Virus record (IMG/VR): IMGVR_UViG_3300025121_000021
Length of the DNA: 64,000 nucleotides
Direction: 5' to 3' (one strand)
From: an uncultured virus (IMG/VR IMGVR_UViG_3300025121_000021)
Lineage: Duplodnaviria; Heunggongvirae; Uroviricota; Caudoviricetes
Part shown: positions 1 through 64,000 of the stretch, one piece after another
Layout: the number at the start of each line of letters is the position of its first letter
Position numbering within the stretch: the stretch's first letter is position 1
Notes under the pieces: generated by a model
Databases searched by the model: none
Seen by the model: only the letters and a program-made list of their open reading frames with translations
Told to the model about the DNA's origin: nothing
Translations under genes and position numbers: made by a program

Positions 1-62
1 TTTTCAATTGTTTCTTGAAGATTTTTAAACATGTATCTTTTTTTTAGATAGGTTGAAAAAGG

Positions 63-96
63 AAAGGGCTAGGAGAGACTTCCCCTAGCCCTTTTT
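63..96. terminator. Intrinsic terminator-like hairpin at the end of the minus-strand gene run
   Basis: AAAGGGCTAGG-loop-CCTAGCCCTTT stem with a T-tract on +, just downstream of the stop of ORF 122..304. Confidence 0.55.
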
Positions 97-121
97 GGTT
101 GGTCAAACGACTAATTTTTTT

Positions 122-304
122 TTAGCCTAACTCTCCACGCTTTTGCTTAAAATCAAATACGGTGTTTCCATCCTCAGTATGAGTGGAAACTTCCACGTTG
201 CGGGCGCCTTGGCCGTTTACCGCAACAATAATTGCCCTTGCATCTTCAAGGGTAGCAGTGGAAGCGAGTTCATACGTTTGACCATTGTAACGTGCACTAA
301 CCAT
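122..304 (-). CDS. Small hypothetical protein
   Basis: 60-aa ORF with AAGGAGG SD upstream, followed by a hairpin. Confidence 0.6.
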   Translation of the reverse strand: MVSARYNGQTYELASTATLEDARAIIVAVNGQGARNVEVSTHTEDGNTVFDFKQKRGELG

Positions 305-586
305 AAATCCTCCTTTTGGTTAACCAAACTTCAATATACTATGATCTATAGTAAAAGTTATTTCATTTTTATCGATGGTGATTGTGCTTACATTTAAATT
401 TGGTGTTCTAATTATTTCTGGAGTAGTTAAAGTAAAATTTTCTTTTAGTGTTGGTAATAATTGTTTTAGTTTTTCGTTATTAATAAGAATGATATATGTT
501 TCATTAACTTCTGAAATTGTTAAGTCTTTATCTTCTAAGCTAGGATAAAGTTCTAATATCTTTTTTTTTATGTTATTTAACATTTT

Positions 587-934
587 TTAACCTGATTGTA
601 AAACTAAAAAAAAGATTGAATATGTAAAAAGAACTCCACTCAAAAATGAAACTACATACCATTTGGTTTCGTTTATTGCCGGAGATTTACTACTAATTAA
701 TTGTTTCTTTAACAATATAAGATTATATTTCAAATTTTCGTTTTGTTTAATAGTTTGAGTATATTCAAGAATAAGTAAATCTTTTAAATCTTTTGTTTCG
801 AGAATTTGTAATACTTTTTCTCTTGATAATAAATACCCATTATAAGGACTATCTTCTCCTTTTTGTAAATAAACTGGTTCCTCTGCAAAACTTAAATTGC
901 AAAAAAGAAATAATGAAATAAGTATTAATCGCAT
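587..934 (-). CDS. Exported/membrane protein (N-terminal signal peptide, C-terminal TM helix)
   Basis: Hydrophobic N-terminus ending LSFA-EE; hydrophobic C-terminal stretch WYVVSFLSGVLFTYSIFFLVL. Confidence 0.5.
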   Translation of the reverse strand: MRLILISLFLFCNLSFAEEPVYLQKGEDSPYNGYLLSREKVLQILETKDLKDLLILEYTQTIKQNENLKYNLILLKKQLISSKSPAINETKWYVVSFLSGVLFTYSIFFLVLQSG

Positions 935-1884
935 GTTTTTGCTTCTCGTACCTTCTTGATCATATCTAAAAGTAATTCATTCATTTCCCAAGACGCATCT
1001 TGATCTTTTTTTGTGAAGACTGTTAGAAGATATTGATAATCTTTGTCTTCAAGTTTAACATCTAAAGATTTAGATTTATCTTTATCCCATTGAAAATGAT
1101 TATTAGAACTTTCAAGTTCTATCTCTTTTGCTTCTTCTTCGCTTATTGTAATCTTTTTTAAAATTTTTAATCCAGATTCTAAATCTTCTGTACTACCTTT
1201 TAGTCCTCTGACTAAAGAAGTAATATATAAGCGTTCATAAATACTAAGTTCTTTTATTTCTTTCATATAACCTCTTAGATTATTAATCCTAATTCTGCAA
1301 TGGCTTTTTGTAACTCTATATATTCTTCTTCTGATACTTCTTCCAGCTTGTCTGGATAAATTAAATCTATAATATTCCAAGCAAAACGAGCTTCAGAGAC
1401 CTTCATTGGGTATTTATTTAAATAAGGAATATTTGTTGTTCCATCTAATACCAAACAATATATAGTATCTTGATGTTCAAATACCATTTGTAATCTTACA
1501 GATGTAATTTCTCCAACTTCATTATGGAGATATGGATATTTTAATCCACCAGGAGTAAAATATGTTTTCTTAAGATCCTTTTCTTTTGCATTCCAAATGA
1601 TTTTCATTTATCCCTCTTCTTTTTCGTTTCTGGAACAGGGGCTTCTGTCACTTTACATACCATTTCAAATGTTGCTACATTGCCTGTTAAATCACGTACC
1701 ATAGCATAATGAGTAGGTGTGCTATCAACGGTTTTGATGATATGAATTAGTCGCCACTTATTCTTACAAGCTTCACATTGAATATCTGCCATGTAATCAA
1801 AAGTGGCAGAGATTTCTTGTCCACATCTAGCTTCTGAATTAGACCCTTCTTTATGTTTACATCTAAACTTTACATTAAACTGCA

Positions 1885-4854
1885 TTAAGCCTCCTGGTTA
1901 ATAATATCCATTTCATCTTTAATATAAGAAAGCATTTGATTTTGGAAAAACAAATGAACATCCTGATGTTGTAACGCTTCAAGATTGAATTTGTATCCGT
2001 TGGTCATTCCAACAATATTGCTTACTAACTCTCCAATTTCGGTTTCATGGAGTTTTGTGATCTTTAAAAATGTTTTTATTTTTTCTTCTGATAAATTAAA
2101 CTTTTGTAATGTATTAATGACGTACTCAATATTTTCTTTTTTAAGAATATTTTTCAGTATGAAAGGCGTAAAGAATTTACTCCCGCCCTCAACATGTTTG
2201 ATACCTCGGACTAAACAATCTTGAACTAATCTTGCATATATGAAAATTAATTCATGCATTAATTCTTTATCGATGTAATTTTTGCCATAGGTCCATTCGC
2301 ATAAGCCATACCATTCCCATAATTGTAATGTTCCAAATCCCATAAGGGTTTTAGCAATGGCGCTGTCTGCAAATATTTGTTTATACTTATCATAATCAAT
2401 ATAGTACCATCTAAAAGGTTGGAAATCAAGAGCTGAATTACTTAGTTCTTTTTTTGTATATTGTTTAATCCAGTCTATCTCATATGGTCTTAGGTTTTTA
2501 TCGGGATCTGTAACGTATATCTTTTCTAATAAATTTTGTCCCTCAATACTACTAGGAGCTAATATTGGGAATATATCTCCGTCGCAATCGCTTTGGTCAT
2601 TAAGACAATCCAATGGATTACGTAATATAATAGATGCGCAAGCTTGTTTGTCAATAACATCGTTTATATTCCAGCCTATTTCATTTAAGTAATACTCAAA
2701 ATCATCGGCTGTCATAATCTTTTGAATAAATATTTGTCCAGGCCATATAACTGGATTTCTTGTTCCACAATGATAGGTTAGCCCATTTTCTATTACAAGT
2801 TTATTAAAAGTAGGATGAAAAATAACAACATGTGTGCGAGGAACTCTCCAATCGTAAAGTTGTTTTGCTGATAGTCCGAATATTCTAGTTGTACAGTTAG
2901 CACTTATAAGTTTATTCTTCCCTATCAATTCGGATTTGATAGCATCTAAATATGCTTCATGAGCATTTTCTATTTGTTTTTTATTGGTTATAAATTGATT
3001 GTTAGTCTTTTTCCCTCTTAGGGATAAGAGTAATCTATTTGCTCTACTAAAAATAGTTGTGTAGCGAACTTCTCCGCTATAAATTTCATCAGATAATAGC
3101 CTGAGCATATATGCGCTGGGAAATCTGATTGTCAATCCATTGTGTTTATAAATAAAACCGTTGTTATCAAAATTTAAAAGTCCTTCATTCGGAACTTTAT
3201 CTCCAAAAGTAATAATCGGGAATTTAATTCCTTCCATCCATTGGAGTAAATCTTCATGATTGAAAACAGGAATGTCTTTATTATATTGTTGAAGAATTTT
3301 AATAGATTCAACAACGCAATCTTTCTTAATTTTATTATCTTCTTTCTCCATGAGATGAAGAGCTAATTCATCGTATCCATAATGATGTAAATATTTAATA
3401 ACTTCTGGTAGAACCTTATGATCATCTTTTACACGACAATATTCCGAAGCTAATTCTGTAATTTGGATGGGTAATACTCCAGCCCATACTGTTTTAGTTA
3501 CCCATTTATTATTAATTTTTCTAACCCAAGTAACTTTTTCAATCTTAGATTGAATATCGTTAATTTGTTCTTCGGACATATTGTTAATGTTATACGAACT
3601 GCCTTTAACCATTGCGTCTAGCCCTAATTTTGCCAAGGCAATGGTATTATATTTGGCTTTGATACTATTATGTCCCATTCTTAGATCAATAGGATATGTT
3701 TTGTTTTGATAAATGATATAACCTAAATCTATAACAGGTTTAGTCATGCCCTTGATACCTGTATCTGAAACTATGCGCGTAGAATTTAAACGGGCACGAC
3801 TTTCCCATATAACATGGTAACTATTACGATAGGTTAAATTAGGATGTACCTCTAATACTGTTGCAGATAACAATCCTTGAGGGATATGAATATCTTTACC
3901 ATCTTTATCTTGAGCGATAACAGTAGAGCTATGTACTTTTTGACCTACAATTAATGGTAATTCTATCCCATCGGATAATTCTAAGTCTTGAGAACGAATT
4001 GGTTTGACTATGTTTTGAGTAAATGAACGAGCAGCTTCAATTTCTCCGCCTAATAAATCGTAAGTAGTAGTATTGATTTCGTCAAATACTATTAAACAAT
4101 TTTTAGTGTGTGTAGTTTCATCAGGATTATCTTCCCATGATAAAACCGGTTTTGACTGTTTGATGAACTCTATGTGGTCATTAGCTACACACGATTTATG
4201 CCTTGACAGGAGTTGAGAAGCGTTTTTATCAGTATTAAAAATAGTCTTTACTTGACTTCCCTCAAAGTCATAACCAATAGCTTTATAATTTTTCTTATTT
4301 AAATAAAGAGTAAAAAGACCACGAGTGGGTCCACTTTCACTACCACATAGTACTGGTAGTTCAGTTAGGATTTGTTTCATGAGGACAACATTAAGTGATT
4401 GCCATTCTGTGCGAAAGGCATCACCTAAACATTGCCATTTTTCACCTGTCGTAGGATTGCTAGGGTGAATGAACTTAACTCTGTTCTCAAATTTTAATTT
4501 ACTGTTGTCAGAAATAGGGATACTCGAAGCGCCTATTTCAACAAAACGTTGAATATCGTCTTTTAATAAATTAATAAAAGGTACTTTTTGTTGTAAAATT
4601 TGTTCGAGTCTTTGATCTAAGATTTGACAGAATATATCCTGGGCACTATACCAGGCTTTAGTATTGTCTGTAAACATAATCATAGGCATGACTCGATTAC
4701 AGACAAATTGTCCGTCAATATTCATGGGGAGAGTAAGAGAATAAACTCCGTTCGGGGAAGTGAATAATAATTCTACTTTTTTATCATTAATGAGATATCG
4801 AAATATATGGGGATAAATTTGAGCATAGTAATCCAGAAGTTTTACAAGATTCAT
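1885..4854 (-). CDS. Divergent two-barrel (double-psi beta-barrel) RNA polymerase with beta- and beta'-like motifs in one chain
   Basis: DxDGD catalytic motif (QSDCDGDIFP, ~2575-2589), upstream GTRNPV (RxP-like) and RIVSDTGIKG (beta-type GxKG). Start placed at ATG 4854 behind a GGAGG SD. Confidence 0.6.
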   Translation of the reverse strand: MNLVKLLDYYAQIYPHIFRYLINDKKVELLFTSPNGVYSLTLPMNIDGQFVCNRVMPMIMFTDNTKAWYSAQDIFCQILDQRLEQILQQKVPFINLLKDDIQRFVEIGASSIPISDNSKLKFENRVKFIHPSNPTTGEKWQCLGDAFRTEWQSLNVVLMKQILTELPVLCGSESGPTRGLFTLYLNKKNYKAIGYDFEGSQVKTIFNTDKNASQLLSRHKSCVANDHIEFIKQSKPVLSWEDNPDETTHTKNCLIVFDEINTTTYDLLGGEIEAARSFTQNIVKPIRSQDLELSDGIELPLIVGQKVHSSTVIAQDKDGKDIHIPQGLLSATVLEVHPNLTYRNSYHVIWESRARLNSTRIVSDTGIKGMTKPVIDLGYIIYQNKTYPIDLRMGHNSIKAKYNTIALAKLGLDAMVKGSSYNINNMSEEQINDIQSKIEKVTWVRKINNKWVTKTVWAGVLPIQITELASEYCRVKDDHKVLPEVIKYLHHYGYDELALHLMEKEDNKIKKDCVVESIKILQQYNKDIPVFNHEDLLQWMEGIKFPIITFGDKVPNEGLLNFDNNGFIYKHNGLTIRFPSAYMLRLLSDEIYSGEVRYTTIFSRANRLLLSLRGKKTNNQFITNKKQIENAHEAYLDAIKSELIGKNKLISANCTTRIFGLSAKQLYDWRVPRTHVVIFHPTFNKLVIENGLTYHCGTRNPVIWPGQIFIQKIMTADDFEYYLNEIGWNINDVIDKQACASIILRNPLDCLNDQSDCDGDIFPILAPSSIEGQNLLEKIYVTDPDKNLRPYEIDWIKQYTKKELSNSALDFQPFRWYYIDYDKYKQIFADSAIAKTLMGFGTLQLWEWYGLCEWTYGKNYIDKELMHELIFIYARLVQDCLVRGIKHVEGGSKFFTPFILKNILKKENIEYVINTLQKFNLSEEKIKTFLKITKLHETEIGELVSNIVGMTNGYKFNLEALQHQDVHLFFQNQMLSYIKDEMDIINQEA

Positions 4855-5557
4855 GTGAGCCTCCTTTGTCGCACTCGCAATTATCTTCTTCGTAGCTTTC
4901 TTCTGCATAAAGATTGATCTGACGTTTTTTTACCTTAGGCTTATTAGTATATGTTACTTCTTCTACTATAGCTTCAGCTAAGCCTTGGCTTAATGCATCT
5001 TCTGCCGTGAACCATTGATCTGTTCTTAACCATTCTTCAACATCAAAAACAGGATGGTTTACTCTTTCGGAAATAAGTGTAAGAAATTTTTGACGCTGAT
5101 AATTTACTAAATGTAAATGATTTTGTAAATTTGAATATGTTTCTGCGGCATATAAGAAGATATCATGTAACATGATATGAGCTGAAGGGTAAATTAGTCG
5201 ATGGGGCATTGATAGAGCAATAATACCTGCTGCACTAGCGGCTTCTCCCTGTATTACTGCTGTTGCATTTTGAGAGGAAAGAAGGATGGAATCTATTATT
5301 CGATACATAGCATCTACATCTCCTCCTGGACTATCTATTAATAATAATGGAGGTTCCTGAGGAGTTAACATAGATAAATCTTCTTCAATTTGTTCCGCTA
5401 ATTCTTGGCAAATTTCACCATAGACTTTAATGGTTTTGTCATTGATAGTAATATGGACACGTATGTCATCAGGTACAATACCTTTTTCTCCGGTTTTTTT
5501 TAGTTCTTTAATTATGCTCTTTTTATAATTAACTTGTTTAGCATGTGTGTTAATCAT
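4787..5557 (-). CDS. clpP: ClpP-like serine protease
   Basis: IDSPGGDV, GEAASAA (catalytic Ser), IMLHD (His) and DQWFTAEDALSQGL motifs. Confidence 0.85.
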   Translation of the reverse strand: MINTHAKQVNYKKSIIKELKKTGEKGIVPDDIRVHITINDKTIKVYGEICQELAEQIEEDLSMLTPQEPPLLLIDSPGGDVDAMYRIIDSILLSSQNATAVIQGEAASAAGIIALSMPHRLIYPSAHIMLHDIFLYAAETYSNLQNHLHLVNYQRQKFLTLISERVNHPVFDVEEWLRTDQWFTAEDALSQGLAEAIVEEVTYTNKPKVKKRQINLYAEESYEEDNCECDKGGSHESCKTSGLLCSNLSPYISISH

Positions 5558-6139
5558 GTCTCTCCTAAAAAAATTAAAAATCTAAATCAATTTCATCATC
5601 CTCTTCATTATCTTCATCGTATTCTTCTTTTTCTTCTGGTAAAGTTTCTTCCTCGTCATCCTCACCTAGAAAATCTTTTAGTAATTGTTTAGTTTCGTCG
5701 TCGAGTTGATCAACTGTTGAAGATTTCTGAACTTTTTGCGGAGAAAGTTCTTCTAACTTATTTCCATCAACAGTAATTAGCCCATAGTAACTATGGCTGA
5801 CCACATAAATATCTCCAGTTTTAGCTGTAATTTCTACTTCGTCATTACCAGGAGGAAGAGTCTTTAGTCTGGCTTTGTTCCCAACTTTCATTTTTTTTCT
5901 CACATAAAAGGTGTTTTATATTCAAAACATCGAACGATATTTCTATATTATCAACGAAGATTACTAAATCTTCAACTCTTTTTTTATACGATTGAATAAT
6001 ATTTGTAATTAATCCTTCATTTTGTGGAAGTAATTCCTCAAAAAGTGGAATAGACTTATGATAAAGTCCTAAAAATATTGGTTGTTCGGGATTTTTCATA
6101 GGTAAGTGGGGAGGGGACTCACCATCCCCTCCCTTCTCC

Positions 6140-6328
6140 TTAAATAGGATTTGTTGTCCAGCTACCATGTTTTGCGTAGCCGTTAACATCTTTCATAGCA
6201 GTTTTTTGATTACAATGGGGGCATGTGGTGAGATCCCCAAATTGTAATGTCTCATTTGTTAAAATTTCAAATTGTTGTCCCTTGGTAGGGCAATCTGAAT
6301 TTTGACAAACAAAGTTGTAGATTTTCAC
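6140..6328 (-). CDS. FmdB-like zinc-ribbon protein
   Basis: MKIYNFVCQNSDC...FE...CPHC pattern. Confidence 0.6.
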   Translation of the reverse strand: MKIYNFVCQNSDCPTKGQQFEILTNETLQFGDLTTCPHCNQKTAMKDVNGYAKHGSWTTNPI

Positions 6329-6622
6329 TTGATCCCCTGGATATATTTTACTGTCGAGATCTCTTTACCTAGTGTTCTGCTCACCAGTCGAGCACGAATA
6401 GATAGCTCCTTCATAACCCCCTTTTTATAAGTAGGGTTCTTCAGGTAGCTATTTTTCAGTAATTGGTCAGAGCATAAATAAATGGGCCATCCACAACAAG
6501 GACCCTCACGGAGAGCTGTAGTATGACCTCGCGCTTCGTTATTTTTCAAACGAGAAGTAATCATACGCCCACGACTTTGAAACAATGAATTGCTTTCCTT
6601 CTTCTTCGTCATAGTCCTCCTA

Positions 6623-7153
6623 TCATGTGAACAGTTCTTCTGGGGTCGTAGCCCCTTCAATCAGATTCAGCTCCATTTTGCCCGCATTGTGTTGCGGTCT
6701 TTCCGGAGCAAGAACCTTAATCTCTTTGAGTAATGGGAGTGAGTCAATTGGACAATCTGCAGCAAAGCTTGCGAGTGTGCGATACTTAGCCGTAGCGACC
6801 GATAGAATTGCATTAAGCAAATATGGGTCATTGATAACCCAAGTGGGTTCCCAATTTCCTTTGGTCGTGACAGTTGATCCGTCGCCTAAAGTACGACTGG
6901 TTTGAGACCTCCCGTTCTGATCTTGAGTAAAACGTGGTGTAGAATTAATAAAATAACTAGTTTGAACTACGTCGTTTTCATCCTTTTTGACATAAGATAC
7001 GAGTCGCGCATCATTTAAAGTGATAAGCGATTCATCTACATGAAGTTGAATGTCAAAGTGACAGATGTTATGACGAGGTTTAGCAAAATCAACTGGAGCA
7101 TTCCAAGTAGGATCCAACGTAAAGTTCTTGAGTGTTGCGATGTGCTTGTCCAT
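6623..7153 (-). CDS. Hypothetical protein, possibly nucleic-acid binding (SpoVG/SSB-like)
   Basis: Strong SD; beta-rich FDIQLHV...ITLNDARLV segment; the family resemblance is weak. Confidence 0.3.
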   Translation of the reverse strand: MDKHIATLKNFTLDPTWNAPVDFAKPRHNICHFDIQLHVDESLITLNDARLVSYVKKDENDVVQTSYFINSTPRFTQDQNGRSQTSRTLGDGSTVTTKGNWEPTWVINDPYLLNAILSVATAKYRTLASFAADCPIDSLPLLKEIKVLAPERPQHNAGKMELNLIEGATTPEELFT

Positions 7154-7900
7154 TGTGTGTCTCCTTGTTTTGTGTTTATCTATAGTACATAATGTACTGA
7201 TAGCTTAGTCGATTTGAATTTCTGTCACTGTATCGGCTGTTAATGATCCCTTTTTTACCAAACGCATTTTGTTAATTTCCGGATCATATTCGCACACAAC
7301 AATATAAAGACCTGGATCTTGAGAAGAGATCCCTAATTCAATAGGATCAATAAAAAAATTATTTTCGGTTTTGTTAAATGCTTCATGTTCCCAAACTTCT
7401 AAAAAGATGTCAGTTAAGTCTGCAACATCACATTCTCCAAATTCTATAGGATAAATACAATCAAATTCATTGTAAGCAACAGTATATGATAGAGAAGTTT
7501 TTGTCACTTGATATAAATTACAAGCTAGTTGTAACCAATTAAGCGAACAAGAAGGAAGAATTGACTTAGGAGAATCCATTCCTTCAATATAAAAAAAATT
7601 TCGTTGAAGAGTCATATTGAGAATTCTAATTTCAGGAATTGATGCGTTAAATAATGCCCATAGAATTAAAGCTTCAGTTTTTTCTGCTGTTCCTTCACTC
7701 TCTTCTAAATATGTTAATAGAGTTACATGGTCTTTACTAGAAGGATGATAGTTAACTAAAGATTCAAGCATGGCAACTCCGTATCAATTTCAAACCCACA
7801 AAAACGTTTTGTTATATCCAAAAAATTTTTGTCAAAGAAAACAAGGATATTATCTCTTAAAATTTATATCTGAAAATATTCTTCTTATAGAATTTTGATT

Positions 7901-8290
7901 TTAAGACATATCTTTTATACAGCGTACAAGATTAAGACGATTTTTATCTTCAGGATGCATAGGATAATTACGAATAATAGTTACGGTCCACACCAAATCA
8001 TCATTATAATAGTATGGAATTGAAGACCAAAAACTCTCTTTTTTCATTATATTAGTAATTCTTTTAGGTCCAGTTTCGAATAAAGTAAATAATTCCAATC
8101 GGGTAGGTAATCTTCCTCCTTGCGCTTCAACCCAATTTTGAGCTTCATACCAAGTCATTTTTTCTTTAGAGACAGGACTCCATATTAATCCAGTTTGAGG
8201 ATCTTTTTGCCAAGTTGCTCTTTTGTATTCTTTTTCTAGATATAACAATTTTGGTTCTTTATAAAACATTATATGTTTATTTTGTTCCAT
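7901..8290 (-). CDS. DUF1566/Lcl C-type-lectin-like protein (paralog 1)
   Basis: DPQTGLIW, MTWYEA, GGRLPTRLEL, FWSS, VRCI. Confidence 0.8.
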   Translation of the reverse strand: MEQNKHIMFYKEPKLLYLEKEYKRATWQKDPQTGLIWSPVSKEKMTWYEAQNWVEAQGGRLPTRLELFTLFETGPKRITNIMKKESFWSSIPYYYNDDLVWTVTIIRNYPMHPEDKNRLNLVRCIKDMS

Positions 8291-9547
8291 TTAAGATACC
8301 TCTTCTGTATCTACATAGTCAGCTGATTCTTTAGCTCTTCCTTCTAATACATTAAACTCAAATGACTTATACTTAAGGATATTTCTTTCTTCGACTCTTA
8401 AGCATACTCCCTCTTTAATATGAAGAGGAGTTAATATCGAAGGTGTTTGGCAATGGGTTTCACAACGTTTTACCAAAGAATCAATAGAATTTTGTGTCAA
8501 AACAAAAGTTTCGAGTTCTGGTACTGGTTTAAGACCAAGTTCTTGGCAACGCTGTTTGACTTGAGGCCAATTTAATTCTATTTCTTTATCATCTGGAGTT
8601 ACCTGAACAATACGATAGATATATGCTTCGCATGTTTGATTAGGACAACCATAATGAAATGGCATTGCTTGTAAATGGACATAATCAGGGAATAAAGATT
8701 TATCTTTTGGTTTTATTGTAATAGGTCCTTGAATGGCCTTTCCGTTAGGCAAATAGCCTACGATTTCGTAATAAAGGATCTCTCCTTTTCTTAGCCCTGC
8801 TGTTTTAATTTTGTTATGCCAATCTTGGCGAAATTGATTAGATCCATAATATCCTGTTCCTTCTGGATTTAATATGGTTCTACGTGTTCCAGAAATATAT
8901 TCCCATTTGGAATAAGATAAGTCAAATTTCTCAAGAATTTTTGTCCCCCAAGAGGGTTTATTAATCTTGATATATCCGGTCCTTGCGCTGGTTCCGTGCA
9001 ATTTCTCGCTAATTACAATGACTTGTCCTTCTTTCAAAGAATGTAAATTCTTTTGAAGGTGAGTTGTTTCGAAATGTTCTTTTAACATTTCGTAAGAAAA
9101 CTTTTTCTTGTTTTTCTTTTTGTTGGTTGGGCCACTCATTCTTTGCAGAGTGGCAGGAGTATAATACTTTTGACAAATCAATTTACCGTTGACAGTATCA
9201 ATTAAATCTCCTTCATCAAAATCTGTTTTTCCTGTCCAAAATAAAGATTCTATTTTAGTCCAATAGCCATTACTTTTTTCGCCTCGTAGGGTTAGGGCTC
9301 TGACTCTTCTATTGTCCTCGAAAAATCCTCCCATCGGTTCACCTGTGGTAGGATCTTTGCGGTATAATTTATTAATAAGACACATTTCATGCGAAAGTTG
9401 TCCATCAGGACCAAAGTAAACACCTAAATCTCCTTCTTTTGCATTAGCAAAAATAATAGTTTCGCCACAAACTGTAGCTAATTGTAATTTATCAGCGTTT
9501 GGGTGAGGTCTTACATTTCTTAAGGCTACAACTATTGCCGAATACAT
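8291..9547 (-). CDS. RNA ligase, DRB0094/Rnl2-like, with N-terminal OB-like domain
   Basis: HPNADKLQLA N-terminus, motif I EKLHGTS, YEIVG, EGVCLR, LKYKS; SD upstream of ATG 9547. Confidence 0.8.
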   Translation of the reverse strand: MYSAIVVALRNVRPHPNADKLQLATVCGETIIFANAKEGDLGVYFGPDGQLSHEMCLINKLYRKDPTTGEPMGGFFEDNRRVRALTLRGEKSNGYWTKIESLFWTGKTDFDEGDLIDTVNGKLICQKYYTPATLQRMSGPTNKKKNKKKFSYEMLKEHFETTHLQKNLHSLKEGQVIVISEKLHGTSARTGYIKINKPSWGTKILEKFDLSYSKWEYISGTRRTILNPEGTGYYGSNQFRQDWHNKIKTAGLRKGEILYYEIVGYLPNGKAIQGPITIKPKDKSLFPDYVHLQAMPFHYGCPNQTCEAYIYRIVQVTPDDKEIELNWPQVKQRCQELGLKPVPELETFVLTQNSIDSLVKRCETHCQTPSILTPLHIKEGVCLRVEERNILKYKSFEFNVLEGRAKESADYVDTEEVS

Positions 9548-9558
9548 AATTTTCTCCT

Positions 9559-9810
9559 TTACAGTATTTCTTTTTGTAGTTTTTGAAGTTGATAATAAAA
9601 GTATTGCCATCTAGAAATATTTTTACCACTTAGTAAATATACCCCCCACTCATATACGGCATTTACTGTATATATTTCATTGGCTTTTAAATCACTTTTG
9701 CCATAATGTTTTTCACGGTTAGAAGAACATGAATAAACAGTACTATCTGTTAGTAATACCTTATCTCCTTTTTGGAATAATTTCCGATGATCAATTGTTG
9801 GACTGTTCAT
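9559..9810 (-). CDS. Small SH3/KOW-like protein (FxxGDxV family member)
   Basis: FQKGDKVLLTD; resembles 23846, 25302 and 25545. Confidence 0.5.
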   Translation of the reverse strand: MNSPTIDHRKLFQKGDKVLLTDSTVYSCSSNREKHYGKSDLKANEIYTVNAVYEWGVYLLSGKNISRWQYFYYQLQKLQKEIL

Positions 9811-10160
9811 AGCATCTCCAGTGTAATACCCAACTCTTTTAACATAGATAAGTCAAAAGCTTTTATATACCGTACTGGATAAACAAAACTTTTTACACGA
9901 CTTTGTATTGAATATTCACTAGAACATATACGATACATATAATCTTCACGAAAAAGATCACGCGATGAGGACCAATAATAACATTCTGTAAATCCAGGAA
10001 CTTTATCTATAAATGCTTGTCTTAACTCAAAAATTGTTGGTAACCTCCAGCCATTTTCTTCTGAGTCTTTGGCTTGATTCCAAGTCATTAGTCCTTGGGT
10101 TGGTCCCCAAACCCATCTGTTATTGAAGTCAATTGTAAAACCATTGATTTCTTTAAACAT
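9807..10160 (-). CDS. DUF1566/Lcl-like protein (paralog 2)
   Basis: WGP...MTWNQA...GWRLPTIFEL...YWSSS...VRYI. Confidence 0.75.
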   Translation of the reverse strand: MFKEINGFTIDFNNRWVWGPTQGLMTWNQAKDSEENGWRLPTIFELRQAFIDKVPGFTECYYWSSSRDLFREDYMYRICSSEYSIQSRVKSFVYPVRYIKAFDLSMLKELGITLEML

Positions 10161-10169
10161 ATTAGATCT

Positions 10170-10424
10170 CTAAAATTTATTTTTTCTGTATTTTTCTGCT
10201 AAACGTACTAATACTTTCTTTTTTACAGAAAGCAATTGACTAAGAGGCTCATAATATCCTTGTTCAAAAGGGAAAGGGCTTACTTTCCCCGATTCTATTT
10301 GTTGATAATATGCAGGAGAAATATCTAAATTTTTTGCAATAAAACTTTGTGTCAAATGTTGTTCTTTGCGAAGAACTCGTATAAAAGTTCCAAAATGTAT
10401 TGGTCTTTTCATTTTATTTTCCAA
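10170..10424 (-). CDS. XRE-family HTH regulator
   Basis: FGTFIRVLRKEQHLTQ...ISPAYYQQIESG. Confidence 0.8.
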   Translation of the reverse strand: MENKMKRPIHFGTFIRVLRKEQHLTQSFIAKNLDISPAYYQQIESGKVSPFPFEQGYYEPLSQLLSVKKKVLVRLAEKYRKNKF

Positions 10425-10430
10425 GATTAT

Positions 10431-10808
10431 TTAACGTACACAACGCGCATAGTGATAAAAATCTTTAAGATCGAAGTTGGAGAAACCTCTATTAAAATCA
10501 ATAAGGTAAACACCACTGGGAAGAACATTACAAGATGTTGTTGTCCAAAACTTTTTATTTCTCATTGATTCGATGATTTCTTTAGGTCCATCATCAAATA
10601 GACTAGTAAGTTCTGATCTTGTAGGAAGTTTTCCCCCTTGTTTTTTTGCCCAATCCATGGCTTCGTCCCAAGTCATTGATTTTTCTGCAATTGGTCCCCA
10701 CTCTAATCCGGTCGCAGGATCTTTAATCCAAGTTGTTTCTTTAACAGGTTGATTATGTTCGCATTCTTGACATAGTTCCTGTAGTTTTTCAAGTATTTTA
10801 CAAGTCAT
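10431..10808 (-). CDS. DUF1566/Lcl-like protein (paralog 3, MTCKILE leader)
   Basis: DPATGLEWGP, GGKLPTRSEL, FWTT, YARCVR. Confidence 0.8.
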   Translation of the reverse strand: MTCKILEKLQELCQECEHNQPVKETTWIKDPATGLEWGPIAEKSMTWDEAMDWAKKQGGKLPTRSELTSLFDDGPKEIIESMRNKKFWTTTSCNVLPSGVYLIDFNRGFSNFDLKDFYHYARCVR

Positions 10809-10819
10809 GATTTCTCCTA

Positions 10820-11224
10820 TTAAAGTCGCACACAACGCGCAAAACTTCTATTTGTATAATCCCAATAAATTTTACCTTTACTAAAAAATACATACTCTGA
10901 AAGACCTTTTGTATTAGGATGAGGCAATGATGTCCAAAGATATTTATTTTTCATTCCACTCTTAATTTCTTCTGGACCATTTTCAAACAAATCAATGAGT
11001 TCTACTCTTGTTGGGAGTCTTCCTCCTTGTTCCTCAACCCAATCTTTGGCTTTTTTCCAAGTCGTTCTTTTTTTTAAAATTAGTCCCCATTCTAATCCAG
11101 TTCGAGGATCTTTATACCATTCTTTCATTACAATAATTGGTATTTCTAGATCAACTTCCTGGTCATATCTTTTGCATAGTTTTTCGCATAGTTCTTGGAA
11201 TTCTTGAAGTATTTTGCCTATCAT
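10820..11224 (-). CDS. DUF1566/Lcl-like protein (paralog 4)
   Basis: DPRTGLEWG, GGRLPTRVEL, LWTS, FARCVR. Confidence 0.8.
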   Translation of the reverse strand: MIGKILQEFQELCEKLCKRYDQEVDLEIPIIVMKEWYKDPRTGLEWGLILKKRTTWKKAKDWVEEQGGRLPTRVELIDLFENGPEEIKSGMKNKYLWTSLPHPNTKGLSEYVFFSKGKIYWDYTNRSFARCVRL

Positions 11225-11616
11225 AGGTCCTCTATTATGAAAGTTTGTTCATTCGTTGAATACTGTAATTTTTGAACTCCGTTTTTTCTTAGAGCTAGCA
11301 TGCAAATTTCACAAGGCCTAGCAAGTCCTAGCAAACCAGAACTTCGTAATCTATATACAGTAGCCATATAAGGTATTTCTGAACACCTAGATAGGGCATG
11401 AGTTTCAGCATGTAAAGTAGATCTTAATGGATGTCCTGCTTGAATAGCATATTGAGAATGGAAAGGATGAGTCTTGGTCATAGAATTATAACCAATTGAA
11501 AGAATTTTTCCGGTTTTATCCGTAAGAATACAAACTAAATTATAATGTTGATTAGAAATATGAGGTTTAAGGTTAAGAAAGGTCTTCAGATTGTTCTTGT
11601 ATTTCTTCATTTTCAA
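11221..11616 (-). CDS. Zinc-dependent cytidine/dCMP deaminase-fold protein
   Basis: SIGYNS, LHAETHAL and ARPCEIC (HxE...PCxxC). Confidence 0.8.
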   Translation of the reverse strand: MKMKKYKNNLKTFLNLKPHISNQHYNLVCILTDKTGKILSIGYNSMTKTHPFHSQYAIQAGHPLRSTLHAETHALSRCSEIPYMATVYRLRSSGLLGLARPCEICMLALRKNGVQKLQYSTNEQTFIIEDL

Positions 11617-11881
11617 GACATCCTATTCCTTCAAGATATTCTACTAATGTATCATAGGACATATCAATGACATATTTTCCAGGACATACACAGTTATCTG
11701 CTCCTAGTCTTTTTGATAACCAGACTTGTTGAGCTGATGTGAGTTCATTCGAAAATTCTTCATCCCATCGATTTTTGTCAACAAAGAAAACGGTTAAGGA
11801 ATGATCTTCGTCAAAGAAGAGTTCATTTCCTTCTAAAATAGAATAATAAAAACTATATCCTGAAATTTTTTCTTTTATCAT
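11573..11881 (-). CDS. Acidic hypothetical protein (FYY family member)
   Basis: Similar to 12331..12612 and 17763..18071. Confidence 0.5.
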   Translation of the reverse strand: MIKEKISGYSFYYSILEGNELFFDEDHSLTVFFVDKNRWDEEFSNELTSAQQVWLSKRLGADNCVCPGKYVIDMSYDTLVEYLEGIGCLENEEIQEQSEDLS

Positions 11882-11931
11882 TCAACTAGCTCCTTTAAAA
11901 TATATGAATAAGTTTCAAATTTTCAAAAAGA

Positions 11932-12315
11932 CTAAGGCCGCACACAACGCGCGTAGAGGTGGTAAAGTTGATAGTCGTAGAGAACGAGACCGTCGTAAAA
12001 ACTCACGTAAAACGCGTCGTTCGGTCTGAGAACACATGAAGTCACAGACGACCAGAATGTTTTATCTTTCATTGGTTTTTTGATTTCTTCTGATCCGTTT
12101 TTAAATAAATCAAAAAGTTCTATTTGAGTTGGGAGTCGTCCTCCTTGTTTTTTAGCCCAAGCCATAGATTTTTGCCAAGTCATTCGTTCTTTTGCAATTG
12201 GTCCCCACTTTAGTCCAGTCGCAGGATCTTTGATCCAGACTGTTTCTTCAACAGGTTGATTATGTTCACATTCTTGACACAGTTCTTGTAATTTTTCAAG
12301 TATTTTGCAAGTCAT
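11932..12315 (-). CDS. DUF1566/Lcl-like protein (paralog 5), DGR-type variable region at the 3' end
   Basis: MTCKILE leader; NNC-rich tail ending GCGCGTTGTGTGCGGCCTTAG then TCTTTTTGAAAATTTGAAAC. Confidence 0.8.
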   Translation of the reverse strand: MTCKILEKLQELCQECEHNQPVEETVWIKDPATGLKWGPIAKERMTWQKSMAWAKKQGGRLPTQIELFDLFKNGSEEIKKPMKDKTFWSSVTSCVLRPNDAFYVSFYDGLVLYDYQLYHLYARCVRP

Positions 12316-12330
12316 GATTTTTTCCTGTTG

Positions 12331-12612
12331 TTATAGAGGTAATTCTTCTTTAATACTATTATTCTCTTTAAATCCTAAATCATTAAGAGTTTTACGGATT
12401 TGATCTGCTGACCCATCCATCCAATAGGTATTACCAGTAAGGATGGTTTCATCGAAAATATTTTCGAGTAAGAAGATTTCATCTTCATCAAGATCATCAA
12501 GTAAATCAAAAGATAGATCGAATGTATCTTTTCTAACAATGGTGACTGTATACCCTTGTCTATTCTCTGCCTCAAAATTGTCTAAGCAATAATAGAAATC
12601 TGAATATTTCAT
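12331..12612 (-). CDS. Acidic hypothetical protein (FYY family member)
   Basis: MKYSDFYYCLD...; start at ATG 12612 behind an AGAGG SD. Confidence 0.5.
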   Translation of the reverse strand: MKYSDFYYCLDNFEAENRQGYTVTIVRKDTFDLSFDLLDDLDEDEIFLLENIFDETILTGNTYWMDGSADQIRKTLNDLGFKENNSIKEELPL

Positions 12613-12987
12613 AGTTCCTCTCTTAAGAGATTGATTTTCGTTATTGTTTAATTTATTTTTTTCATTTTTCAATAGATATAAAATATGTTCTTGAGAAACT
12701 TTAATGTTTACGAAGATTTTTGACAAGAAATTTAATCCACTTATGCACAATGAAAGGAAAGCACATAGGCCACAATAAAGATAATAGTAACAAAACACAC
12801 GAAAGTTCTTCATATGGTTCTGTTCCTTTTAGTTCGTATAAAAAATATAAATGGCCAAATCTATATATAACAATTCCTATAAAGATTGTTAACAACCATA
12901 AATACAATGGAATTTCTGGAGCATTAAACATTAATATAAATGCCATGCCCACAAACCAAATAACATTGATTAATTTATATAGAATAT

Positions 12988-13257
12988 TCATTCGGCTATT
13001 CTTAATAAAATTAGATACCCAATTAAATCTAATAGAGTATCTTCATTGTCTTCGGTTTGATTTAATATTCGACTTAGTTTATCATCGATTCTGACCTTTA
13101 ATTGTTCTATTTTGTCGGCTTTTGAAAATATACGAACAGGATCAAAGGCAGCGTTTCCATATTTCTTATTTTTCTCAATTAGTAACTCAAGAACTCTTTC
13201 TAACACAAGTTTAACTTTTTCTATAGTTTCATTGTGTTCGTCTCTGAAAATTGCCAT
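12988..13257 (-). CDS. DUF1599 / nucleotide-modification-associated domain protein
   Basis: KNKKYGN...VRIDDKLSR...DTLLDLIGY. Confidence 0.7.
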   Translation of the reverse strand: MAIFRDEHNETIEKVKLVLERVLELLIEKNKKYGNAAFDPVRIFSKADKIEQLKVRIDDKLSRILNQTEDNEDTLLDLIGYLILLRIAE

Positions 13258-13544
13258 TAGTAGATAACCTCATCTAGGTTAATTTCTTTTGGAGTCTCTA
13301 CATATTGAGTTTTACGGAGTGGGTTTCCTACGGATTTTGTTGTAATATTTGCGGCACATTGTTTACAAAACAAGCCCTCTTTATTTACTTCGTGTCCTTT
13401 AGTAACCTTAAGAGTTTCGTATGTCTCTTTATCTTTTACTGTATACTCTACAAGACGAATTTCTGTAATAAGTTTTTCGGGTGTATCATGAATAACATGA
13501 TTACATTTTTCACAACGGAAACACATACTTTTTCCCTCCCAGGA

Positions 13545-13871
13545 TTAGTATTTTACGCAGATTACATTACCAATTCCACTTTTAATAATATTATTAACGT
13601 TTTCGTATAATAATCCTATTTGATTAGTTCCTAATATTTCAGGTTCATTAGGAAGTGACCAAAAATATTTACCTTTCATACGGAGTTGAATTTCTTTCGG
13701 TCCAAATTGAAATAAGTTAAAGAGTTCTATCTGTTTAGGGAGTCGTCCTCCTTGCTTTTCAGCCCAATCCATGGCCTCTTTCCATTTCATTAATTTGTCT
13801 GCGATTGGTCCCCATTTTATTCCAGTTTTATAATCTTCATCCCATCCCCGATAATCATTTTCTTGAATCAT
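13545..13871 (-). CDS. DUF1566/Lcl-like protein (paralog 6)
   Basis: DYKTGIKWGP, GGRLPKQIEL, FWS, VICVK; start at MIQEND. Confidence 0.75.
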   Translation of the reverse strand: MIQENDYRGWDEDYKTGIKWGPIADKLMKWKEAMDWAEKQGGRLPKQIELFNLFQFGPKEIQLRMKGKYFWSLPNEPEILGTNQIGLLYENVNNIIKSGIGNVICVKY

Positions 13872-13872
13872 T

Positions 13873-14253
13873 TTAATCTCCACATATGCAACGTACACGA
13901 TAAAGGTTATCTTTGTTATCATAGTATAAATGATTAAGATAAAAATTTGCAGCCCAAACACTATCGCTATCACCTACATGAGATGATGACCAATAACGAT
14001 TATCTCCCATTCGTTTTTGAGTCTCTTCAGTTTGGTTATTGATTAGTTCAAGGAGTTCTACCCTTGTTGGAAGTCTTCCTTTTTGTTTTTCACACCATTT
14101 TACAGCTTCATCCCAAGTCATTTCTTTCTTAGAAATTGGTCCCCATTTTAACGTAGAAATGGGTATCTTGATTTGGTTTACTTCTTTAACAGGTTGTTTA
14201 TATTCACATTCTTGACATAATCCTTGTAGTGTTTCAAGTATTTTGCAAGTCAT
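13873..14253 (-). CDS. DUF1566/Lcl-like protein (paralog 7, MTCKILE leader)
   Basis: WGP, GRLPTRVEL, YWSSS, VWAANF, VRCI. Confidence 0.8.
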   Translation of the reverse strand: MTCKILETLQGLCQECEYKQPVKEVNQIKIPISTLKWGPISKKEMTWDEAVKWCEKQKGRLPTRVELLELINNQTEETQKRMGDNRYWSSSHVGDSDSVWAANFYLNHLYYDNKDNLYRVRCICGD

Positions 14254-14864
14254 AAAGTTCCCTTTATTGGAAATAGTTAATAATGTAATAAGAAGTAATA
14301 AAAATAATTATTGATATATAAAAACATAAGTAAATAGTTCCTATCATATATACTTGAATAGTTCCATGAAAGCACGAATTAAAATTATAGTTGGAATAAT
14401 TAATAATAGGTAAGGAATTGTATATATGATTATTAATATTATTATTGAAAGGACTATTAACCCTAATAAACCTATATGTATTTTCATTGTTTTTTATTAA
14501 ATTGTTTTATGGAAATCATATTCTAAAGGAATAGTTTCCCAATTTAAGACTTTTTTATAATAGCTATTAAAGTCTTTACAAGGGTCTTTTGCATTATCAT
14601 CAAAGTAAGAATTAATAGCATAAAGTAAACTAGGATATTTATTATAAAGATGTTGATAAGTTTTTGTTAGTGTCATCCCTTTCTCAACTAATTCTTGAGC
14701 TTTTTGCGCTCTTCCAAGCGCTATTTTTGTTCCTAATTTCTTTGAAAATTGATCTGGTTTTGTGTTTTTATTACCCGAATGAGATGCGGCCCATCCAATA
14801 ATTCCATTATTTAAAATGACACAAGTTAAGTAGTTTTTATAATAAAATACTTTATATGGTGTAT

Positions 14865-15311
14865 TCATATTGCTTCTCCTATGGATGTGGGTATAGGCCA
14901 AGATAATGGCCAATTCATGAGTAGTTCATCTAAATTATTAGATTGTCGAACAAGAGTATGACGAGGAACAGTATGAACATTTCGGGCAAGAGCAGCTTCT
15001 ACACTTATACCAAAGTAACAGAAATTAACTTGATAATTTGCTTTTATTGCGGCATTATAATAAGGTTCAATTGCCCATTTAGTTAGATTTGTATTATCTA
15101 TGATAATAGTTTCTGCTTTAGCAAATAATGCTAAATGAAATTTATTTTGACAAGCTTTATGAGCTTGTTCAAGTTTTGTTGGATCCCAATTATATGTCCC
15201 ATCTTTTTCAAAGAAGTGATCTGCAGAACATATTACTGCATTGGGAAAATTTTTAGCGTAAGTACTTTTACCCGAACCAGATATACCAATGAAAATATTT
15301 ACAGTTTTCAT
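14865..15311 (-). CDS. P-loop kinase (AAA_33 / polynucleotide-kinase-like)
   Basis: GISGSGKST Walker A, CSADHFF, IIDNTN, RNVHTVP. Confidence 0.8.
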   Translation of the reverse strand: MKTVNIFIGISGSGKSTYAKNFPNAVICSADHFFEKDGTYNWDPTKLEQAHKACQNKFHLALFAKAETIIIDNTNLTKWAIEPYYNAAIKANYQVNFCYFGISVEAALARNVHTVPRHTLVRQSNNLDELLMNWPLSWPIPTSIGEAI

Positions 15312-15345
15312 GGCGTTAAACTCCAACTTTAAATTTTCAAAAAGA

Positions 15346-15726
15346 CTAAGGCCGTACACAACGCACCGCGTAGTCACGTATTTTATCGTTGTTGTTAGTA
15401 TCACTATAGTTAAAGTTTACATACCATGCATTATAGACGTAATAGAAGCAAGATAACAAGGACCAGAATTTATTTGATTTCATTGGTTTAACAATATTTT
15501 TTGGTCCAAAATCAAATAGTTGGAGAAGTTCTGCTCTTGTTGGAAGTCTTCCGCCTTGTTTTTCAGCCCAGTCCATGGCTTCTTCCCAAGCCATTGGTTT
15601 TTCAGCAATTGGTCCCCATTCCAGTCCTGTTTTAGGATCTTTTTGCCAGATGACTTCTTTAACAGGTTGATTAGATTCACATTCTTGACATAATTCTTGT
15701 AGTTTTTCAAGTATTTTGTAAGTCAT
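15346..15726 (-). CDS. DUF1566/Lcl-like protein (paralog 8), drifted variable region
   Basis: MTYKILE leader; AWYVNF...VRCVRP; followed by TCTTTTTGAAAATTT. Confidence 0.8.
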   Translation of the reverse strand: MTYKILEKLQELCQECESNQPVKEVIWQKDPKTGLEWGPIAEKPMAWEEAMDWAEKQGGRLPTRAELLQLFDFGPKNIVKPMKSNKFWSLLSCFYYVYNAWYVNFNYSDTNNNDKIRDYAVRCVRP

Positions 15727-15752
15727 GGTTTTCCTCTTGATTAATTAATTAT

Positions 15753-15991
15753 TTAGTTGTTTTCAAATACAATCTTTTCTTGTACTTTTGTACCGTCAAA
15801 ATAACACAGATTTCTTTTTGCTTCTTCTAGGGAAGAGAAAGTATTTTTGGATCGGGGATCTAATGATATGAAGGAATCATAGGACGACGCGTCATCCCAC
15901 CACGACCACGCAAACAGATTAATCTGCGTTGGATGACATATGTAACGCTGCCGTATATGCTCGTTCTTTCGACAATGCGAACTTTCTTCAT
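15753..15991 (-). pseudogene. Small gene with an apparent 1-nt deletion near 15925
   Basis: MKKVRIVERTSIYGSVTYVIQ continues in another frame as QINLFAWSWWDDA...LEEAKRNLCYFDG...; span 239 nt. Confidence 0.45.
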
Positions 15992-16005
15992 TTTTTTTCT
16001 CTTGA

Positions 16006-16079
16006 TGGTCCCACTAGGATTTGAACCTAGACTCTCTGCTTATAAGGCAGAATAGCTAACCAATTACTACTATGGGACC
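16006..16079 (-). tRNA. tRNA-Ile(UAU), no encoded CCA
   Basis: GGTCCCA/TGGGACC acceptor, TCTGC-CTTATAA-GCAGA anticodon arm, CTAGG-TTCAAAT-CCTAG T arm. Confidence 0.8.
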
Positions 16080-16385
16080 CTGTTTAAAATTATTAATAAT
16101 ATTAGAATTGAATTTCTTTTTTATAATGGATAATGCCATTTTGACACAAATAACCTAATTGATATGAAGGAATTATAGGATGAAATTTTTCCTTAGATAT
16201 ATATTTGCAATGATTTTTTATCAAGAATTCTTCCGTAATATAAGAATTTGTTTCATGATAAAAATTAGATTTCATTTTAATTTCAAAACCAACAAGTAAA
16301 ATTACAAAAATTATAGCAATGATACCTGCTACTTTTACAATTTTAGTTTGATTTATTTTTAACTCATTTTAGATTTTAAAAAGGA

Positions 16386-16453
16386 TGACCATCGGTGGAA
16401 CTGCCCCATCCCTTCCTACGTACCATGTAGGGCTCTCTCTTGAGCTGATGGTC
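16386..16453 (-). tRNA. Atypical tRNA-Thr(GGU)-like element
   Basis: GACCATC/GATGGTC acceptor, GCTC/GAGC D stem, CCTAC-ATGGTAC-GTAGG; T arm non-canonical. Confidence 0.45.
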
Positions 16454-16463
16454 TTTTGAAGAG

Positions 16464-16530
16464 TGGAGCCGTTGGAATCGAACCAACCTCCGTTCATGAC
16501 CGTAGCCAAAAACGTCTCCCAGAGTGCCCC
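16464..16530 (-). ncRNA. Minimal tmRNA tRNA-like-domain-like RNA
   Basis: GGGGC.../GCTCC-A acceptor with G3-U70, canonical T arm, no D stem, anticodon arm replaced by a 10-bp helix capped by C(UACG)G. Confidence 0.5.
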
Positions 16531-16623
16531 ATAAAATTAGTATGTAGCCCCTTCCGCGCTCATACTATATATCCTCTAGCTTTTTGAGTCAAAAGCCAAG
16601 GGTATTTACCTATGTAAGAAAGT

Positions 16624-16752
16624 TTATTCTTTGTGGAGATGTTCTTTGATATGTCCGCATGTTCGACTAGCGGCATCTAAGCCTAAAATGCCGACAATAG
16701 TCCCCAAGGCAGTAACTCCGATCCAGATTAGAGTATCTACGGCCCATTGCAT
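16624..16752 (-). CDS. 42-aa membrane peptide, paralog of 28334..28525
   Basis: MQWAVDTLIWIGVTALGTIVGILGL vs MQFILDSIIWLVITALGTFLGLLGF; AAGGAG SD; too short for the ORF track. Confidence 0.6.
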   Translation of the reverse strand: MQWAVDTLIWIGVTALGTIVGILGLDAASRTCGHIKEHLHKE

Positions 16753-16766
16753 ATGTACTCCTTGAT

Positions 16767-17363
16767 TTAACCCTCTAGCAGAGGAAGGCGAGCATCATTA
16801 GTCGCTAAACCAAGACTGGTTTCGTTTGGATACTCAAGGCTTTGGAGATACTTGTCCAAGTCTTTTCCGTCCTTGGCATTGGCAAGATTGTAAATTTTTA
16901 CCCCTGCTTTCTTAGCCAGACGGCAAAGTTGCGCAGTGTCACCAGTAGGATCTTTCTCGAAACAAGTGATCATAAAAGAACTAGGATCGTTCAAGTTGTC
17001 TCCAAGAATCATGTAGCTAGTGCGTGCCATGATCTTGCGAGTCGGCGTTTTGAGATGAGACCAGTTGATTTCGACATTGTTGCCTTCTTCATTGACACCA
17101 AGTCGATACCAATTTTGCTCTGCAATACAGTAGGCTTGACGGCTAATCCTATTGTGTTGACTGGGATGGTTATTGAAGTTTGTCCAAGGCAAATATACGC
17201 TACACCTAAAGCCCGCTCCTTCTTCAAAGGCTTTCGAGACATTCGTTTCTCCACCAAGTCGAGCAATAAATCCCAACTTAGAGAGACGTTTGGCAAACGC
17301 CGTAAAACGGTCCAAATTTTCTTGACTCACTTCCCGATCTGCTGAACCAGTGTAAAAACGCAT
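16767..17363 (-). CDS. SLOG/DprA-like Rossmann-fold protein (divergent paralog of 27452..27955)
   Basis: YTGSADRE...AFEEGA...YLPW...ILGDNLNDPSSFMI...IYNLA. Confidence 0.65.
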   Translation of the reverse strand: MRFYTGSADREVSQENLDRFTAFAKRLSKLGFIARLGGETNVSKAFEEGAGFRCSVYLPWTNFNNHPSQHNRISRQAYCIAEQNWYRLGVNEEGNNVEINWSHLKTPTRKIMARTSYMILGDNLNDPSSFMITCFEKDPTGDTAQLCRLAKKAGVKIYNLANAKDGKDLDKYLQSLEYPNETSLGLATNDARLPLLEG

Positions 17364-17440
17364 GGCTTACCTCCTCAGGTAGCTTTTTAAACAACACAAA
17401 GCATTAAATCTTTGTGTCAATACTTGAATTTTCAAAAAGA

Positions 17441-17761
17441 TCACGGCCGCACACAACGCGCGTCGTAGTCGTTATCCTTATTGTCGAGGCCGACGTAGCC
17501 GTAGTCGAAATTCACGTACCACGCGAAGACGGAGTTGTAGACGTAGGACGACGACGACCAGAATAGACCTCTCAATCCCTCCAGCCCCGGAGCTGTCTTC
17601 CCGGTTTCCCTATCAATGGCATTCATTAATTCATTGACTCCCGGAAGATACCAGTCGTCAAAGCCAAGGTGCTTCTCTGCGTTGAGCTTGGTTGGAAGGT
17701 TTATTGCCTCTTGCCAAGTGCATTGAAATTGTTTACTAATTTTGTTGGTATAGTCTTTCAT
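17441..17761 (-). CDS. DUF1566/Lcl-like protein (paralog 9), DGR target with a fresh variable region
   Basis: LGFDDWYLPGVNEL; tail FWSSSSYVYNSVFAWYVNFDYGYVGLDNKDNDYDARCVRP in NNC/NNT codons. Confidence 0.85.
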   Translation of the reverse strand: MKDYTNKISKQFQCTWQEAINLPTKLNAEKHLGFDDWYLPGVNELMNAIDRETGKTAPGLEGLRGLFWSSSSYVYNSVFAWYVNFDYGYVGLDNKDNDYDARCVRP

Positions 17762-17762
17762 A

Positions 17763-18071
17763 TTAGATATAACCTCCTGAAATGAAAGCTGTATAATCTG
17801 AATTAGTTTGGAAACCTTCTTGGTCTAACGCTATTCTTACCTGGTTAATATCAAAAGGATCCCAAAATACTTTATCAAAGCTATAACAAAATTCCATTTC
17901 TTTAACAAGTCCAATACTTTCAAAATATTTAAATTCTTGAAATGTTTCCTCGCTTTTACAATAACGATATTTATTCCAGAATTTAACCGGACAAATATTT
18001 ATTGTAAACATTCCAGGGTTATCAGGATCATCAAGAAAAACATAATAAAAATCTGAACCTGTAGTTTTCAT
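17763..18071 (-). CDS. Hypothetical protein (FYY family member)
   Basis: GSDFYYVFLDD...; similar to 12331 and 11573. Confidence 0.5.
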   Translation of the reverse strand: MKTTGSDFYYVFLDDPDNPGMFTINICPVKFWNKYRYCKSEETFQEFKYFESIGLVKEMEFCYSFDKVFWDPFDINQVRIALDQEGFQTNSDYTAFISGGYI

Positions 18072-19104
18072 ATTAATCCTTACACAGGAATATTATTTAT
18101 GGTATTTTTTGTCAATTCTTCTTTTACCATTTGCTCTATTTCTAGATTGAAGCTTTTAACTGTAATTTCAAATGCTTCGTCAAAATCAGGATTTTGTAAT
18201 TTTTCTTTAATTTCTTTCCATGTCATATTTTTGTACGCCAAACAACATAGAAAGGCATAAGTATTTATTAGCGTAAGTAGTCTTTGTTCAATTGAATTAG
18301 GATCATTTCTATTATCTAGTGCGAGAGAAGCAGCCATGTGTTTTGCATCAAGAATCATTTTTTGTACTTCTTCGTTATTTTTAAAAATAAGCATATTTGC
18401 TCCTTATTGATGAAAGCGTTTTTGATAGTCTTTTCCATATTTGCAAAGTTCAACAATATATTCTTCTGTCAACAAATCACGAACTTCTTTCTCGAAGTCT
18501 ACATTGTCAATGTTTGCGAGTATAACGGCTTTGATAAATCCTTTGATAAGACCACGGATAAGAAATGGGAAAGGTACTGTCATCCATAACGGATGTTGAG
18601 ATGTCCAAGTAGAAAACGCAGCACTAATTGTTTGAGAGAGGCTTTCTTCAACTAAAGTATACATATAATCCTCCTCGGATTATTGGCCTAAGCCTGCTTC
18701 ATATTGCAATACATAATCTAAGGCATGTTGAAGATCTGCATCATTGAAGTTAAGATTGTTTAGTTTAGTTTTTAAATCATCAGGAACGAAGACCCATCCA
18801 GGTCTACTTTGTAAATATTCAATATAATTTTTGTCCATTTTTTGTGCAACATTATCTTTCATAGCTAGAAAAAGTCTTGACGCACAAACCCATTTTGTTT
18901 TTAGATTGTCTTGTAACCTAGCAAAAGTTCCTGGTTGCCAAGAATCAATGAAATTTTTATTTTTTAGTAAATTTTTGCACAAAGATTTTTTGTCAAGATT
19001 TATATCGAGATTAAGATTATAACAATCTAATACATATTTATCTTTATTATAAAGAGTGCATGTAATCATGATTCTCTCCAAGTTTCAAATTTTCAAACTG
19101 ATCA

Positions 19105-19412
19105 CTACCGCACACAACGCGCGTAGAGGTAGTTAACCTTAAAGTCGTAGTTGACGAAGCCGTAGCCGAAACCCACGTACCACGCGTAGTCGGTGTCGTT
19201 GACGTGGGACGACGACGACCAGAAATTCTTATCGCGCATGGGCCAACTATTTCCTCCGGCCACTCGTCACAGAGTTGTACCAGTTCCCACCGTTTGGCTA
19301 CACGTCCTCCTTGCTTTTTTGCCCACTCCTGAGCCTCGTTCCATGTCATTCTTTTCTCAGAGATTGGTCCCCATTCTTTTCCGGTTTCCATATCTTTGAT
19401 CCACTTGCTCAT
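19105..19412 (-). pseudogene. DUF1566/Lcl-like DGR target (paralog 10) with a 1-nt frameshift just upstream of the variable region
   Basis: MSKWIKDMETGKEWGP...EIVG then, one base shifted, MRDKNFWSSSSHVNDTDYAWYVGFGYGFVNYDFKVNYLYARCVR; span 308 nt. Confidence 0.75.
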
Positions 19413-19885
19413 GGCGCGGTCCTCTTGGTTATATCGATTTCGTCGCGCAGTTTGTTGATCTTGTGAGCAATGTCGTTGATAGAACAAACAAGGTCCAAGG
19501 CAATATTGATTCCAATCGAATCAATAAGCTCATCCAACAAACCCTGATAGTGTCCCAACAGGTACGCCTGGTTTGACGATGTTTTTACGTCGTAATTGTA
19601 ACGCCAATTGTGTCCTCCACTTTTCCTGCACCTCATGTATTCGTTGAGTCTCTCGCTCATGGAGCAGTCCTCCTGGCCTGATTTAGCTTTTTCAGAAGAA
19701 AGCCTATACATCCAAAGATGTCAAACTTGTTTATTTCTATTGGATTTTTATGCCACCTTCCGATCCAATAGCTATTCTTTTTTAGGATTCTTGGCCACTC
19801 GTCAGGGCCAATGATGATGTGCCAAATTATGATACGAATGTTGACGAAATCGCCACTCATGGCTCCTCCCAGGTATCAAGACCGA

Positions 19886-20194
19886 TCACGGCCGCACACA
19901 ACGCGCGTAGTTGTAGCTATCCTTACTGACGTAGTCGACGAGGCCGTAGTTGAAATTCATGAACCACGCGCAGCCGGTGTGGCCACCGTCGTATGAGGAC
20001 CAGAATATTTTCCCCTTCATTGTTACTTTAATCTCTTCTAGGCCTTCATGAAAGAGGTAACACAACTCCCAAGGTTTAGCCTGCTTTCCACCCAGTTCCT
20101 TACACCAGGCTTCTGCCTCATCCCAGGTCATCCTTTCTTTAGATTCAGGTCCCCATTCTAATCCGGTTTTAGGATCTTTCTGCCAGATTGTCAT
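19886..20194 (-). CDS. DUF1566/Lcl-like protein (paralog 11), DGR target with a fresh variable region
   Basis: WQKDPKTGLEWGP; tail AWFMNFNYGLVDYVSKDSYNYARCVRP. Confidence 0.85.
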   Translation of the reverse strand: MTIWQKDPKTGLEWGPESKERMTWDEAEAWCKELGGKQAKPWELCYLFHEGLEEIKVTMKGKIFWSSYDGGHTGCAWFMNFNYGLVDYVSKDSYNYARCVRP

Positions 20195-20609
20195 AAGTTT
20201 TCCTCATTGTTTTGACTATGTGTTGGTTAGGTATGATATTAGGATTCCGTTCTTTGAAAACTGAGTATTCCTCTCCGTGAAGATCATTAAGAAATGTTCC
20301 GACTGCTCCAGAACGAGAAATTCCAGCAGCACAATGTATGACAAAATTTTCTGTCTCATGTCCTTTAACAAAATCTAAGATTTGTTTGGCATGTTCTTCT
20401 TGAAAAAGAATATACTCAGGATGTTCCGGAACAGTTTCATCAATATCGAAGAACACTAGAGAAAGTATTCTTATATTTTGTGCGAGAGTTTTTATTACTT
20501 CGGCTTCTTCTAATGTATCATTGATAGAAATGATATTAATATTAGGACGAAATTCTTGTTTTTCAAGTATCTCTTTTACGAAAGTTCTTGGGAATATCCA
20601 AATCTTCAT
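20169..20609 (-). CDS. Protein tyrosine/dual-specificity phosphatase-like protein
   Basis: HCAAGISRSGAV (CX5R); start at MKIWIF. Confidence 0.8.
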   Translation of the reverse strand: MKIWIFPRTFVKEILEKQEFRPNINIISINDTLEEAEVIKTLAQNIRILSLVFFDIDETVPEHPEYILFQEEHAKQILDFVKGHETENFVIHCAAGISRSGAVGTFLNDLHGEEYSVFKERNPNIIPNQHIVKTMRKTYDNLAERS

Positions 20610-23600
20610 GATTCTTCTTCTCCATCGCTCGTTCTTTTCCGCATTGCTTCGCTTGTGCTTAATTATGGCGCAGTCCTCCTGATGTCGGTGGCGGCGAGCT
20701 TGTCCGGGCCGATGCTTCCGTCTGGCTGGAGGTAGCCTGGTTTGCAATTTTCAACCAAACAAGATGAGCAGGGCATGAGGTCACCTAATGTACACCCGTT
20801 GTCACACTCGTCTTCATTGTACAACCCACCGAAGTTGTTGGTGGTCAGATGTTGGAGTGTTATTCCTTTGACGTTCATGTTGGCTCCCTCTGGATTGTCC
20901 GGGCCGATCTTGCCGTCGGGCTGGAGATAACCGTATTCGCAACCTAACATGAAAGCACATCTCTCCATCGCCGTGCAGGAACACACTACTTCCTGTGTTT
21001 CTCTCGCCATCCTGTAGAGCCCGTGGTATCCGTTCGCGTCGCGGTGTTGCCGTGCGGCGTCGATCACGTACATGCTATCTCCTTGGATTACTTGTTTCTT
21101 GGTACAGTTTCACGGCATCGTCGGCGACTTGTGCCTCCTTGGCTTGTTTGATCTTGCGGTACACTGTTACCGCGTTGTCGGCGGTTTCCCAGGAGATGTC
21201 TCCCCCGTTGTACCGCAGTGTTTCAATGAACGCCGCCGCCCATATCAGCCGCTCCATGTCGATGGATGTGGTTGTGGGCCTTTGGTTTTCCTTGAAGTCA
21301 TCGATAATATTTTCAGTAAAGCTCATTTCGCCTCCTTGTCTTGTTTATCTTCTTCTTCATTTTCTTCTCTTTCTTGTATCGCATAGAGAATTGCTTCTCG
21401 AATAGTCTTTTTCCATTGTTCTTTTTCAATAATGAAAGTCGTAACAAGGTCACTTGGAACTTCCATGGGACATTCTTGGAAACCAGAAGAAGAAATAGCC
21501 CAATGTCCTCTGTCGTCAGAGATAAGAGCATAGCCTTCTTGATCTTCTAACCAATTAATCAATTCACTATCAGTATAAGTATTCATGGTTTTTCCTCAAG
21601 GTTAAACTTAATTTTTTTCATGTGTCTTATAATATTGATAATAGAGAGGAAGAACTTGCTGTATAAATTCACTTGGGAGAACAATATTCCATAAAAGTTT
21701 ATAAACACTTGAAATAGCAGACGGACCGCGTATTTCTCCTGAAGTCAGCATGTCCATTATTTCTTTATAGGCCATATAATGTTTATCATAAAAAGTTACA
21801 GAAGTTTTTTCCTTCCAATATGGGCCTTCGTTTTCTGGAAATCTTTGTTCTTTAAGTGTTACTTGAAAGTAAGACCCTTGATTCCAATAACCGAATTCAA
21901 AAACTAATTGTTGTTGATCTACATAATATTTAGGTTCTTGTCGTGGAGGAGCAACATCTGAAGATAAGTCTTGTATGAACTGAATACTTAATCTCATAAT
22001 TTACTTCTATTATAAAAGGTTGTTTCTTTTGTCATAAACTTTTATTTTTCCCAGCCTACATTTTTACTGGCTTGGACATGATCACATGTCCGTTTTTTTT
22101 CTACTATTACTTTACTGTAATACTTGCCAGTTTCACCTTGAAACCAAGGATCACCGGCTGGTGCAAATCTCCATTTATATAATAATTCTTCATACGAAGC
22201 ATTTCAATCCGTTGTTTTTGTTGCTCTGTCATATTTCCTCCATAGAAACAAGAGAGTTGATAAAGCCTATATATCCCTTGTCTGAAAAGGTCTGCTTTAT
22301 ATATTGATACCTTTTATTGTAAGCCAAATAATATCTGCCATCAGAACTACATTGTTTAAGAAGTCTAAGAATAATGTCAAATTTAGTTTCAAGCAGGCCA
22401 AACTGATCCTTGCTGATTGCCTTTGCTTCTTCTTCGAATTCATCAAATAAGTCCAAAATAGCTTGTTCATAGCCACATTCATTGCACATATTAGCCTCTA
22501 TTTTTCTCTTTAATTTCATTAAGAAGTTCTACAATTGTATCCGCCTCACTTTTTTTACGTGGAGGTGGTGGAGGTGGAGGAGGTGGCTTTGGAAAAGATG
22601 GCGGTGGATTTATCCGATACCCTTTATAAAAAGATTTTGGGAGAGTATAAAGTAAACATATATAAATAAAAAAGATTGAGACACCAATAAACATGATTGT
22701 TAAAAAACATGAAAACATAATTTCTCCTAAAAGTTAAGTTTATTTTTATTTCCTTTTTCTTAGCATCTCCAAATGGTATTTATTGCATAAATTATTGTGC
22801 CGCAAATTATTCCAGTTATAGCAATCCACATGCGAAGTTTATCTTCACTTTGATGTAAAAGACGAAAACGCTATAAGCAGCATAATAAATATAGTTAAAA
22901 ATGCTAGTGCTTCGCTACATCCCATAATTTTCTCTTTTATACCTGAATTTTGAAATTCTTCTTTAAAAGCTTTTCGTTCTCCTAAATATATAATTATAAG
23001 GACAAGTAAAATAGGAATTATGGAACACCAAAAACACATAGTTTCTCCTAGAATTTATCCCCAAAGGGTGTTTATTGTATAAATTATTGTGCCACAAATC
23101 ATTCCCGTTATAGCAATCCACATACGAAGTTTATCTTCACTTTCCATATTTCTCCTTTTAAGTAAGGAAATATTCCTAGTTATCTAAAACAATACGATGA
23201 TTTACTTGTACAAGTTTAAATTCTATAACTTCAAGAATAAATAAAGGCTTAGTTAGGCGCAAACATCGTTGAGTATATTCATTATTCAAACAATGTTTAG
23301 CCCGTCTTTCAACTACAGCAAGTTTTGTTGAAGGAATATAGGTCATGTAATCTGAAGGATTACGTGCATGGTCGTTATACCATAAATTAACTTCGGGAAA
23401 CCAAATGCCATAGACATTTTCAGTTTGCATATCGTTTTAACTCTCTTTTATTTTATTAGAGATATCTATAAGTTTAATTTTTTAAAGCGCAAATACTTGT
23501 TTTATTAACTTCACTGAAAAATCATTTTTACAATTAAAGAGTATAGATAAATAAGTAACTATTGTTTTATCAAAAATAATTTCATATTTGATTTCTTCTT

Positions 23601-23845
23601 TAATGTTGTTATCTACAACGTATTTAGATACTTCTTGTCTTAAAATCTTTGCAATTTTTTTATATACATTATCAGTAGGGATTTTATATTCAAGGTCTTT
23701 TAGTAAAAATTCTATCTTCATAATTTCTCCTAAAAGTTGAATTTATTTTTTTATTAAAAATTATCTTAAGCAGTAAGAAATATAATAAGAAAAACTAAAA
23801 CAACACATATTATGATGTATGAAAAGATACACATGTTTTTCACCT

Positions 23846-24109
23846 TTATAAGGTTTCAATTTCTAGTTGTTCAAAATGTATAAGTTGACTATTATGATAC
23901 CAATATCCCCATTCACTAATTCGATACCAATTCGGTATGTGATGGGACTCTCTTATATAGCTTATTCTTGGCTCTAGTTTTTCACAACGCGGTTGGAAAA
24001 GAGTGTGTTCAGGTATTCTATTTCCACGATTTTCATCTTTTAATACGTATATATAAGGATCTAGTAAAAGAACTTTATCTCCTATTTCAAATTTAGTTTC
24101 TTGAGACAT
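23846..24109 (-). CDS. Small SH3/KOW-like protein (FxxGDxV family)
   Basis: FEIGDKVLLLD...YHNSQL...EIETL; AGGAG SD. Confidence 0.5.
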   Translation of the reverse strand: MSQETKFEIGDKVLLLDPYIYVLKDENRGNRIPEHTLFQPRCEKLEPRISYIRESHHIPNWYRISEWGYWYHNSQLIHFEQLEIETL

Positions 24110-24943
24110 ATCTCTCCTTAAAACGATAAAGTCTCCCTTCTCTCTCCTGACCACTCTCATCCCTCTAAAGGATAAAAATGCGCACAAAATGTTATTATTG
24201 TTGATTTTATTGAGGAGAGAAGAAAGGAAGAAATGATTTATTTGAGAGGATGATCCCATAGTTGATCAAACTCTGGTCTCCATCCTCGGGGAGTTGTTCT
24301 GCAATGTAAATGAATGACGATGTCTTTACTTACTGTATGATAACAACGATGCCCTTTAAGATAAGGGCGTGAAAAAGAACCCTTAGAATTCATTTTGAAT
24401 TTTGTTGCAGTATCTATATTGGAAACAATTAATGGATTTCTTTTAAGCATACATTTTAAGTATGAATCTCGATCGTCAAGAAATGCGCAACTAGCGCTTC
24501 TATTAAGATTAAATGATCTCCCTTGCCCCATTAATGAAATTGTAATCAGATTATTACTCATTGTATGAATTTCATGAACGAGTAATCGTTCTTTATAATG
24601 AGTAAGAAATCTCTTACATTCTATATGGTTACCCTTTACAACAAAGGGTTGAGAATTTTTAGAAAAGCAAATATAAATATGCGGAGCATCGAATATTCCT
24701 TTTTTAAGAGGAAATTCGGCCAGTACTTTATATTGAGGATAATTTTTTCTTTTAGTTTCTTCTTTTAAGACTTGATGGTATAGATTTTTTTGTTTTTGAA
24801 TAAGCATAGTTACTCCAAGAAAATGGGTCAGATGGAGCTTCAGTATGCAGTATTAATCGAAGCCCACCCAACCCGTTATGGAATCTTGCCTTCAGTATTT
24901 TATAAATATATTAGCGAAGGCAGTATTTCCTTTTTTTTGAAGA

Positions 24944-25014
24944 CGGCATCACTAAGATTCATACTTAGATCTTCTGGTAGACACCAGAGGCTCTCTCCTT
25001 TGAGCTATGATGCC
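24944..25014 (-). tRNA. Degenerate tRNA-like element (anticodon undetermined)
   Basis: GGCATCA/TGATGCC acceptor, D arm, 6-nt anticodon loop, aberrant T loop; copy of 25125..25199. Confidence 0.4.
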
Positions 25015-25022
25015 ATTTTTTA

Positions 25023-25102
25023 TGCCCGAAGTCGGGTTTGAACCGATAGGCTCATTAGCCAGGATATTTTAACCCTGGAGATACCATTCCTCCCATTCGG
25101 GC
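25023..25102 (-). tRNA. Degenerate tRNA-Leu(UAA)-like copy
   Basis: Same acceptor and similar T arm to 25215..25297; anticodon loop expanded. Confidence 0.5.
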
Positions 25103-25124
25103 TACTTTTTTTTTAAGAAAAAGA

Positions 25125-25199
25125 CGGCATCACTAGGATTCGAACCTAGATTTTCAACAGCATAAGGGCCGGACGTTCTCCCTTTTAAACTATGATGCC
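25125..25199 (-). tRNA. tRNA-like element with an irregular anticodon arm
   Basis: GGCATCA acceptor and perfect CTAGG-TTCGAAT-CCTAG T arm; anticodon arm does not pair canonically. Confidence 0.45.
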
Positions 25200-25214
25200 C
25201 TAATTTTTATGTAA

Positions 25215-25297
25215 TGCCCGAAGTCGGACTTGAACCGACACGACCTATTGGTCAGAAGATTTTAAGTCTTCCGGGTATACCATTCCCCCATTCGGGC
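25215..25297 (-). tRNA. tRNA-Leu(UAA), no encoded CCA
   Basis: GAAGA-CTTAAAA-TCTTC, long variable arm GACC-AATA-GGTC, canonical T arm. Confidence 0.9.
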
Positions 25298-25301
25298 TAC
25301 T

Positions 25302-25538
25302 TTATAAGGTTATAGTTTCCATTTCATTAAGAAGTTTAAATTGACTTCTATGATAATAAGCTGGACTACCATTTAACATAACCCAATCAGGGTATTTTTC
25401 GTAACAACTCATTACAGTATATATTTGATAAGGTTTTAAGGCTCCTTCTCCGTAGGATCTTCCTCGCTTTGTAAGAGTCACACGATAAATATTTCTATTT
25501 GTAAGAAATACTTGGTCTCCAATTTTAAATTGCGGCAT
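25302..25538 (-). CDS. Small SH3/KOW-like protein (FxxGDxV family)
   Basis: FKIGDQVFLT...YHRSQF...METITL. Confidence 0.5.
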   Translation of the reverse strand: MPQFKIGDQVFLTNRNIYRVTLTKRGRSYGEGALKPYQIYTVMSCYEKYPDWVMLNGSPAYYHRSQFKLLNEMETITL

Positions 25539-25544
25539 ATAACC

Positions 25545-25793
25545 TCATAGAATTATAACTTCTATTTCTGTGATAGGAATGAATTGACTAACGTGAATCC
25601 AATATGTGTTTCTGTTCAATCGATACCAATGTAGAAAGTCTAAATTTTCACCGGTTTGTGTTATTGTATATTTTTGCTGATTTTTTAGATAATCTTTTAT
25701 AATTAGTGTCCCTTTGACTTCATCTGTATTCATGAGATAGACGTTACCATCGGTTAAGAATACTTCATCTCCGATTTTGAATTGTTGGCGCAT
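25545..25793 (-). CDS. Small SH3/KOW-like protein (FxxGDxV family)
   Basis: MRQQFKIGDEVFLTD...IHVSQF...IEVIIL; start moved downstream because the longer ORF overlaps tRNA-His. Confidence 0.55.
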   Translation of the reverse strand: MRQQFKIGDEVFLTDGNVYLMNTDEVKGTLIIKDYLKNQQKYTITQTGENLDFLHWYRLNRNTYWIHVSQFIPITEIEVIIL

Positions 25794-25829
25794 ATCATTC
25801 TCCCAATCGAAGATGTTTTGTTTAATTAA

Positions 25830-25902
25830 TGTGACCGGTGGGAATCGAACCCACATCTTTGGGACCACAACCCAAAATTCTAGCCGTTGAACTACGGTCA
25901 CC
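25830..25902 (-). tRNA. tRNA-His(GUG) with G-1, no encoded CCA
   Basis: TTGGG-TTGTGGT-CCCAA; GTGACCG/CGGTCAC acceptor; canonical T arm. Confidence 0.9.
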
Positions 25903-25911
25903 ATCTATAAA

Positions 25912-26195
25912 AGTAGTTATCAGGTGTGCTATTACGCCAAAGGCCAGTCTACCATTAGTAGGTTAACACCCCAAATTGTCAGTTTAACTACCTACTTAAA
26001 CATCCTGACAATCCCATTTTCATGGCTTGAGTCATCTGTTCCGTCGAACAGACGAGCAGTACGCATACAAGCTCAGGTCTTGTTTTTATTCACTGACGCG
26101 CCAGCAAGCTGCCGAACTCTTAAACGCCTTTGCAATGTTAAGGGGCCACTCTTTAAAAGATGGCTGCTTCTAAGCCCACTTCCCGGATAACCACT
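25912..26195 (-). ncRNA. Structured ncRNA containing a split copy of the 23S rRNA uL11-binding/GTPase-associated centre
   Basis: GGCTTAGAAGCAGCCATCTTTTAAAGAGT...[~210 nt]...GCGTAATAGCACAC, closed by a 10-bp terminal stem AGTGGTTATC/GATAACTACT. Confidence 0.75.
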
Positions 26196-26223
26196 ATTTT
26201 TTAGTTTCAAATTTTCAAAAAAA

Positions 26224-26604
26224 TCACGGCCACACACAACGCGCGTAGAAGTCGATAGTCTTATTGTCGTAGCGGACGTAGCCGTAGTTGAAATTCACGT
26301 CCCATGCGTAGTCGGTGTAGCCGACGAGGAACGACGACGACCAGAATATCTTTGGATACATTGATATAATAATATTTTTCAAATTAGAATCAAAGAGTTG
26401 AATGAGTTCACCTCTTTCGGGAAGTCTCCCTCCTTGTTCTTTTGCCCAATCCATGGCTTCTTGCCAAGCCATTGGTTTTTCAGCAATTGGTCCCCATTTC
26501 AGTCCTGTTTTAGGATCTTTTTGCCAAGTTGTTTCTTTAACCGGTTGATTGTGTTCGCATTCTTGACATAGTTCCTGTAGTTTTTCAAGTATTTTACAAG
26601 TCAT
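26224..26604 (-). CDS. DUF1566/Lcl-like protein (paralog 12, MTCKILE leader), DGR target with a fresh variable region
   Basis: Tail FWSSSFLVGYTDYAWDVNFNYGYVRYDNKTIDFYARCVWP, then TTTTTGAAAATTTGAAAC. Confidence 0.85.
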   Translation of the reverse strand: MTCKILEKLQELCQECEHNQPVKETTWQKDPKTGLKWGPIAEKPMAWQEAMDWAKEQGGRLPERGELIQLFDSNLKNIIISMYPKIFWSSSFLVGYTDYAWDVNFNYGYVRYDNKTIDFYARCVWP

Positions 26605-27451
26605 GATTTTCCTCGTAAAATAAAGAGTTTTTTATTTTTTTTGAAGAATATAAGTATTTTATATTAATTAAAATTATCGTATTCACTATCACAATAGCAG
26701 ATGCACGTTATAGCTATAATACTAATAAATAAAACCGCAAAAACTGTTAAAAACGCCAACGCGAAATGTATTTCTATAATTGCCAATCCTATAGTTATTG
26801 GAACTATAGTTACTATGGTTTGTTTTAATAGATATGGTAAGCTTTTCTTTATTCCTTCTATTTTAGGTAATTCGTTAAAAACGACCATTTTATTTACCTT
26901 TTTATAAAATGAGTGAATAAGGTAAAAAATTACACCTATAGTAATAAATGCTAAAAGATGTGCAGCCATTATATGGTGTCCTTATTTATTGAGTAATACT
27001 TTAAGAATTATATGTATATAGTTAACTCGGCTCGTGAAATTTTTTTATTTCAGAGTCTCGCCGGGGTTCGTTTCATCTATTCCTTGTAAGTTTGCTTGAG
27101 TTTCTTGACATACTGGTTTTGGATAGATACTTACGAAGAACAATCCCATTGTGATACTGAAGAGAAATAGGAAGATGAGAATTTTATTTGTTTTCATTTG
27201 ATTCCGAATGTTGGTATTGTTGTTTCGGTATTGTTGACACGAGTATCGTGGTGAATATGAGAAATGTACCAAGAATGATTGATGCTACAGCGAGGAAGTA
27301 TTTTTGTGGGTTCATTTGGTCCCCTGATCGTCAAGACATTGACATTGTTGTGTTGGTTTTCTTAATTCTATTATGTTTTTTGCTGTAGTCAAAATAAGTG
27401 TAAGGAGAATAGTAGTGAGAATGACCATGATGATGATGAAGTGGTCATCTT

Positions 27452-27955
27452 TCATTTGTTTTCCTCTACGTATTTCTTGGCTTTTGCCAGGGTTTCTGGG
27501 TCTGCCAAGTTGTAGATTTTGATGTTATAGTGTTTGGCCATTCTGAGAGCTTGTTCTGTCCCTCCGACTTCTTTTGCATTTTTGGTCCAGCAGATTACGA
27601 ATTTTACAGGTTGGTCTAGGTTTGGTCCTAGAATTTGGTTACAGGTTCGTGCTTGGAGTTTTTTGCCTCCAAGTCGTAGTGCATCCCAATTTGGGTGAAA
27701 TGATTTGGCCATCTTGAGAGCTTCTTCGGTTATATGGAAGTCGCTCGAAGTGTGATCATTAAATTTTGGCCAAGGAAGGAAGATGTTTTTGTTTTCTGGA
27801 TTACTTACGCCTGCTTCAAATGCAGCATCGGCTCCTTGTGCTGCTCCGCTGTAGAGTGTATAACCCTTCGCCTCAAATACTTTGGCAATTTGGGTCATGA
27901 AGTCACAGATTTCTTTTGGAGTTTCGCGCGAGCCAATTCCTGCGTAAGCTTTCAT
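27452..27955 (-). CDS. SLOG/DprA-like Rossmann-fold protein
   Basis: YAGIGSRETP, SGAAQGADAAFE, FLPW, VICWT, GGT. Confidence 0.75.
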   Translation of the reverse strand: MKAYAGIGSRETPKEICDFMTQIAKVFEAKGYTLYSGAAQGADAAFEAGVSNPENKNIFLPWPKFNDHTSSDFHITEEALKMAKSFHPNWDALRLGGKKLQARTCNQILGPNLDQPVKFVICWTKNAKEVGGTEQALRMAKHYNIKIYNLADPETLAKAKKYVEENK

Positions 27956-27979
27956 GGTTTACTCCTTGGAAAAAAGGCA

Positions 27980-28050
27980 AGTGAAGGCTCGGATTTACTT
28001 TTTACCGAGATCTCATACTTTGATGTGTTTTAGCTTTAAACTACCTTCAC
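27980..28050 (-). ncRNA. Degenerate tRNA-shaped element
   Basis: GTGAAGG/CCTTCAC acceptor, GTTT/AAAC D stem, shrunken anticodon arm, CTCGG/CCGAG T stem with enlarged loop. Confidence 0.4.
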
Positions 28051-28333
28051 TTGTTTTTATATCATTGAGAACTCTTAGTATTATAACTATTTATGCTCCT
28101 TGCTGAGCTTACTTAGCCGTCGGGTAGTGTCATAAGGGTTCCTCCCCTGGCGTTCTAGACATTTCTACACGAGGTTTCAATTCTCCACCCCAGGGCCTTT
28201 TATGTCATACCCAGGACAAAAAGTGATAAGAGCCCCCTCCCGCTCGTTATCGTGGCTTTCCTGCCTGAACGACCTTTTGAGTGATCAGTTCTAAGGTGTA
28301 AGCCTTGCCTTGCGAGCTTTTGCCCGCTTTTTT

Positions 28334-28525
28334 TTACAGAGTTGGTGGCGTTGAGTCGCCTTGTTTTTCAGGGAATTTTTCGTTGAGCTTATCCCTGAGT
28401 GGTTTGCCTACTTGCGATGCTTTGACGGCCAGTGGACCGCCTACTGCCTTGAATCCTAGAAGTCCTAGGAAAGTTCCAAGCGCTGTTATCACCAACCAGA
28501 TGATTGAGTCTAGGATGAACTGCAT
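28334..28525 (-). CDS. Small membrane protein, paralog of 16624..16752
   Basis: GAGGT SD before MQFILD; shared TM segment. Confidence 0.55.
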   Translation of the reverse strand: MQFILDSIIWLVITALGTFLGLLGFKAVGGPLAVKASQVGKPLRDKLNEKFPEKQGDSTPPTL

Positions 28526-29259
28526 CGGACACCTCGTTTTGTTTAAATGCCAGAAATTTTTTGTCACTCAACGACGTGAAGTTTGTTTTGTCTTTCTTGT
28601 TCGAGACTTTTGTACATGCTCTTGATAACTGCGTTTCTATTGTGAATGATAGCGTAGATAGCGCCTGTGATGCCTCCGAGGCACGCCATACCGATGCTGA
28701 TAGCAACCAGTGCCCAGTATGAGAATGTTGCTAACCACCAGATGATGTAGGGTCCAGCGAAGATCATGGTGAGCATATATAGGATCCATGCTACTACTAC
28801 TTTAGTGCTCATGATTTTCTCCTGTTAGGTTTCAAGTTTATTTTATGTCAATCTTGACATTTGCAAGTGCCGCATTGACATTGTTCGTCTTCGTAGTTGT
28901 CGTAGTATTGTTGAAGTTGTTTGAGTTCCTCCTTGTAAGAGCGCGCAAGGTTTAGTTCTTTGAGGTAGAGACTTGGGTGTTTTCGCGCCGCAAGCTCTTT
29001 CTCCTTGATGAGATCCATGAGATGCGATAGTGTTCCTTGATATCCTAGGCCACAGTTGAGTAATTTCATTGCGGTACGTGGCTCGATTTTTTCTCCGATC
29101 ATATTGTCGATGATCTTGGAGATGTAGCTCATATTTTCTCCTTGTATGGTGTCTGGAATTTCTTCCAGTGGTACGAAGCAAAGATCAACGATCATTTTTT
29201 CCCTTGTTGTCCTAACCAGCAGATTGCTAAGCCAAGTACAATTGTTGTTGCAACACTAA

Positions 29260-29781
29260 TTATTGTGGCCATTCTTCGTCCTTTTCGAGGTCGATTTTGG
29301 TTGGTTCAGGAACGTATGGACCAGTGATCGTTTCGACGATATCTTTGGCGTCTTTCAAATGTGTGTTGGTGAGTTGCTTGTAGTTTTTGATCCAGATGAT
29401 CTTTTTGTTGCGTGCCTCACCGTAGAAGTAGTCGTAGAGTGTTTTTGCGATCAGTTTGTCGGTTGCGGTTGAGGGGGCGAGTGTCATGATCAAGCTGATG
29501 AGTAACGGGTATTGGTTGTCTGTAATAGCGTTGCTTATTCTTTTTTTGAGGTTTGTGATTGTCTGGTAGTATTGGTCACCTTTTTTTTCTTCTTGTATTA
29601 GCGAGTATTTGAGTGATTCGATGACATCTTGTTGGCTGTCAATTTTATCGAGTAAAGTTTTGTTTTGTTCGGGAACTTTGTTGGAAATGAGTTCTTCATT
29701 GGGCCAGAATCCATGCTCCTTGAGCGTGTTGGTGATCTCTTGAATGAGCGAGAGGATGTTTTGTGCTTGGGCGATGTCCAT
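29260..29781 (-). CDS. Coiled-coil protein with a ribosomal bL12 (L7/L12) C-terminal-like motif
   Basis: KKIIWIKNYKQLTNTHLKDAKDIVE resembles KIxxIKxxRxxTGxGLKEAKDxVE. Confidence 0.5.
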   Translation of the reverse strand: MDIAQAQNILSLIQEITNTLKEHGFWPNEELISNKVPEQNKTLLDKIDSQQDVIESLKYSLIQEEKKGDQYYQTITNLKKRISNAITDNQYPLLISLIMTLAPSTATDKLIAKTLYDYFYGEARNKKIIWIKNYKQLTNTHLKDAKDIVETITGPYVPEPTKIDLEKDEEWPQ

Positions 29782-30100
29782 GGTATTCTCCAGTGAGAAA
29801 TCGTGGTTATTTTCTGTTACATCGGAAGGTCGTTGATCGTATTGAGAGACGGAATTTTCTTGGCGAATTCTTTCATTCTCTTGAAGGTGGCTTCCATAGC
29901 AAGGTCGGCTTCTGGAAGATTAATTATCTTCTTGAGGTCTTCCCATCCGAGAATGGGGAATTCGGTGATGAAACATGCCGCGAGAGAAGTCATGAGCGTA
30001 GGAAAGTAGTTGATGAGATCCATCTCAGGGAAGTTTTTGCCTAAGATAAGGATGATCTCGCCTGCTGCCTTGTGCATGTTGACGTCGTTCATGTTGTCGT

Positions 30101-30418
30101 TCATGATTTTACCTCTTGGTTAAGATATTCTGCGATAATGTCGCCGTGGCAAGGTTTTGGTTTACAGAAGCAACCCAAGATCTTACCGCGTAATCCTAGT
30201 ATTAAGTCTTTGAATGCCTTGTCAAAATGAAGGCGCGATTCAAAGTATTGTCTATAACATTGAAGAGTGTCGCCATCATTCCAGTGAATTTCTCCACATT
30301 CTTGGCATTTTTTTCCGCGAATGATTGGATTACCGAAGTAGCCACTTTTGCCATGACCAGCTCTTCCGATGTAAACATCGTATGCACTGTTCCGCAAGTT
30401 GACTACTGTAGTTTTCAT
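30101..30418 (-). CDS. DUF4326 family protein
   Basis: YDVYIGR, FGNP, LRGKILGCFCKPKPCHGD. Confidence 0.8.
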   Translation of the reverse strand: MKTTVVNLRNSAYDVYIGRAGHGKSGYFGNPIIRGKKCQECGEIHWNDGDTLQCYRQYFESRLHFDKAFKDLILGLRGKILGCFCKPKPCHGDIIAEYLNQEVKS

Positions 30419-31031
30419 TGTTTTACCTCTTTGTAATTCTCGTGCCAGAATTTACTACAGGTGTTGAAGATGCCCATGTAGTACCCTTCACGAGTATCGG
30501 GCCGCTCTGCATGTTCTTTCGGAATGTGACGTTGGAGCAACCAGAAGCAGATTTTTTGCGCGAGTTCTGCGTTGAGTTCTGTCTGGTTGGTGATGCCAGT
30601 TTCGCCGATATAGATGTCACGGAGCGATTCGCTGCAATCGAATTCTCCGCATTTCTTTGCAACTTCAAGAGCTTCCATGTCGGGCTCGTAGAAGAACTCG
30701 TCTTCCATGTCTTGGAGTTCTTCAGGAGTGAGTTCTCGCATTTCTTCGTTATTGCAATTACAAGTGTCTTTGCAGTTTTCGTTACACATAGAACACCTCA
30801 TATCCTGTGAGATTTACGATATTTGGCGCTGTAAACAATGTTTTCTGTCTCATCCAGCGTTGGTTTTGCACCGGCGGTTGAGTGAATACACTCGTTAAAA
30901 CCGTCGAGTGCTCCTTTCGCTAGTCCTTTGGCACTATATTTCACGCACACGATTTTGTTGCACTTGCAATCTGTGTGCTCTGTTCCTTTGCGTGTGACGA
31001 TGATGCACATAACTTTCTCCTAGGTCGATTA

Positions 31032-31104
31032 TGACTCAGATGGGACTTGAACCCATGGCCACCTGATTAAAAGTCAGGTGCTCTACCAACTGAGCTACTG
31101 AGTC
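31032..31104 (-). tRNA. tRNA-Lys(UUU), no encoded CCA
   Basis: Canonical cloverleaf; CCTGA-CTTTTAA-TCAGG. Confidence 0.92.
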
Positions 31105-32682
31105 TTTTTTTATTTTCAAAAATGATTTATGTCACAGGATGATGTATTCGCGGCAGGTGCCACAGGTGAAACCCTGGACTTTGCCGGTTCCGTTGCAGCT
31201 TGGGCAATCGGGATGAGCTTCGGTGAGATGGAGAATCTCTGTGAAAGCTTCTCCGACGTGAGTTAAGTGACCCGGTAGTTCGTGTACCTTTTCTTCGATG
31301 TTGAGATGGTACATACCTGCGGTCGCTTGTAGGAGCCATTGATTTTGTTCGTCGAAGTTCATGCCTTCGACCCAGTAGATACCAGTGAGGACGGTATTGC
31401 CATGTTGCCAGCAATTTGAACTTGGCGTAACAATGTAAAACATGGTATACCTCTTATTTTTAATTTCAATAATTATTTTTTGTCACAATGAGTCATGACC
31501 CAAGTAATTGGCGCCACAATCCATATTGTCATGATGAAAAACATAAAATCGTGCCACATATTAACTTCGTGATTCTGAGAGCATATCAGCTATGAGACAT
31601 CTTACTTTATGTTCTTCATGTTCTTTGGTTGTAAAGAAGTGTATTGACCAGATGAGTTCTGGAGTAAGCTGAACTTTGACGAGTCTAGCAAACCGAAGGC
31701 CAAGATTTGAAATCTCTGCGATTTCGACCTCTTTGTGTGTGCGAATGTTGATGATGACTTCATTTTCATCTTTCCAGGTATACAAATGGTCGCCGGGTAA
31801 TGCCCATTTAGTGAAGCAGTCGGAGATGTTTTGGGATATTTCAGGAGAATTTTTCCCGGCTAATGTCAAGATGTAAGTGTCTTGAGGCATGATATTCTCC
31901 TGAGGAAGTTTTAACATTCAGCTATGCAGATTATGGTAGCTATTAGAGCCAATAAAAATGCTATGACGTCCATAGTTCCTCTTATTTGAAATTGCGAGTG
32001 ATTTTGTTGAAGGCGATGAGTGCGATAATTCCCGAGACGATAGCGTATGTGATTACTGTTCCTGCGATAACGAGGACGATGGTCAATAAATCGCTCATGG
32101 TATTCTTCTTAGTTTAGGATTGCTGTTAGACACACAATAGAGCCTAGCCCTATTATGATGTAAATAGCGCGTAAGGTTTCTATTTCCATTGTTTTTCTCT
32201 ATTTTTAAATTTTATGATTCTTTTATGTCAAAAGTGAAAAACGCGCAAGAACTAATATCTAGTCAACCTAAAGAAAAAACGAATAAGATTATTATTATTA
32301 GTGCGATAGAGAAAGCAAGAATCCACATAATTACCTCAACTTATTTAGAGTCCTTTCTTTATTGTTTCCATATATTGAAGTATTGTCTCTTGTAATTCAA
32401 GAATTTCTAGTGCAATAGGATTATTATTATTTGCTTCTAGCTTGATGAAGTTGGTTATTATTTGGAAGTTCGTTGATTGGATACTGTAGTTTATGCATTC
32501 CATTAATTCTTTTATATTCAGTAAAGTTGCGCTTCGATGCCTTTTGGCAGTATTGGCTTTGCGTATCGCATTCTCAGTAGTGAGTTCTGCTTGGAGTTCT
32601 TTGATGTCTTTTAAAATTTCTGCGCTATTCATTGTAGAACTCCTTGTGCTTTTAAGAAAAAAAATCGCGCGCCATAATCTAC

Positions 32683-33225
32683 TTATTTCTCAAGCTCTGC
32701 TTTTGTTGGTAATCTTCCTCCTTGTTTTTCCGCCCAGTCTTTGGCTTCTTCAAAAGTCATTTTTTCTTTTGATATTAAGTTTTTGCCTTCATGAAGCCAT
32801 GAAATATATATATCAGGATCTGTATCTGAAATAGGAGTAACTTTATAACCCTGATCTCTTAGTTCTTGAATGAGTAAAGGAATATCTGCCGGAACTTTAC
32901 ATCCAAAGTGTCCAACTCCAATGGCAGCCTGTATTGTATTAAAAATTTTGCGCCTTCTGTTCTCCAAGACTTGTTGGTAAGCAAATTCCGCAGGATTATA
33001 TGTAGTTTCTGTAACTCGTTTCAATTCTTTAAGTGAGTGATCCATTTTGTTATATAGTTCCCAGGTTTTTGCGCTTGTTTGTTTCCAAGCCTCTGTCTTC
33101 TTTATTTCCTTGCGACGGCTAATCTCGAGGTATATTACACTTACGATAAGACAAATTTTTAGACCTATCGAAAATAAAAAGTAAGTATCCATGTTATTTG
33201 CTCCTTTGAGTTTAGTTGAATTCAA
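32683..33225 (-). CDS. Membrane-anchored protein ending in a truncated DUF1566 fragment
   Basis: N-terminal TM helix; C-terminus KMTFEEAKDWAEKQGGRLPTKAELEK-stop. Confidence 0.55.
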   Translation of the reverse strand: MNSTKLKGANNMDTYFLFSIGLKICLIVSVIYLEISRRKEIKKTEAWKQTSAKTWELYNKMDHSLKELKRVTETTYNPAEFAYQQVLENRRRKIFNTIQAAIGVGHFGCKVPADIPLLIQELRDQGYKVTPISDTDPDIYISWLHEGKNLISKEKMTFEEAKDWAEKQGGRLPTKAELEK

Positions 33226-33977
33226 TTATTCCAGAGCCTCTACATCCCTTTTAGGGATCGGATGTTTAGTTTCGCAAATAAATCCAATTGTTAATTCTGT
33301 TGATAGACCATATCTAATTGCGCCATAGATATCTTCCATGAGTTTAACAGCAGCATGAAGGTCTGCCATTGAGTCATAGTTACTTAGTGAAACAAGATAT
33401 CTATAACACATATTTCCCTCTATTGATTTGTTTATATTTTAGGGTATTTTCTATAATCAGAGAAAGAGCCTCCGGTATGGTTTTTGGTGGAGTCATCATA
33501 GTACTGTGCATGTCCGCCTCTTTGACGGCCAATGGAGTCTCCGTGGTATAGAGCTACTCCCATGAATAGGTTTCCGATGGTTTGATCGTAATACCAAGCG
33601 CGCCCACCGTATTGGTTTCCGATGGTTTTCCCAAAGAAAATCCGGGTCATGCCATGTTTTACGTCAATTTCCCCCTCCAGTACAAAGTGTGCTTTGCACC
33701 AGGCAGGAAGTTTGGCGCGGCAAGCTTCTTCCATCTCTTTTGGATTAGCCCATTCCGGTAAATAAGTTTGATCCACATGGAATACCCATTGTTCCAGTGG
33801 TAGGCGGTAATTTTCGTCAGGCGGTGTTATTTCGCAGCGAACCAGACCATTTCGTAAACCATCGATATGATTGAGATGATTCTCATCAATGATATGCTCA
33901 TGGCTATCACCACTTTCGGAGAAGAATACTTCGTTCTTCGTAACAACAAAACTTGCTGATTGACACATATTCCTCTC

Positions 33978-34125
33978 CTGCAAAAGTGCTTGTTTGACTA
34001 CAAAACAGCCGTCTTACCTTGGCAAACAGCCGTCTTACTATAAAACTGCCAGTCTTATCTAGTTTTGGTCGGTTGTCTTCTGCAAAAGTGCCTATCTGAC
34101 TACCTTCTCTACCCCAAGTCTTATC
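33978..34125. repeat. Cluster of short direct repeats in an intergenic region
   Basis: AAACAGCCGTCTTAC twice plus a variant AAACTGCCAGTCTTATC; CTGCAAAAGTGC-N5-TGACTAC twice. Confidence 0.7.
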
Positions 34126-34775
34126 ACTTTCTATGTGATTTTCTCAGGGAATCTGCTACTTTTCTTGTTTATGTTGCACTGCGTTAGGGAATCTTCCTGA
34201 TCCCTACGGAGCCACACTCTTTTTCCCTCTCAATGATTTCTGACCCTTACGAAACCAAGGTATCAAAAATCCCTAAGGGGGAATAAAAATGTGAAAATGC
34301 AGTGCGTCAAGGAAATCACTCGATCAGAGCGAGGAGGGCTTGGAGGTCGGGAGTGGCGAAAATTGCCCGGCCTAACACACGAGAGATGTGTTGCCGGTTT
34401 TGATCTGTTACGAGTTTGTTGTAAGCAGCGGATTGCGCTGCCCTAAACTCGTCACCTCCGAATTTATGAGCTTCGTCCATCGCTCGAGAAATATATTGTG
34501 GTTCGTAGCGCATATGTACCTCTCTATTTTAATTTTCGAAATAAGATTTATGTCACAGACCATACCCTGTGTAGTAACAGGGATGATCTCCTGGATCTAC
34601 GTCTTCGTCGATTTCTCGACAAAATACGAAGAGCCTATATAAATCGAAATATTTCTTTCTGCTCGCGTCGTCTATCAATGCGAGGAGCTTATGAGATTTT
34701 GCGCACGTATCTTCGTAAATCGCATTGTAAAGTCTCATGCGCGCCTCTTTTTCTTTTTTTATTTCACGGATATTT

Positions 34776-37700
34776 TTATGTCAAAGACGAATAACCGAGG
34801 AGAGCTTTTACTTTTTCAGCGAGCGAGCGCCAGCGAGCGAGCGCTGGTTTCTCTTTTTGAGTTTTGCTACTTTTCTTTTTTGTAGGGTTGGATACGGAGC
34901 GAATAGGTAGAGTCTCAGCCCTATAGGTGTAGGATAGCGACGAGCGAGCGCCAGCGAGTGAGGAGCGGTTGAACGAGAACCGAGGAGAGGTTACGGAGCG
35001 GGAGGAAGGGTGCGGTGACGGAGCGGCATTATATTCTGTATCGGTACTGGTACTTGTTTGCTTTAGAATATTGTTATAATCCATTTCATTAAGAATCTTG
35101 GCGGCCATAAATACTGTTATGTGCTGCTTCTTTGCACTTACCAATAAATCTTTTACTCTATCCCATTGGGGTTTAACATTTACAAAAGGAGGTAAAACCA
35201 TTAACTTTCCTCTAACTTTATAGTGTCGGATTACGTTGTAGTTTCTCCATAAAGCTGTTTGATATATTTTACTTTCATCTGTATATCGTTGACACATAGC
35301 TACTGCCCACATTTCTGCTATTAGTTCCAGTATGCCTACAGATTCTGGCGTTTCTGAATCTGTTGTAAAGTCTTGCCTCCAATAATGGTTGGCCAATCTA
35401 TCTAAATGATGTCCAACCTCATGGAAGAGAATTCTCTTGGTTGGGTCAGTTGCCAAGTCAATTGTTCTCATGGCAGGGTTATAAGCTCCATCGCAAAGGG
35501 TTAGGTATGAATTGATCCTCACCCTAAAGCCATAGTCATCAGCAAGAGATCTTGCCATATCTATAGTTATGGGGTCGTTTTCCCCTAACTTGTTAAGTTC
35601 TTGCTTGAGTGCAAGAATTTCTTCGGGACTCAATCCTTCTGAGCCATGGTAATTACGAGAGCGGCTCCACTCTGTCCAAGCTTCAAAAATCTCTTGATCT
35701 AAAGTAGAATCCATATGTCCCTCCGAGTAAAAGTCTTCGTCCAAAAAATCTTCATCTTCGTCGATCTTATCTTTTATTTGAGGAGTGTTAGGGTCTACTA
35801 TATATTTCTTGACCTTCTTCAGTTGTTGAGCAAAGTCTTTAGAAGCAGAAGTGATCCGATTGCTCATGTCAAAACACTGAACTACCTTGCCTGTCTGGAC
35901 ACTCACTTGCGCGCAGACAGTTCCTTTGCGGAAAAATAAGTCGCGCGAGTCTTTGTAACTTCCTAAACAATGACGCATCTCGGATCCTATCTTTACCATG
36001 TCTAATTTTGTCTTGATCCTAAGATCTTCCCAACTTGGAGGCAGGGTCTTATTACATGGCATAACTTCATTGGGCATTGGAATATTTGTAGAGAGATCGT
36101 TCTCTATTGCACGCTGATGATTCCAGATTGCCGTTTCTAATATTCTGACGGGAGATCCATTGTATCTGCGAGTACCAGGAATATCGTCATTTAAGAGTTG
36201 AGCACCATCTTTAATAAACCTTATTAGCATATCCATCTTTTTCATAGATGGGATTGCTTTAACATGCAAGACTTCATTGCAGAATTGTTTGTATGCAGTC
36301 TTGCTAGAAATAACCTTTAGCCCTATAACAGTAGCTCTTATCTCACGGGGAGTAAGCAAAGAGTAATCTGATGAAAGGTCGTAGTATCTAGTAGAATTAG
36401 TTAGAAGCCATACATAGTAATCATGTCTACTATTAAGAGCTTCAGACGGGATATCTATGCTAGGAATGGGTAAAAACCGCAACTTCTCTATGTTCTTAGG
36501 AGCGTGTTTTCCAAAAGGCATCTTGTTGCTTGCATAAAGAGAATCCCTTAGAGCTACTGTATCTATTAACCACCGAGCATAACCCGCTGGGACTTTCAAT
36601 AAGTCCGTAGGATAGTCGAGGTCCCACATTGCTACATAGCAATCCTTAAACGGCTTCTGTGTCCGACAGGAAACTTGCAGTAGTTCTTTAAAACTAAGAG
36701 GAGAGAAACTATTCAATATAGAGGCCGCCCATTTAATATGGAAGGTCCTTATGAGAGGGAAGTCTTTTGGGAGTCGGCCTTTTTCCTTATCCTTTTTCAT
36801 TCCTATATAGTATGAATTCTTATTTCTTACCATTGGATTATGTCCTAGATCTTTGTGCCTCCAGTGTCCAAAGAAGTCCTTTTGTTCGAGGTTGCTGGTG
36901 GTTAAGTCAACGTAAATGTCCTTTTCTAAAAGCACTAGAATTTTGTAGAGTGGTATATCTTTATCTGTAAGGGCTTTTACCTGATCTTCTAGGCAAGATT
37001 CTTTTTGGCCCTCACAAATAGGGAACCAATAATATCTAGTATTTCGTAGGTGAGTATACATACACAAAGCCCAATACTTAACATTGGCCTGTTCGGGAGG
37101 AGTTGGAGTATTAGGATGTTCATCTCCAATAAACAATCCATGTTTATTGAGTTGTTCAATTATCTTACTAATCTGATGTCCCTCCGAATTGAGTGAGATG
37201 CCAGCATTAAATAACTTATTTACATCAGTTTCGCCGGTTTCAATCTGATGCTCATAAGCCCTCTTGAGGATTAAGCCCATTTCTTTTCCTTGCTTATATC
37301 CCCTAGAGACTAAGTGTCTACCCATTAAGATAGGCTCGATTTTCCCTTCTCCGAACGATTCGAAATAGCCAAATGCCATTTGAGAAGGAATATGTGGATC
37401 GTTTAAGGAATAACCTTTCCGGCCGCAAGAATCTGCCTTAGACATTAATCCAATAACATCCAAGCGGATTCTATTGTGGAGACGACGCCAAGCTGCAACT
37501 CCTGCCCCTGATTGGTGGAATTGACCGGGCATCATATGATTTCCAACAATGAGTTCAACCTTATTAATAAGATCGACTTCATTGGTCATAGATTCCATGA
37601 ATTGACGAGCAATAGGTATACCTACTTGGTCATGCCCGTATGCCGTCAAAGTTTCGCGATCAGTGGTCTGTGGTTTACCTACGTCATGAAGCATAGCTCC

Positions 37701-40700
37701 AAACATGTAAGCAAGCTTCCAGGGCTCTGGTACTTGATCCTTGAGAATTGCCGCATTATCCAATACCATCAAGGTATGGACCCAAGCATCACCCTCAGGA
37801 TGGTGCTCAGGATTTTGCTGGCAACCGATCAAGGCTTCCAGAGCCAAGAACCACTTAATCCAACCACAATCCTTGAGGAATTCTAATCCCATAGAAGGCT
37901 TATTAGCTTTCAGTAGGAGTTTCTTGAACTCTTCAAAGATCCTCTCCTTAGGCAGGGTAGGATATTCTGATTGCATCGAGCGACATAACTCGATGGTCTC
38001 AGAGGCTACCTTCTTACCTTTACGAGGCAGAAGTTGCATGATGCGCAAAACGCGCAATGGATCTTCAATGAAAGTTTCTGCGCAAGTGGCGCGCAAAATC
38101 CCTTCATTCAAATCCTTCATTCCACCGAAGTGATCTACAACTTCTCCGGTATGCAAATTTACATACATAGAGTTAATTGTAAGATCCCTTCTCTTCCCCG
38201 CTTCTTCAGGAGTAAGATTGGGGAGTAACTCAACTTGGAAACCTTTGTGGCCTACACCACAACGATTCTCCAGTCGAGGAACATTAAGATCTATGTCAGT
38301 AGTCCCGACTTTGACCTTAATAATTCCAAAGGCAGCACCAACCATATCTGCCTTATATCCCCATTCTTCCAGGTAATCTTGGAGTTGTTTCATTGAAAGT
38401 CCATAGACCTCAATGTCCCAATCCTTGATCTGTCGACCTTGGATGCGGTCAATGACTGCTCCTCCGATGAGGAGAGTCTTTGCTTTGACAGACCAAAGGT
38501 CTTGAAGCAAAACTTCCACATCACCAAGGTCAACCCCAAAGTCTTCGTCATGACCTTCACTGGCCATTGAGACGGTGATTTCAGTCATTTCTTCACCCTC
38601 CCAATCCCAAGTCTCTTCAGTCATGGTCAACCCCATACGATTAACTAATGACTTCACGATTGGGGAGGAAGTGCTCCTACAGTCCATTGTGACAGTCTTC
38701 ACATTATTCTGCTTGAGTACCCGCATACAGCGAGTGATCAAGCGAGCAACGCAAGAGGAAGGAGATCCTGGAATTTTTGCCAGGTCAGCAATCTCTGCCT
38801 CATCTCCTTGGATGCTTCCAAGCAGATAAGCAGAATCGCCCTCTGTCATAGCCAAGATCTCACTGGGTTCACACTCCAGATATTCACAGATGCCTTCAAG
38901 GCTGAACTCTTCTGCCTTGTAGGATCGCATGAATTCTGGATATGCCAATTCCTCGATCCGAACGATCAGATCGAAGTTGATATCTTGGTGTCCCTCCGAC
39001 GCCAGTTTCACGACACCCTCAGCGGTGTCGGTATAGTTAACTGGGGCCGATACCGGGAGACGAGTGACCTGGTACTCCTCTTGCAGCTTCTCGGAATACT
39101 TATTGTATCCGAGTCCGCAATAGACGGCGCCGATGCCGTCGGCCCTCACGGATTTTACTGCCCTCTTGAAGAGGTCATAAACCGTGGGGTCGCCACTTGC
39201 TCCTTCGATGTTATCAATAACAAGGATGCGGTTAGATACCCACACCCACGCCTGAGCAACAAGGCGTTTGCTATTGAATACCACCCAGAAACAGCCATCT
39301 TTGCTGGCCATTCCATGGATAGCACACTCCGAGGCAAATCCTTCGTAGCTCTGACAACAGCCAGTATACCTACCAAGGAATGGTCCCCGGGGATCATTAA
39401 CATCAAGAGTCTTCAGGGTGTAAGTCCCTTCAGAGACATTAACCCAAGGGATACTCTTGACTGGAGACTTATTGAACCAGTACTGAGTCAGCGTATTGAA
39501 GTCGCTAACTCCAGCCTGATAAGCCTCTGTCGCTAACGGGAGTAGTTCTGGAACTACTTTCCCGTAGGAGTTCTCAACCCCCTTCCTACAGATCTCTGCC
39601 TGTAGATCTTCTTTCTTGAGGAGTAGATACTCCTCAATGGGAATATCCTCAGTCCAAGACCGGAGGGGTTGCAACCAGTCCAGTTTGGAACAGTTGCGGA
39701 ACTTCCAGTATAACTGGAAGATTTCCTTCTTTTCCAAAAGGTACACCTCGGTTTCCATTGTCTGGACTCCGACATCGTGTATTCTGGAGAGAAAGAGATC
39801 CACTCCTTCCTTGCCGTATTTAGCATATTTTGACAACATACGGGCAACGATAGCCGTCTGGTTGTCTTCCAGCAAAGATTTCCAACCAAATTGGAAAAAC
39901 CTCCAGTTCGATTTCAGGGCCACAATCTCCTTCCTGTCGCGAATGCCATCTATGATAGCTTTCGCCTGAGGAACACGCCCGAAGGTATTCATCCAATACG
40001 CTTCGACGTGATGTGGATTGTCTCTCCAGTTAAGCGCTCTCTTATAAGCGAGAACGCTTTGGGGGAGTTGACCATCCGTTCCCCAAGAGATGAGATTCCT
40101 AATGGAGAGAATCTCCACCCTGGAGATGTCTCCCAGAGTTTCAAGAGGAAGACCGGCATGTAACAATGTACCGGCCAAGAAGATCCTCTCAAGCTCCGAG
40201 TACATTTGCATTGCCTGCCAGGCAACCAAATGGTCATCAAGGAATGAAAGAGACATCTCTAGTACTTTTTCTCCTTGCAAGGGCGTTGTTGCCCAATGGA
40301 AGGTTTCTCTCAGCATTTTCGCGATGCCAAGATACTTCCTCCTAGAGATGGGAGAGTCTATTTTGCTGGCTTTTTCTATGTTAAACCAGCAACCTAAATT
40401 ACTCCCATTGTATCCTTCGGCAATAAGCCAGTCAATATATTCCGAGGACAAATTTTGGGTCGTATATATCCCGTTTGTCAACCCTGGAATATAGTAACTG
40501 TAAATTGCCGAGACTACAGTTGCTCTGGTCTCAGAAGGACAGAGATATTCATCTGTCCTCTTTATCTCAGACAGGATATAGTCCCTTAGTTCCAGGGAGG
40601 GGTTGAGGACTATTCCCTTCTGCCAGACCAAGGCAATCTGTTGCCCTGGAGTAACGGTGTCCAAAGGAGAATCGATCTCCTCGATATCCTCCTTGGACAA

Positions 40701-43700
40701 CCCCTTACTCCTTAAGGGACGATTATGGATATGTTCACTCCCGTAAACAATCCAGACATCCCTAAAGACATGGATGTCATTCTCGTGCCCTTCACTGGCC
40801 ATAGATGCCAAGGCGTTGAATTCCTCCTCGGACATCTCGGTCAGCCCACCGTGAGGCGGCTCAGGCGAACGACCTTTCTCGTTCGCGATGAGCACGTTCT
40901 CAGCGATGACGGCGTACTCCCCGCCGAACAGGTGGAACAGGTCACACCTGGTTTGAGGAGCAACTCCGATGTTCCGGAGGTCCTCAATCAGGTCAACCTG
41001 CTTCTCCGTCCGCTTCACAGCGTGGAGGGCCGCCTCATATTTTGCCCAACGCCTATCGTTGAGCAAAGCGAGAGCACCAATGGACCGCAACACCTCGTCA
41101 GTCATGACGAAGGCGTAGAGGCCCATGGTGTCACGAGCCCGGAACCAGCGGAGAAGCTGGCGAGTCGTGAGACTACCGAGCATTTGGTGGTACATATCGT
41201 CCCACAACGCTTTCGCATGGAGACTCGTACCATCCTCAGCTCGGTTGACATATTCCAACCCTCCCTTGTGGAACCGATAACCCTTCATGTGGTTATACAG
41301 TTCGGGGAGGTCGAAGGACTGCACCGCCCGAAGAGTCCGGCGGAAGTACTTCTCGTTGGACTGCACCCCATGCTTGAGGGCAGACACGAGATACCCCGCC
41401 AACTCGTTTCCGAGTGGGGCGTCCTTGTCAGTGGCCAGCGCATCGATGATAGGATCGAGCGCCAACCCTAACTGGCACATGAATTTCGCTGCATCCTCTA
41501 CCTTGACTTTCGCCAAAGTAGGCTCCGCAGTTTCCGCCAATTGGAACGCCTTCGCAACAAAGACACGTTGGAGATACGTGGCCTTGTCATCCTCGACATT
41601 TGTCCAGACTTCGAACTCACGTCCGTAGTCCTCTTGAGTACTCCTACTATAGGAGTTCAGGACTTCCAGACAACGTCCGAACTGGATCTCCGCGTCGATA
41701 GCCTTGAGCATCTGCCAAGGTTCGAGTGGGTTGGAGTTTGTCTCTTCCAGGAAGTTTTGCATCATTTCATTGATGCGCTCCTGGAAGTCGGGATCGTAAC
41801 CATATTTGTTGCCATCAAAAACAACACGGTTACCCTGGTTCTCGATCTCGGTGATCTCCTGATCGGAGAAGATCCTATGCAACCATGCCCGTTTGATTTG
41901 GACATGGTAGATCGAGAGGATGTCCACGACCTCACGGACCAGAGAGACGTTACTCTCTTTGATTATCTTCATCATTGCGATGAAGACTGGCCCGGTGAGT
42001 TTCTCGTTCCAGAGGACACCGAGAGGTGAGTCTCCCAGTTTGGTCTGAATGACCTTGCTGGTTGCCCAAGGCAGCACCTTAAGCAACTCGGAAGCGGTGT
42101 GTTTCTTGAAGCCGAGTACGGCATCATAGAAACGGCGACCGTCATTGGTCTTCGCTCCCAAGATTGCTTCCCTGTGCTGCCAGGGATTCAGCCTCTTGAC
42201 TTGGACGGACTCATCTCCGCCCTCGAAGGAATTCAGGTCCGACAACCAGAACTCCTTCTCGTATTCGACGACAACAAGACGTCCCTTATCATCGTCGATG
42301 TACTTCTTGAACCCACGGACGGTACCAATGATGGCACCAAGTTCGCGGGTCTTCGGATAACACCGAGGAATGTCCCGACAGACACCGTACTCATCGAAGA
42401 GAACTTCGTTGAGCCGGGTGAGATTCCCACGGTGTTCGCGGACGGCAGCGTCGAAGATCGCCTGTTCGTTGGCGTCTTCACTACCTTCCTCAACCTCGTG
42501 AAGGATCTCACTGTTGTCGGGATCTTCCTCGTCGGGAACTTCCGACTTAATGGCGTTAACAACCCGATTCCACGGATTGTTGATGCCTGCCAAGTCACGG
42601 AAGCTCTCATCCCACAGAATGTCAAAGTTGCTCATGGTAATTCTCCTATGAGCGTTAACCCGGTTACCCACCGGGATTGGGTCCTCTTTATGCCCCTCGG
42701 ATTTGAAGGACGGCTTCGTCAATGGCTGCAAACGAGGCGCAACCAATAACTTACCATTCCCCTCGAACACCGTAATCGAGCCTTCCGACTCGCTATGGTG
42801 TCCGATTCCAATCGCCGACATGTTGAGTTCCTCTTTGTAGAGATACTCAAACCTCCGGCTACCGTTCGCTGCCTCGGGACGGTCCGACCACATGTCAATG
42901 GGCCGGATCCAACGTCCATAGTCGCCATACATCTTCATGTAGACGACATACGATTCGCCGAACATCCCCTCGGCAAACCCGAGGACCTGGTATTCGTTAC
43001 CCTTGAAGTGGCGATAGATGCCACCACGGATAACGTCATGCCCTTCCGAGCACAGGTCTAATTCCTCCATATCTAACTCAGCATCGATCATGTTGATCTC
43101 CGACTGAGCGGCTTTGAGGACAACTGGATCTTCAGAGAAGTCCAACTCCCTCTGGAGGAACGTCAACCGCTTTTGAACCTGCTCTTGGCGACTGTCGGTC
43201 GTCACCAAGTACAGGGAGCGGTGTCCCTCGGAGGCCAGGACTGCGTCCTGATACTTACCATTCCTACGATGGGCTTCGTACCAGGCTTCAGCCTTCTTCC
43301 AGGAGAGGTCACGGACGACCAGACCTTGCCTGGTCCATCCGGACACACCTGCCCGGAAGTTCATCCAAGCGTCCGCAGCCACTTCGCTGCTGCCACGCAG
43401 GATGTGGCCAATCTCGTGGAGGAGGTCAGCCACGTTGGCGTCGGCGCGGTAGTAAGCAATGCCACCGGTCAGCCTGGCGGGAGCGTCAATGCTCTCGCTG
43501 TGCTTGAAGGTGACGTTGTACTTCCTGCCCAGGCGGTTGGCATTGGCCTGAAGTTTGGCCACGGCCTTGGCCTCAACCTTCTTGGCGAAGGTGAGGTTGG
43601 CGACGGCCTTCTCCCAAGACTGACGAGCCTTGGTGAAAGCCAGGGCCAAACCCTTGACTTCCGTCTTCCTTTGACGGAGGCAGATCAAGAGCTTCCTGGT

Positions 43701-44558
43701 CTTTGTCAAGGCCAGGGTATTGACCCTGATCTCCCTGCGGAGATTGACCACCTTCTTCTCGGCTTTGATCATGCCGAGGTCGTCGTACCAGGCGTTGGCG
43801 AACTCCTGGACAGCGATTTCCTTGGCATTGACCAGAGCACTCTTGCTCTCCTCAACGCCAATGGTCAGGGACTTGACCATGGCCATGGTCTCCCTGATTT
43901 TGGAAGAGATCTTGGGCAAGGTAGTGCCGGAGACCTCCAGGTTGATGGAAGTCATATCCATGACTTCTTTGATCTTGACGGTGTCGCCGGTTTGCGGATT
44001 GCGAACGGTTCGGGCGGCCCTCTTCTTCACCGTCCAGGTACCGAAGCCGGGATTGGTGAACCGCTTTGTCACCTTGGCGAGGTTAACCTCGCCCCCCCAG
44101 GTGAGGGTGGGGAGGGCGGCGACCATCTTCATCACCTTGGTGATCTTCTGGGTGCTCTTGACGCTGCTGATGCGTCGTTGACGCCTCACCCAGCGGCTCT
44201 CTTTCGTGATCTTGGAGGCCGGGATGACCTCCTTGATCACGGTCTTGGAGGCCGGGATGTCGATAACCGCGCCGGTCTGGGGATTCCTGCTGCGCCGTCG
44301 CATGATCTGGTCTTGGGCCTTAGCCCTCAACCAGATTTCGTTCTCGATATCCTTCCAGGTGTGGCACGCCTTGGTCAACGTTATCATGTGGCCACGGCTG
44401 ACACTTAACCCGTTGAGAGCCGCAATGGCTCTCTTCACCTTGACCCAACTCCGGACCGAGGCCCGGGTGTCGAACAGGACGTCGCACACTTCGTTGATCA
44501 CGGTCTTGGTCAGACCGTGATGTTTAAGGGTGTTACTTAAGACTAATTGCTGGTTCAT
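34776..44558 (-). CDS. ~3260-aa polyvalent protein/polyprotein: HU-like arms, HExxH peptidase, DUF1653, two large unknown domains, GNAT-like, CCA-adding+HD, PcfJ-like, second HExxH peptidase; punctuated by SEGH
   Basis: GGAGG SD before ATG 44558; RNPQTG twice and PGFGTW; LHEIGH; YRHFKGNEYQV; GGAVID..KDWDIE, RRDLTIN, EDPLRVLR, HPEGD, LHDVGKP; GSEMRHCLGSY; FHEVGH; 8 x SEGH. Confidence 0.85.
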   Translation of the reverse strand: MNQQLVLSNTLKHHGLTKTVINEVCDVLFDTRASVRSWVKVKRAIAALNGLSVSRGHMITLTKACHTWKDIENEIWLRAKAQDQIMRRRSRNPQTGAVIDIPASKTVIKEVIPASKITKESRWVRRQRRISSVKSTQKITKVMKMVAALPTLTWGGEVNLAKVTKRFTNPGFGTWTVKKRAARTVRNPQTGDTVKIKEVMDMTSINLEVSGTTLPKISSKIRETMAMVKSLTIGVEESKSALVNAKEIAVQEFANAWYDDLGMIKAEKKVVNLRREIRVNTLALTKTRKLLICLRQRKTEVKGLALAFTKARQSWEKAVANLTFAKKVEAKAVAKLQANANRLGRKYNVTFKHSESIDAPARLTGGIAYYRADANVADLLHEIGHILRGSSEVAADAWMNFRAGVSGWTRQGLVVRDLSWKKAEAWYEAHRRNGKYQDAVLASEGHRSLYLVTTDSRQEQVQKRLTFLQRELDFSEDPVVLKAAQSEINMIDAELDMEELDLCSEGHDVIRGGIYRHFKGNEYQVLGFAEGMFGESYVVYMKMYGDYGRWIRPIDMWSDRPEAANGSRRFEYLYKEELNMSAIGIGHHSESEGSITVFEGNGKLLVAPRLQPLTKPSFKSEGHKEDPIPVGNRVNAHRRITMSNFDILWDESFRDLAGINNPWNRVVNAIKSEVPDEEDPDNSEILHEVEEGSEDANEQAIFDAAVREHRGNLTRLNEVLFDEYGVCRDIPRCYPKTRELGAIIGTVRGFKKYIDDDKGRLVVVEYEKEFWLSDLNSFEGGDESVQVKRLNPWQHREAILGAKTNDGRRFYDAVLGFKKHTASELLKVLPWATSKVIQTKLGDSPLGVLWNEKLTGPVFIAMMKIIKESNVSLVREVVDILSIYHVQIKRAWLHRIFSDQEITEIENQGNRVVFDGNKYGYDPDFQERINEMMQNFLEETNSNPLEPWQMLKAIDAEIQFGRCLEVLNSYSRSTQEDYGREFEVWTNVEDDKATYLQRVFVAKAFQLAETAEPTLAKVKVEDAAKFMCQLGLALDPIIDALATDKDAPLGNELAGYLVSALKHGVQSNEKYFRRTLRAVQSFDLPELYNHMKGYRFHKGGLEYVNRAEDGTSLHAKALWDDMYHQMLGSLTTRQLLRWFRARDTMGLYAFVMTDEVLRSIGALALLNDRRWAKYEAALHAVKRTEKQVDLIEDLRNIGVAPQTRCDLFHLFGGEYAVIAENVLIANEKGRSPEPPHGGLTEMSEEEFNALASMASEGHENDIHVFRDVWIVYGSEHIHNRPLRSKGLSKEDIEEIDSPLDTVTPGQQIALVWQKGIVLNPSLELRDYILSEIKRTDEYLCPSETRATVVSAIYSYYIPGLTNGIYTTQNLSSEYIDWLIAEGYNGSNLGCWFNIEKASKIDSPISRRKYLGIAKMLRETFHWATTPLQGEKVLEMSLSFLDDHLVAWQAMQMYSELERIFLAGTLLHAGLPLETLGDISRVEILSIRNLISWGTDGQLPQSVLAYKRALNWRDNPHHVEAYWMNTFGRVPQAKAIIDGIRDRKEIVALKSNWRFFQFGWKSLLEDNQTAIVARMLSKYAKYGKEGVDLFLSRIHDVGVQTMETEVYLLEKKEIFQLYWKFRNCSKLDWLQPLRSWTEDIPIEEYLLLKKEDLQAEICRKGVENSYGKVVPELLPLATEAYQAGVSDFNTLTQYWFNKSPVKSIPWVNVSEGTYTLKTLDVNDPRGPFLGRYTGCCQSYEGFASECAIHGMASKDGCFWVVFNSKRLVAQAWVWVSNRILVIDNIEGASGDPTVYDLFKRAVKSVRADGIGAVYCGLGYNKYSEKLQEEYQVTRLPVSAPVNYTDTAEGVVKLASEGHQDINFDLIVRIEELAYPEFMRSYKAEEFSLEGICEYLECEPSEILAMTEGDSAYLLGSIQGDEAEIADLAKIPGSPSSCVARLITRCMRVLKQNNVKTVTMDCRSTSSPIVKSLVNRMGLTMTEETWDWEGEEMTEITVSMASEGHDEDFGVDLGDVEVLLQDLWSVKAKTLLIGGAVIDRIQGRQIKDWDIEVYGLSMKQLQDYLEEWGYKADMVGAAFGIIKVKVGTTDIDLNVPRLENRCGVGHKGFQVELLPNLTPEEAGKRRDLTINSMYVNLHTGEVVDHFGGMKDLNEGILRATCAETFIEDPLRVLRIMQLLPRKGKKVASETIELCRSMQSEYPTLPKERIFEEFKKLLLKANKPSMGLEFLKDCGWIKWFLALEALIGCQQNPEHHPEGDAWVHTLMVLDNAAILKDQVPEPWKLAYMFGAMLHDVGKPQTTDRETLTAYGHDQVGIPIARQFMESMTNEVDLINKVELIVGNHMMPGQFHQSGAGVAAWRRLHNRIRLDVIGLMSKADSCGRKGYSLNDPHIPSQMAFGYFESFGEGKIEPILMGRHLVSRGYKQGKEMGLILKRAYEHQIETGETDVNKLFNAGISLNSEGHQISKIIEQLNKHGLFIGDEHPNTPTPPEQANVKYWALCMYTHLRNTRYYWFPICEGQKESCLEDQVKALTDKDIPLYKILVLLEKDIYVDLTTSNLEQKDFFGHWRHKDLGHNPMVRNKNSYYIGMKKDKEKGRLPKDFPLIRTFHIKWAASILNSFSPLSFKELLQVSCRTQKPFKDCYVAMWDLDYPTDLLKVPAGYARWLIDTVALRDSLYASNKMPFGKHAPKNIEKLRFLPIPSIDIPSEALNSRHDYYVWLLTNSTRYYDLSSDYSLLTPREIRATVIGLKVISSKTAYKQFCNEVLHVKAIPSMKKMDMLIRFIKDGAQLLNDDIPGTRRYNGSPVRILETAIWNHQRAIENDLSTNIPMPNEVMPCNKTLPPSWEDLRIKTKLDMVKIGSEMRHCLGSYKDSRDLFFRKGTVCAQVSVQTGKVVQCFDMSNRITSASKDFAQQLKKVKKYIVDPNTPQIKDKIDEDEDFLDEDFYSEGHMDSTLDQEIFEAWTEWSRSRNYHGSEGLSPEEILALKQELNKLGENDPITIDMARSLADDYGFRVRINSYLTLCDGAYNPAMRTIDLATDPTKRILFHEVGHHLDRLANHYWRQDFTTDSETPESVGILELIAEMWAVAMCQRYTDESKIYQTALWRNYNVIRHYKVRGKLMVLPPFVNVKPQWDRVKDLLVSAKKQHITVFMAAKILNEMDYNNILKQTSTSTDTEYNAAPSPHPSSRSVTSPRFSFNRSSLAGARSSLSYTYRAETLPIRSVSNPTKKKSSKTQKEKPALARWRSLAEKVKALLGYSSLT

Positions 44559-44580
44559 ATTTCCTCCATAAAGAGGGTTG

Positions 44581-44955
44581 ACTTCTGGCCCCGAACCATT
44601 AGGTACCCAGAAGTTTGGGCATCTTGTGCCCGCCGGGGTTATGGACTCCCGGCAGCCTCGTGATTCTGGCTCACGTCGCCCTGTTTCGGATTCTCCACCG
44701 CTCATCATGAGGGAGAAATCCGCAACCACTCCTCCTTGAGTGGAGATATATGAGACGATTTTTTCTTCGGGGTTCGTCTCAAGCCCCTATTTTTCACCAG
44801 GAAGAGGGGGTAAGACCTAAGATGAGTGACTAGACGGTCTCACTCACCCTCCCTTCCCGGTGAAAACGTGGGGTTACTCTCATGCCTCTCCGGTAGCGCC
44901 CCAAAACTTCCGGAGAGAGGGGGGTGGGCATCGAACGCCGATGTTTCTCACCCTC
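44581..44955. other. GC-rich array of about ten hairpins upstream of the polyprotein gene
   Basis: Examples: ACTTCTGG/CCAGAAGT, GGGCA/TGCCC, GCCGGG/CCCGGC, CCACTC/GAGTGG, TGAGACGA/TCGTCTCA, TTTTCACC/GGTGAAAA, TGAGTGA/TCACTCA, CTCTCCGG/CCGGAGAG, CATCG/CGATG. Confidence 0.7.
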
Positions 44956-45183
44956 ATACTTCACTGGGTACTCCTTCTAAATTATTTCCAGATTTATTTT
45001 CATATAGGAAAATTACAGATTCTTCCCCTTCTAAATTTATTTCAAACTTTATTTTCCGTAGGAATTTTTCACTCATGGGATCCTTCTCTAAAAGCATTCC
45101 ATCCATGTAATTTGAATCTTGCCTCTCTCTATTTTCATTCATTCCCTACACTTGGGAATATCAAAAAATATTTTTCCTGGGTA

Positions 45184-45212
45184 TTTACTTTATAAGGGCG
45201 ATTTAGTATAAT
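45184..45212 (+). promoter_or_regulatory. Sigma70-type promoter at the start of the plus-strand gene run
   Basis: TTTACT-N17-TATAAT about 30 nt upstream of ORF 45244. Confidence 0.55.
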
Positions 45213-45243
45213 ATTTACAATTGAACAACACTTAAGTAAACAT

Positions 45244-45885
45244 ATGACAACAGAACTTGCGAATTCTACAAATCTTGAAGGGACAATAACTGCTTCAACT
45301 TTTACCAATAGTCCCCTCTGGACAGTATATGAGCATCCTCAGACAACAGCAGCAGAAGGTTATACAATAACTGGAACAACAGAGGACTATTCCCAAACTT
45401 ATATAACAGGAGATCTCGTAATAGCTGCAGGCGACACTAACGCGATGAGCGCAGCAAGAATGCAATATATTTATATTGATGGTACTAATAGTGGAATCGG
45501 TGCAGAAAGATATCCTTTTATTTATCAAGATGTGAATGGCGTCGAAACAGTTAACCTTAGAAGTTTCAATGCTACAAATTACTTAGCGAGGATGACAGAA
45601 AAAGAAACTGAAGTATTACTTGCCACTATGCCTGCAAAAATGCGTATTGCCTATTTTGAGATTAAGAAACATTTAATCGCTGGAGTATTAGTAGTAGAAC
45701 GAAAATATACAGATCTTCTCTTTGCTTTACTAGGTTTGATTGGGTTTGTTCAAAACTTCAATAATATTGGTTACGAGAAGCAGCACTTGTTTTCTATTGT
45801 TACGGGGCTAGTTACTACCGACGAAACATTTGTGAAAACCTTATATAAAATTGCTTTCAATGAAATAGAAGAGGAAATATTATGA
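45244..45885 (+). CDS. Hypothetical protein
   Basis: 213-aa ORF, first of the plus-strand run; stop overlaps the next start (ATGA). Confidence 0.6.
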   Translation: MTTELANSTNLEGTITASTFTNSPLWTVYEHPQTTAAEGYTITGTTEDYSQTYITGDLVIAAGDTNAMSAARMQYIYIDGTNSGIGAERYPFIYQDVNGVETVNLRSFNATNYLARMTEKETEVLLATMPAKMRIAYFEIKKHLIAGVLVVERKYTDLLFALLGLIGFVQNFNNIGYEKQHLFSIVTGLVTTDETFVKTLYKIAFNEIEEEIL

Positions 45886-46334
45886 TGTTATATTTATCCA
45901 TGTCGATGGGAGGTTTTGCTGAACCTCATCCTTTTGTTGAGTTTATTGAATCTGCTTTTCAGAGAGATTGTGCGATTTATAATCCTCGTTTAACATTAAA
46001 AGAAAATTGCACTCGATCTGTGTTGTTTGCTAATGTCATGAAAGATTCTCCTTTTATTGAACAAGAAACTCTCTATCCTAAAGATACTAGTCTGATCCAG
46101 GAATATCAACAGCATCTTATAGATCTATCAAATGTCTTTATTGTCGAACTAGATAGGATGTCTCAAGGATCTAAATACCTAGAAATCGCATATGCTAGGT
46201 CTAAAGATATTCCTATCGTTGGGATACTAGATACCATGACTATTACACCTTGGGTTTGGAATTCAGTCGGTTATGTATGTAAATTACAAAACGCACCGAA
46301 GCTCATTCAACTAATTCTTAATGACATGTTATAA
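45882..46334 (+). CDS. Nucleoside 2-deoxyribosyltransferase-like protein
   Basis: YLSMSMGG, IYNP, SQGSKYLEIAYARSKDIPIV. Confidence 0.55.
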   Translation: MMLYLSMSMGGFAEPHPFVEFIESAFQRDCAIYNPRLTLKENCTRSVLFANVMKDSPFIEQETLYPKDTSLIQEYQQHLIDLSNVFIVELDRMSQGSKYLEIAYARSKDIPIVGILDTMTITPWVWNSVGYVCKLQNAPKLIQLILNDML

Positions 46335-46357
46335 TAAAAAGAAAAACAGAGGTTTGT

Positions 46358-46720
46358 ATGCGATTTTATGAGTTTTTCCGAGATAGAAGAGAACAGATAG
46401 AACCTGTATTAAAAGACTTTGCAGAATTAGTGGGGATGGATACTGGTAATCTTTCTAAACTAGAGAGAGGATTAATTGACCCTCCTAAGTGGCCTAATGT
46501 TTTAAATAGACATGCCGAAGCTCTCCAGTTAAGACCTTTAACTCCAGAATGGTATTTATTCTTTGATTTAGCCTATGCAGAAAATGGGCGCATACCATCT
46601 GATTGTTTATCAGAAGAAATATTTGATTGGTTGCCCACTCTTTTTTGTTTATTCCGTGGTCATAAAGTAGAAGATGAGAAATATAAAGAATTCGTAAAAT
46701 TTCTAGGCCGGAATCAATGA
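46358..46720 (+). CDS. XRE-family HTH protein
   Basis: LKDFAELVGMDTGNLSKLERG. Confidence 0.75.
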   Translation: MRFYEFFRDRREQIEPVLKDFAELVGMDTGNLSKLERGLIDPPKWPNVLNRHAEALQLRPLTPEWYLFFDLAYAENGRIPSDCLSEEIFDWLPTLFCLFRGHKVEDEKYKEFVKFLGRNQ

Positions 46721-47713
46721 AATGGGATTTGAGAATGGCTATCAAGATGGAGATTCTGTAACTCTCAAACTTTTATACGAACATCAATATACTCTCTGCA
46801 AGTTTAAGACTCTAGAATTCACTGAAGATGATAATATCTGTATTGGGATCGGACGCCCTACCGGAGTTAGTTTTGGGTTTCTCACAACAATTATGCCCGA
46901 AAAAAATCATTCATCTTATTTAGATGAAACGTATAGTGTTGTAATAGTAAAACAAGTCGGCGAAGACACTCTCTATAAGATTGCTTCAGAAATTTTAATT
47001 TCTGATCCTAATGGAGACCCCATCCGATTAAGAGACTTTACTTCTATCGGAGAAATAATGTTTCTTGGAAAATGTTTTTCTCCTTGGCTTCCTTATAATT
47101 GCGTATCTCCCGTTTGGTCTTGGAACGGTCAAGAAGTTGGGCAAGTGAAAAGTTTAACATTATTATTTAAATCTTTTCAACTTAATGCTAAAAGCATCTC
47201 TGGGTTTATGACTGTTAAAGATTATAATTTCGGCAATTTTGTCTGTATTGGAGATATAGATATCAAATACTCAATGGATTTTGGATATTTGCATTTAGAG
47301 AATGTAGTTTTAAGAAAAATAGATACAGATGAACAAATTGTCTATTCTAGACAGATCCAAAAAAATGAAACTTATAATTTTACAGCTAACCTATTATTGG
47401 CAGAAAGTGAATAAATGGAAGATCTACATTATATAGAATATTTAAGAAAAAAGTTAGAAGGACAAACTCCTAAAGACTTATTAGAAGAATTAATACTAAA
47501 ACAACCTCATAGTGAAAGATTCAGTACTTTGTACAAGGGAAACAAAAAATGCCAACTTGTAAAAGTAGTATATAATCATTACTCTATGATGGATATTGGC
47601 GCATCTGTATATTTTACGTGGTTAGACGAGAAATATAAAGGATATACCTGTAAAGATCTATTCAAAGAACTAACAAAAGACAGAGAAGAATATCAAGAAT
47701 TATATAGGTTATT

Positions 47714-48505
47714 ATGTCAGAATTAAATGAAGAGACTTTTGGAGTAAATGCTTTAGTAACAACTACTGAAGATCCTCATCCTCATTCTCCAGAATACTAT
47801 CAAGCAATAAAAGAAATAGAAGCGGGCAAATATGCCGATATAAGTCTTACTAAAGAAGAAGTAAGAAGAATAAAGGTTTCTATAGCAAGAATGTCCACAG
47901 GAGTATTTGCTTCTTTACCTCTTACTTGTCTAGGCGAAAAATGTCCACATGTATCTGATTGCCCCCTTTATGAGATAAATAAACTCCCTATAGGAAGAAA
48001 ATGCCTCATAGAACTAAACATGATAGAAGACTTCTATAAGAGATATATAATCGAATTTGATATTCAACCAGGAGAATTCGCGCAATTATCTTTAATAGAT
48101 GATTTAGTAACCATAGATATTCTCTTAAAGAGAGCTTATAACTCCTTAGGAAATCCTGATATGCGTCAAGCTCAATTCCGACATCTAGGATTAGAAGATC
48201 ACGAAATTCCCATTAGAGAGTTCCAAGATGGAACTATCATGACAACTATGGAAACAGAGATAGGAAGAACCTATGAATTAGCCACTCATCCTTTATTATC
48301 TCTTATTGATAAACTGACCAATAAGAAACAAAAGATTTTGAGTAGTCTTGTAGGGACTCCACAAGAAAAGTACAAGCGCGATGCAGCCTTAAAACAGAAG
48401 AAAGATAGTGATGCTTCTAAGAATATGACTGCAATGAGAGAATCACTTAATAAGATATTGGAATCAAAACAAATAGATGCTGTTTCCTCAACTTATACAG
48501 AATAA
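47714..48505 (+). CDS. Hypothetical protein with a Cys cluster; candidate terminase small subunit
   Basis: CxxxxCPxxxxCP...C cluster, helical C-terminus with HPLL, upstream of terL; function inferred from position only. Confidence 0.3.
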   Translation: MSELNEETFGVNALVTTTEDPHPHSPEYYQAIKEIEAGKYADISLTKEEVRRIKVSIARMSTGVFASLPLTCLGEKCPHVSDCPLYEINKLPIGRKCLIELNMIEDFYKRYIIEFDIQPGEFAQLSLIDDLVTIDILLKRAYNSLGNPDMRQAQFRHLGLEDHEIPIREFQDGTIMTTMETEIGRTYELATHPLLSLIDKLTNKKQKILSSLVGTPQEKYKRDAALKQKKDSDASKNMTAMRESLNKILESKQIDAVSSTYTE

Positions 48506-49394
48506 GCTCTATCAACATGAGCGGGATCAAAGAGACTATTATCCTATTAGAGCAACCGAAAGATTTGGTGCATCTTCGATTGGATATAGTCTTGGAGCTA
48601 TTCGAGGGCAATTAAGTGGTGGTGGTTCTTATGCTAGTGCGTTTTCACGCCAAGGACAAGGTCAACAGGATGAACCTTTGTCTGAAGCCGCCTTAGGAAC
48701 GACACTCCATAGGTTTTATGAAGGTTTATTCCTAAAACAAGGTACTGCTCAAAGTGTCGAAGATTTCTCATATTACTATGAAGGTGGGATCGTCGGAACT
48801 TCAGACTACCAAACTAAAGCAGGTATTTTAGGAGACGTAAAATCTCTTAATGCCGGTAGTATGGAAAATTTGTTTCGGTATGGTCCTTCTAAGTCAGGTA
48901 TCGCGCAAACAAATTATTATGCTGGAAGAATGGGATATCCTAATACGCAGCTTATGTATACTTTGCAAGATAATCCTGCCGTTAGAATTGGCATTAATAC
49001 TAAGTTCGATCCAGAACTTTATAAAAAATCTGTAGAGAAAGTACAGAGAGCAAGAGAGCAAGTTGAGACAGAGCAAGACCTATATGGGGTTAAGAAATAT
49101 AGTCCCGGTAGAATGTCAGTCAAACAGTTGACAGAAACTTCTAGAGAAGAAACATATACTGCTCAAGCTAATTTAGAAGATCAGGCGTATCTATATTTTC
49201 ATCAATTTCAAAATACAAGAATGCAAAGACGATTAAAACAATCTGGTATGCAAATATCACAAGAAGAGTTGGTCGCCAGGCAAGTTCAAAGTTGGTATAA
49301 TGAAGAGATAGGGAATACAGCAGGGTTACCAATAGCATTATGGGAAAATCGCAACAAATTCCAACCAAATTCTTCTTTTTCTTTAAGCGAGTAA
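48477..49394 (+). CDS. PD-(D/E)XK (Cas4/RecB-like) nuclease-domain protein
   Basis: GTTLHRFYE, GTSD, GDVKS, QTNYY. Confidence 0.6.
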   Translation: MLFPQLIQNKLYQHERDQRDYYPIRATERFGASSIGYSLGAIRGQLSGGGSYASAFSRQGQGQQDEPLSEAALGTTLHRFYEGLFLKQGTAQSVEDFSYYYEGGIVGTSDYQTKAGILGDVKSLNAGSMENLFRYGPSKSGIAQTNYYAGRMGYPNTQLMYTLQDNPAVRIGINTKFDPELYKKSVEKVQRAREQVETEQDLYGVKKYSPGRMSVKQLTETSREETYTAQANLEDQAYLYFHQFQNTRMQRRLKQSGMQISQEELVARQVQSWYNEEIGNTAGLPIALWENRNKFQPNSSFSLSE

Positions 49395-49395
49395 T

Positions 49396-50022
49396 ATGAG
49401 TCAACAGTCAAGATTCGCAAAAGCTATTAGTGACTTCAAGTTAAATATGCAGATAGAAGTTGCTACTGCTGGTCTTCCTATCTTTGGTGGAGAAAACACT
49501 TTAGATAGTGTTAATATGGTTCTTGGTGGTTCTGCCGGTTATTATGCCGCAACAGGAGTCACTACACTTGGTGGAGCCACTATAGGTCGTGCATTTCCTA
49601 AATGGAGTGAGAAAACTCCAGGTTTTAATGGGAAGAGTGCTATGACAAACTTCAAAGAAGGAGTAGAGTCTTTCAAAGAAGTTCAAGGTCATGGCTTTAA
49701 AACTCCTGAAACTTGGAAGGCTATTAGACAAGGATCGAAAAGCTTTGCTAAAGGAGGATTAAGATCTCTTGGTTTTGGTGTTGCAAAAGCATTTAAATAT
49801 GGACTACCATTCCTTGGATGGTATGCTGGATATAGTGGGTTGAGCTATGGATTTGATTTAATAAATAAGTCTACTGGTGTTAAAATGTCTAAAACCGGTG
49901 GTAGTATGGAAACACTAAGAACTCAAGGTGAGTTTATTAGAAATATGCAAAAAAGTCAGGGTCTTTTCGCTATTAACTCTTTGATGGGAAGAGAAGCTGA
50001 ATTTTATCATGGAGGAATGTAA
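49396..50022 (+). CDS. Gly-rich hydrophobic protein, possibly virion/ejection
   Basis: Gly/Ala-rich amphipathic segments; located in the structural module. Confidence 0.35.
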   Translation: MSQQSRFAKAISDFKLNMQIEVATAGLPIFGGENTLDSVNMVLGGSAGYYAATGVTTLGGATIGRAFPKWSEKTPGFNGKSAMTNFKEGVESFKEVQGHGFKTPETWKAIRQGSKSFAKGGLRSLGFGVAKAFKYGLPFLGWYAGYSGLSYGFDLINKSTGVKMSKTGGSMETLRTQGEFIRNMQKSQGLFAINSLMGREAEFYHGGM

Positions 50023-51020
50023 TGGCTTGGTATAATACAGCTTGGAATGCTGCTCAAGAGATCGCAGTAGGTCCAATAGGCAAAGGTATGGCTATTGGAG
50101 CAGGCGTAGGAGCCGTTGGTGGTGCTACCTACTCCTTAGGTAGCGATAGGACATCATTCCTTGGAGGAGCCTTTAAAGGTGCTTTACTTGGCGCTGGACT
50201 AGGGTCTGGTCAAGCTACTAAAGGTATCATGGGTGGCGCTATTGCTGGTGGTATTTATGGTGGTATCAAAGACAACCAAACTATCCTAGGTGGGGCTGTC
50301 ATGGGTGGTGCGATTGGTGGAGGTATCCATGCTGGAGGCACACACTTAGGTTGGTGGAAAAAAAAGGCCGCTGCTGCTGGTACTCCTGCTGCTGAGTCCT
50401 TAGCAAGTAAGAACCAACGAGACATTAATCGGGAAATGGGTTCTGAGGTAATGACATCTACACCAGGAGATGTCGACTATAGAGGTTTATTTGATGAAGG
50501 CCTGCATGGTTTTCTTGCTGACAAAAAGCGTCTTGCTGCCGAGCGTGCTGCTGCGGCTGCCGCTCCCGCTCCTTCTGCAGTCGCTTCTCCTGCTCCTGTT
50601 ATTCCAACTGCTTCTAGTGTAGCAAATACAATTCAGGCAATTAAAGAAACTTCTACGGGAGTTTGGGGAGTTGCAGAGAGTCAAGAACTTATAGATTCGT
50701 CAACAAAGAGACTTAAAGATAAATATAGTAGTATGCTCAATAAAACATTACCTCCTGAGTTTGAAACAAGAAAGAATACTATTTTATCTCATATGCAACA
50801 GTCATTTTTGCCGACATATACAGAAGATCAAATAAACAAAGGCGTTGGAGATCTTGAGAGAGATTTATTTGATCTCTTTAAAGATGTAAGTGGGTTGAAA
50901 GCTGCCAAAGAAGCAACTAAAGTGGCTACAAAGTCATTAAAGGAGGGAAATTTAACAAATAGTCCATCTCTTAAAAAACAGCGTAAGAATAAACAACCAA
51001 AAAAGAATCAACGTAGATGA
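50022..51020 (+). CDS. Glycine-zipper protein, possibly virion/ejection
   Basis: Repeated GxxxGxxxG units at the N-terminus, Ala/Pro linker, basic tail. Confidence 0.4.
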   Translation: MAWYNTAWNAAQEIAVGPIGKGMAIGAGVGAVGGATYSLGSDRTSFLGGAFKGALLGAGLGSGQATKGIMGGAIAGGIYGGIKDNQTILGGAVMGGAIGGGIHAGGTHLGWWKKKAAAAGTPAAESLASKNQRDINREMGSEVMTSTPGDVDYRGLFDEGLHGFLADKKRLAAERAAAAAAPAPSAVASPAPVIPTASSVANTIQAIKETSTGVWGVAESQELIDSSTKRLKDKYSSMLNKTLPPEFETRKNTILSHMQQSFLPTYTEDQINKGVGDLERDLFDLFKDVSGLKAAKEATKVATKSLKEGNLTNSPSLKKQRKNKQPKKNQRR

Positions 51021-52981
51021 AAATAAAAGACGAGTTTCTTCACCCATATTGTAAACAGTGTCGCAAGGAGCGAATAGTTCAAGAAACTGTCGTTCTAGAA
51101 GGCAAGGTTATACATAAAAAAGGAGACTTTGTTATCGACTGTAGTGGCATACCCAAAGATGGGTATGTACTATTTGACGGAAAAATAATCTCTGAAGACG
51201 ATTTAAAAAAAGTTGGACAATTCTCTGAAGACCATATAGATTTAATAAAACAAATTGGCAACCCTGCTCATTGGGCTTACAGAAATATCATTAGACCAGA
51301 TAAGACTCCTTGGGAATCACGAGTGGCTCAAAAAGGAACTGCTTGTGCTGGACTTAAATATCAAGAGATGATGCTCCGTTGTAATGCTAATCGTATAGTG
51401 TGTAGACTAGGGCGGCGCAGTGGAAAAACGGATGTCCTTGCAATTAAAGCACTTTTTTATGCTTTCACCAATTCTCCCCGAGCAAGGAGAAAAGATAAGA
51501 GCAATGAATGGGCAAGAGGCTTAAGCGAAATAATGGTTTTGTGTCCATACAAAACGCAGGTAGATGAAGTTTTCAAACGAATCCGAGAATTTATAGAAAA
51601 TAGTTCTACTTTAATGAATTCTATTGCAAGAGATGTCAAAACTCCAATTCAAGAAATTGTATTTAGTAATGGATCTCGTATTAAAGGATTCTCTGCCGGA
51701 TCTAATAGTAATTCTGGTGCGGCATCTTCTCGTGGTCAAGACGTCCATTTCCTTATTATGGACGAAATGGATTATTTAAACCAAGAAGACGTAGATGCTA
51801 TTAACCCTGTATTAGGTACTGTTAAAGATGGTTGTCTACTAGGAAGTTCAACTCCCTCGGGCGCGCGTGGGATTCTTTATAACAAATCTAATGATCCTAC
51901 TTATAAAGAGTTTCATTTTCCTTCTCATGTTAGCGATACATGGACGCCACAATTAGATCAAGAACATAGAGTTCAATTAACAGAGAGCGCATATCAGAGA
52001 GAAATATTGGCACTTTTTGGAGAATTAGAAGCTGGTGTTTTTCAGCCTAAATATATTGAAAGCGCTCAGGCTCCGTATAATTATGCGACTTGTGTCCCTA
52101 ATAGAAATCTTTTCTACTTTATTGGTGGAGATTGGAACGACGAAAAAAATGGTTCTACTTTCACAGTTGTAGAATTTAATCCTTTTACTGCAAGTGCTAG
52201 AAAAGTACACGAATCTATCATCAGTAAAAAAGACTGGAACCAGTCTGCAGCAGTAAATGAAGTCATTAGGCTAAATACTTTCTGGAAACCAGAGTTTATA
52301 TACTTAGACGAAGGTTATGGAGCCTACCAAATAGAAATATTAAAAACTGTTGGTATTGCGGCCTCTAACAATCCAGAACAACACAATTTACAAACCGCAC
52401 GTTTAAAAGACATTATTAAAGCTTATAATTTTTCATCTACTATTGATGTCATAGATCCTTTAACAACAGAAAAGATTAAAAAGCGCGCCAAACCGTTTCT
52501 TATTGAAAATATAGTCCGTTTTTTTGAACAACAAAAATGTTTGATTTCAGATATCGATACAACTCTCATTAAACAAATGGGAAATTATATCATTAAACAC
52601 GTATCATCTACGGGACAACCTATTTATGCTTGTAGAGATGCCAACATAGGCGACCATAGTCTTGACTCTCTAGCCTTGGCTCTAGTTGGGATTACTCTTG
52701 AGAATAGTGACCTTTTGAATATTAGAGTTACGGATACGATGCAATACATGGAAGATCATAATCTATATAAAGACAGAGAAGCAACTGGTCAAGGACGCCC
52801 AGTAAAAGATGATATTTATAGTCGGCAATCTATAACAAATCAACCTAAAGAAAAACGGATTATTAATCATCCAGACGATTTTACAAAAGCTTCTGATGAA
52901 AAAGATGAACATGGCAATTTTATTCAGTCATATATTGTAAAAAAACGCAATCAACCTAAGACACGTAGAACTAATTGCTAA
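51017..52981 (+). CDS. terL: Terminase large subunit
   Basis: GRRSGKT Walker A, LIMDEMD Walker B, SSTPSG, GGDWND nuclease Asp, GDHSLDS. Confidence 0.9.
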   Translation: MKIKDEFLHPYCKQCRKERIVQETVVLEGKVIHKKGDFVIDCSGIPKDGYVLFDGKIISEDDLKKVGQFSEDHIDLIKQIGNPAHWAYRNIIRPDKTPWESRVAQKGTACAGLKYQEMMLRCNANRIVCRLGRRSGKTDVLAIKALFYAFTNSPRARRKDKSNEWARGLSEIMVLCPYKTQVDEVFKRIREFIENSSTLMNSIARDVKTPIQEIVFSNGSRIKGFSAGSNSNSGAASSRGQDVHFLIMDEMDYLNQEDVDAINPVLGTVKDGCLLGSSTPSGARGILYNKSNDPTYKEFHFPSHVSDTWTPQLDQEHRVQLTESAYQREILALFGELEAGVFQPKYIESAQAPYNYATCVPNRNLFYFIGGDWNDEKNGSTFTVVEFNPFTASARKVHESIISKKDWNQSAAVNEVIRLNTFWKPEFIYLDEGYGAYQIEILKTVGIAASNNPEQHNLQTARLKDIIKAYNFSSTIDVIDPLTTEKIKKRAKPFLIENIVRFFEQQKCLISDIDTTLIKQMGNYIIKHVSSTGQPIYACRDANIGDHSLDSLALALVGITLENSDLLNIRVTDTMQYMEDHNLYKDREATGQGRPVKDDIYSRQSITNQPKEKRIINHPDDFTKASDEKDEHGNFIQSYIVKKRNQPKTRRTNC

Positions 52982-53003
52982 TTCTTCTCAAATATAGTAA
53001 AAT
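52975..53003 (+). promoter_or_regulatory. Sigma70-like promoter
   Basis: TTGCTA-N17-TAAAAT upstream of ORF 53042. Confidence 0.4.
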
Positions 53004-54444
53004 TAATACTAGTCAATAATCATCTTCTAAATGAGGATTTTATGTTAAATATTTTCGAGCGAAATGTCGTTACTTCTGTTCTTCAAGAAAAAAGTGAAAA
53101 TGGAGATTTTGACAATCCTATCGTTTTCAATCCCAATGGAGACTATGGAGATAAAGTAGACAAACAACTTTATCTAACAAATGATGATGGTAATAAATAC
53201 TATGTTAATGTTTTTCTTTCTGCTATCCCTAAAGAATTAGCAAGCAAAGGAAATCCTAGCTATCCTCAAGCTCCTTTTAAAGTCAAGATCTTAGTTCAAG
53301 CAGGAGAACCTACGGAATTAGAATGGGATGCCGTAGAGCCAGGAAACATTGCTTCTGTTGGGTCTATTGGAGCGATCAGCGCACCAGATACTAGTGATCA
53401 TAGTTTTTGGGTGCGGCTTGAAACTCCGGCCAATCTAAGAATCGGAGAAAACCGTAATATACAACTTCAACTTTCATTTGAAGAGTTCAGTGCATGACAA
53501 CTAATAAATATATAGATGTTGTTATTATTTCTAGTCGAGGTTCTGCGGCAAAGCAGATATCCCAAGAGGATCGTTATAAACTAGAAAGGAATTTAGACTT
53601 TCAAATCAAACGTAGTGAAGTTTTAACAACTCAAACTATTCTTGATGAAAATACTATCAAAGAAGAAACGGGCGAAGATATTTTCAATCAAACAATAGAA
53701 ATGGGAGAAGAGGTTTTAAAAGATTTTGATATCATTCTTAGGGAAATGGAAGATCGCGGCAAAAATCTAACCTATGTGTTTGATGAAAATAAAAAACCAG
53801 ATCTTTCCGTAAGTGTTACTGCAGTATTTGGTTCGAATCTTAGAGATAGAATAACTTTTGAAATGTATAAGAAAGCTATTGAATTAAGACAAGAACTCGA
53901 TCTCCTTTTAGGACAACAACAAATGGATGGGAGTTTAACAGCTTATGCCAGTTGATCCTTTAATTGCGGCTACTACAGCAGGTGAAGTTTCTAAAGATAG
54001 AGATAGTAAAACTTTAACTAAACTTAAAGCTGATACTGACTTTCTTAAAGAAATGATGAACCGAGGTGACTGTACCGAGTGTCATAAATCTTTAAACAAA
54101 AAGATAGAAGAGATTGAAAATAAATACGAAACTGCTTTTTTAAAGTTTAGTCTAGAAATTACAACCCAATTGCAGGCTATTATAGGAGCTTTAAATGCTG
54201 CTGTTCTAGTTCCTCCTGTTCCTTCAGATGGAGGTGCGGCAAAATTCGTAGCATTAGGTACTGCCTTGAAAACTGTTATAGGAAAAGTTAATTGGACAAA
54301 ACAATCTCAACCTGTTCTAGTCGAACCTCCAAAAACGAATCAAGATAAACTCTATACTAATGCTAAAACAGAAAATACAAAATCTAAAGCAGGACTTGTT
54401 GCAGTTGAAAATGCAACAGGTGGAAAAACTGAAGGTACAGTCGT

Positions 54445-56337
54445 ATGATTTCTCCTGCTTTATTAGAGATTCGCGCGCACGCGGAAAAAATCATAATAGA
54501 ATACGAAGAGTTTATTCGATCTAAAGTGACAACTAGTCAAGATGCTATAAGTGTAGCTCTTTACCGAAAAACTAAAGATGCCCGCCATCTCACGTCTTTC
54601 CAAAATGATGTAGTTAAATTCTTGCGTGACCCCAATAATCCTTCTGCCTCTTTAAGTCTGTCTCCTGAAATACAAGCACAAGCCAAAGATAAAGCAACTG
54701 GAATATTAGATGTTGCTAAAGATAAAGTTAATAAAGAAATTGAAAAACTTCAAGATGCAGTTAAATCTAATTTAACCCCTGATATTGATCTTCCTGGTCA
54801 AGATACATGGGATAAAATCATGGACTATGCAAAAGATAGAGGGAACAGTTTAAAGTGGGACAATATTAAAGAGAACTGTATTCCTTGTCTAGACCGCGAT
54901 TGGGCCTTGTTCAAAGAACTTGGAGATTGGAAAAAACTAGGAAAAGATCTAGTCAAAGCAATGTTGGCTCCGTTCTTAAAATGGTATGAAGACATGAAGG
55001 CAATGATCCAGAAATTAAAGTCATTGCTAAATAATGATTTTTGGAAATTTAATATCTGTCGTTTATTGGAATTATTAAAAGACCTTTTTATGGGGCATTT
55101 TAATTGTATTCCAGATTTTATGGCGATTTTAGCCGCCTTATCTTTTCTTATGTTTCAATTGGCAAATAGCCTAAACATAGGAATGGCTTCATTAGGAATG
55201 GCGTTACTCTCTACTTTGCTTGCTCCTTTATTCTTCAAAATATCTGCTTGGCTAAAATCTATTCTAGATAAATTAACTGCTCCCCTCGAATGCATTATCA
55301 ATTCTATCGACCTCCAACTCTCTAAACTGCCAGAATTTAAACTTAAGTCTTTAGATGTAATGTTTAAAGGGACTCCAGAAACAGCTTCGAGAGAAGCTGA
55401 AGTAATTACGGCCGGTAGTGTAACTATGGCTCAACGTACAAGTGCTGATGGACAAATACGAAGAGCAGAACAAGATATGAGAGAGAAGCAAGCTAGGGAT
55501 TTAGCTGAAAAAGCTAAAAATAATCCTGCTCCTCCAGAACCTAAAGAGGATTATTCAAACTGGGAAAAGAAAAGTGAAGCGGCATTTCACCAAAAATTGA
55601 TTGACCGGATCAATATGCCACAAAGAGCGGAAAACCTAACTCAAACAAATAAAGCCGCGACCCAAAGAATGGTAGATGACTGGGCAGTATTAAGTGAAAC
55701 ATCTATGGATAATGTTGCTTCCATATTATGGGTAGTCCGAGACGCAATTAAAACTTCCAAAGAATCAATCGTAACTTACGTGGCAAGTCTAGAAAGAATG
55801 TTGGCCGATATCCAATCTTCTCTTAAATCTCAGTTAGAAGAAGATTATAAAATTCTAACAACTATCCAAAGAATTATTAGTCTCATTACCCTTCTTAAGA
55901 CCCTCAAGGAAATATGGGACAAAGGACTAAAATTTTGTGATAAAGATAAATCAGATATTAGCAATGAAGAGATCGCCAATGAATTAGTAAAAAAGGGATA
56001 TTTTATAGAAGGAGGAACTAGCAACAGAAATAATCCTATTTCAGTAGAAGAACTTTATAGTCCAGAATCTAAAATCAATTGGACTCCTATTGATAATTCT
56101 TCTTCTCCTGAGGAATTTTCTCCTCCCACTGAAGAAGAAATAAGAGACGGATTGGCCACCGATGGTCAGATAGATTTAACAACAGGATTAAAATTAAAAG
56201 TTGTGACTAATCCTTCAGGATTTAGTTCTTATCAGTTAGTCGTTAATCCAAAGACTTTTAAATGTACCGGCTCTCTAAGTAAATCTGAGTTTGCCGAGTT
56301 GAGACAAATGATGAGTGAATTACAAGGTGTAAAATGA
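54445..56337 (+). CDS. Large helical hypothetical virion-module protein
   Basis: 630 aa with a hydrophobic central stretch, between terL and portal. Confidence 0.5.
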   Translation: MISPALLEIRAHAEKIIIEYEEFIRSKVTTSQDAISVALYRKTKDARHLTSFQNDVVKFLRDPNNPSASLSLSPEIQAQAKDKATGILDVAKDKVNKEIEKLQDAVKSNLTPDIDLPGQDTWDKIMDYAKDRGNSLKWDNIKENCIPCLDRDWALFKELGDWKKLGKDLVKAMLAPFLKWYEDMKAMIQKLKSLLNNDFWKFNICRLLELLKDLFMGHFNCIPDFMAILAALSFLMFQLANSLNIGMASLGMALLSTLLAPLFFKISAWLKSILDKLTAPLECIINSIDLQLSKLPEFKLKSLDVMFKGTPETASREAEVITAGSVTMAQRTSADGQIRRAEQDMREKQARDLAEKAKNNPAPPEPKEDYSNWEKKSEAAFHQKLIDRINMPQRAENLTQTNKAATQRMVDDWAVLSETSMDNVASILWVVRDAIKTSKESIVTYVASLERMLADIQSSLKSQLEEDYKILTTIQRIISLITLLKTLKEIWDKGLKFCDKDKSDISNEEIANELVKKGYFIEGGTSNRNNPISVEELYSPESKINWTPIDNSSSPEEFSPPTEEEIRDGLATDGQIDLTTGLKLKVVTNPSGFSSYQLVVNPKTFKCTGSLSKSEFAELRQMMSELQGVK

Positions 56338-58352
56338 TAGAGCCTATTACCAAGTTATATTTAAACAAGTATTCTCTGTTAGATGCGCCTGCTGCTGTTT
56401 ATACTGTAAGGACTATTGCTGACCTCAAACCTGAACGTAAAAAGGTTGAAGGATTTATTGAAAATTCTGATATGTTCAGAAGTCCAGAATATAATTTTGC
56501 AGAAAATGGAAAGGCCGCAGATGTTGAAAGTCTAGTTAAACGATCTATAGAACTTAAACATACCTTGATGTTTAAGGAAGGGTATGTATTAGTCGGTTCA
56601 AATGCAGATCGAGTCGATTATATTAGAGAGCGTTTTCGTCAGTTGGGTGTTGCTCAACAACAACCAATGGACTTATTAATTCGAGAATTAGCGCGCTCTT
56701 TTTTCAGAAATAGTAACGCTTTTGCATTAAAAGTTCGTAACGCAAAAAATTCTGGTGGCAAAGTCAGAAAAGCTAATGGAAAAGATATTCAACCGATTTC
56801 TGCTCTTTTCGAAATTCCTTCTGAAACAATTTGTTATAAGAAGAAGAATAATCAAGTAGTAGCCTGGGGTCAAGACCCTCGGACATTAGATGGTTCTGAT
56901 CAAGTATTATGGTCTACTTATACAGTCAGCAATAGAGACTCAGGTGTATGGGGTCCAGGTGACGTTCTACATTTCTATAGAAGTCGCAAAGCAGGGTTTG
57001 TTCTTGGAACTCCTGATTTAGTCCCTATCCTTGACGATATTCGTGCTCTCAGGCGTATAGAACAAAATGTTGAATTATTAATTTATCAACACATTTATCC
57101 TTTATATCATTATCGGATTGGTACCGATGGAATGCCAGCGCGAGAAAATAAAGGAACAGATGGATATGATGAAATTGAGCGCGCAAAAGTTAAGATAGAA
57201 GATATTCCACCTGAAGGAATGTTTATTACCTCTCATCGACATGAAATAAGAGCTATTGGAGCAGAAGGAAAAGCGTTAGAAGTCCAAGAATACTTACAGT
57301 ATTTCCTTAAGCGCGTAATTATAGGGTTAGGAATATCTGAGGTAGACCTCGGTCTTGGAGATTCGGCAAATAGATCTACAGCGGAAAATATTTCTAAGAA
57401 TTTAGTTGACCTTGTAAAAGGTGTCCAGCGTGAATTCGAGATATTCATGAATGAGAATTTTATCTACGAGCTTCTATTGGAAGGTGGGTTCTCTGATCCT
57501 CTTTCAAAAGATAATATAGTGCATTTTCGTTTTAATGAAATCGATATAGACAAAAAGATTAAATTAGAAAATCACGAAATGACACTTTATCAAGGCGGTT
57601 TGACAACTCAGGACGAAGCACGAGTGCAATTAGGTAGAGATGTATTGAATGAAAGACAGCAAAAAGAAACATTCGTTTATTTAGTCGAGATTCCTAAATT
57701 AAAGGTAAAACTAGAAACAAATGTAAATAAGACAGAAGGTGCAAGCAAAATGGCAACTTCTAGAGCAAAGCCTAGAAATCAACATACAGATTTTATGGAT
57801 AGTGCCACAGATTCAGTAATATCAGAGTTAGTAAAAGAACTTAAAGATATGTCAAATTATTCATCTTCTAAAGATTGGAAGAGAATAATTATTGAAATGG
57901 CTGCCAGCAATTTAGCTGATATTTATCATGAGAATGTCTTGCTGACATTCAAAAATAACCTTAGACATCATGATCTAAAAAAATCAGAAGTTCAATCTAT
58001 GATAGGTATTGCGCAAAAAGAGATGGATAAAATCGTCTTGAGTTCTTTAGAATATTTCGCGACTAAATTGAGAAAAAAATTAGAAACAAATACTTTAATA
58101 GATTCTATTGATAGTCTTGATTATATGATTAAATTCCTTAATAATACTGTTCCTGCACAAACAAAAAATTATATAGTAGTCTTAGATCAGAGATTATTAG
58201 GTAAAGATTATGTTAAAATAGTAGCTTCGGATGGATGTCAAACTTGTCTAGATTATAAAGACAAGTTATTATATATAAAGAATGGGGTTAGTGTAACCGA
58301 CATCCCTCCATGGCATTTTAATTGTAAATGTGAAATTACACCAGTAGGTTAA
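56334..58352 (+). CDS. Portal protein with a C-terminal gpF/Mu-F-like head-morphogenesis motif
   Basis: Portal-like pattern (SNAFALKVR, VLHFYR, GLGIS..DLG..DSANRSTA, GLTTQDEAR); C-terminal CQTC...PPWHFNCKC. Confidence 0.75.
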   Translation: MIEPITKLYLNKYSLLDAPAAVYTVRTIADLKPERKKVEGFIENSDMFRSPEYNFAENGKAADVESLVKRSIELKHTLMFKEGYVLVGSNADRVDYIRERFRQLGVAQQQPMDLLIRELARSFFRNSNAFALKVRNAKNSGGKVRKANGKDIQPISALFEIPSETICYKKKNNQVVAWGQDPRTLDGSDQVLWSTYTVSNRDSGVWGPGDVLHFYRSRKAGFVLGTPDLVPILDDIRALRRIEQNVELLIYQHIYPLYHYRIGTDGMPARENKGTDGYDEIERAKVKIEDIPPEGMFITSHRHEIRAIGAEGKALEVQEYLQYFLKRVIIGLGISEVDLGLGDSANRSTAENISKNLVDLVKGVQREFEIFMNENFIYELLLEGGFSDPLSKDNIVHFRFNEIDIDKKIKLENHEMTLYQGGLTTQDEARVQLGRDVLNERQQKETFVYLVEIPKLKVKLETNVNKTEGASKMATSRAKPRNQHTDFMDSATDSVISELVKELKDMSNYSSSKDWKRIIIEMAASNLADIYHENVLLTFKNNLRHHDLKKSEVQSMIGIAQKEMDKIVLSSLEYFATKLRKKLETNTLIDSIDSLDYMIKFLNNTVPAQTKNYIVVLDQRLLGKDYVKIVASDGCQTCLDYKDKLLYIKNGVSVTDIPPWHFNCKCEITPVG

Positions 58353-58353
58353 A

Positions 58354-60603
58354 ATGGAAAAATATTTAGAGCTTTTTGATAGGGTGCTTTTAAAACCTAT
58401 CTCTAATTTAGAACCGCATAAACGATTCTTCTTTGAAACTAAAGATGCCACCTCTGAAACCGGCCACTCATTGATCGTTGAAATGGCAGCTACGTTTGCC
58501 GGGGTGGTAACTTGGCATAATGCTTTATATCTGCCAAGTAGAATGCGCAATTCTGTTTATACAATGCTCCCTAATGCAAAAAGAGATTATTGTATTCCTA
58601 TCCTAGTTGGACATGACGATTCTAAAGATCCAATTGGAAGAATCATATCTGCTGAATATATAGATACGACTAAAGGGTTAGGTATTACAGATTCAGTTAT
58701 AGAAGCAATTAATTATGGATCTCTCAGTGGAAAATCCTTACAAAAAGCCGTTAATCATTTTAGTAAAAATTATCTGACACAAGACAATTGGCGTGGAATG
58801 GGCTTTATTTTAGTCAAAGCCAAGATCACCGATCCCGATGCCATCCGAAAAATACTAGATGAACGTTATTTGCCAGTCTCTTCTTCACAAAGGACTAACC
58901 AAGCTATTTGTTCTATTTGCTTTCAAGATTGGTTGGACGAAGACGGAATTTGTGAACACAAGCCCGGATCGGTTTATGATGGTAAAAAAGCCTTCTTAAT
59001 TGCTGGTGATTTTTTCTACAATGAAATATCTTGCGTAAATCAAGGAGCCAATCCATTCGCTAAAATTATTGGCGTCTCTAAAGATGAAATGCTGGTTGAT
59101 TCTGTTAAAGAAACACCAATGCTTGAATATTCCTTTAAAGCTTTCCGCCAAAAAGGTAGTGATTTATTAGAATTGAATGATAGTCTTATATTAGGAGATA
59201 AACAGGAGGATTTGATGAACTTACAAGACAAAGTGCGCTCTCTCTATATAACCTTATACGGAGAAGATTATTCTTCTATCTCTGCTAATATAGAGAAGCC
59301 CGAAGATAAAGATCCGGGTGCAATATTGCAGGCTTTAATTAAGTTATTAGAAGTTGAAATGTCATCGATGGAAGAAAAAGATTTCTTAAAACTTCCTGAA
59401 GATAAGATGACTGAATTACTGAAGACAACCGTAGAAAAAATGACAACTCCTAAAGCTGAAGTAAAAGATGAAACTCCTAAGCTTTTAGTTGATGGAGAAA
59501 ATGCCACCCAAATTATAGAGGATGTTTTAGCTGAATTTTATCCCACCAAAGACGAAGAAAAAGAATGTAAAGAATATTTAAATGCCCTTCCTCAAAAAGA
59601 TGGAGTCGAAATTGCAGATCTTATTCTTACTTCGATAGAAGACTTTTTTATAAAGAAATATGGCGAAACTGATATTATGGACTTGACAGATCCAGAAAAA
59701 GGTTGGGATGTCTTTAAAAAAGAACTGATTCAGGCAGGATTATTCGATAGTTTAAAAGACAAGGATCTATATTCTGAAGACGCAAAGTTATCAGCCGAAC
59801 AACGTAAGAAGTTGAATTCAAAGAGCTTCTGTGGTCCCAATAGAAGTTTCCCATGCTCTGACTGTCAGCATATCGTTGCGGCCAGACGTCTAATTGGGAG
59901 ATATAAAGGTCCTGGCTCTAAAGAAGCAATTTTAGCCTGTGTTAATAGAAAAGCCAAACAAATGGGTTGTGATAAGAGTGAAGATAAGGTTATAATTCCG
60001 AAAGAAGAAACCAAACAGGATACTATGCCAATTTTAACCCAGGAACAGAAAATGATTCTGATTGACTCCCTCAAGACCGAAGGTTTAATTAAAGCAAATG
60101 AACCCTGTCAGGAATGTTTAACTTTACAACAACATATAAAAGTGTTAAATTATTTACATGATAGCCTCGGAATGGAACTAGAAGAATTAAACAAAGAAAA
60201 CAAGACCCTCCTTGTTGATTCGTTAATTCAACTAAAGGCTATTGCAGAAGGTCCTGAATCGGTAAAAGATCAGGTGGAACTTATGAAAACTTTTGAAGAA
60301 CGTACAATGGAATCCTTAAAAGACAGTATTAACGATTTGAGAAAAAAGGTTTCTGTTAATGAAATTCAGAAAAAGCTGAACCAAGAAACTCCTCCTGAAA
60401 TTAAACCCGAAGATTCTCCTATTAAAGATACTGTTCCCTCAGTACCTAAAGTAGAAGATAAACAGGAAATAAAAGACGACGGTGATAGTGAAGCACAGGA
60501 AGCGTTAAAGAAATATAAGCGCTTACAGAAGACCAATTCTATCAAAGCAGATAGGTTCCATCAGCTAATGGTAGAAAAGGGTATTTTTAAATCAAAAAAC
60601 TAA
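58354..60603 (+). CDS. Prohead protease fused to scaffold
   Basis: ILVGHD..DPIGR, VSSS, CSIC..CEH, EISCVNQGA; acidic coiled-coil C-half; between portal and capsid genes. Confidence 0.75.
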   Translation: MEKYLELFDRVLLKPISNLEPHKRFFFETKDATSETGHSLIVEMAATFAGVVTWHNALYLPSRMRNSVYTMLPNAKRDYCIPILVGHDDSKDPIGRIISAEYIDTTKGLGITDSVIEAINYGSLSGKSLQKAVNHFSKNYLTQDNWRGMGFILVKAKITDPDAIRKILDERYLPVSSSQRTNQAICSICFQDWLDEDGICEHKPGSVYDGKKAFLIAGDFFYNEISCVNQGANPFAKIIGVSKDEMLVDSVKETPMLEYSFKAFRQKGSDLLELNDSLILGDKQEDLMNLQDKVRSLYITLYGEDYSSISANIEKPEDKDPGAILQALIKLLEVEMSSMEEKDFLKLPEDKMTELLKTTVEKMTTPKAEVKDETPKLLVDGENATQIIEDVLAEFYPTKDEEKECKEYLNALPQKDGVEIADLILTSIEDFFIKKYGETDIMDLTDPEKGWDVFKKELIQAGLFDSLKDKDLYSEDAKLSAEQRKKLNSKSFCGPNRSFPCSDCQHIVAARRLIGRYKGPGSKEAILACVNRKAKQMGCDKSEDKVIIPKEETKQDTMPILTQEQKMILIDSLKTEGLIKANEPCQECLTLQQHIKVLNYLHDSLGMELEELNKENKTLLVDSLIQLKAIAEGPESVKDQVELMKTFEERTMESLKDSINDLRKKVSVNEIQKKLNQETPPEIKPEDSPIKDTVPSVPKVEDKQEIKDDGDSEAQEALKKYKRLQKTNSIKADRFHQLMVEKGIFKSKN

Positions 60604-60616
60604 TAGGAGTTAACTA

Positions 60617-62122
60617 ATGACTATTCAACGCCAATATTCTGGCATGATTAATAGTGCCAATGGTTATAATACCTATTCAGCTCGCTTTAAAGGGTGGAGA
60701 GAAACTACTCCTATCACTCCTAATATTGAGTTGAATGAAGGTATTCGTCCAGATTCTTTCGTGCCCGCTCCTTACCTTAAAGTCGTTCGTTATGACGACT
60801 ATACTAGGAGTTGGGTTGTAATTGGAGCCGGTAAACCGGTTTGTACAGATTCTAACAGTTTCTTAGTTCCCGCAGGTCTTCGTCGTCAAGCTCAAATGCT
60901 TTTAGATATGAGTATTGCTGGCTTGACTTTCAGCGGTGGCGCTCTCACTGGTAATACTCTCGATTTCTCGGTTGATTATGCGGGCGCAACTCTAGACCGT
61001 TATGGTGCTGATGATACTACTACTGGAATGTTAAACTCTCGTGGGGTTGTCGTTACTACCAATGAACCGGTCATTTATTCATTGTTTACTGCAGCTGCTT
61101 ACTCGGCAACACCATTAGACATTCATGCTATTGCTAATCCGTTCTCTTCGTGCCTTGGTATCGTACCTTACGATGTTAAGCAAGCCGCAGGTAGGACTAG
61201 CTCATATAATTCTTACAATCCTGCTACTTATCAATACCATAACTTAATTGAGCAAACTGCTGCTGTAGTTCTCTGTGATTACGTGATTCAACTTCCAGTT
61301 GAACCTTATAACCGTGCTCAGGCTTCATTCTGTGCATTACCCGCAGCTACTAGTGATGCTGATGTCACTTTAGATATTAGTGCTATTGGTGCTGTAGATG
61401 TCTCTATCAGCGGTTCTTTGACTGGTTATACTACTACTATTCAGTCTAGTTTTGTTGTCACCAAGAACGGAGTCCGTTTACAAGATAAGGGGTCTGCTTT
61501 AGTCGCCGGAGACGAAGATATTTATTACTATTGGACTGACGCTTCTCCTGACAAAGTTTTCTTCCTCGGAAACGCTGCTGATACCTTCTTGGTCGATTTC
61601 ATTTATCAAGTAAGTGCTACCTATAGTCAACCATATGCTGGCCTTACTACTTTCCGTGGGACTCCTACTGTCGGTGGAATGGTCACTTATGATACTACTG
61701 GCAACTTTATTATGGATCCAGATTGGAGTTTTACAGCCGCCACTGATCTCGTATATGACGGTCATCATGGTTTTGTCACGGCAACAAGTGCATTAGATGC
61801 CGGTATAGTAAGTGGAGCTTCTTTAGAAGAGTCTCTTGGAGCTGACTTTGTTCTGTTTGGAAATAGACTCAAAGCTAAATCAGCGGAAGTTTTAGGTCAG
61901 ATTCTTCGCTATGACGTAGACTTCCCCAAAGATTATCTTGATCGTGTTCGTACCGCTTTCGATCCTAATGTTAATGGTGTCGTAATTGATCCGTCAACTG
62001 GGGCCGAACGTACTGTTGATCGTATGCCCGGTAGTGCAACTGGTGGTCTACCTGCTAACGTGTATTTAGCTGGTGGCGATGCCGATACCGGAGTCGTTCA
62101 TATTAACCTCATAACCCGCTAA
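60617..62122 (+). CDS. Virion structural protein (head decoration-like)
   Basis: Thr/Ala/Gly-rich, strong SD, directly upstream of the major capsid gene. Confidence 0.55.
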   Translation: MTIQRQYSGMINSANGYNTYSARFKGWRETTPITPNIELNEGIRPDSFVPAPYLKVVRYDDYTRSWVVIGAGKPVCTDSNSFLVPAGLRRQAQMLLDMSIAGLTFSGGALTGNTLDFSVDYAGATLDRYGADDTTTGMLNSRGVVVTTNEPVIYSLFTAAAYSATPLDIHAIANPFSSCLGIVPYDVKQAAGRTSSYNSYNPATYQYHNLIEQTAAVVLCDYVIQLPVEPYNRAQASFCALPAATSDADVTLDISAIGAVDVSISGSLTGYTTTIQSSFVVTKNGVRLQDKGSALVAGDEDIYYYWTDASPDKVFFLGNAADTFLVDFIYQVSATYSQPYAGLTTFRGTPTVGGMVTYDTTGNFIMDPDWSFTAATDLVYDGHHGFVTATSALDAGIVSGASLEESLGADFVLFGNRLKAKSAEVLGQILRYDVDFPKDYLDRVRTAFDPNVNGVVIDPSTGAERTVDRMPGSATGGLPANVYLAGGDADTGVVHINLITR

Positions 62123-62134
62123 TAGGAGGAGTAA

Positions 62135-63481
62135 ATGGATAAGAGTTTTAAAGTAACTATTAGCGACAAAGTAGCCGTATATTCTGATGACAAAGTTCTA
62201 CAGAATTTAGCGCGCAAAGAAACCAAAGGCGAAAACGGTAAATTAGTTGCTAAAGATGCTAACAAAGTTTATGAAGATCGCGTTGAATGGTGTTCACACC
62301 TATTCAGGAATGATGGTCTTTCTCCCGAAGGGGAATATGTTCCTATCACCGACGCTTTAAATGCTCAAGATGCTTCAATCGTTTTCCCGAAAACTATTGT
62401 AAATCTTGCTCGTGAAGCTCAGGAACCCCTTTTAATTGGTACTGCTCTTCTTGACCGTATCCAATGGAAACCAGGTATGCAGGTATTTTTACCTAATGCT
62501 ATTGGTGCTCTTGGCGGCGTAAAGAGAATGGCAGACATGGAAGAATATCCAGAAGTCAGCCTCCAGATGGGTGGCGGAACTGTATTTGATAGTATTGGGA
62601 AATTCGGCTTAGCTGTTAAATTCTCCGATGAAATGCTTCGTTATTCGCAGTACGATATTATTGCTATGCATATCCGTGCTGTGGGTCGTGCCTTCGCTCG
62701 CGCGAAAGAATCAAATATTTTTGCCATGATTTCGAGTCTGGGTGAAACGGTATTCGATAATGCCACTCCAGCTAGTTCAGTATTTGGTATCACTACTGGC
62801 CGTGGCCTTACTGGCTCAGCCAATGGTTCTTTAACTGTTGATGACTTATTTGACGCTTATACTCATTTAGTCAGCAAAGGTTATAGTCCCGATACTTTAC
62901 TTATGCATCCTCTTACTTGGAACATGTTTATGCGTGATCCTATTATGCGTATGATGATGCTAAATTCAGGTGGCGGAACTTATTTCGCTACTTATAATGG
63001 TTCCTTCTCAAATACTAATCCTTGGGGCAGCCAACCTGCTAATGGTATTGGTATGGGTCGCGGAACTATGATTAATCCTAATTATAGTGAAGTCGAGAAT
63101 TACAGTCAGAACCTAACCAGTGCTCCTGTTCTTCCTTCTTACTTCCCGTTCCCGTTGCGCATTGTTGTTTCTCCGTTTGTAACTCATGATCCTATCCGTG
63201 ATCTCACTGAGATTTATCTCTTTGAGTCAGGAGAATTAGGTGTCATTCTTCAAGACGAAGAACTCACTAGCCAACAGTGGGAAGATCCTGCTCGTGATAT
63301 TCAAAAGATTAAATTCCGTGAAAGATATAATCTTATGATTAAAAATGAGGGTCAGGCTGTCGCTACTTTTGCCAACATCAAAGTTATTGCTAACCAGGTA
63401 GTTCTACCTGCTCAGGCTCAGATTGAAGTTGGTTCGGGTGCTTCAATTGACGAACTTGATCTCCGTACTGCTGTGGTATAA
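62135..63481 (+). CDS. Major capsid protein (HK97-type)
   Basis: KFGLAVKFSDEM, PDTLLMHP, IKFRERY; AGGAGG SD; followed by a terminator. Confidence 0.8.
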   Translation: MDKSFKVTISDKVAVYSDDKVLQNLARKETKGENGKLVAKDANKVYEDRVEWCSHLFRNDGLSPEGEYVPITDALNAQDASIVFPKTIVNLAREAQEPLLIGTALLDRIQWKPGMQVFLPNAIGALGGVKRMADMEEYPEVSLQMGGGTVFDSIGKFGLAVKFSDEMLRYSQYDIIAMHIRAVGRAFARAKESNIFAMISSLGETVFDNATPASSVFGITTGRGLTGSANGSLTVDDLFDAYTHLVSKGYSPDTLLMHPLTWNMFMRDPIMRMMMLNSGGGTYFATYNGSFSNTNPWGSQPANGIGMGRGTMINPNYSEVENYSQNLTSAPVLPSYFPFPLRIVVSPFVTHDPIRDLTEIYLFESGELGVILQDEELTSQQWEDPARDIQKIKFRERYNLMIKNEGQAVATFANIKVIANQVVLPAQAQIEVGSGASIDELDLRTAVV

Positions 63482-63506
63482 TACCCCTAGGTAAGTGACT
63501 CTAGAT

Positions 63507-63542
63507 GGGGAGGGGGGACTTGCTTCCTCCTCCCCTTTTTTT
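63507..63542 (+). terminator. Intrinsic terminator after the capsid gene
   Basis: GGGGAGGGGG-loop-TCCTCCTCCCC followed by T7. Confidence 0.8.
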
Positions 63543-63553
63543 ATGGGGGAAAA

Positions 63554-64000
63554 ATGAATCGAATTCTCATTTGTTTGAAAGAGCCTCCTTTGTGGGCTCC
63601 AAGACCAGTGTACGATAAATCTTGGTCTGATCTAGCAAAAAAATGTTTATTAACAATGTCTAATCCGGGTCCCATTGAATTAGATTTAGATGATATTCCC
63701 GCTGAATTACTTAGACAGGTACAACAGGGTTTAAAAGAAGGTGTCTTAACCTCTGATACGGAAATCGCAAAAGTTTTAGAAAGTGATTTGCAAAAAATTA
63801 AGAAGCAAAAACAAAATATGTTTCTTACTGCAGAGCATAAAGCAAAAGCAGAAGAATTAATAAATAATTCATTAGGTAAATTAAAGAGGCTTATCCGAGA
63901 TTTAGTAGATAATGACGAACTTATGGTTTTGCGTTGCATGTTAGATCTTGAACGTAAAAATCGCGCGCGCAAGACTGTCGTTTCCTTACTTATGAAAGCA
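63554..64000 (+). CDS. Hypothetical protein, truncated by the window end
   Basis: MNRILICLKEPPLW... open to the end of the window. Confidence 0.6.
   Translation, partial: MNRILICLKEPPLWAPRPVYDKSWSDLAKKCLLTMSNPGPIELDLDDIPAELLRQVQQGLKEGVLTSDTEIAKVLESDLQKIKKQKQNMFLTAEHKAKAEELINNSLGKLKRLIRDLVDNDELMVLRCMLDLERKNRARKTVVSLLMKA

Follow-up and report, generated by a model that had tools for sequence, protein, structure and literature searches.

The window, that is, the whole 64,000-nt stretch analysed here, comes from an uncultured virus (IMG/VR record IMGVR_UViG_3300025121_000021, Caudoviricetes), a large groundwater phage with a family of about 20 paralogous genes, most of which have AT-drifted tails; nine proteins in the window score above the 34.9-bit cut-off of PF07603 (Lcl_C/DUF1566). 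Five of the genes, all on the minus strand and named here by their lower coordinate, have one common GC-rich block of 114-120 nt at their 3' ends, cleanly in 17441, 19105, 19886 and 26224 and less cleanly in 11932, which bears out the alignment that the first-pass annotation had proposed for the first four. The equal-length blocks of 17441, 19105 and 26224 are identical at 87 of 117 columns, referred to below as the invariant columns. Gene 17441 (17441..17761) encodes a 106-aa Lcl_C protein (PF07603, 3e-19) whose N-terminal part is unlike the other paralogues of the phage; its variable region, at about 17447-17563 (117 nt), has all 87 invariant columns, with a G+C of 0.57 in the tail and 0.45 in the body. 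Gene 19105 (19105..19487; variable region about 19108-19224) is a split Lcl_C gene, in which a 1-nt deletion near 19238 causes a frameshift in the phage genome and the stop (TAG) comes one codon early; its 52-aa tail ORF (19105-19263) matches PF07603 at 1.4e-8 and has all 87 invariant columns, and in metagenome contig L084, which has one extra base, the frame is uninterrupted (ORF 642-1025; 127 aa as listed, with a TTG start). The 102-aa Lcl_C protein of gene 19886 (19886..20194; PF07603, 4.9e-9) has a variable region at about 19892-20005 (114 nt; tail G+C 0.57) that lacks one codon on its 5' side and fits the gapped pattern of the block's 3' half. Gene 26224 (26224..26604) encodes a 126-aa family-A Lcl_C protein (PF07603, 8e-14) with its variable region at about 26230-26346 and a G+C of 0.36 in the body and 0.55 in the tail; the GC-rich stretch lies within a family-A body and the usual family end, CCT TAG, has become CCG TGA, and such an insert would fit conversion of a pre-existing gene. 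Finally, gene 11932 (11932..12315) encodes a 127-aa family-A Lcl_C protein (PF07603, 2e-9) with an older, clearly worn region at about 11938-12057, where 61 of the 87 invariant columns are kept in an ungapped scan and the tail G+C is 0.50.

The pattern is lost in seven further minus-strand paralogues spanning 7901..15726 (7901-8290, 9807-10160, 10431-10808, 10820-11224, 13545-13922, 13873-14253 and 15346-15726). Their tails have a G+C of 0.25-0.38, and they were recognised by PF07603 matches, three of them under Pfam's own cut-off, and/or by profile search, the latter placing gene 13545, which has no Pfam match, in the family. Gene 15346 keeps 54 of the invariant columns. An AlphaFold2 model of the gene 26224 protein (pLDDT 87.2) has a C-type lectin fold, and Foldseek matched it to C-type lectin domains, including 8q4e_A, the C-terminal domain of Legionella Lcl (E 6.7e-4), and Bd2740 (8oks); the Pfam matches and this model identify the targets as Lcl_C/DUF1566 proteins with a C-type lectin fold. 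Their earlier description as small stand-alone DUF1566 proteins holds, with lengths of 102-127 aa. The target proteins are small, and a hydrophobic leader is not obvious by eye. Word-based protein searches returned five matches each, largely the phage's own paralogues; a related-locus search with a six-sequence family alignment found only this phage's 190,284-bp contig, and gene 17441 had no tblastn match among GenBank phages. Three Capnocytophaga loci in GTDB genomes matched gene 17441 over 17-22 residues only and were uninformative. A comparison of the genes lying upstream of 17441 and 11932, as a possible partner family, showed no significant similarity.

A 19-mer from the block end occurs five times in the window at up to 3 mismatches against none in 100 shuffles, and the last 120 nt of the five genes have a G+C of 0.50-0.57 against 0.36-0.48 in their gene bodies, 0.26-0.38 in the tails of four other paralogues and about 35% in the genome. 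Among 17441, 19105 and 26224, the 30 variable columns fall at codon positions 1, 2 and 3 in the numbers 15, 14 and 1, and with gene 19886 included, the last 84 nt give 27 variable columns distributed as 13, 13 and 1. Block pairs differ at only 0-1 of 39 third positions, in keeping with the near-invariance claimed in the first-pass annotation, compared with 19-33 of 86 between the bodies of related family-A paralogues. Adenine is scarce among the never-varying columns (7 of 83), all these column comparisons being made between the variable regions themselves. The individual columns quoted earlier, GGC/AAC/GAC/CGC and AAT/TTT/AGT/AAT, are present as given; the earlier count of about 15-19 NNC/NNT codons is corrected, as 23 of the 39 codons have a variable position, 17 of them ending in C, 3 in T and 3 in G. 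The block comparison thus finds an identical scaffold, with variation where template adenines would put it.

Because 29 of 30 variable columns are first or second codon positions while third positions differ at no more than one site in 39, and because the never-varying columns are A-poor and the blocks GC-rich in an AT-rich genome, we regard the blocks, as judged from their sequence, as DGR variable regions and their pattern as the mark of mutagenic retrohoming from one template. The adenine-mutagenesis reading put forward earlier is thereby upheld: the blocks look as if written by a DGR from one A-rich template. A reading without any DGR, in which ordinary diversifying selection acts among paralogues whose scaffold is kept alike by gene conversion, can draw on the size of the family, in which paralogue recombination is plausible, and on the mosaic alleles described below, which would suit short conversion tracts. 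However, under gene conversion the variable columns would be copied as well, selection does not keep 38-39 of 39 third positions equal in genes whose bodies either have no relation or diverge at 22-38% of such sites, and both the GC-rich block and the A scarcity of the invariant columns would be left unexplained; we consider this reading very improbable. The description of the regions as fresh applies to 17441 and 19105, which show no third-position difference, but less well elsewhere: gene 26224 is the sole source of three variable columns unlike template adenines, one of which changes the conserved RCVR to RCVW, and gene 11932 is clearly worn. Gene 19105 is itself frameshifted.

The fresh copies have their 3' block in common through the stop codon, and a 16-nt AT-rich motif on the minus strand, starting 4-7 nt past the stop codon, follows at 11912..11927, 19082-19097 and 26204-26219. 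This motif has exactly three copies in the 190-kb genome, each directly after a gene with a variable region, and worn copies follow genes 15346 and 17441; it may represent a candidate target-recognition element. RNAalifold on the 3' end yields just two 5-pair stems (-6.8 kcal/mol), and a GC-rich stem-loop of the BPP-1 kind was not seen at the variable-region 3' ends.

The phage genome is represented by a 190,284-bp contig (G001), and a second assembly (G000) begins with 127 bases equal to the start of that contig and continues from base 129 onward as its end, thereby joining both ends with one extra base. This overlap, 127 nt long, suggests that the phage genome is closed at about 190.3 kb. 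No template repeat matching the variable regions except at template adenines was found in either assembly by an invariant-column scan or by BLAST with the reconstructed template. Likewise, no DGR-clade reverse transcriptase was found in either; each has one RVT_1 match, a 261-aa protein of retron type (NF038233, 1e-27; PADLOC RT_II-A, 5e-28; also RT_III-A), and of the 70 ORFs that lie outside the window and reach 170 aa or more, 66 were checked and gave no further reverse transcriptase. Avd (PF05635) had no match in the 190,284-bp contig at E up to 10, and some DGRs are described as having no avd (Wu et al. 2017, PMC5758913). The observation that the window contains neither TR nor RT is therefore correct and extends to the whole, apparently closed genome, and of the outcome named earlier as refuting, the lack of an A-rich template in phage or host, the phage half holds. 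The terminase is nearest to that of Moorella phage MTATph1 (32% identity).

A donor in cis could have been missed if the genome is not truly closed or if the cassette sits on a strain-variable island absent from the assembled consensus. The CheckV completeness estimates (84% for the 190,284-bp contig and 59% for the second assembly) lean this way, as does the variable gene content among strains, exemplified by a contig of run X9 that skips 17424-18080 and so loses gene 17441 and its neighbour. Yet the second assembly spans both contig ends with a single additional base, the largest contigs in other assemblies (190,340 and 190,104 bp) are consistent with one fixed size, and the source metagenomes within the pattern scans gave variable regions only, and we judge a missed donor in cis to be improbable.

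Searches beyond the phage were equally negative for a template. Pattern scans of IMG/VR, of 241 million JGI metagenome records (taking in three assemblies that hold this phage) and of 185,579 GTDB genomes returned the phage's own variable regions or nothing, and BLAST against GenBank phages and plasmids found no template; this failure in every collection scanned counts against a surviving external donor. A 15-mer from the 3' end had 56 loci in IMG/VR, four of them the variable regions of this phage and the other 52 chance matches, and a shorter central pattern gave a single foreign match, a 31-kb contig (L100) that has no RT and whose DUF1566-type tail is unrelated and built on another scaffold.

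The variation across samples was investigated by comparing contigs from other groundwater runs with the window. The region of gene 17441 is the only polymorphic one, the other four being fixed; its polymorphism was seen in contig data rather than reads, in two of the four runs compared. Runs X13 and X9 yielded three further alleles (Logan contigs of low depth, 3-4x), with 14, 2 and 5 differences from the window over 117 positions, and 18 of these 21 differences fall at codon positions 1-2, in line with the prediction that variants would concentrate at template-A positions. Not one difference was seen over the 3,967 nt of the eight listed X13 contigs, all of which lie outside the 17441 region. 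Instead of whole-region rewrites, the alleles are mosaics, and three changes are C-to-T at third positions, which speaks against an active external donor. Two other JGI assemblies equal the window at the 17441, 19105, 19886 and 26224 regions except for one N at 19206, where a variable codon of the 19105 region begins; contigs of runs X9, X11 and X13 are identical in the 11932 region, and the 26224 region is unchanged in its four cluster members. Of 13 runs, 8 contained 0.99 or more of the words sampled from window positions 16500-21500, which was also counted against an external donor. The uncovered parts around 17411-17957 in runs X11 and X12 were left out of the evidence. Clusters of differences at 18443-18463 and 19299-19352 in other runs fall outside the variable regions, and we suspect that they reflect contigs from paralogues or relatives aligned at 80% likeness.

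These observations bear on whether the lineage recently lost a DGR cassette of its own, such that the regions are frozen and beginning to decay and the 17441 variation is left-over polymorphism reshuffled by recombination. The graded wear over about 20 paralogues (87, 74, 67, 63, 61 and 54, down to about 45 of 87 invariant columns) fits a cis association of long standing from which targets were lost one at a time. The lack of variants in four of five regions and the frameshift in 19105 together with the onset of drift in 26224 favour such a loss and count against an active donor elsewhere; the mosaic alleles and the missing template fit it as well, and RT-less DGR fragments have been read as possible fossils in the account of Paul et al. 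2015 (PMC4372165). Nevertheless, 17441 and 19105 differ at 0 of 39 third positions despite the AT-rich genome, and a deletion would arise in one genome with one allele, whereas the 17441 region has four or more alleles in otherwise identical backgrounds, a coexistence that would need recombination with strains still carrying the donor. Recent loss is thus a plausible account to which we give clearly less than an even chance, and we favour over it, at a probability slightly short of even, a template supplied from outside the phage genome.

Under the favoured external supply, a single template with many AAC codons and a length of about 120 nt would be copied into mutagenised cDNA. In five or more of the paralogous lectin-fold genes, this cDNA would have taken the place of the 3' end, beginning at the TTC TGG codons that open the protein motif FWSSS and finishing a little beyond the stop codon. 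The donor, comprising the template and a DGR-type reverse transcriptase not encoded by the phage, would still be carried by the host, by a co-resident element or by a sibling strain and would work in trans on phage DNA bearing acceptor sites only. We infer that one template wrote all five regions and that the donor acts in trans, the latter being feasible given that the BPP-1 donor is described as functional from a separate plasmid (PMC5758913, PMC12875486). The donor would still be active, since the 17441 alleles vary mostly at codon positions 1-2 while X13 contigs outside the region show no difference. More specifically, and rather doubtfully, the phage may carry acceptor sites only, with a template-RT unit of the host or of a co-resident or hyperparasitic element rewriting several non-structural phage genes during infection.

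Comparison with known systems places the targets in a familiar class with an unfamiliar arrangement. Short DUF1566-only proteins are a known DGR target class (Wu et al. 2017, PMC5758913), and as that survey describes them, the DUF1566/DUF823/Fib_succ_major targets ("category d", CLec2; Legionella LdtA) likewise have a C-terminal variable region of the Lcl_C/DUF1566 lectin fold ending in ARCVR, vary at positions 1-2 of NNC codons and are, in about half of cases, short with the DUF1566 domain alone, like the phage proteins. They differ in having been located via the template and RT that their own genomes carry; the phage has neither, and LdtA is described there as a surface lipoprotein, whereas the phage proteins have no obvious leader. 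The Treponema denticola DGR, with seven non-adjacent targets (PMC5758913), is alike in its one template, dispersed targets and common 3' end; in multi-target DGRs of that kind, as far as the same source describes them, the targets are cellular and lie on the donor's chromosome, whereas here they are phage genes and the donor is elsewhere or gone, and remote targets are not expected for phage-associated DGRs (PMC5758913). The DGR of Bordetella phage BPP-1 (Mtd) similarly rewrites a C-terminal lectin-fold region in an adenine-specific manner, but it has a single tail-fibre target adjoining avd-TR-brt and a GC-rich stem-loop after the IMH, in contrast to several targets without a cassette and a weak AT-rich motif with a 5-pair stem inside the coding end. 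The RT-less DGR fragments of Nanoarchaeota (Paul et al. 2015, PMC4372165) also bear the marks of past adenine mutagenesis where there is no RT and were interpreted as fossils or remotely served targets; in that account they come from incomplete cellular genomes with no RT gene, whereas here both template and RT are absent from an apparently complete phage genome.

If the cassette was lost, the locus would offer a dated series of variable regions at every stage of decay, useful for estimating the rate of scaffold erosion. If the donor lies outside the genome, the phage would diversify not a tail fibre but a family of about 20 non-structural proteins, small and with a lectin fold, which points to a variable binder used inside the cell. 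Our guess is that the target proteins are diversified binders acting within the infected cell, and the anti-defence or host-takeover roles suggested for such binders earlier are speculative. Should the phage hold acceptor sites only, the capacity for hypermutation would be shared, or stolen, between genomes. DGR surveys begin at the reverse transcriptase, so that targets with a donor in another genome go unseen; if phage genes are indeed rewritten by a donor they do not encode, DGRs would act across genome boundaries and current target counts would be too low.

Between 7.9 and 26.6 kb of the window every small gene lies on the minus strand, and 12 of these genes constitute one family, with nine scoring above the Pfam cut-off for Lcl_C (PF07603, formerly DUF1566) and three below it. 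Searching the whole phage with a profile of the window paralogues extends the family to 22 ORF pieces, or about 20 genes, all on a single strand. Three body types were distinguished: family A, whose members carry an N-terminal helix and measure about 126 aa; a shorter type that lacks the helix, represented by genes 19105 and 19886 (genes are named by their lower window coordinate, which on the minus strand marks the 3' end); and an extended type continuing for about 20 aa beyond the lectin domain, found outside the window except for one copy. The N-terminal part of gene 17441 differs from all other paralogues and is similar to the foreign proteins P0007 and P0008 (55-56% identity by alignment; 58% and 54% by BLASTP).

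The first-pass annotation had described a shared, variable block at the 3' ends of these genes, an observation confirmed here by G+C, column, third-position and adenine counts. The block closes genes 17441, 19105, 19886 and 26224 and, less cleanly, gene 11932, and the last 120 nt of these genes have a G+C content of 0.50-0.57, compared with 0.36-0.48 in the gene bodies, 0.26-0.38 in the tails of four other paralogues and about 35% in the phage genome as a whole. Across genes 17441, 19105 and 26224, 87 of 117 block columns are identical and the variable columns are distributed 15/14/1 over codon positions 1, 2 and 3. Pairs of blocks differ at 0-1 of 39 third positions, against 19-33 of 86 between family-A bodies, and adenine occupies 7 of 83 invariant columns. 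Genes 17441 and 26224 have this scaffold in common despite their unrelated bodies. Gene 26224 looks like the conversion of an already existing gene, its GC-rich stretch lying inside an AT-rich family-A body, beginning at the codons TTC TGG and passing slightly beyond the stop, and its end reading CCG TGA in place of the family's usual CCT TAG. Taken together, the identical columns and the codon-position bias support well the proposal that the blocks are DGR variable regions derived from one template, which we consider very probable. That no DGR is involved is barely credible, because gene conversion would have copied the variable columns as well and selection would not have frozen the third positions. 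A further 99-aa paralogue outside the window (G001 119343-119642, L073:543-842, where G001 is the 190,284-bp IMG/VR record of the same phage) ends in a tail with 0.50 G+C and another scaffold, which might be what is left of a different kind of variable region.

The AlphaFold2 model of the gene 26224 product (mean pLDDT 87.2, pTM 0.73, 23 aligned sequences) gave six Foldseek matches in the PDB at E <= 0.001, comprising C-type lectin domains, the C-terminal domain of Legionella Lcl (8q4e_A) and Bdellovibrio Bd2740 (8oks). The variable region corresponds to residues 87-125, the C-terminal strands of the model. Inspection by eye found no hydrophobic leader in any of the five variable-region proteins.

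Variation across samples was concentrated in a single variable region. Two other JGI contigs span four of the five regions (all except that of gene 11932) and are identical to the window apart from Ns, one in the first position of a varying codon of the gene 19105 region and 14 elsewhere, and two single-base insertions. Single-base length differences from other assemblies occur at window 19238 and 15921; gene 19105 is frameshifted near 19238 in both the window and G001, and the insertion in contig C687J39217_1000241 yields an unbroken frame. Window 16500-21500 was found in 13 groundwater or soil runs from seven studies; eight of these runs contain at least 0.99 of the sampled words, and the four runs with the lowest word shares (X9, X11, X12 and X13) were compared in detail, using Logan contigs rather than reads. 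Of the 40 rows of differences, 21 form the largest cluster, at 17473-17534 in the variable region of gene 17441, for which X13 has two alleles without the window's own and X9 has the window's allele and one other. As reconstructed by script, these three alleles carry 14, 2 and 5 changes relative to the window over 117 positions, distributed 14/4/3 over codon positions 1, 2 and 3. The 34 columns variable between paralogues contain 12 of these 21 changes (binomial p = 0.007); a further three affect first positions of NNC codons, and the three third-position changes are C to T. The eight contigs listed for X13, which all lie outside the gene 17441 region, show no difference from the window in 3,967 nt.

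Several observations count against activity. The gene 17441 alleles match the window in the codons at either end of the region and are mosaics, not fresh rewrites; no variant was seen in the other four variable regions; and two clusters of differences, at 18443-18463 and 19299-19352, lie outside any variable region. Separately, one X9 contig omits 655 nt at window 17424-18080 and carries 21 other letters instead, removing gene 17441 and its upstream gene; this cassette, with its polymorphic variable region, is therefore carried by some genomes and missing from others.

Additional features were noted along the phage. Just downstream of gene 26224, window 26146-26190 on the minus strand has what we take to be a resemblance to the L11-binding region of 23S rRNA (the GTPase-associated centre), and Rfam returned no match there. 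Many run contigs diverge from the window at 26147 and 26150 and continue as rRNA-like sequence, and depth in the last two bins was 32-155 in three of the four runs and 11-19 in X12, with 0-13 in all other bins; the segment could represent either mimicry of rRNA or a fragment captured by the phage. ARAGORN called tRNAs for Ile-TAT (two), Leu-TAA, His and Lys in a cluster at window 24942-25297 and at 16006, 25830 and 31032, along with two further calls whose anticodon loops are unusual, with 2 and 4 bases. A GC-rich island (0.48-0.55 against about 0.35 for the genome) at window 34776-44729, minus strand, contains a single 3,317-aa open frame with Pfam matches to bacterial DNA-binding (HU-type), DUF1653, poly(A) polymerase / CCA-adding head and HD domains. 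G001 68409-69449 (L070:9009-10049) encodes a phage actin-like protein (Pfam Volactin, 1.8e-46).

The search for a donor, that is, a template with a DGR-type RT, relied on the two IMG/VR records of this phage. The window corresponds to G000:213-64212, minus strand. G001 includes G000:129-125446 at 100% identity and its first 127 bases are identical to G000:1-127, so that G000 spans the end of G001, one extra base and the start of G001; from this overlap the genome is probably closed at 190,285 bp. The longest contigs with the same proteins in other assemblies measure 190,340 and 190,104 bp. At odds with closure, the IMG/VR record is linear with a CheckV completeness of 84%, a value we regard as unreliable because the phage is far from any reference; its terminase shares 32% identity with that of the nearest GenBank phage.

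The earlier statement that the window holds neither template nor RT was borne out and extended to the whole phage. An invariant-column scan of the apparently closed genome matched nothing beyond the variable regions and worn paralogues, with adenine at no more than 16 of 30 variable columns in every match, and BLAST with a stand-in template returned the same set and no template. No Avd accessory protein was found in the phage genome, and Pfam detected no further RT among the ORFs outside the window that are 170 aa or longer, of which 66 out of 70 were scanned and the other four straddle locus borders. A donor in cis that these searches missed is improbable. The single RVT_1 match in the phage is a protein of 261 aa that comes closest to retron RTs (NF038233, 1e-27; PADLOC RT_II-A and RT_III-A), located within G000:66527-69961 (L009; G001 about 117.7-126 kb) and flanked by a PRTRC-like ThiF/JAB/E2 set on one side and a PrkA-SpoVR-DUF444 trio on the other. 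It has YVDN as motif C and about 280 nt of non-coding DNA upstream, and shows no link to the variable regions.

Outside the phage, a scan of IMG/VR with gapped patterns, N at the variable columns, matched only G001; in JGI metagenomes the pattern gave eight loci on three contigs, every one from the same phage. GTDB genomes gave no match to the gapped pattern, nor did GenBank phages or PLSDB plasmids by BLAST. An unrelated viral contig (IMGVR_UViG_3300045131_001460, L100 3960-4080) has a DUF1566-type tail that resembles a variable region on another scaffold, and no RT was found within its 31 kb.

It is this absence of a donor across the whole phage that makes the case interesting. Wu et al. (2017, PMC5758913) assign DUF1566-type targets to 14% of DGRs, about half being short, domain-only proteins, do not expect remote targets in phage DGRs, and describe the BPP-1 donor as acting in trans. 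When a DGR was reconstituted in E. coli in 2026, donor and target were placed on separate plasmids (PMC12875486). RT-less DGR fragments are treated as fossils or remotely served sites by Paul et al. (2015, PMC4372165). Full-text searches returned no report of a phage with variable regions and without template or RT, and the supplementary tables of large surveys might contain one. Recent loss of the cassette is plausible, though somewhat less likely than an outside donor: the differing degrees of wear among about 20 paralogues speak for a lengthy association in cis and the empty scans of source metagenomes suggest loss, yet a deletion would arise in one genome with one allele, whereas four alleles occur in otherwise identical backgrounds. 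This contrast suggests that the donor is still in the community, and we tentatively favour a recently active donor that would lie outside the phage genome.

Follow-up and report, generated by a model that had tools for sequence, protein, structure and literature searches.

The giant reading frame and its modules

The window, a 64,000-nucleotide stretch of phage DNA, contains a giant open reading frame on the minus strand, with the terminase, portal and major head protein genes 6–19 kb away on the same contig. The giant ORF is located outside the head module and opens a leftward operon made up of tRNA and RNA-repair genes. It starts at ATG 44558, with GGAGG 4 nt upstream, and the representative of its database cluster (P0002) starts at the same Met. 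Pfam and PHROG domains are found in this frame along its full length, and an Rfam search of 34000–46000 returned only one sub-threshold hairpin. Residues are counted from an upstream GTG at 44729 and positions are window coordinates (Table 1). Beyond the candidate peptidases of the giant ORF, the only protease recognised in the phage is the product of a ClpP-family gene.

Table 1 Location of the giant ORF, its modules and junctions, and the ClpP-family gene.
Feature	Residues	Positions	Strand	Evidence
Giant ORF, candidate nine-module polyvalent polyprotein		34776..44558	-	one open frame, 3260 aa from ATG 44558 (stop codon included)
Tandem HU/IHF-like DNA-binding region, N-terminal	58 to about 260	43950..44558	-	Pfam Bac_DNA_binding, 2 stretches, E 1.5e-12
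First HExxH module	about 400-499	43233..43532	-	HEIGH 438-442 (43404-43418); ends at site 1
Junction 1, VLA-SEGH-R	500	43221..43232	-	sequence
Junction 2, DLC-SEGH-D	561	43038..43049	-	4 residues ahead of DUF1653 start GGIYRHFKG
DUF1653 domain	570-628	42846..43022	-	Pfam PF07866 E 1.4e-16, profile positions 1-61 of 62
Junction 3, SFK-SEGH-K	677	42690..42701	-	sequence
631-aa orphan module		40797..42689	-	no family, no homologue detected
Junction 4, SMA-SEGH-E	1312	40785..40796	-	AGT Ser; repeat D6; GC3 breakpoint 0.72 to 0.54
595-aa orphan module		39000..40784	-	no relatives detected
Junction 5, KLA-SEGH-Q	1911	38988..38999	-	sequence
142-aa module (GNAT-like in the first pass)		38562..38987	-	no GNAT family in Pfam at E<=5
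Junction 6, SMA-SEGH-D	2057	38550..38561	-	AGT Ser; repeat D6; GC3 breakpoint 0.54 to 0.39
CCA-adding tRNA nucleotidyltransferase with HD	2084-2495	37245..38480	-	phrog_2244 E 1.6e-60, profile positions 4-383 of 392
Junction 7, SLN-SEGH-Q	2515	37176..37187	-	sequence
PcfJ-like module	2519-3001	35727..37175	-	116 non-self matches; AlphaFold2 core pLDDT 60-96
Junction 8, DFY-SEGH-M	3002	35715..35726	-	DNA GGAGGGACATATG: Shine-Dalgarno-like, then in-frame ATG
Second HExxH module	3006-3317	34779..35714	-	HEVGH 3103-3107 (35409-35423); abuts site 8
ClpP-family protease gene		4787..5557	-	Pfam CLP_protease E 9.6e-23; PHROG head maturation protease E 3e-24

The protein joins HU-like, DUF1653, PolyA_pol+HD and PcfJ-like domains, unrelated to one another, in one frame. 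HU/IHF chains in the PDB, including the single-chain IHF 2iie, match its N-terminal region. We would read the order of the chain as a tandem HU-like binder with a coiled coil and the first HExxH module, a 57-aa piece, DUF1653, two orphans of about 600 aa, the 142-aa module, the CCA+HD enzyme, the PcfJ-like module and the second HExxH module. The first-pass annotation had placed DUF1653 between sites 2 and 3, a CCA-adding+HD enzyme between sites 6 and 7 and a PcfJ-like motif between sites 7 and 8, and all three are found there; the CCA module (2061–2514) carries a PolyA_pol head, an RNA-binding domain and an HD domain in that order (2087–2399; Pfam E 5.5e-20, 2.9e-5 and 7.6e-7). The GNAT-like domain that it assigned to the segment between sites 5 and 6 (1911–2056) was not recovered, as Pfam, searched at E≤5, returned no family of this kind. 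A PcfJ-like identity for the module 1316–1910 was ruled out (hhalign probability 0.6%).

The two HExxH motifs noticed in the first pass, one before site 1 and one after site 8, are HEIGH and HEVGH. A Glu follows 8 residues after HEIGH, within EVAADAW, and 31 residues after HEVGH, within ELIAEMWA, behind which the second module ends in a Ser/Thr/Pro-rich basic tail. Both modules would thereby present the signature of a zincin-like MPTase, HExxH plus a Glu on the next helix, where the HExxH and downstream-Glu regions are predicted to be helical in a low-confidence model; the single-sequence AlphaFold2 model of residues 2985–3250 has a pLDDT of 37 and is unusable. The first module has no Pfam or PDB sequence match, and its Atlas leads are Peptidase_M78 (0.88) and ImmA/IrrE (0.87). 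The second module matches the phrog_87 metallo-protease only at E 0.0042 and Pfam peptidases at E 0.14–0.16, below the significance threshold. A PDB sequence search with it was empty, and a whole-library HMMER search with residues 2515–3317 gave no match to the C-terminal HExxH module. The Atlas values for the two modules (0.86–0.88) are leads only.

SEGH lies at the module borders

The tetrapeptide SEGH occurs eight times in the giant ORF, exactly at the positions given in the first-pass annotation, against 0.023–0.024 copies expected from composition; the earlier estimate of far fewer than one copy by chance therefore holds. At least one copy appeared in 99 of 5000 shuffles and more than two in none. 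The sites delimit segments of 61, 116, 635, 599, 146, 458, 487 and 316 aa, in keeping with the earlier lengths, the last being the value computed here. The SEGL reported at about 35631 is present at 35631–35642 (residue 3030).

The conserved element is longer than four residues and reads [L/M/F]-x-S-E-G-H, with L, M or F at position -2 in all eight sites (chance 3.5e-7), while SEGS, SEGT and SEGL elsewhere in the giant protein have none of the three at -2. Mean hydropathy at the sites is -0.42 versus -0.39 in the rest of the protein, with 44% of random sets as low, and acidic residues alone are enriched there.

The motif is private to this ORF. No SEGH was found outside it in any frame of at least 60 aa of the 125-kb assembly, and the coding pattern WSNGARGGNCAY has eight matches in the 190-kb IMG/VR phage record, all inside the giant ORF, whereas the reversed control has two. 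The loose forms [LMFIV]x[ST]EG[HNQ] and [LMFIV]xSE[GAS]H likewise occur only in the giant ORF (8/8 occurrences, 185 ORFs scanned), and neither SEGH nor a loose variant is found in the portal, in the major capsid protein or in the two ORFs that separate their genes.

Serine is encoded by TCC or TCG at six sites and by AGT at two, and the other codons vary as well (Glu GAG/GAA; Gly GGA/GGG/GGT; His CAC/CAT). Strict invariance of Ser across TCN and AGT, and of Glu, Gly and His, points to the peptide rather than the DNA being recognised. The protein-level conservation claimed in the first pass is thus supported, but the codons lend it less weight than the first pass gave them: at the DNA level the AGT sites, 4 and 6, resemble one another more closely than any other site (30 nt, 80% identity), so that a single Ser codon switch would suffice.

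SEGH sites are located at module borders. Mapping domain boundaries against them, a check proposed in the first pass, shows no Pfam domain straddling a site. The three modules with detectable relatives, DUF1653, CCA+HD and PcfJ-like, match free-standing proteins end to end. Free-standing DUF1653 genes begin M-SEEIRPGRYRHFKG or M-DEVMPGRYRHFKG, and the giant protein reads SEGH-DVIRGGIYRHFKG at the corresponding place. The CCA profile projects to residues 2081–2504, between the flanking SEGH at 2057 and 2515; Met1 of P0003, a protein with no relative in IMG/VR, projects to residue 2056, and a stand-alone CCA frame (L001) projects to 2062–2518.

The PcfJ-like module has the extent of free-standing proteins of about 430–500 aa. 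Among the 56 of 116 matches examined, 36 are 400–520 aa long; their N-termini project from -21 to +70 relative to site 7 (median +16.5), and their C-termini project to 465–494, where site 8 is at 488. In the AlphaFold2 model, pLDDT drops below 50 around site 8, between the helix that closes the core and the helix after it; the model says nothing on site 7, since that part is of low confidence throughout. A Foldseek comparison of the PcfJ-like model with the PDB gave no match at E≤0.001. An intein or another self-cleaving fold at SEGH was rejected: the domains flanking each site differ, and so no common fold surrounds the motif.

Compositional mosaic and relatives

The giant ORF is a three-block GC3 mosaic (means 0.72, 0.54 and 0.39). 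The best two change points, residues 1308 and 2057, correspond to sites 4 (1312) and 6 (2057), and a third significant change point, residue 449, lies 51 residues from site 1. A 30-nt repeat (D6, 80% identity) is common to sites 4 and 6. Within S-M-A-S-E-G-H their three differences are all synonymous, and the next three codons hold two amino-acid changes, a pattern that speaks for selection on the peptide. Shorter stretches are shared by sites 1 and 5 (19 nt at 89%) and by sites 5, 7 and 8 (14 nt). The coincidence of GC3 breakpoints and a common repeat at sites 4 and 6 indicates that blocks of different origin were joined at SEGH, and suggests a way in which such proteins are assembled.

That two of the sites are compositional breakpoints had escaped the first reading; this fits a role as recombination joints too.

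A near-identical DNA search against GenBank phages gave no match, and scans of IMG/VR and metagenomes with the whole protein gave identical copies only. By tblastn, residues 400–3317 matched 452 records, and among the 40 matches listed all cover the CCA part only; residues 58–1311 matched six phage and 19 plasmid records, in DUF1653 or HU pieces only. Two apparently longer matches to the latter region (L018 and L019) were rejected because they extend through stop codons. A word-indexed search with residues 677–1910 against shorter proteins found nothing, nor did a search with the alignment of the eight junction peptides among proteins of 71–2000 aa, a range that excludes giant proteins. In L017, a terminase relative at 37% identity, the 9 kb upstream contain no giant ORF punctuated by a motif. 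The first-pass proposal to look for SEGH in homologous giant ORFs thus yielded no diverged SEGH-bearing relative in these searches.

A second, unrelated phage lineage (L006 and L007) has a comparable arrangement. Its giant proteins carry [ILF]SK[RC][AL] at their joints, in four and nine copies (0.02–0.03 expected), with none of eight Pfam domains straddling the motif. Homology between the two proteins starts exactly at a motif, and the modules differ outside the homologous part. Both lineages therefore place a lineage-specific short peptide at module joints, and in L006/L007 module content differs between relatives. The peptide is a different one, however, and it reaches beyond the giant proteins: a 238-aa ORF has two copies, and it is also carried by a giant tail-spike-like ORF, a tape-measure-like protein and the neighbour of the latter. 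The L006/L007 giant proteins contain no HExxH, whereas SEGH is private to an ORF with two. This spread, together with giant proteins that have no HExxH, shows that junction codes can be served in trans.

A candidate release code and its known counterparts

We favour, with a probability of about 0.5, the explanation that SEGH is the recognition site of a sequence-specific endopeptidase which releases the modules, the enzyme most likely being one or both HExxH modules. Cutting at [L/M/F]-x-S-E-G-H would free the modules as separate proteins, and the HExxH(+Glu) modules at the chain ends, each abutting a terminal site, could cut that site in cis and act on the remaining ones in trans. A separate product of the C-terminal module may arise from the Shine-Dalgarno and ATG overlapping site 8, and the joints double as points where module blocks from other sources recombined in. 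The first-pass annotation had already taken SEGH for a cleavage site; the module borders, the protein-level conservation and the placement of HExxH modules beyond the first and last sites speak for this, while the cutting, the enzyme and the scissile bond are what we infer.

Cleavage could also be carried out by an enzyme encoded elsewhere, a ClpP-family or head-maturation protease or another phage or host protease, with the HExxH modules acting as effectors. The trans-served code of L006/L007 is in line with this, as are the ClpP-family gene and the A-S-E at four of the eight sites, since A-x-E is the sequence after which gp245, the prohead protease of SPN3US, cuts (PMC10052503). Yet one would expect a maturation protease to act on capsid-module proteins, and the giant ORF heads an operon outside the head module. 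Moreover, an S78 prohead protease was not found in the 190-kb record by a search that matched the control genomes; the S77 search was silent in the controls and hence carries no weight. We regard a trans enzyme as unlikely, and the prohead protease or ClpP suggested in the first pass is weakened because no other phage ORF, the portal and major capsid protein included, has SEGH or a loose variant.

It is similarly doubtful that SEGH is an uncut joint, either a conserved linker marking recombined cassettes, much as VENN and DPxGL are demarcation motifs of polymorphic toxins, or an element with another role in the intact protein. The change points at sites 4 and 6, the repeats between sites and a hydropathy that is not linker-like are all consistent with it, and some MPTase-bearing proteins, namely N4 virion RNAP, ArdC and TraC1, travel unprocessed (PMC5512222). 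However, the repeats, 12–30 nt long and differing synonymously, offer little length for homologous exchange, the third change point misses site 1, and sites 2, 3, 5, 7 and 8 lie inside uniform blocks but keep the four residues and the hydrophobic -2. That the four residues never vary, although Ser is drawn from two codon families, also argues against it, and recombination and cleavage roles are compatible. It is highly improbable that the motif is a translated ribosome-binding site whose internal GAGG or GGAGG restarts translation of downstream modules. GAGG, AAGG or GGAGG is present in all eight sites, the start of the giant ORF itself uses GGAGG, and at site 8 an in-frame ATG (35714) lies 5 nt past the Shine-Dalgarno-like core; nevertheless, an in-frame ATG, GTG or TTG at usable distance exists at this one site in eight, and the invariant Ser and His and the hydrophobic -2 would be left unexplained.

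A further reading builds on the recognition-site explanation, and we put it forward as a tentative possibility: a zincin with TEV-like specificity for hydrophobic-x-S-E-G-H would cut its own nine-module chain, and SEGH would be the splice point common to a hidden pool of polyproteins that carry it across GC-diverse genomes, from which this phage took over blocks of modules. If true, cassettes would be exchanged in a system that carries its own release code.

Based on its sequence, the giant protein appears to be a variant of the polyvalent proteins, in which unrelated enzymatic and DNA-binding domains share one phage polypeptide and terminal HExxH zincin-like modules are proposed to release them by autoproteolysis (Iyer, Burroughs, Anand, de Souza and Aravind 2017; PMC5512222). 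It is phage-encoded, and its one chain unites several domains, enzymatic and nucleic-acid-binding, that are unrelated to each other. Polyvalent proteins are also packaged in the virion and enter the host with the DNA; the gene here lies outside the head module. The MPTase motif given for polyvalent proteins is HExxH plus a downstream Glu; no cleavage sequence appears to be defined in that paper, 'linker' is absent from its main text, and 'cleavage site' occurs in its reference list only (PMC5512222). The giant protein differs from that description (PMC5512222) in the strict six-position peptide at every joint and in that neither HExxH module has a Pfam peptidase match. Autoprocessing, a prediction since 2017 without a site to test, now becomes directly testable, as a single clonable ORF brings together a precise candidate site in eight natural substrates and, with the HExxH modules, two enzymes that might cut them.

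In prohead-protease processing by T4-like and giant phages, a short phage-specific Glu motif also recurs in large proteins, but it is common to the capsid, the portal and many ejection proteins and mostly serves to remove N-terminal propeptides (PMC10052503). SEGH, in contrast, is confined to one ORF outside the head module, is absent from the head proteins scanned, and separates whole enzymes.

RNA-virus polyproteins are cut at 3C/NIa/Mpro-type sites, and in MARTX toxins a cysteine protease domain cuts between effector domains. They are the nearest analogies to the release proposed here, and the giant protein resembles both, in that a strict short site stands at each of its joints (8/8) in a single product carrying its own candidate protease. 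It differs from them in belonging to a DNA phage, in having candidate zincins instead of Cys/Ser proteases and in showing no sequence relationship, and its cleavage is presumed. If SEGH is cut, the pair of protease and site may be new, and the motif would tell where orphan giant phage proteins are to be divided into functional units, here defining two modules of about 600 aa without known relatives; the giant protein would then represent, in a DNA phage, what polyprotein processing is in RNA viruses.

The SEGH motif and its genomic setting

The giant ORF lies in a single open frame of the window on the minus strand (34776-44729), and residues are numbered here from the upstream GTG at 44729. 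The start codon is the ATG at 44558, which corresponds to Met58 and has GGAGG 4 nt before it; P0002, the database representative of its cluster, starts at the same Met. With the start placed there, the product is 3260 aa long.

The first-pass annotation had reported eight copies of SEGH in this ORF, and all eight match exactly (sites 1-8, residues 500, 561, 677, 1312, 1911, 2057, 2515 and 3002). Its claim that chance would give far fewer than one copy is borne out by an expectation of 0.023-0.024: among 5000 shuffles of the protein, 99 contained at least one copy and none more than two. The next commonest tetrapeptide, with four copies, is ASEG, itself a piece of the motif. The junction motif is longer than the tetrapeptide originally noticed, as L, M or F occupies position -2 at all eight sites (chance 3.5e-7) and the residue following His is polar at 7 of 8. 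The hydrophobic -2 residue is absent from SEGS (648), SEGT (1766) and SEGL (3030).

SEGH was absent from all other frames of 60 aa or more in G000, the 125-kb assembly of the same phage. The coding DNA pattern WSNGARGGNCAY has eight matches in the 190-kb IMG/VR record, every one a giant-ORF site, and its reversed control has two. Among 185 ORFs (40,817 aa), the loose patterns [LMFIV]x[ST]EG[HNQ] and [LMFIV]xSE[GAS]H occur in the giant ORF only, and plain SEG has 11 copies in it and 5 elsewhere. The motif is private to the giant ORF within the phage sequence examined.

The source contig belongs to an uncultured phage, and the window is contained in both G000 and the 190-kb record (CheckV completeness 84%). 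The giant ORF is the first of a leftward block with tRNAs, two DprA-like genes, an RNA ligase, a kinase-like ATPase and a ClpP-family protease; the remainder of G000 carries genes for replication and nucleotide metabolism. The RNA ligase, the polynucleotide-kinase-like ATPase and the CCA enzyme within the polyprotein form an RNA-repair-like set, and the phage also has, besides the two DprA-like genes, an RF-1-domain release-factor-like gene. A tRNA cluster with Ile(tat), Leu(taa) and His members also includes two tRNA-like genes, called by ARAGORN, whose anticodon loops are irregular ('tc' and 'aaaa').

The leader of about 400 nt 5' of the giant ORF is rich in GC and highly structured, with a folding energy of -171.8 kcal/mol compared to -138.0 +/- 6.0 for shuffled sequences (z -5.66; 0 of 100 shuffles as stable). 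It includes a long hairpin and has no Rfam family, the sole match, on both strands, being to a hairpin model and below threshold. At its N-terminus the polyprotein seems to combine two HU/IHF-like halves in a single chain, with PDB matches that include single-chain IHF. A 22-nt direct repeat (95% identity, spacing 121 nt) falls in the part of the ORF coding for the Ser/Thr/Pro-rich basic C-terminal tail.

Coordinates of features of the window, the giant protein and related DNA records
Feature	Position	Strand	Remark
First HExxH (HEIGH)	residues 438-442		Glu in EVAADAW after; 58 residues before site 1
Second HExxH (HEVGH)	residues 3103-3107		ELIAEMWA after; ~100 residues past site 8
Terminase	51017-52981		transcribed away from giant ORF
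Portal	56334-58352		transcribed away from giant ORF
Major head protein	62135-63481		transcribed away from giant ORF
ClpP-family protease gene	4787-5557		in leftward block headed by giant ORF
RNA-repair-like set, DprA-like and RF-1-domain genes	8291-9610, 14865-15404, 16767-17363, 27452-27955	-	plus DNA record L013:7377-7727
Two tRNA-like genes	24942-25102	-	irregular anticodon loops
Leader of giant ORF	44559-44960	-	long hairpin at 44783-44875
HU/IHF-like N-terminus	43950-44558	-
22-nt direct repeat	34820-34841, 34941-34962
L006/L007-lineage motif loci	L006:10001-17866, L007:9854-17758, L006:2016-2732, L009:4281-5729, L009:5719-6360, L010:4901-10999		DNA records L006, L007, L009 and L010

Module ends and base composition

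None of the Pfam domains of the giant protein spans a SEGH site. The segments between sites had been said to match domain units, and this holds for all three modules with detectable relatives, which align end to end with free-standing proteins; Pfam and homologue searches detected no relatives of the other modules, and Pfam gives no support to the GNAT-like domain proposed for residues 1911-2056. DUF1653 at residues 570-628 covers Pfam profile positions 1-61 of 62, and free-standing DUF1653 genes of a phage contig and a plasmid open M-SEEIRPGRYRHFKG and M-DEVMPGRYRHFKG where the giant protein has SEGH-DVIRGGIYRHFKG. The CCA-adding enzyme, bracketed by the sites at 2057 and 2515, aligns over residues 2084-2495 with positions 4-383 of a 392-position PHROG profile, giving a projected extent of 2081-2504. 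A stand-alone CCA frame of DNA record L001 (37.7% identity) projects to 2062-2518, and Met1 of P0003, another giant protein with an N-terminal CCA domain, projects to residue 2056.

For the PcfJ-like module, residues 2515-3317 served as query in a whole-library HMMER search and had 116 non-self matches, all inside query positions 188-502. Among the best 56 of these 116 matches, the 36 proteins of 400-520 aa were used for end projections: their N-termini fall at -21 to +70 relative to site 7 (median +16.5), and their C-termini at query positions 465-494 (median 474), site 8 being position 488. In an AlphaFold2 model built on 61 of the matched homologues, the core is confident (pLDDT 60-96) and has residues 2961-2977 as its last helix, and site 8 lies in a stretch of pLDDT below 50 between this helix and the next. 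The N-terminal part of the model has low confidence throughout and carries no information on site 7. The eight sites do not differ in mean hydropathy from the protein average (-0.42 vs -0.39), which disfavours a plain flexible-linker picture; the sole enrichment is of acidic residues upstream (0.25 vs 0.13, P 0.002).

Along the giant ORF, GC3 drops from 0.76 to 0.38-0.39, the rest of the window being mostly 30-43% GC overall. The drop is stepwise: the best two-change-point model places changes at residues 1308 and 2057, coinciding with site 4 (1312) and site 6 (2057), with block means of 0.72, 0.54 and 0.39. Only these two sites use the AGT Ser codon, and they have in common a 30-nt direct repeat (80% identity, family D6), read in the coding sense as S-M-A-S-E-G-H-D-E-D and S-M-A-S-E-G-H-E-N-D. 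The copies differ three times within SMASEGH, each time synonymously, and two replacements fall in the three codons after it. Shorter repeats are shared by sites 1 and 5 (19 nt) and by sites 5, 7 and 8 (14 nt). Not all GC3 steps lie at SEGH sites, since a third significant one, at residue 449 (gain reached in 0 of 300 shuffles), is 51 residues before site 1; no further significant step was found within blocks II or III. We infer that SEGH joints already present were the points at which module blocks from sources of differing base composition came together, and therefore that other SEGH-bearing polyproteins exist. None turned up in the sequence searches for relatives, nor in a motif-based search spanning proteins of 71-2000 aa.

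A junction pattern in other giant CCA-domain proteins

A length-matched search yielded two further giant CCA-domain proteins, P0003 and P0004. The gene for P0004 (2621 aa) lies in L006 directly downstream of terminase and portal. This protein contains [ILF]SKRA four times, and its relative in L007 (2635 aa, 56% identical) contains [IL]SK[RC][AL] nine times; the expectation is 0.02-0.03, with a maximum of 2 in 2000 shuffles, for a pattern defined after the data were seen. Homology between the two opens right at a motif (residue 961 of the L006 frame, aligned with L007 residue 50): the 960 residues ahead of it in L006 are missing in L007, which has extra modules past further motifs. None of eight Pfam domain matches spans a motif, and the distance from motif to CCA domain equals that from SEGH site 6 in the giant ORF.

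No HExxH was found in the L006/L007 giant proteins, and [ILF]SK[RC][AL] also occurs twice in a 238-aa ORF and is further present in a tape-measure-like protein, the neighbour of that protein and a giant tail-spike-like ORF. This junction code is evidently read in trans, and its presence in other ORFs suggests a trans-acting maturation protease. The L006/L007 giants, which belong to a second, independent phage lineage, also contain topoisomerase IB, CCA enzyme, 2H phosphoesterase and LigD phosphoesterase. P0003 (2101 aa) shows a weaker recurring K-[TS]-(S)-A, a candidate junction pattern, beside CCA, AAA_33 kinase and DUF192 domains. It also contains DPRG zinc-ribbon-like repeats, seven in number.

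Candidate proteases and the role of SEGH

Both HExxH modules may resemble the ArdC-type signature. The first has no Pfam match; the second reaches only E 0.14-0.16 in Pfam (M64, M91) and E 0.0042 for a PHROG 'metallo-protease'. PDB sequence searches matched neither module, the matches of the N-terminal segment being confined to its HU-like part, and an HMMER library search gave no relative of the C-terminal module. The Atlas provides leads only (Peptidase_M78 0.88 and 0.86, ImmA/IrrE 0.87, LPD23 0.87), and single-sequence fold prediction of an HExxH module gave no usable model. None of Pfam, PHROG, PDB, HMMER and the Atlas thus assigned either module to a family. Apart from these candidates, the ClpP-family gene alone was recognised as encoding a protease in the phage; the 190-kb record yielded no S78 prohead protease, and the S77 search is uninformative because the control genomes were silent.

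SEGH is best explained as a peptide recognised by a protein, because four invariant residues and a constrained -2 position are kept with synonymous variation across sites, and because the sites stand at natural module ends, are confined to one ORF and have an analogous code elsewhere. Endoproteolysis at the SEGH joints would free the modules of the giant protein, a reading to which we assign a probability of about 0.7, counting embedded and elsewhere-encoded enzymes together. An embedded HExxH enzyme is the candidate cutter, at roughly even odds, since the motif is private to the ORF, HExxH modules bracket the array of sites on both sides, and the L006/L007 proteins differ in both respects; cleavage by an enzyme encoded elsewhere is unlikely.

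The GC3 seams support a recombination joint that is never cut, but this leaves the five sites within uniform blocks unexplained and we consider it improbable, although recombination and cleavage roles can coexist. Internal translation starts at the SEGH sites are very improbable: the DNA of site 8, GGAGGGACATATG, resembles the giant gene's own ribosome-binding site, but they would account for that site only. Given this resemblance, a start at site 8 could yield the C-terminal HExxH module as a separate product as well.

Endoproteolytic release has been proposed for the polyvalent proteins, with the MPTases, which have HExxH and a Glu on the following helix, as the processors (Iyer et al. 2017, PMC5512222). 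The available text of that paper gives no cleavage sequence ('cleavage site' appears in its reference list only, and 'linker' has 0 occurrences), and the titles and abstracts listed by full-text searches yielded no description of a junction motif of phage polyproteins or polyvalent proteins. The prohead-protease motif A-x-E of SPN3US is known (PMC10052503), and motifs of this type differ in distribution from the SEGH of the giant ORF. Polyvalent proteins and their proposed autoprocessing are known; the junction motif in the giant ORF appears to be new.
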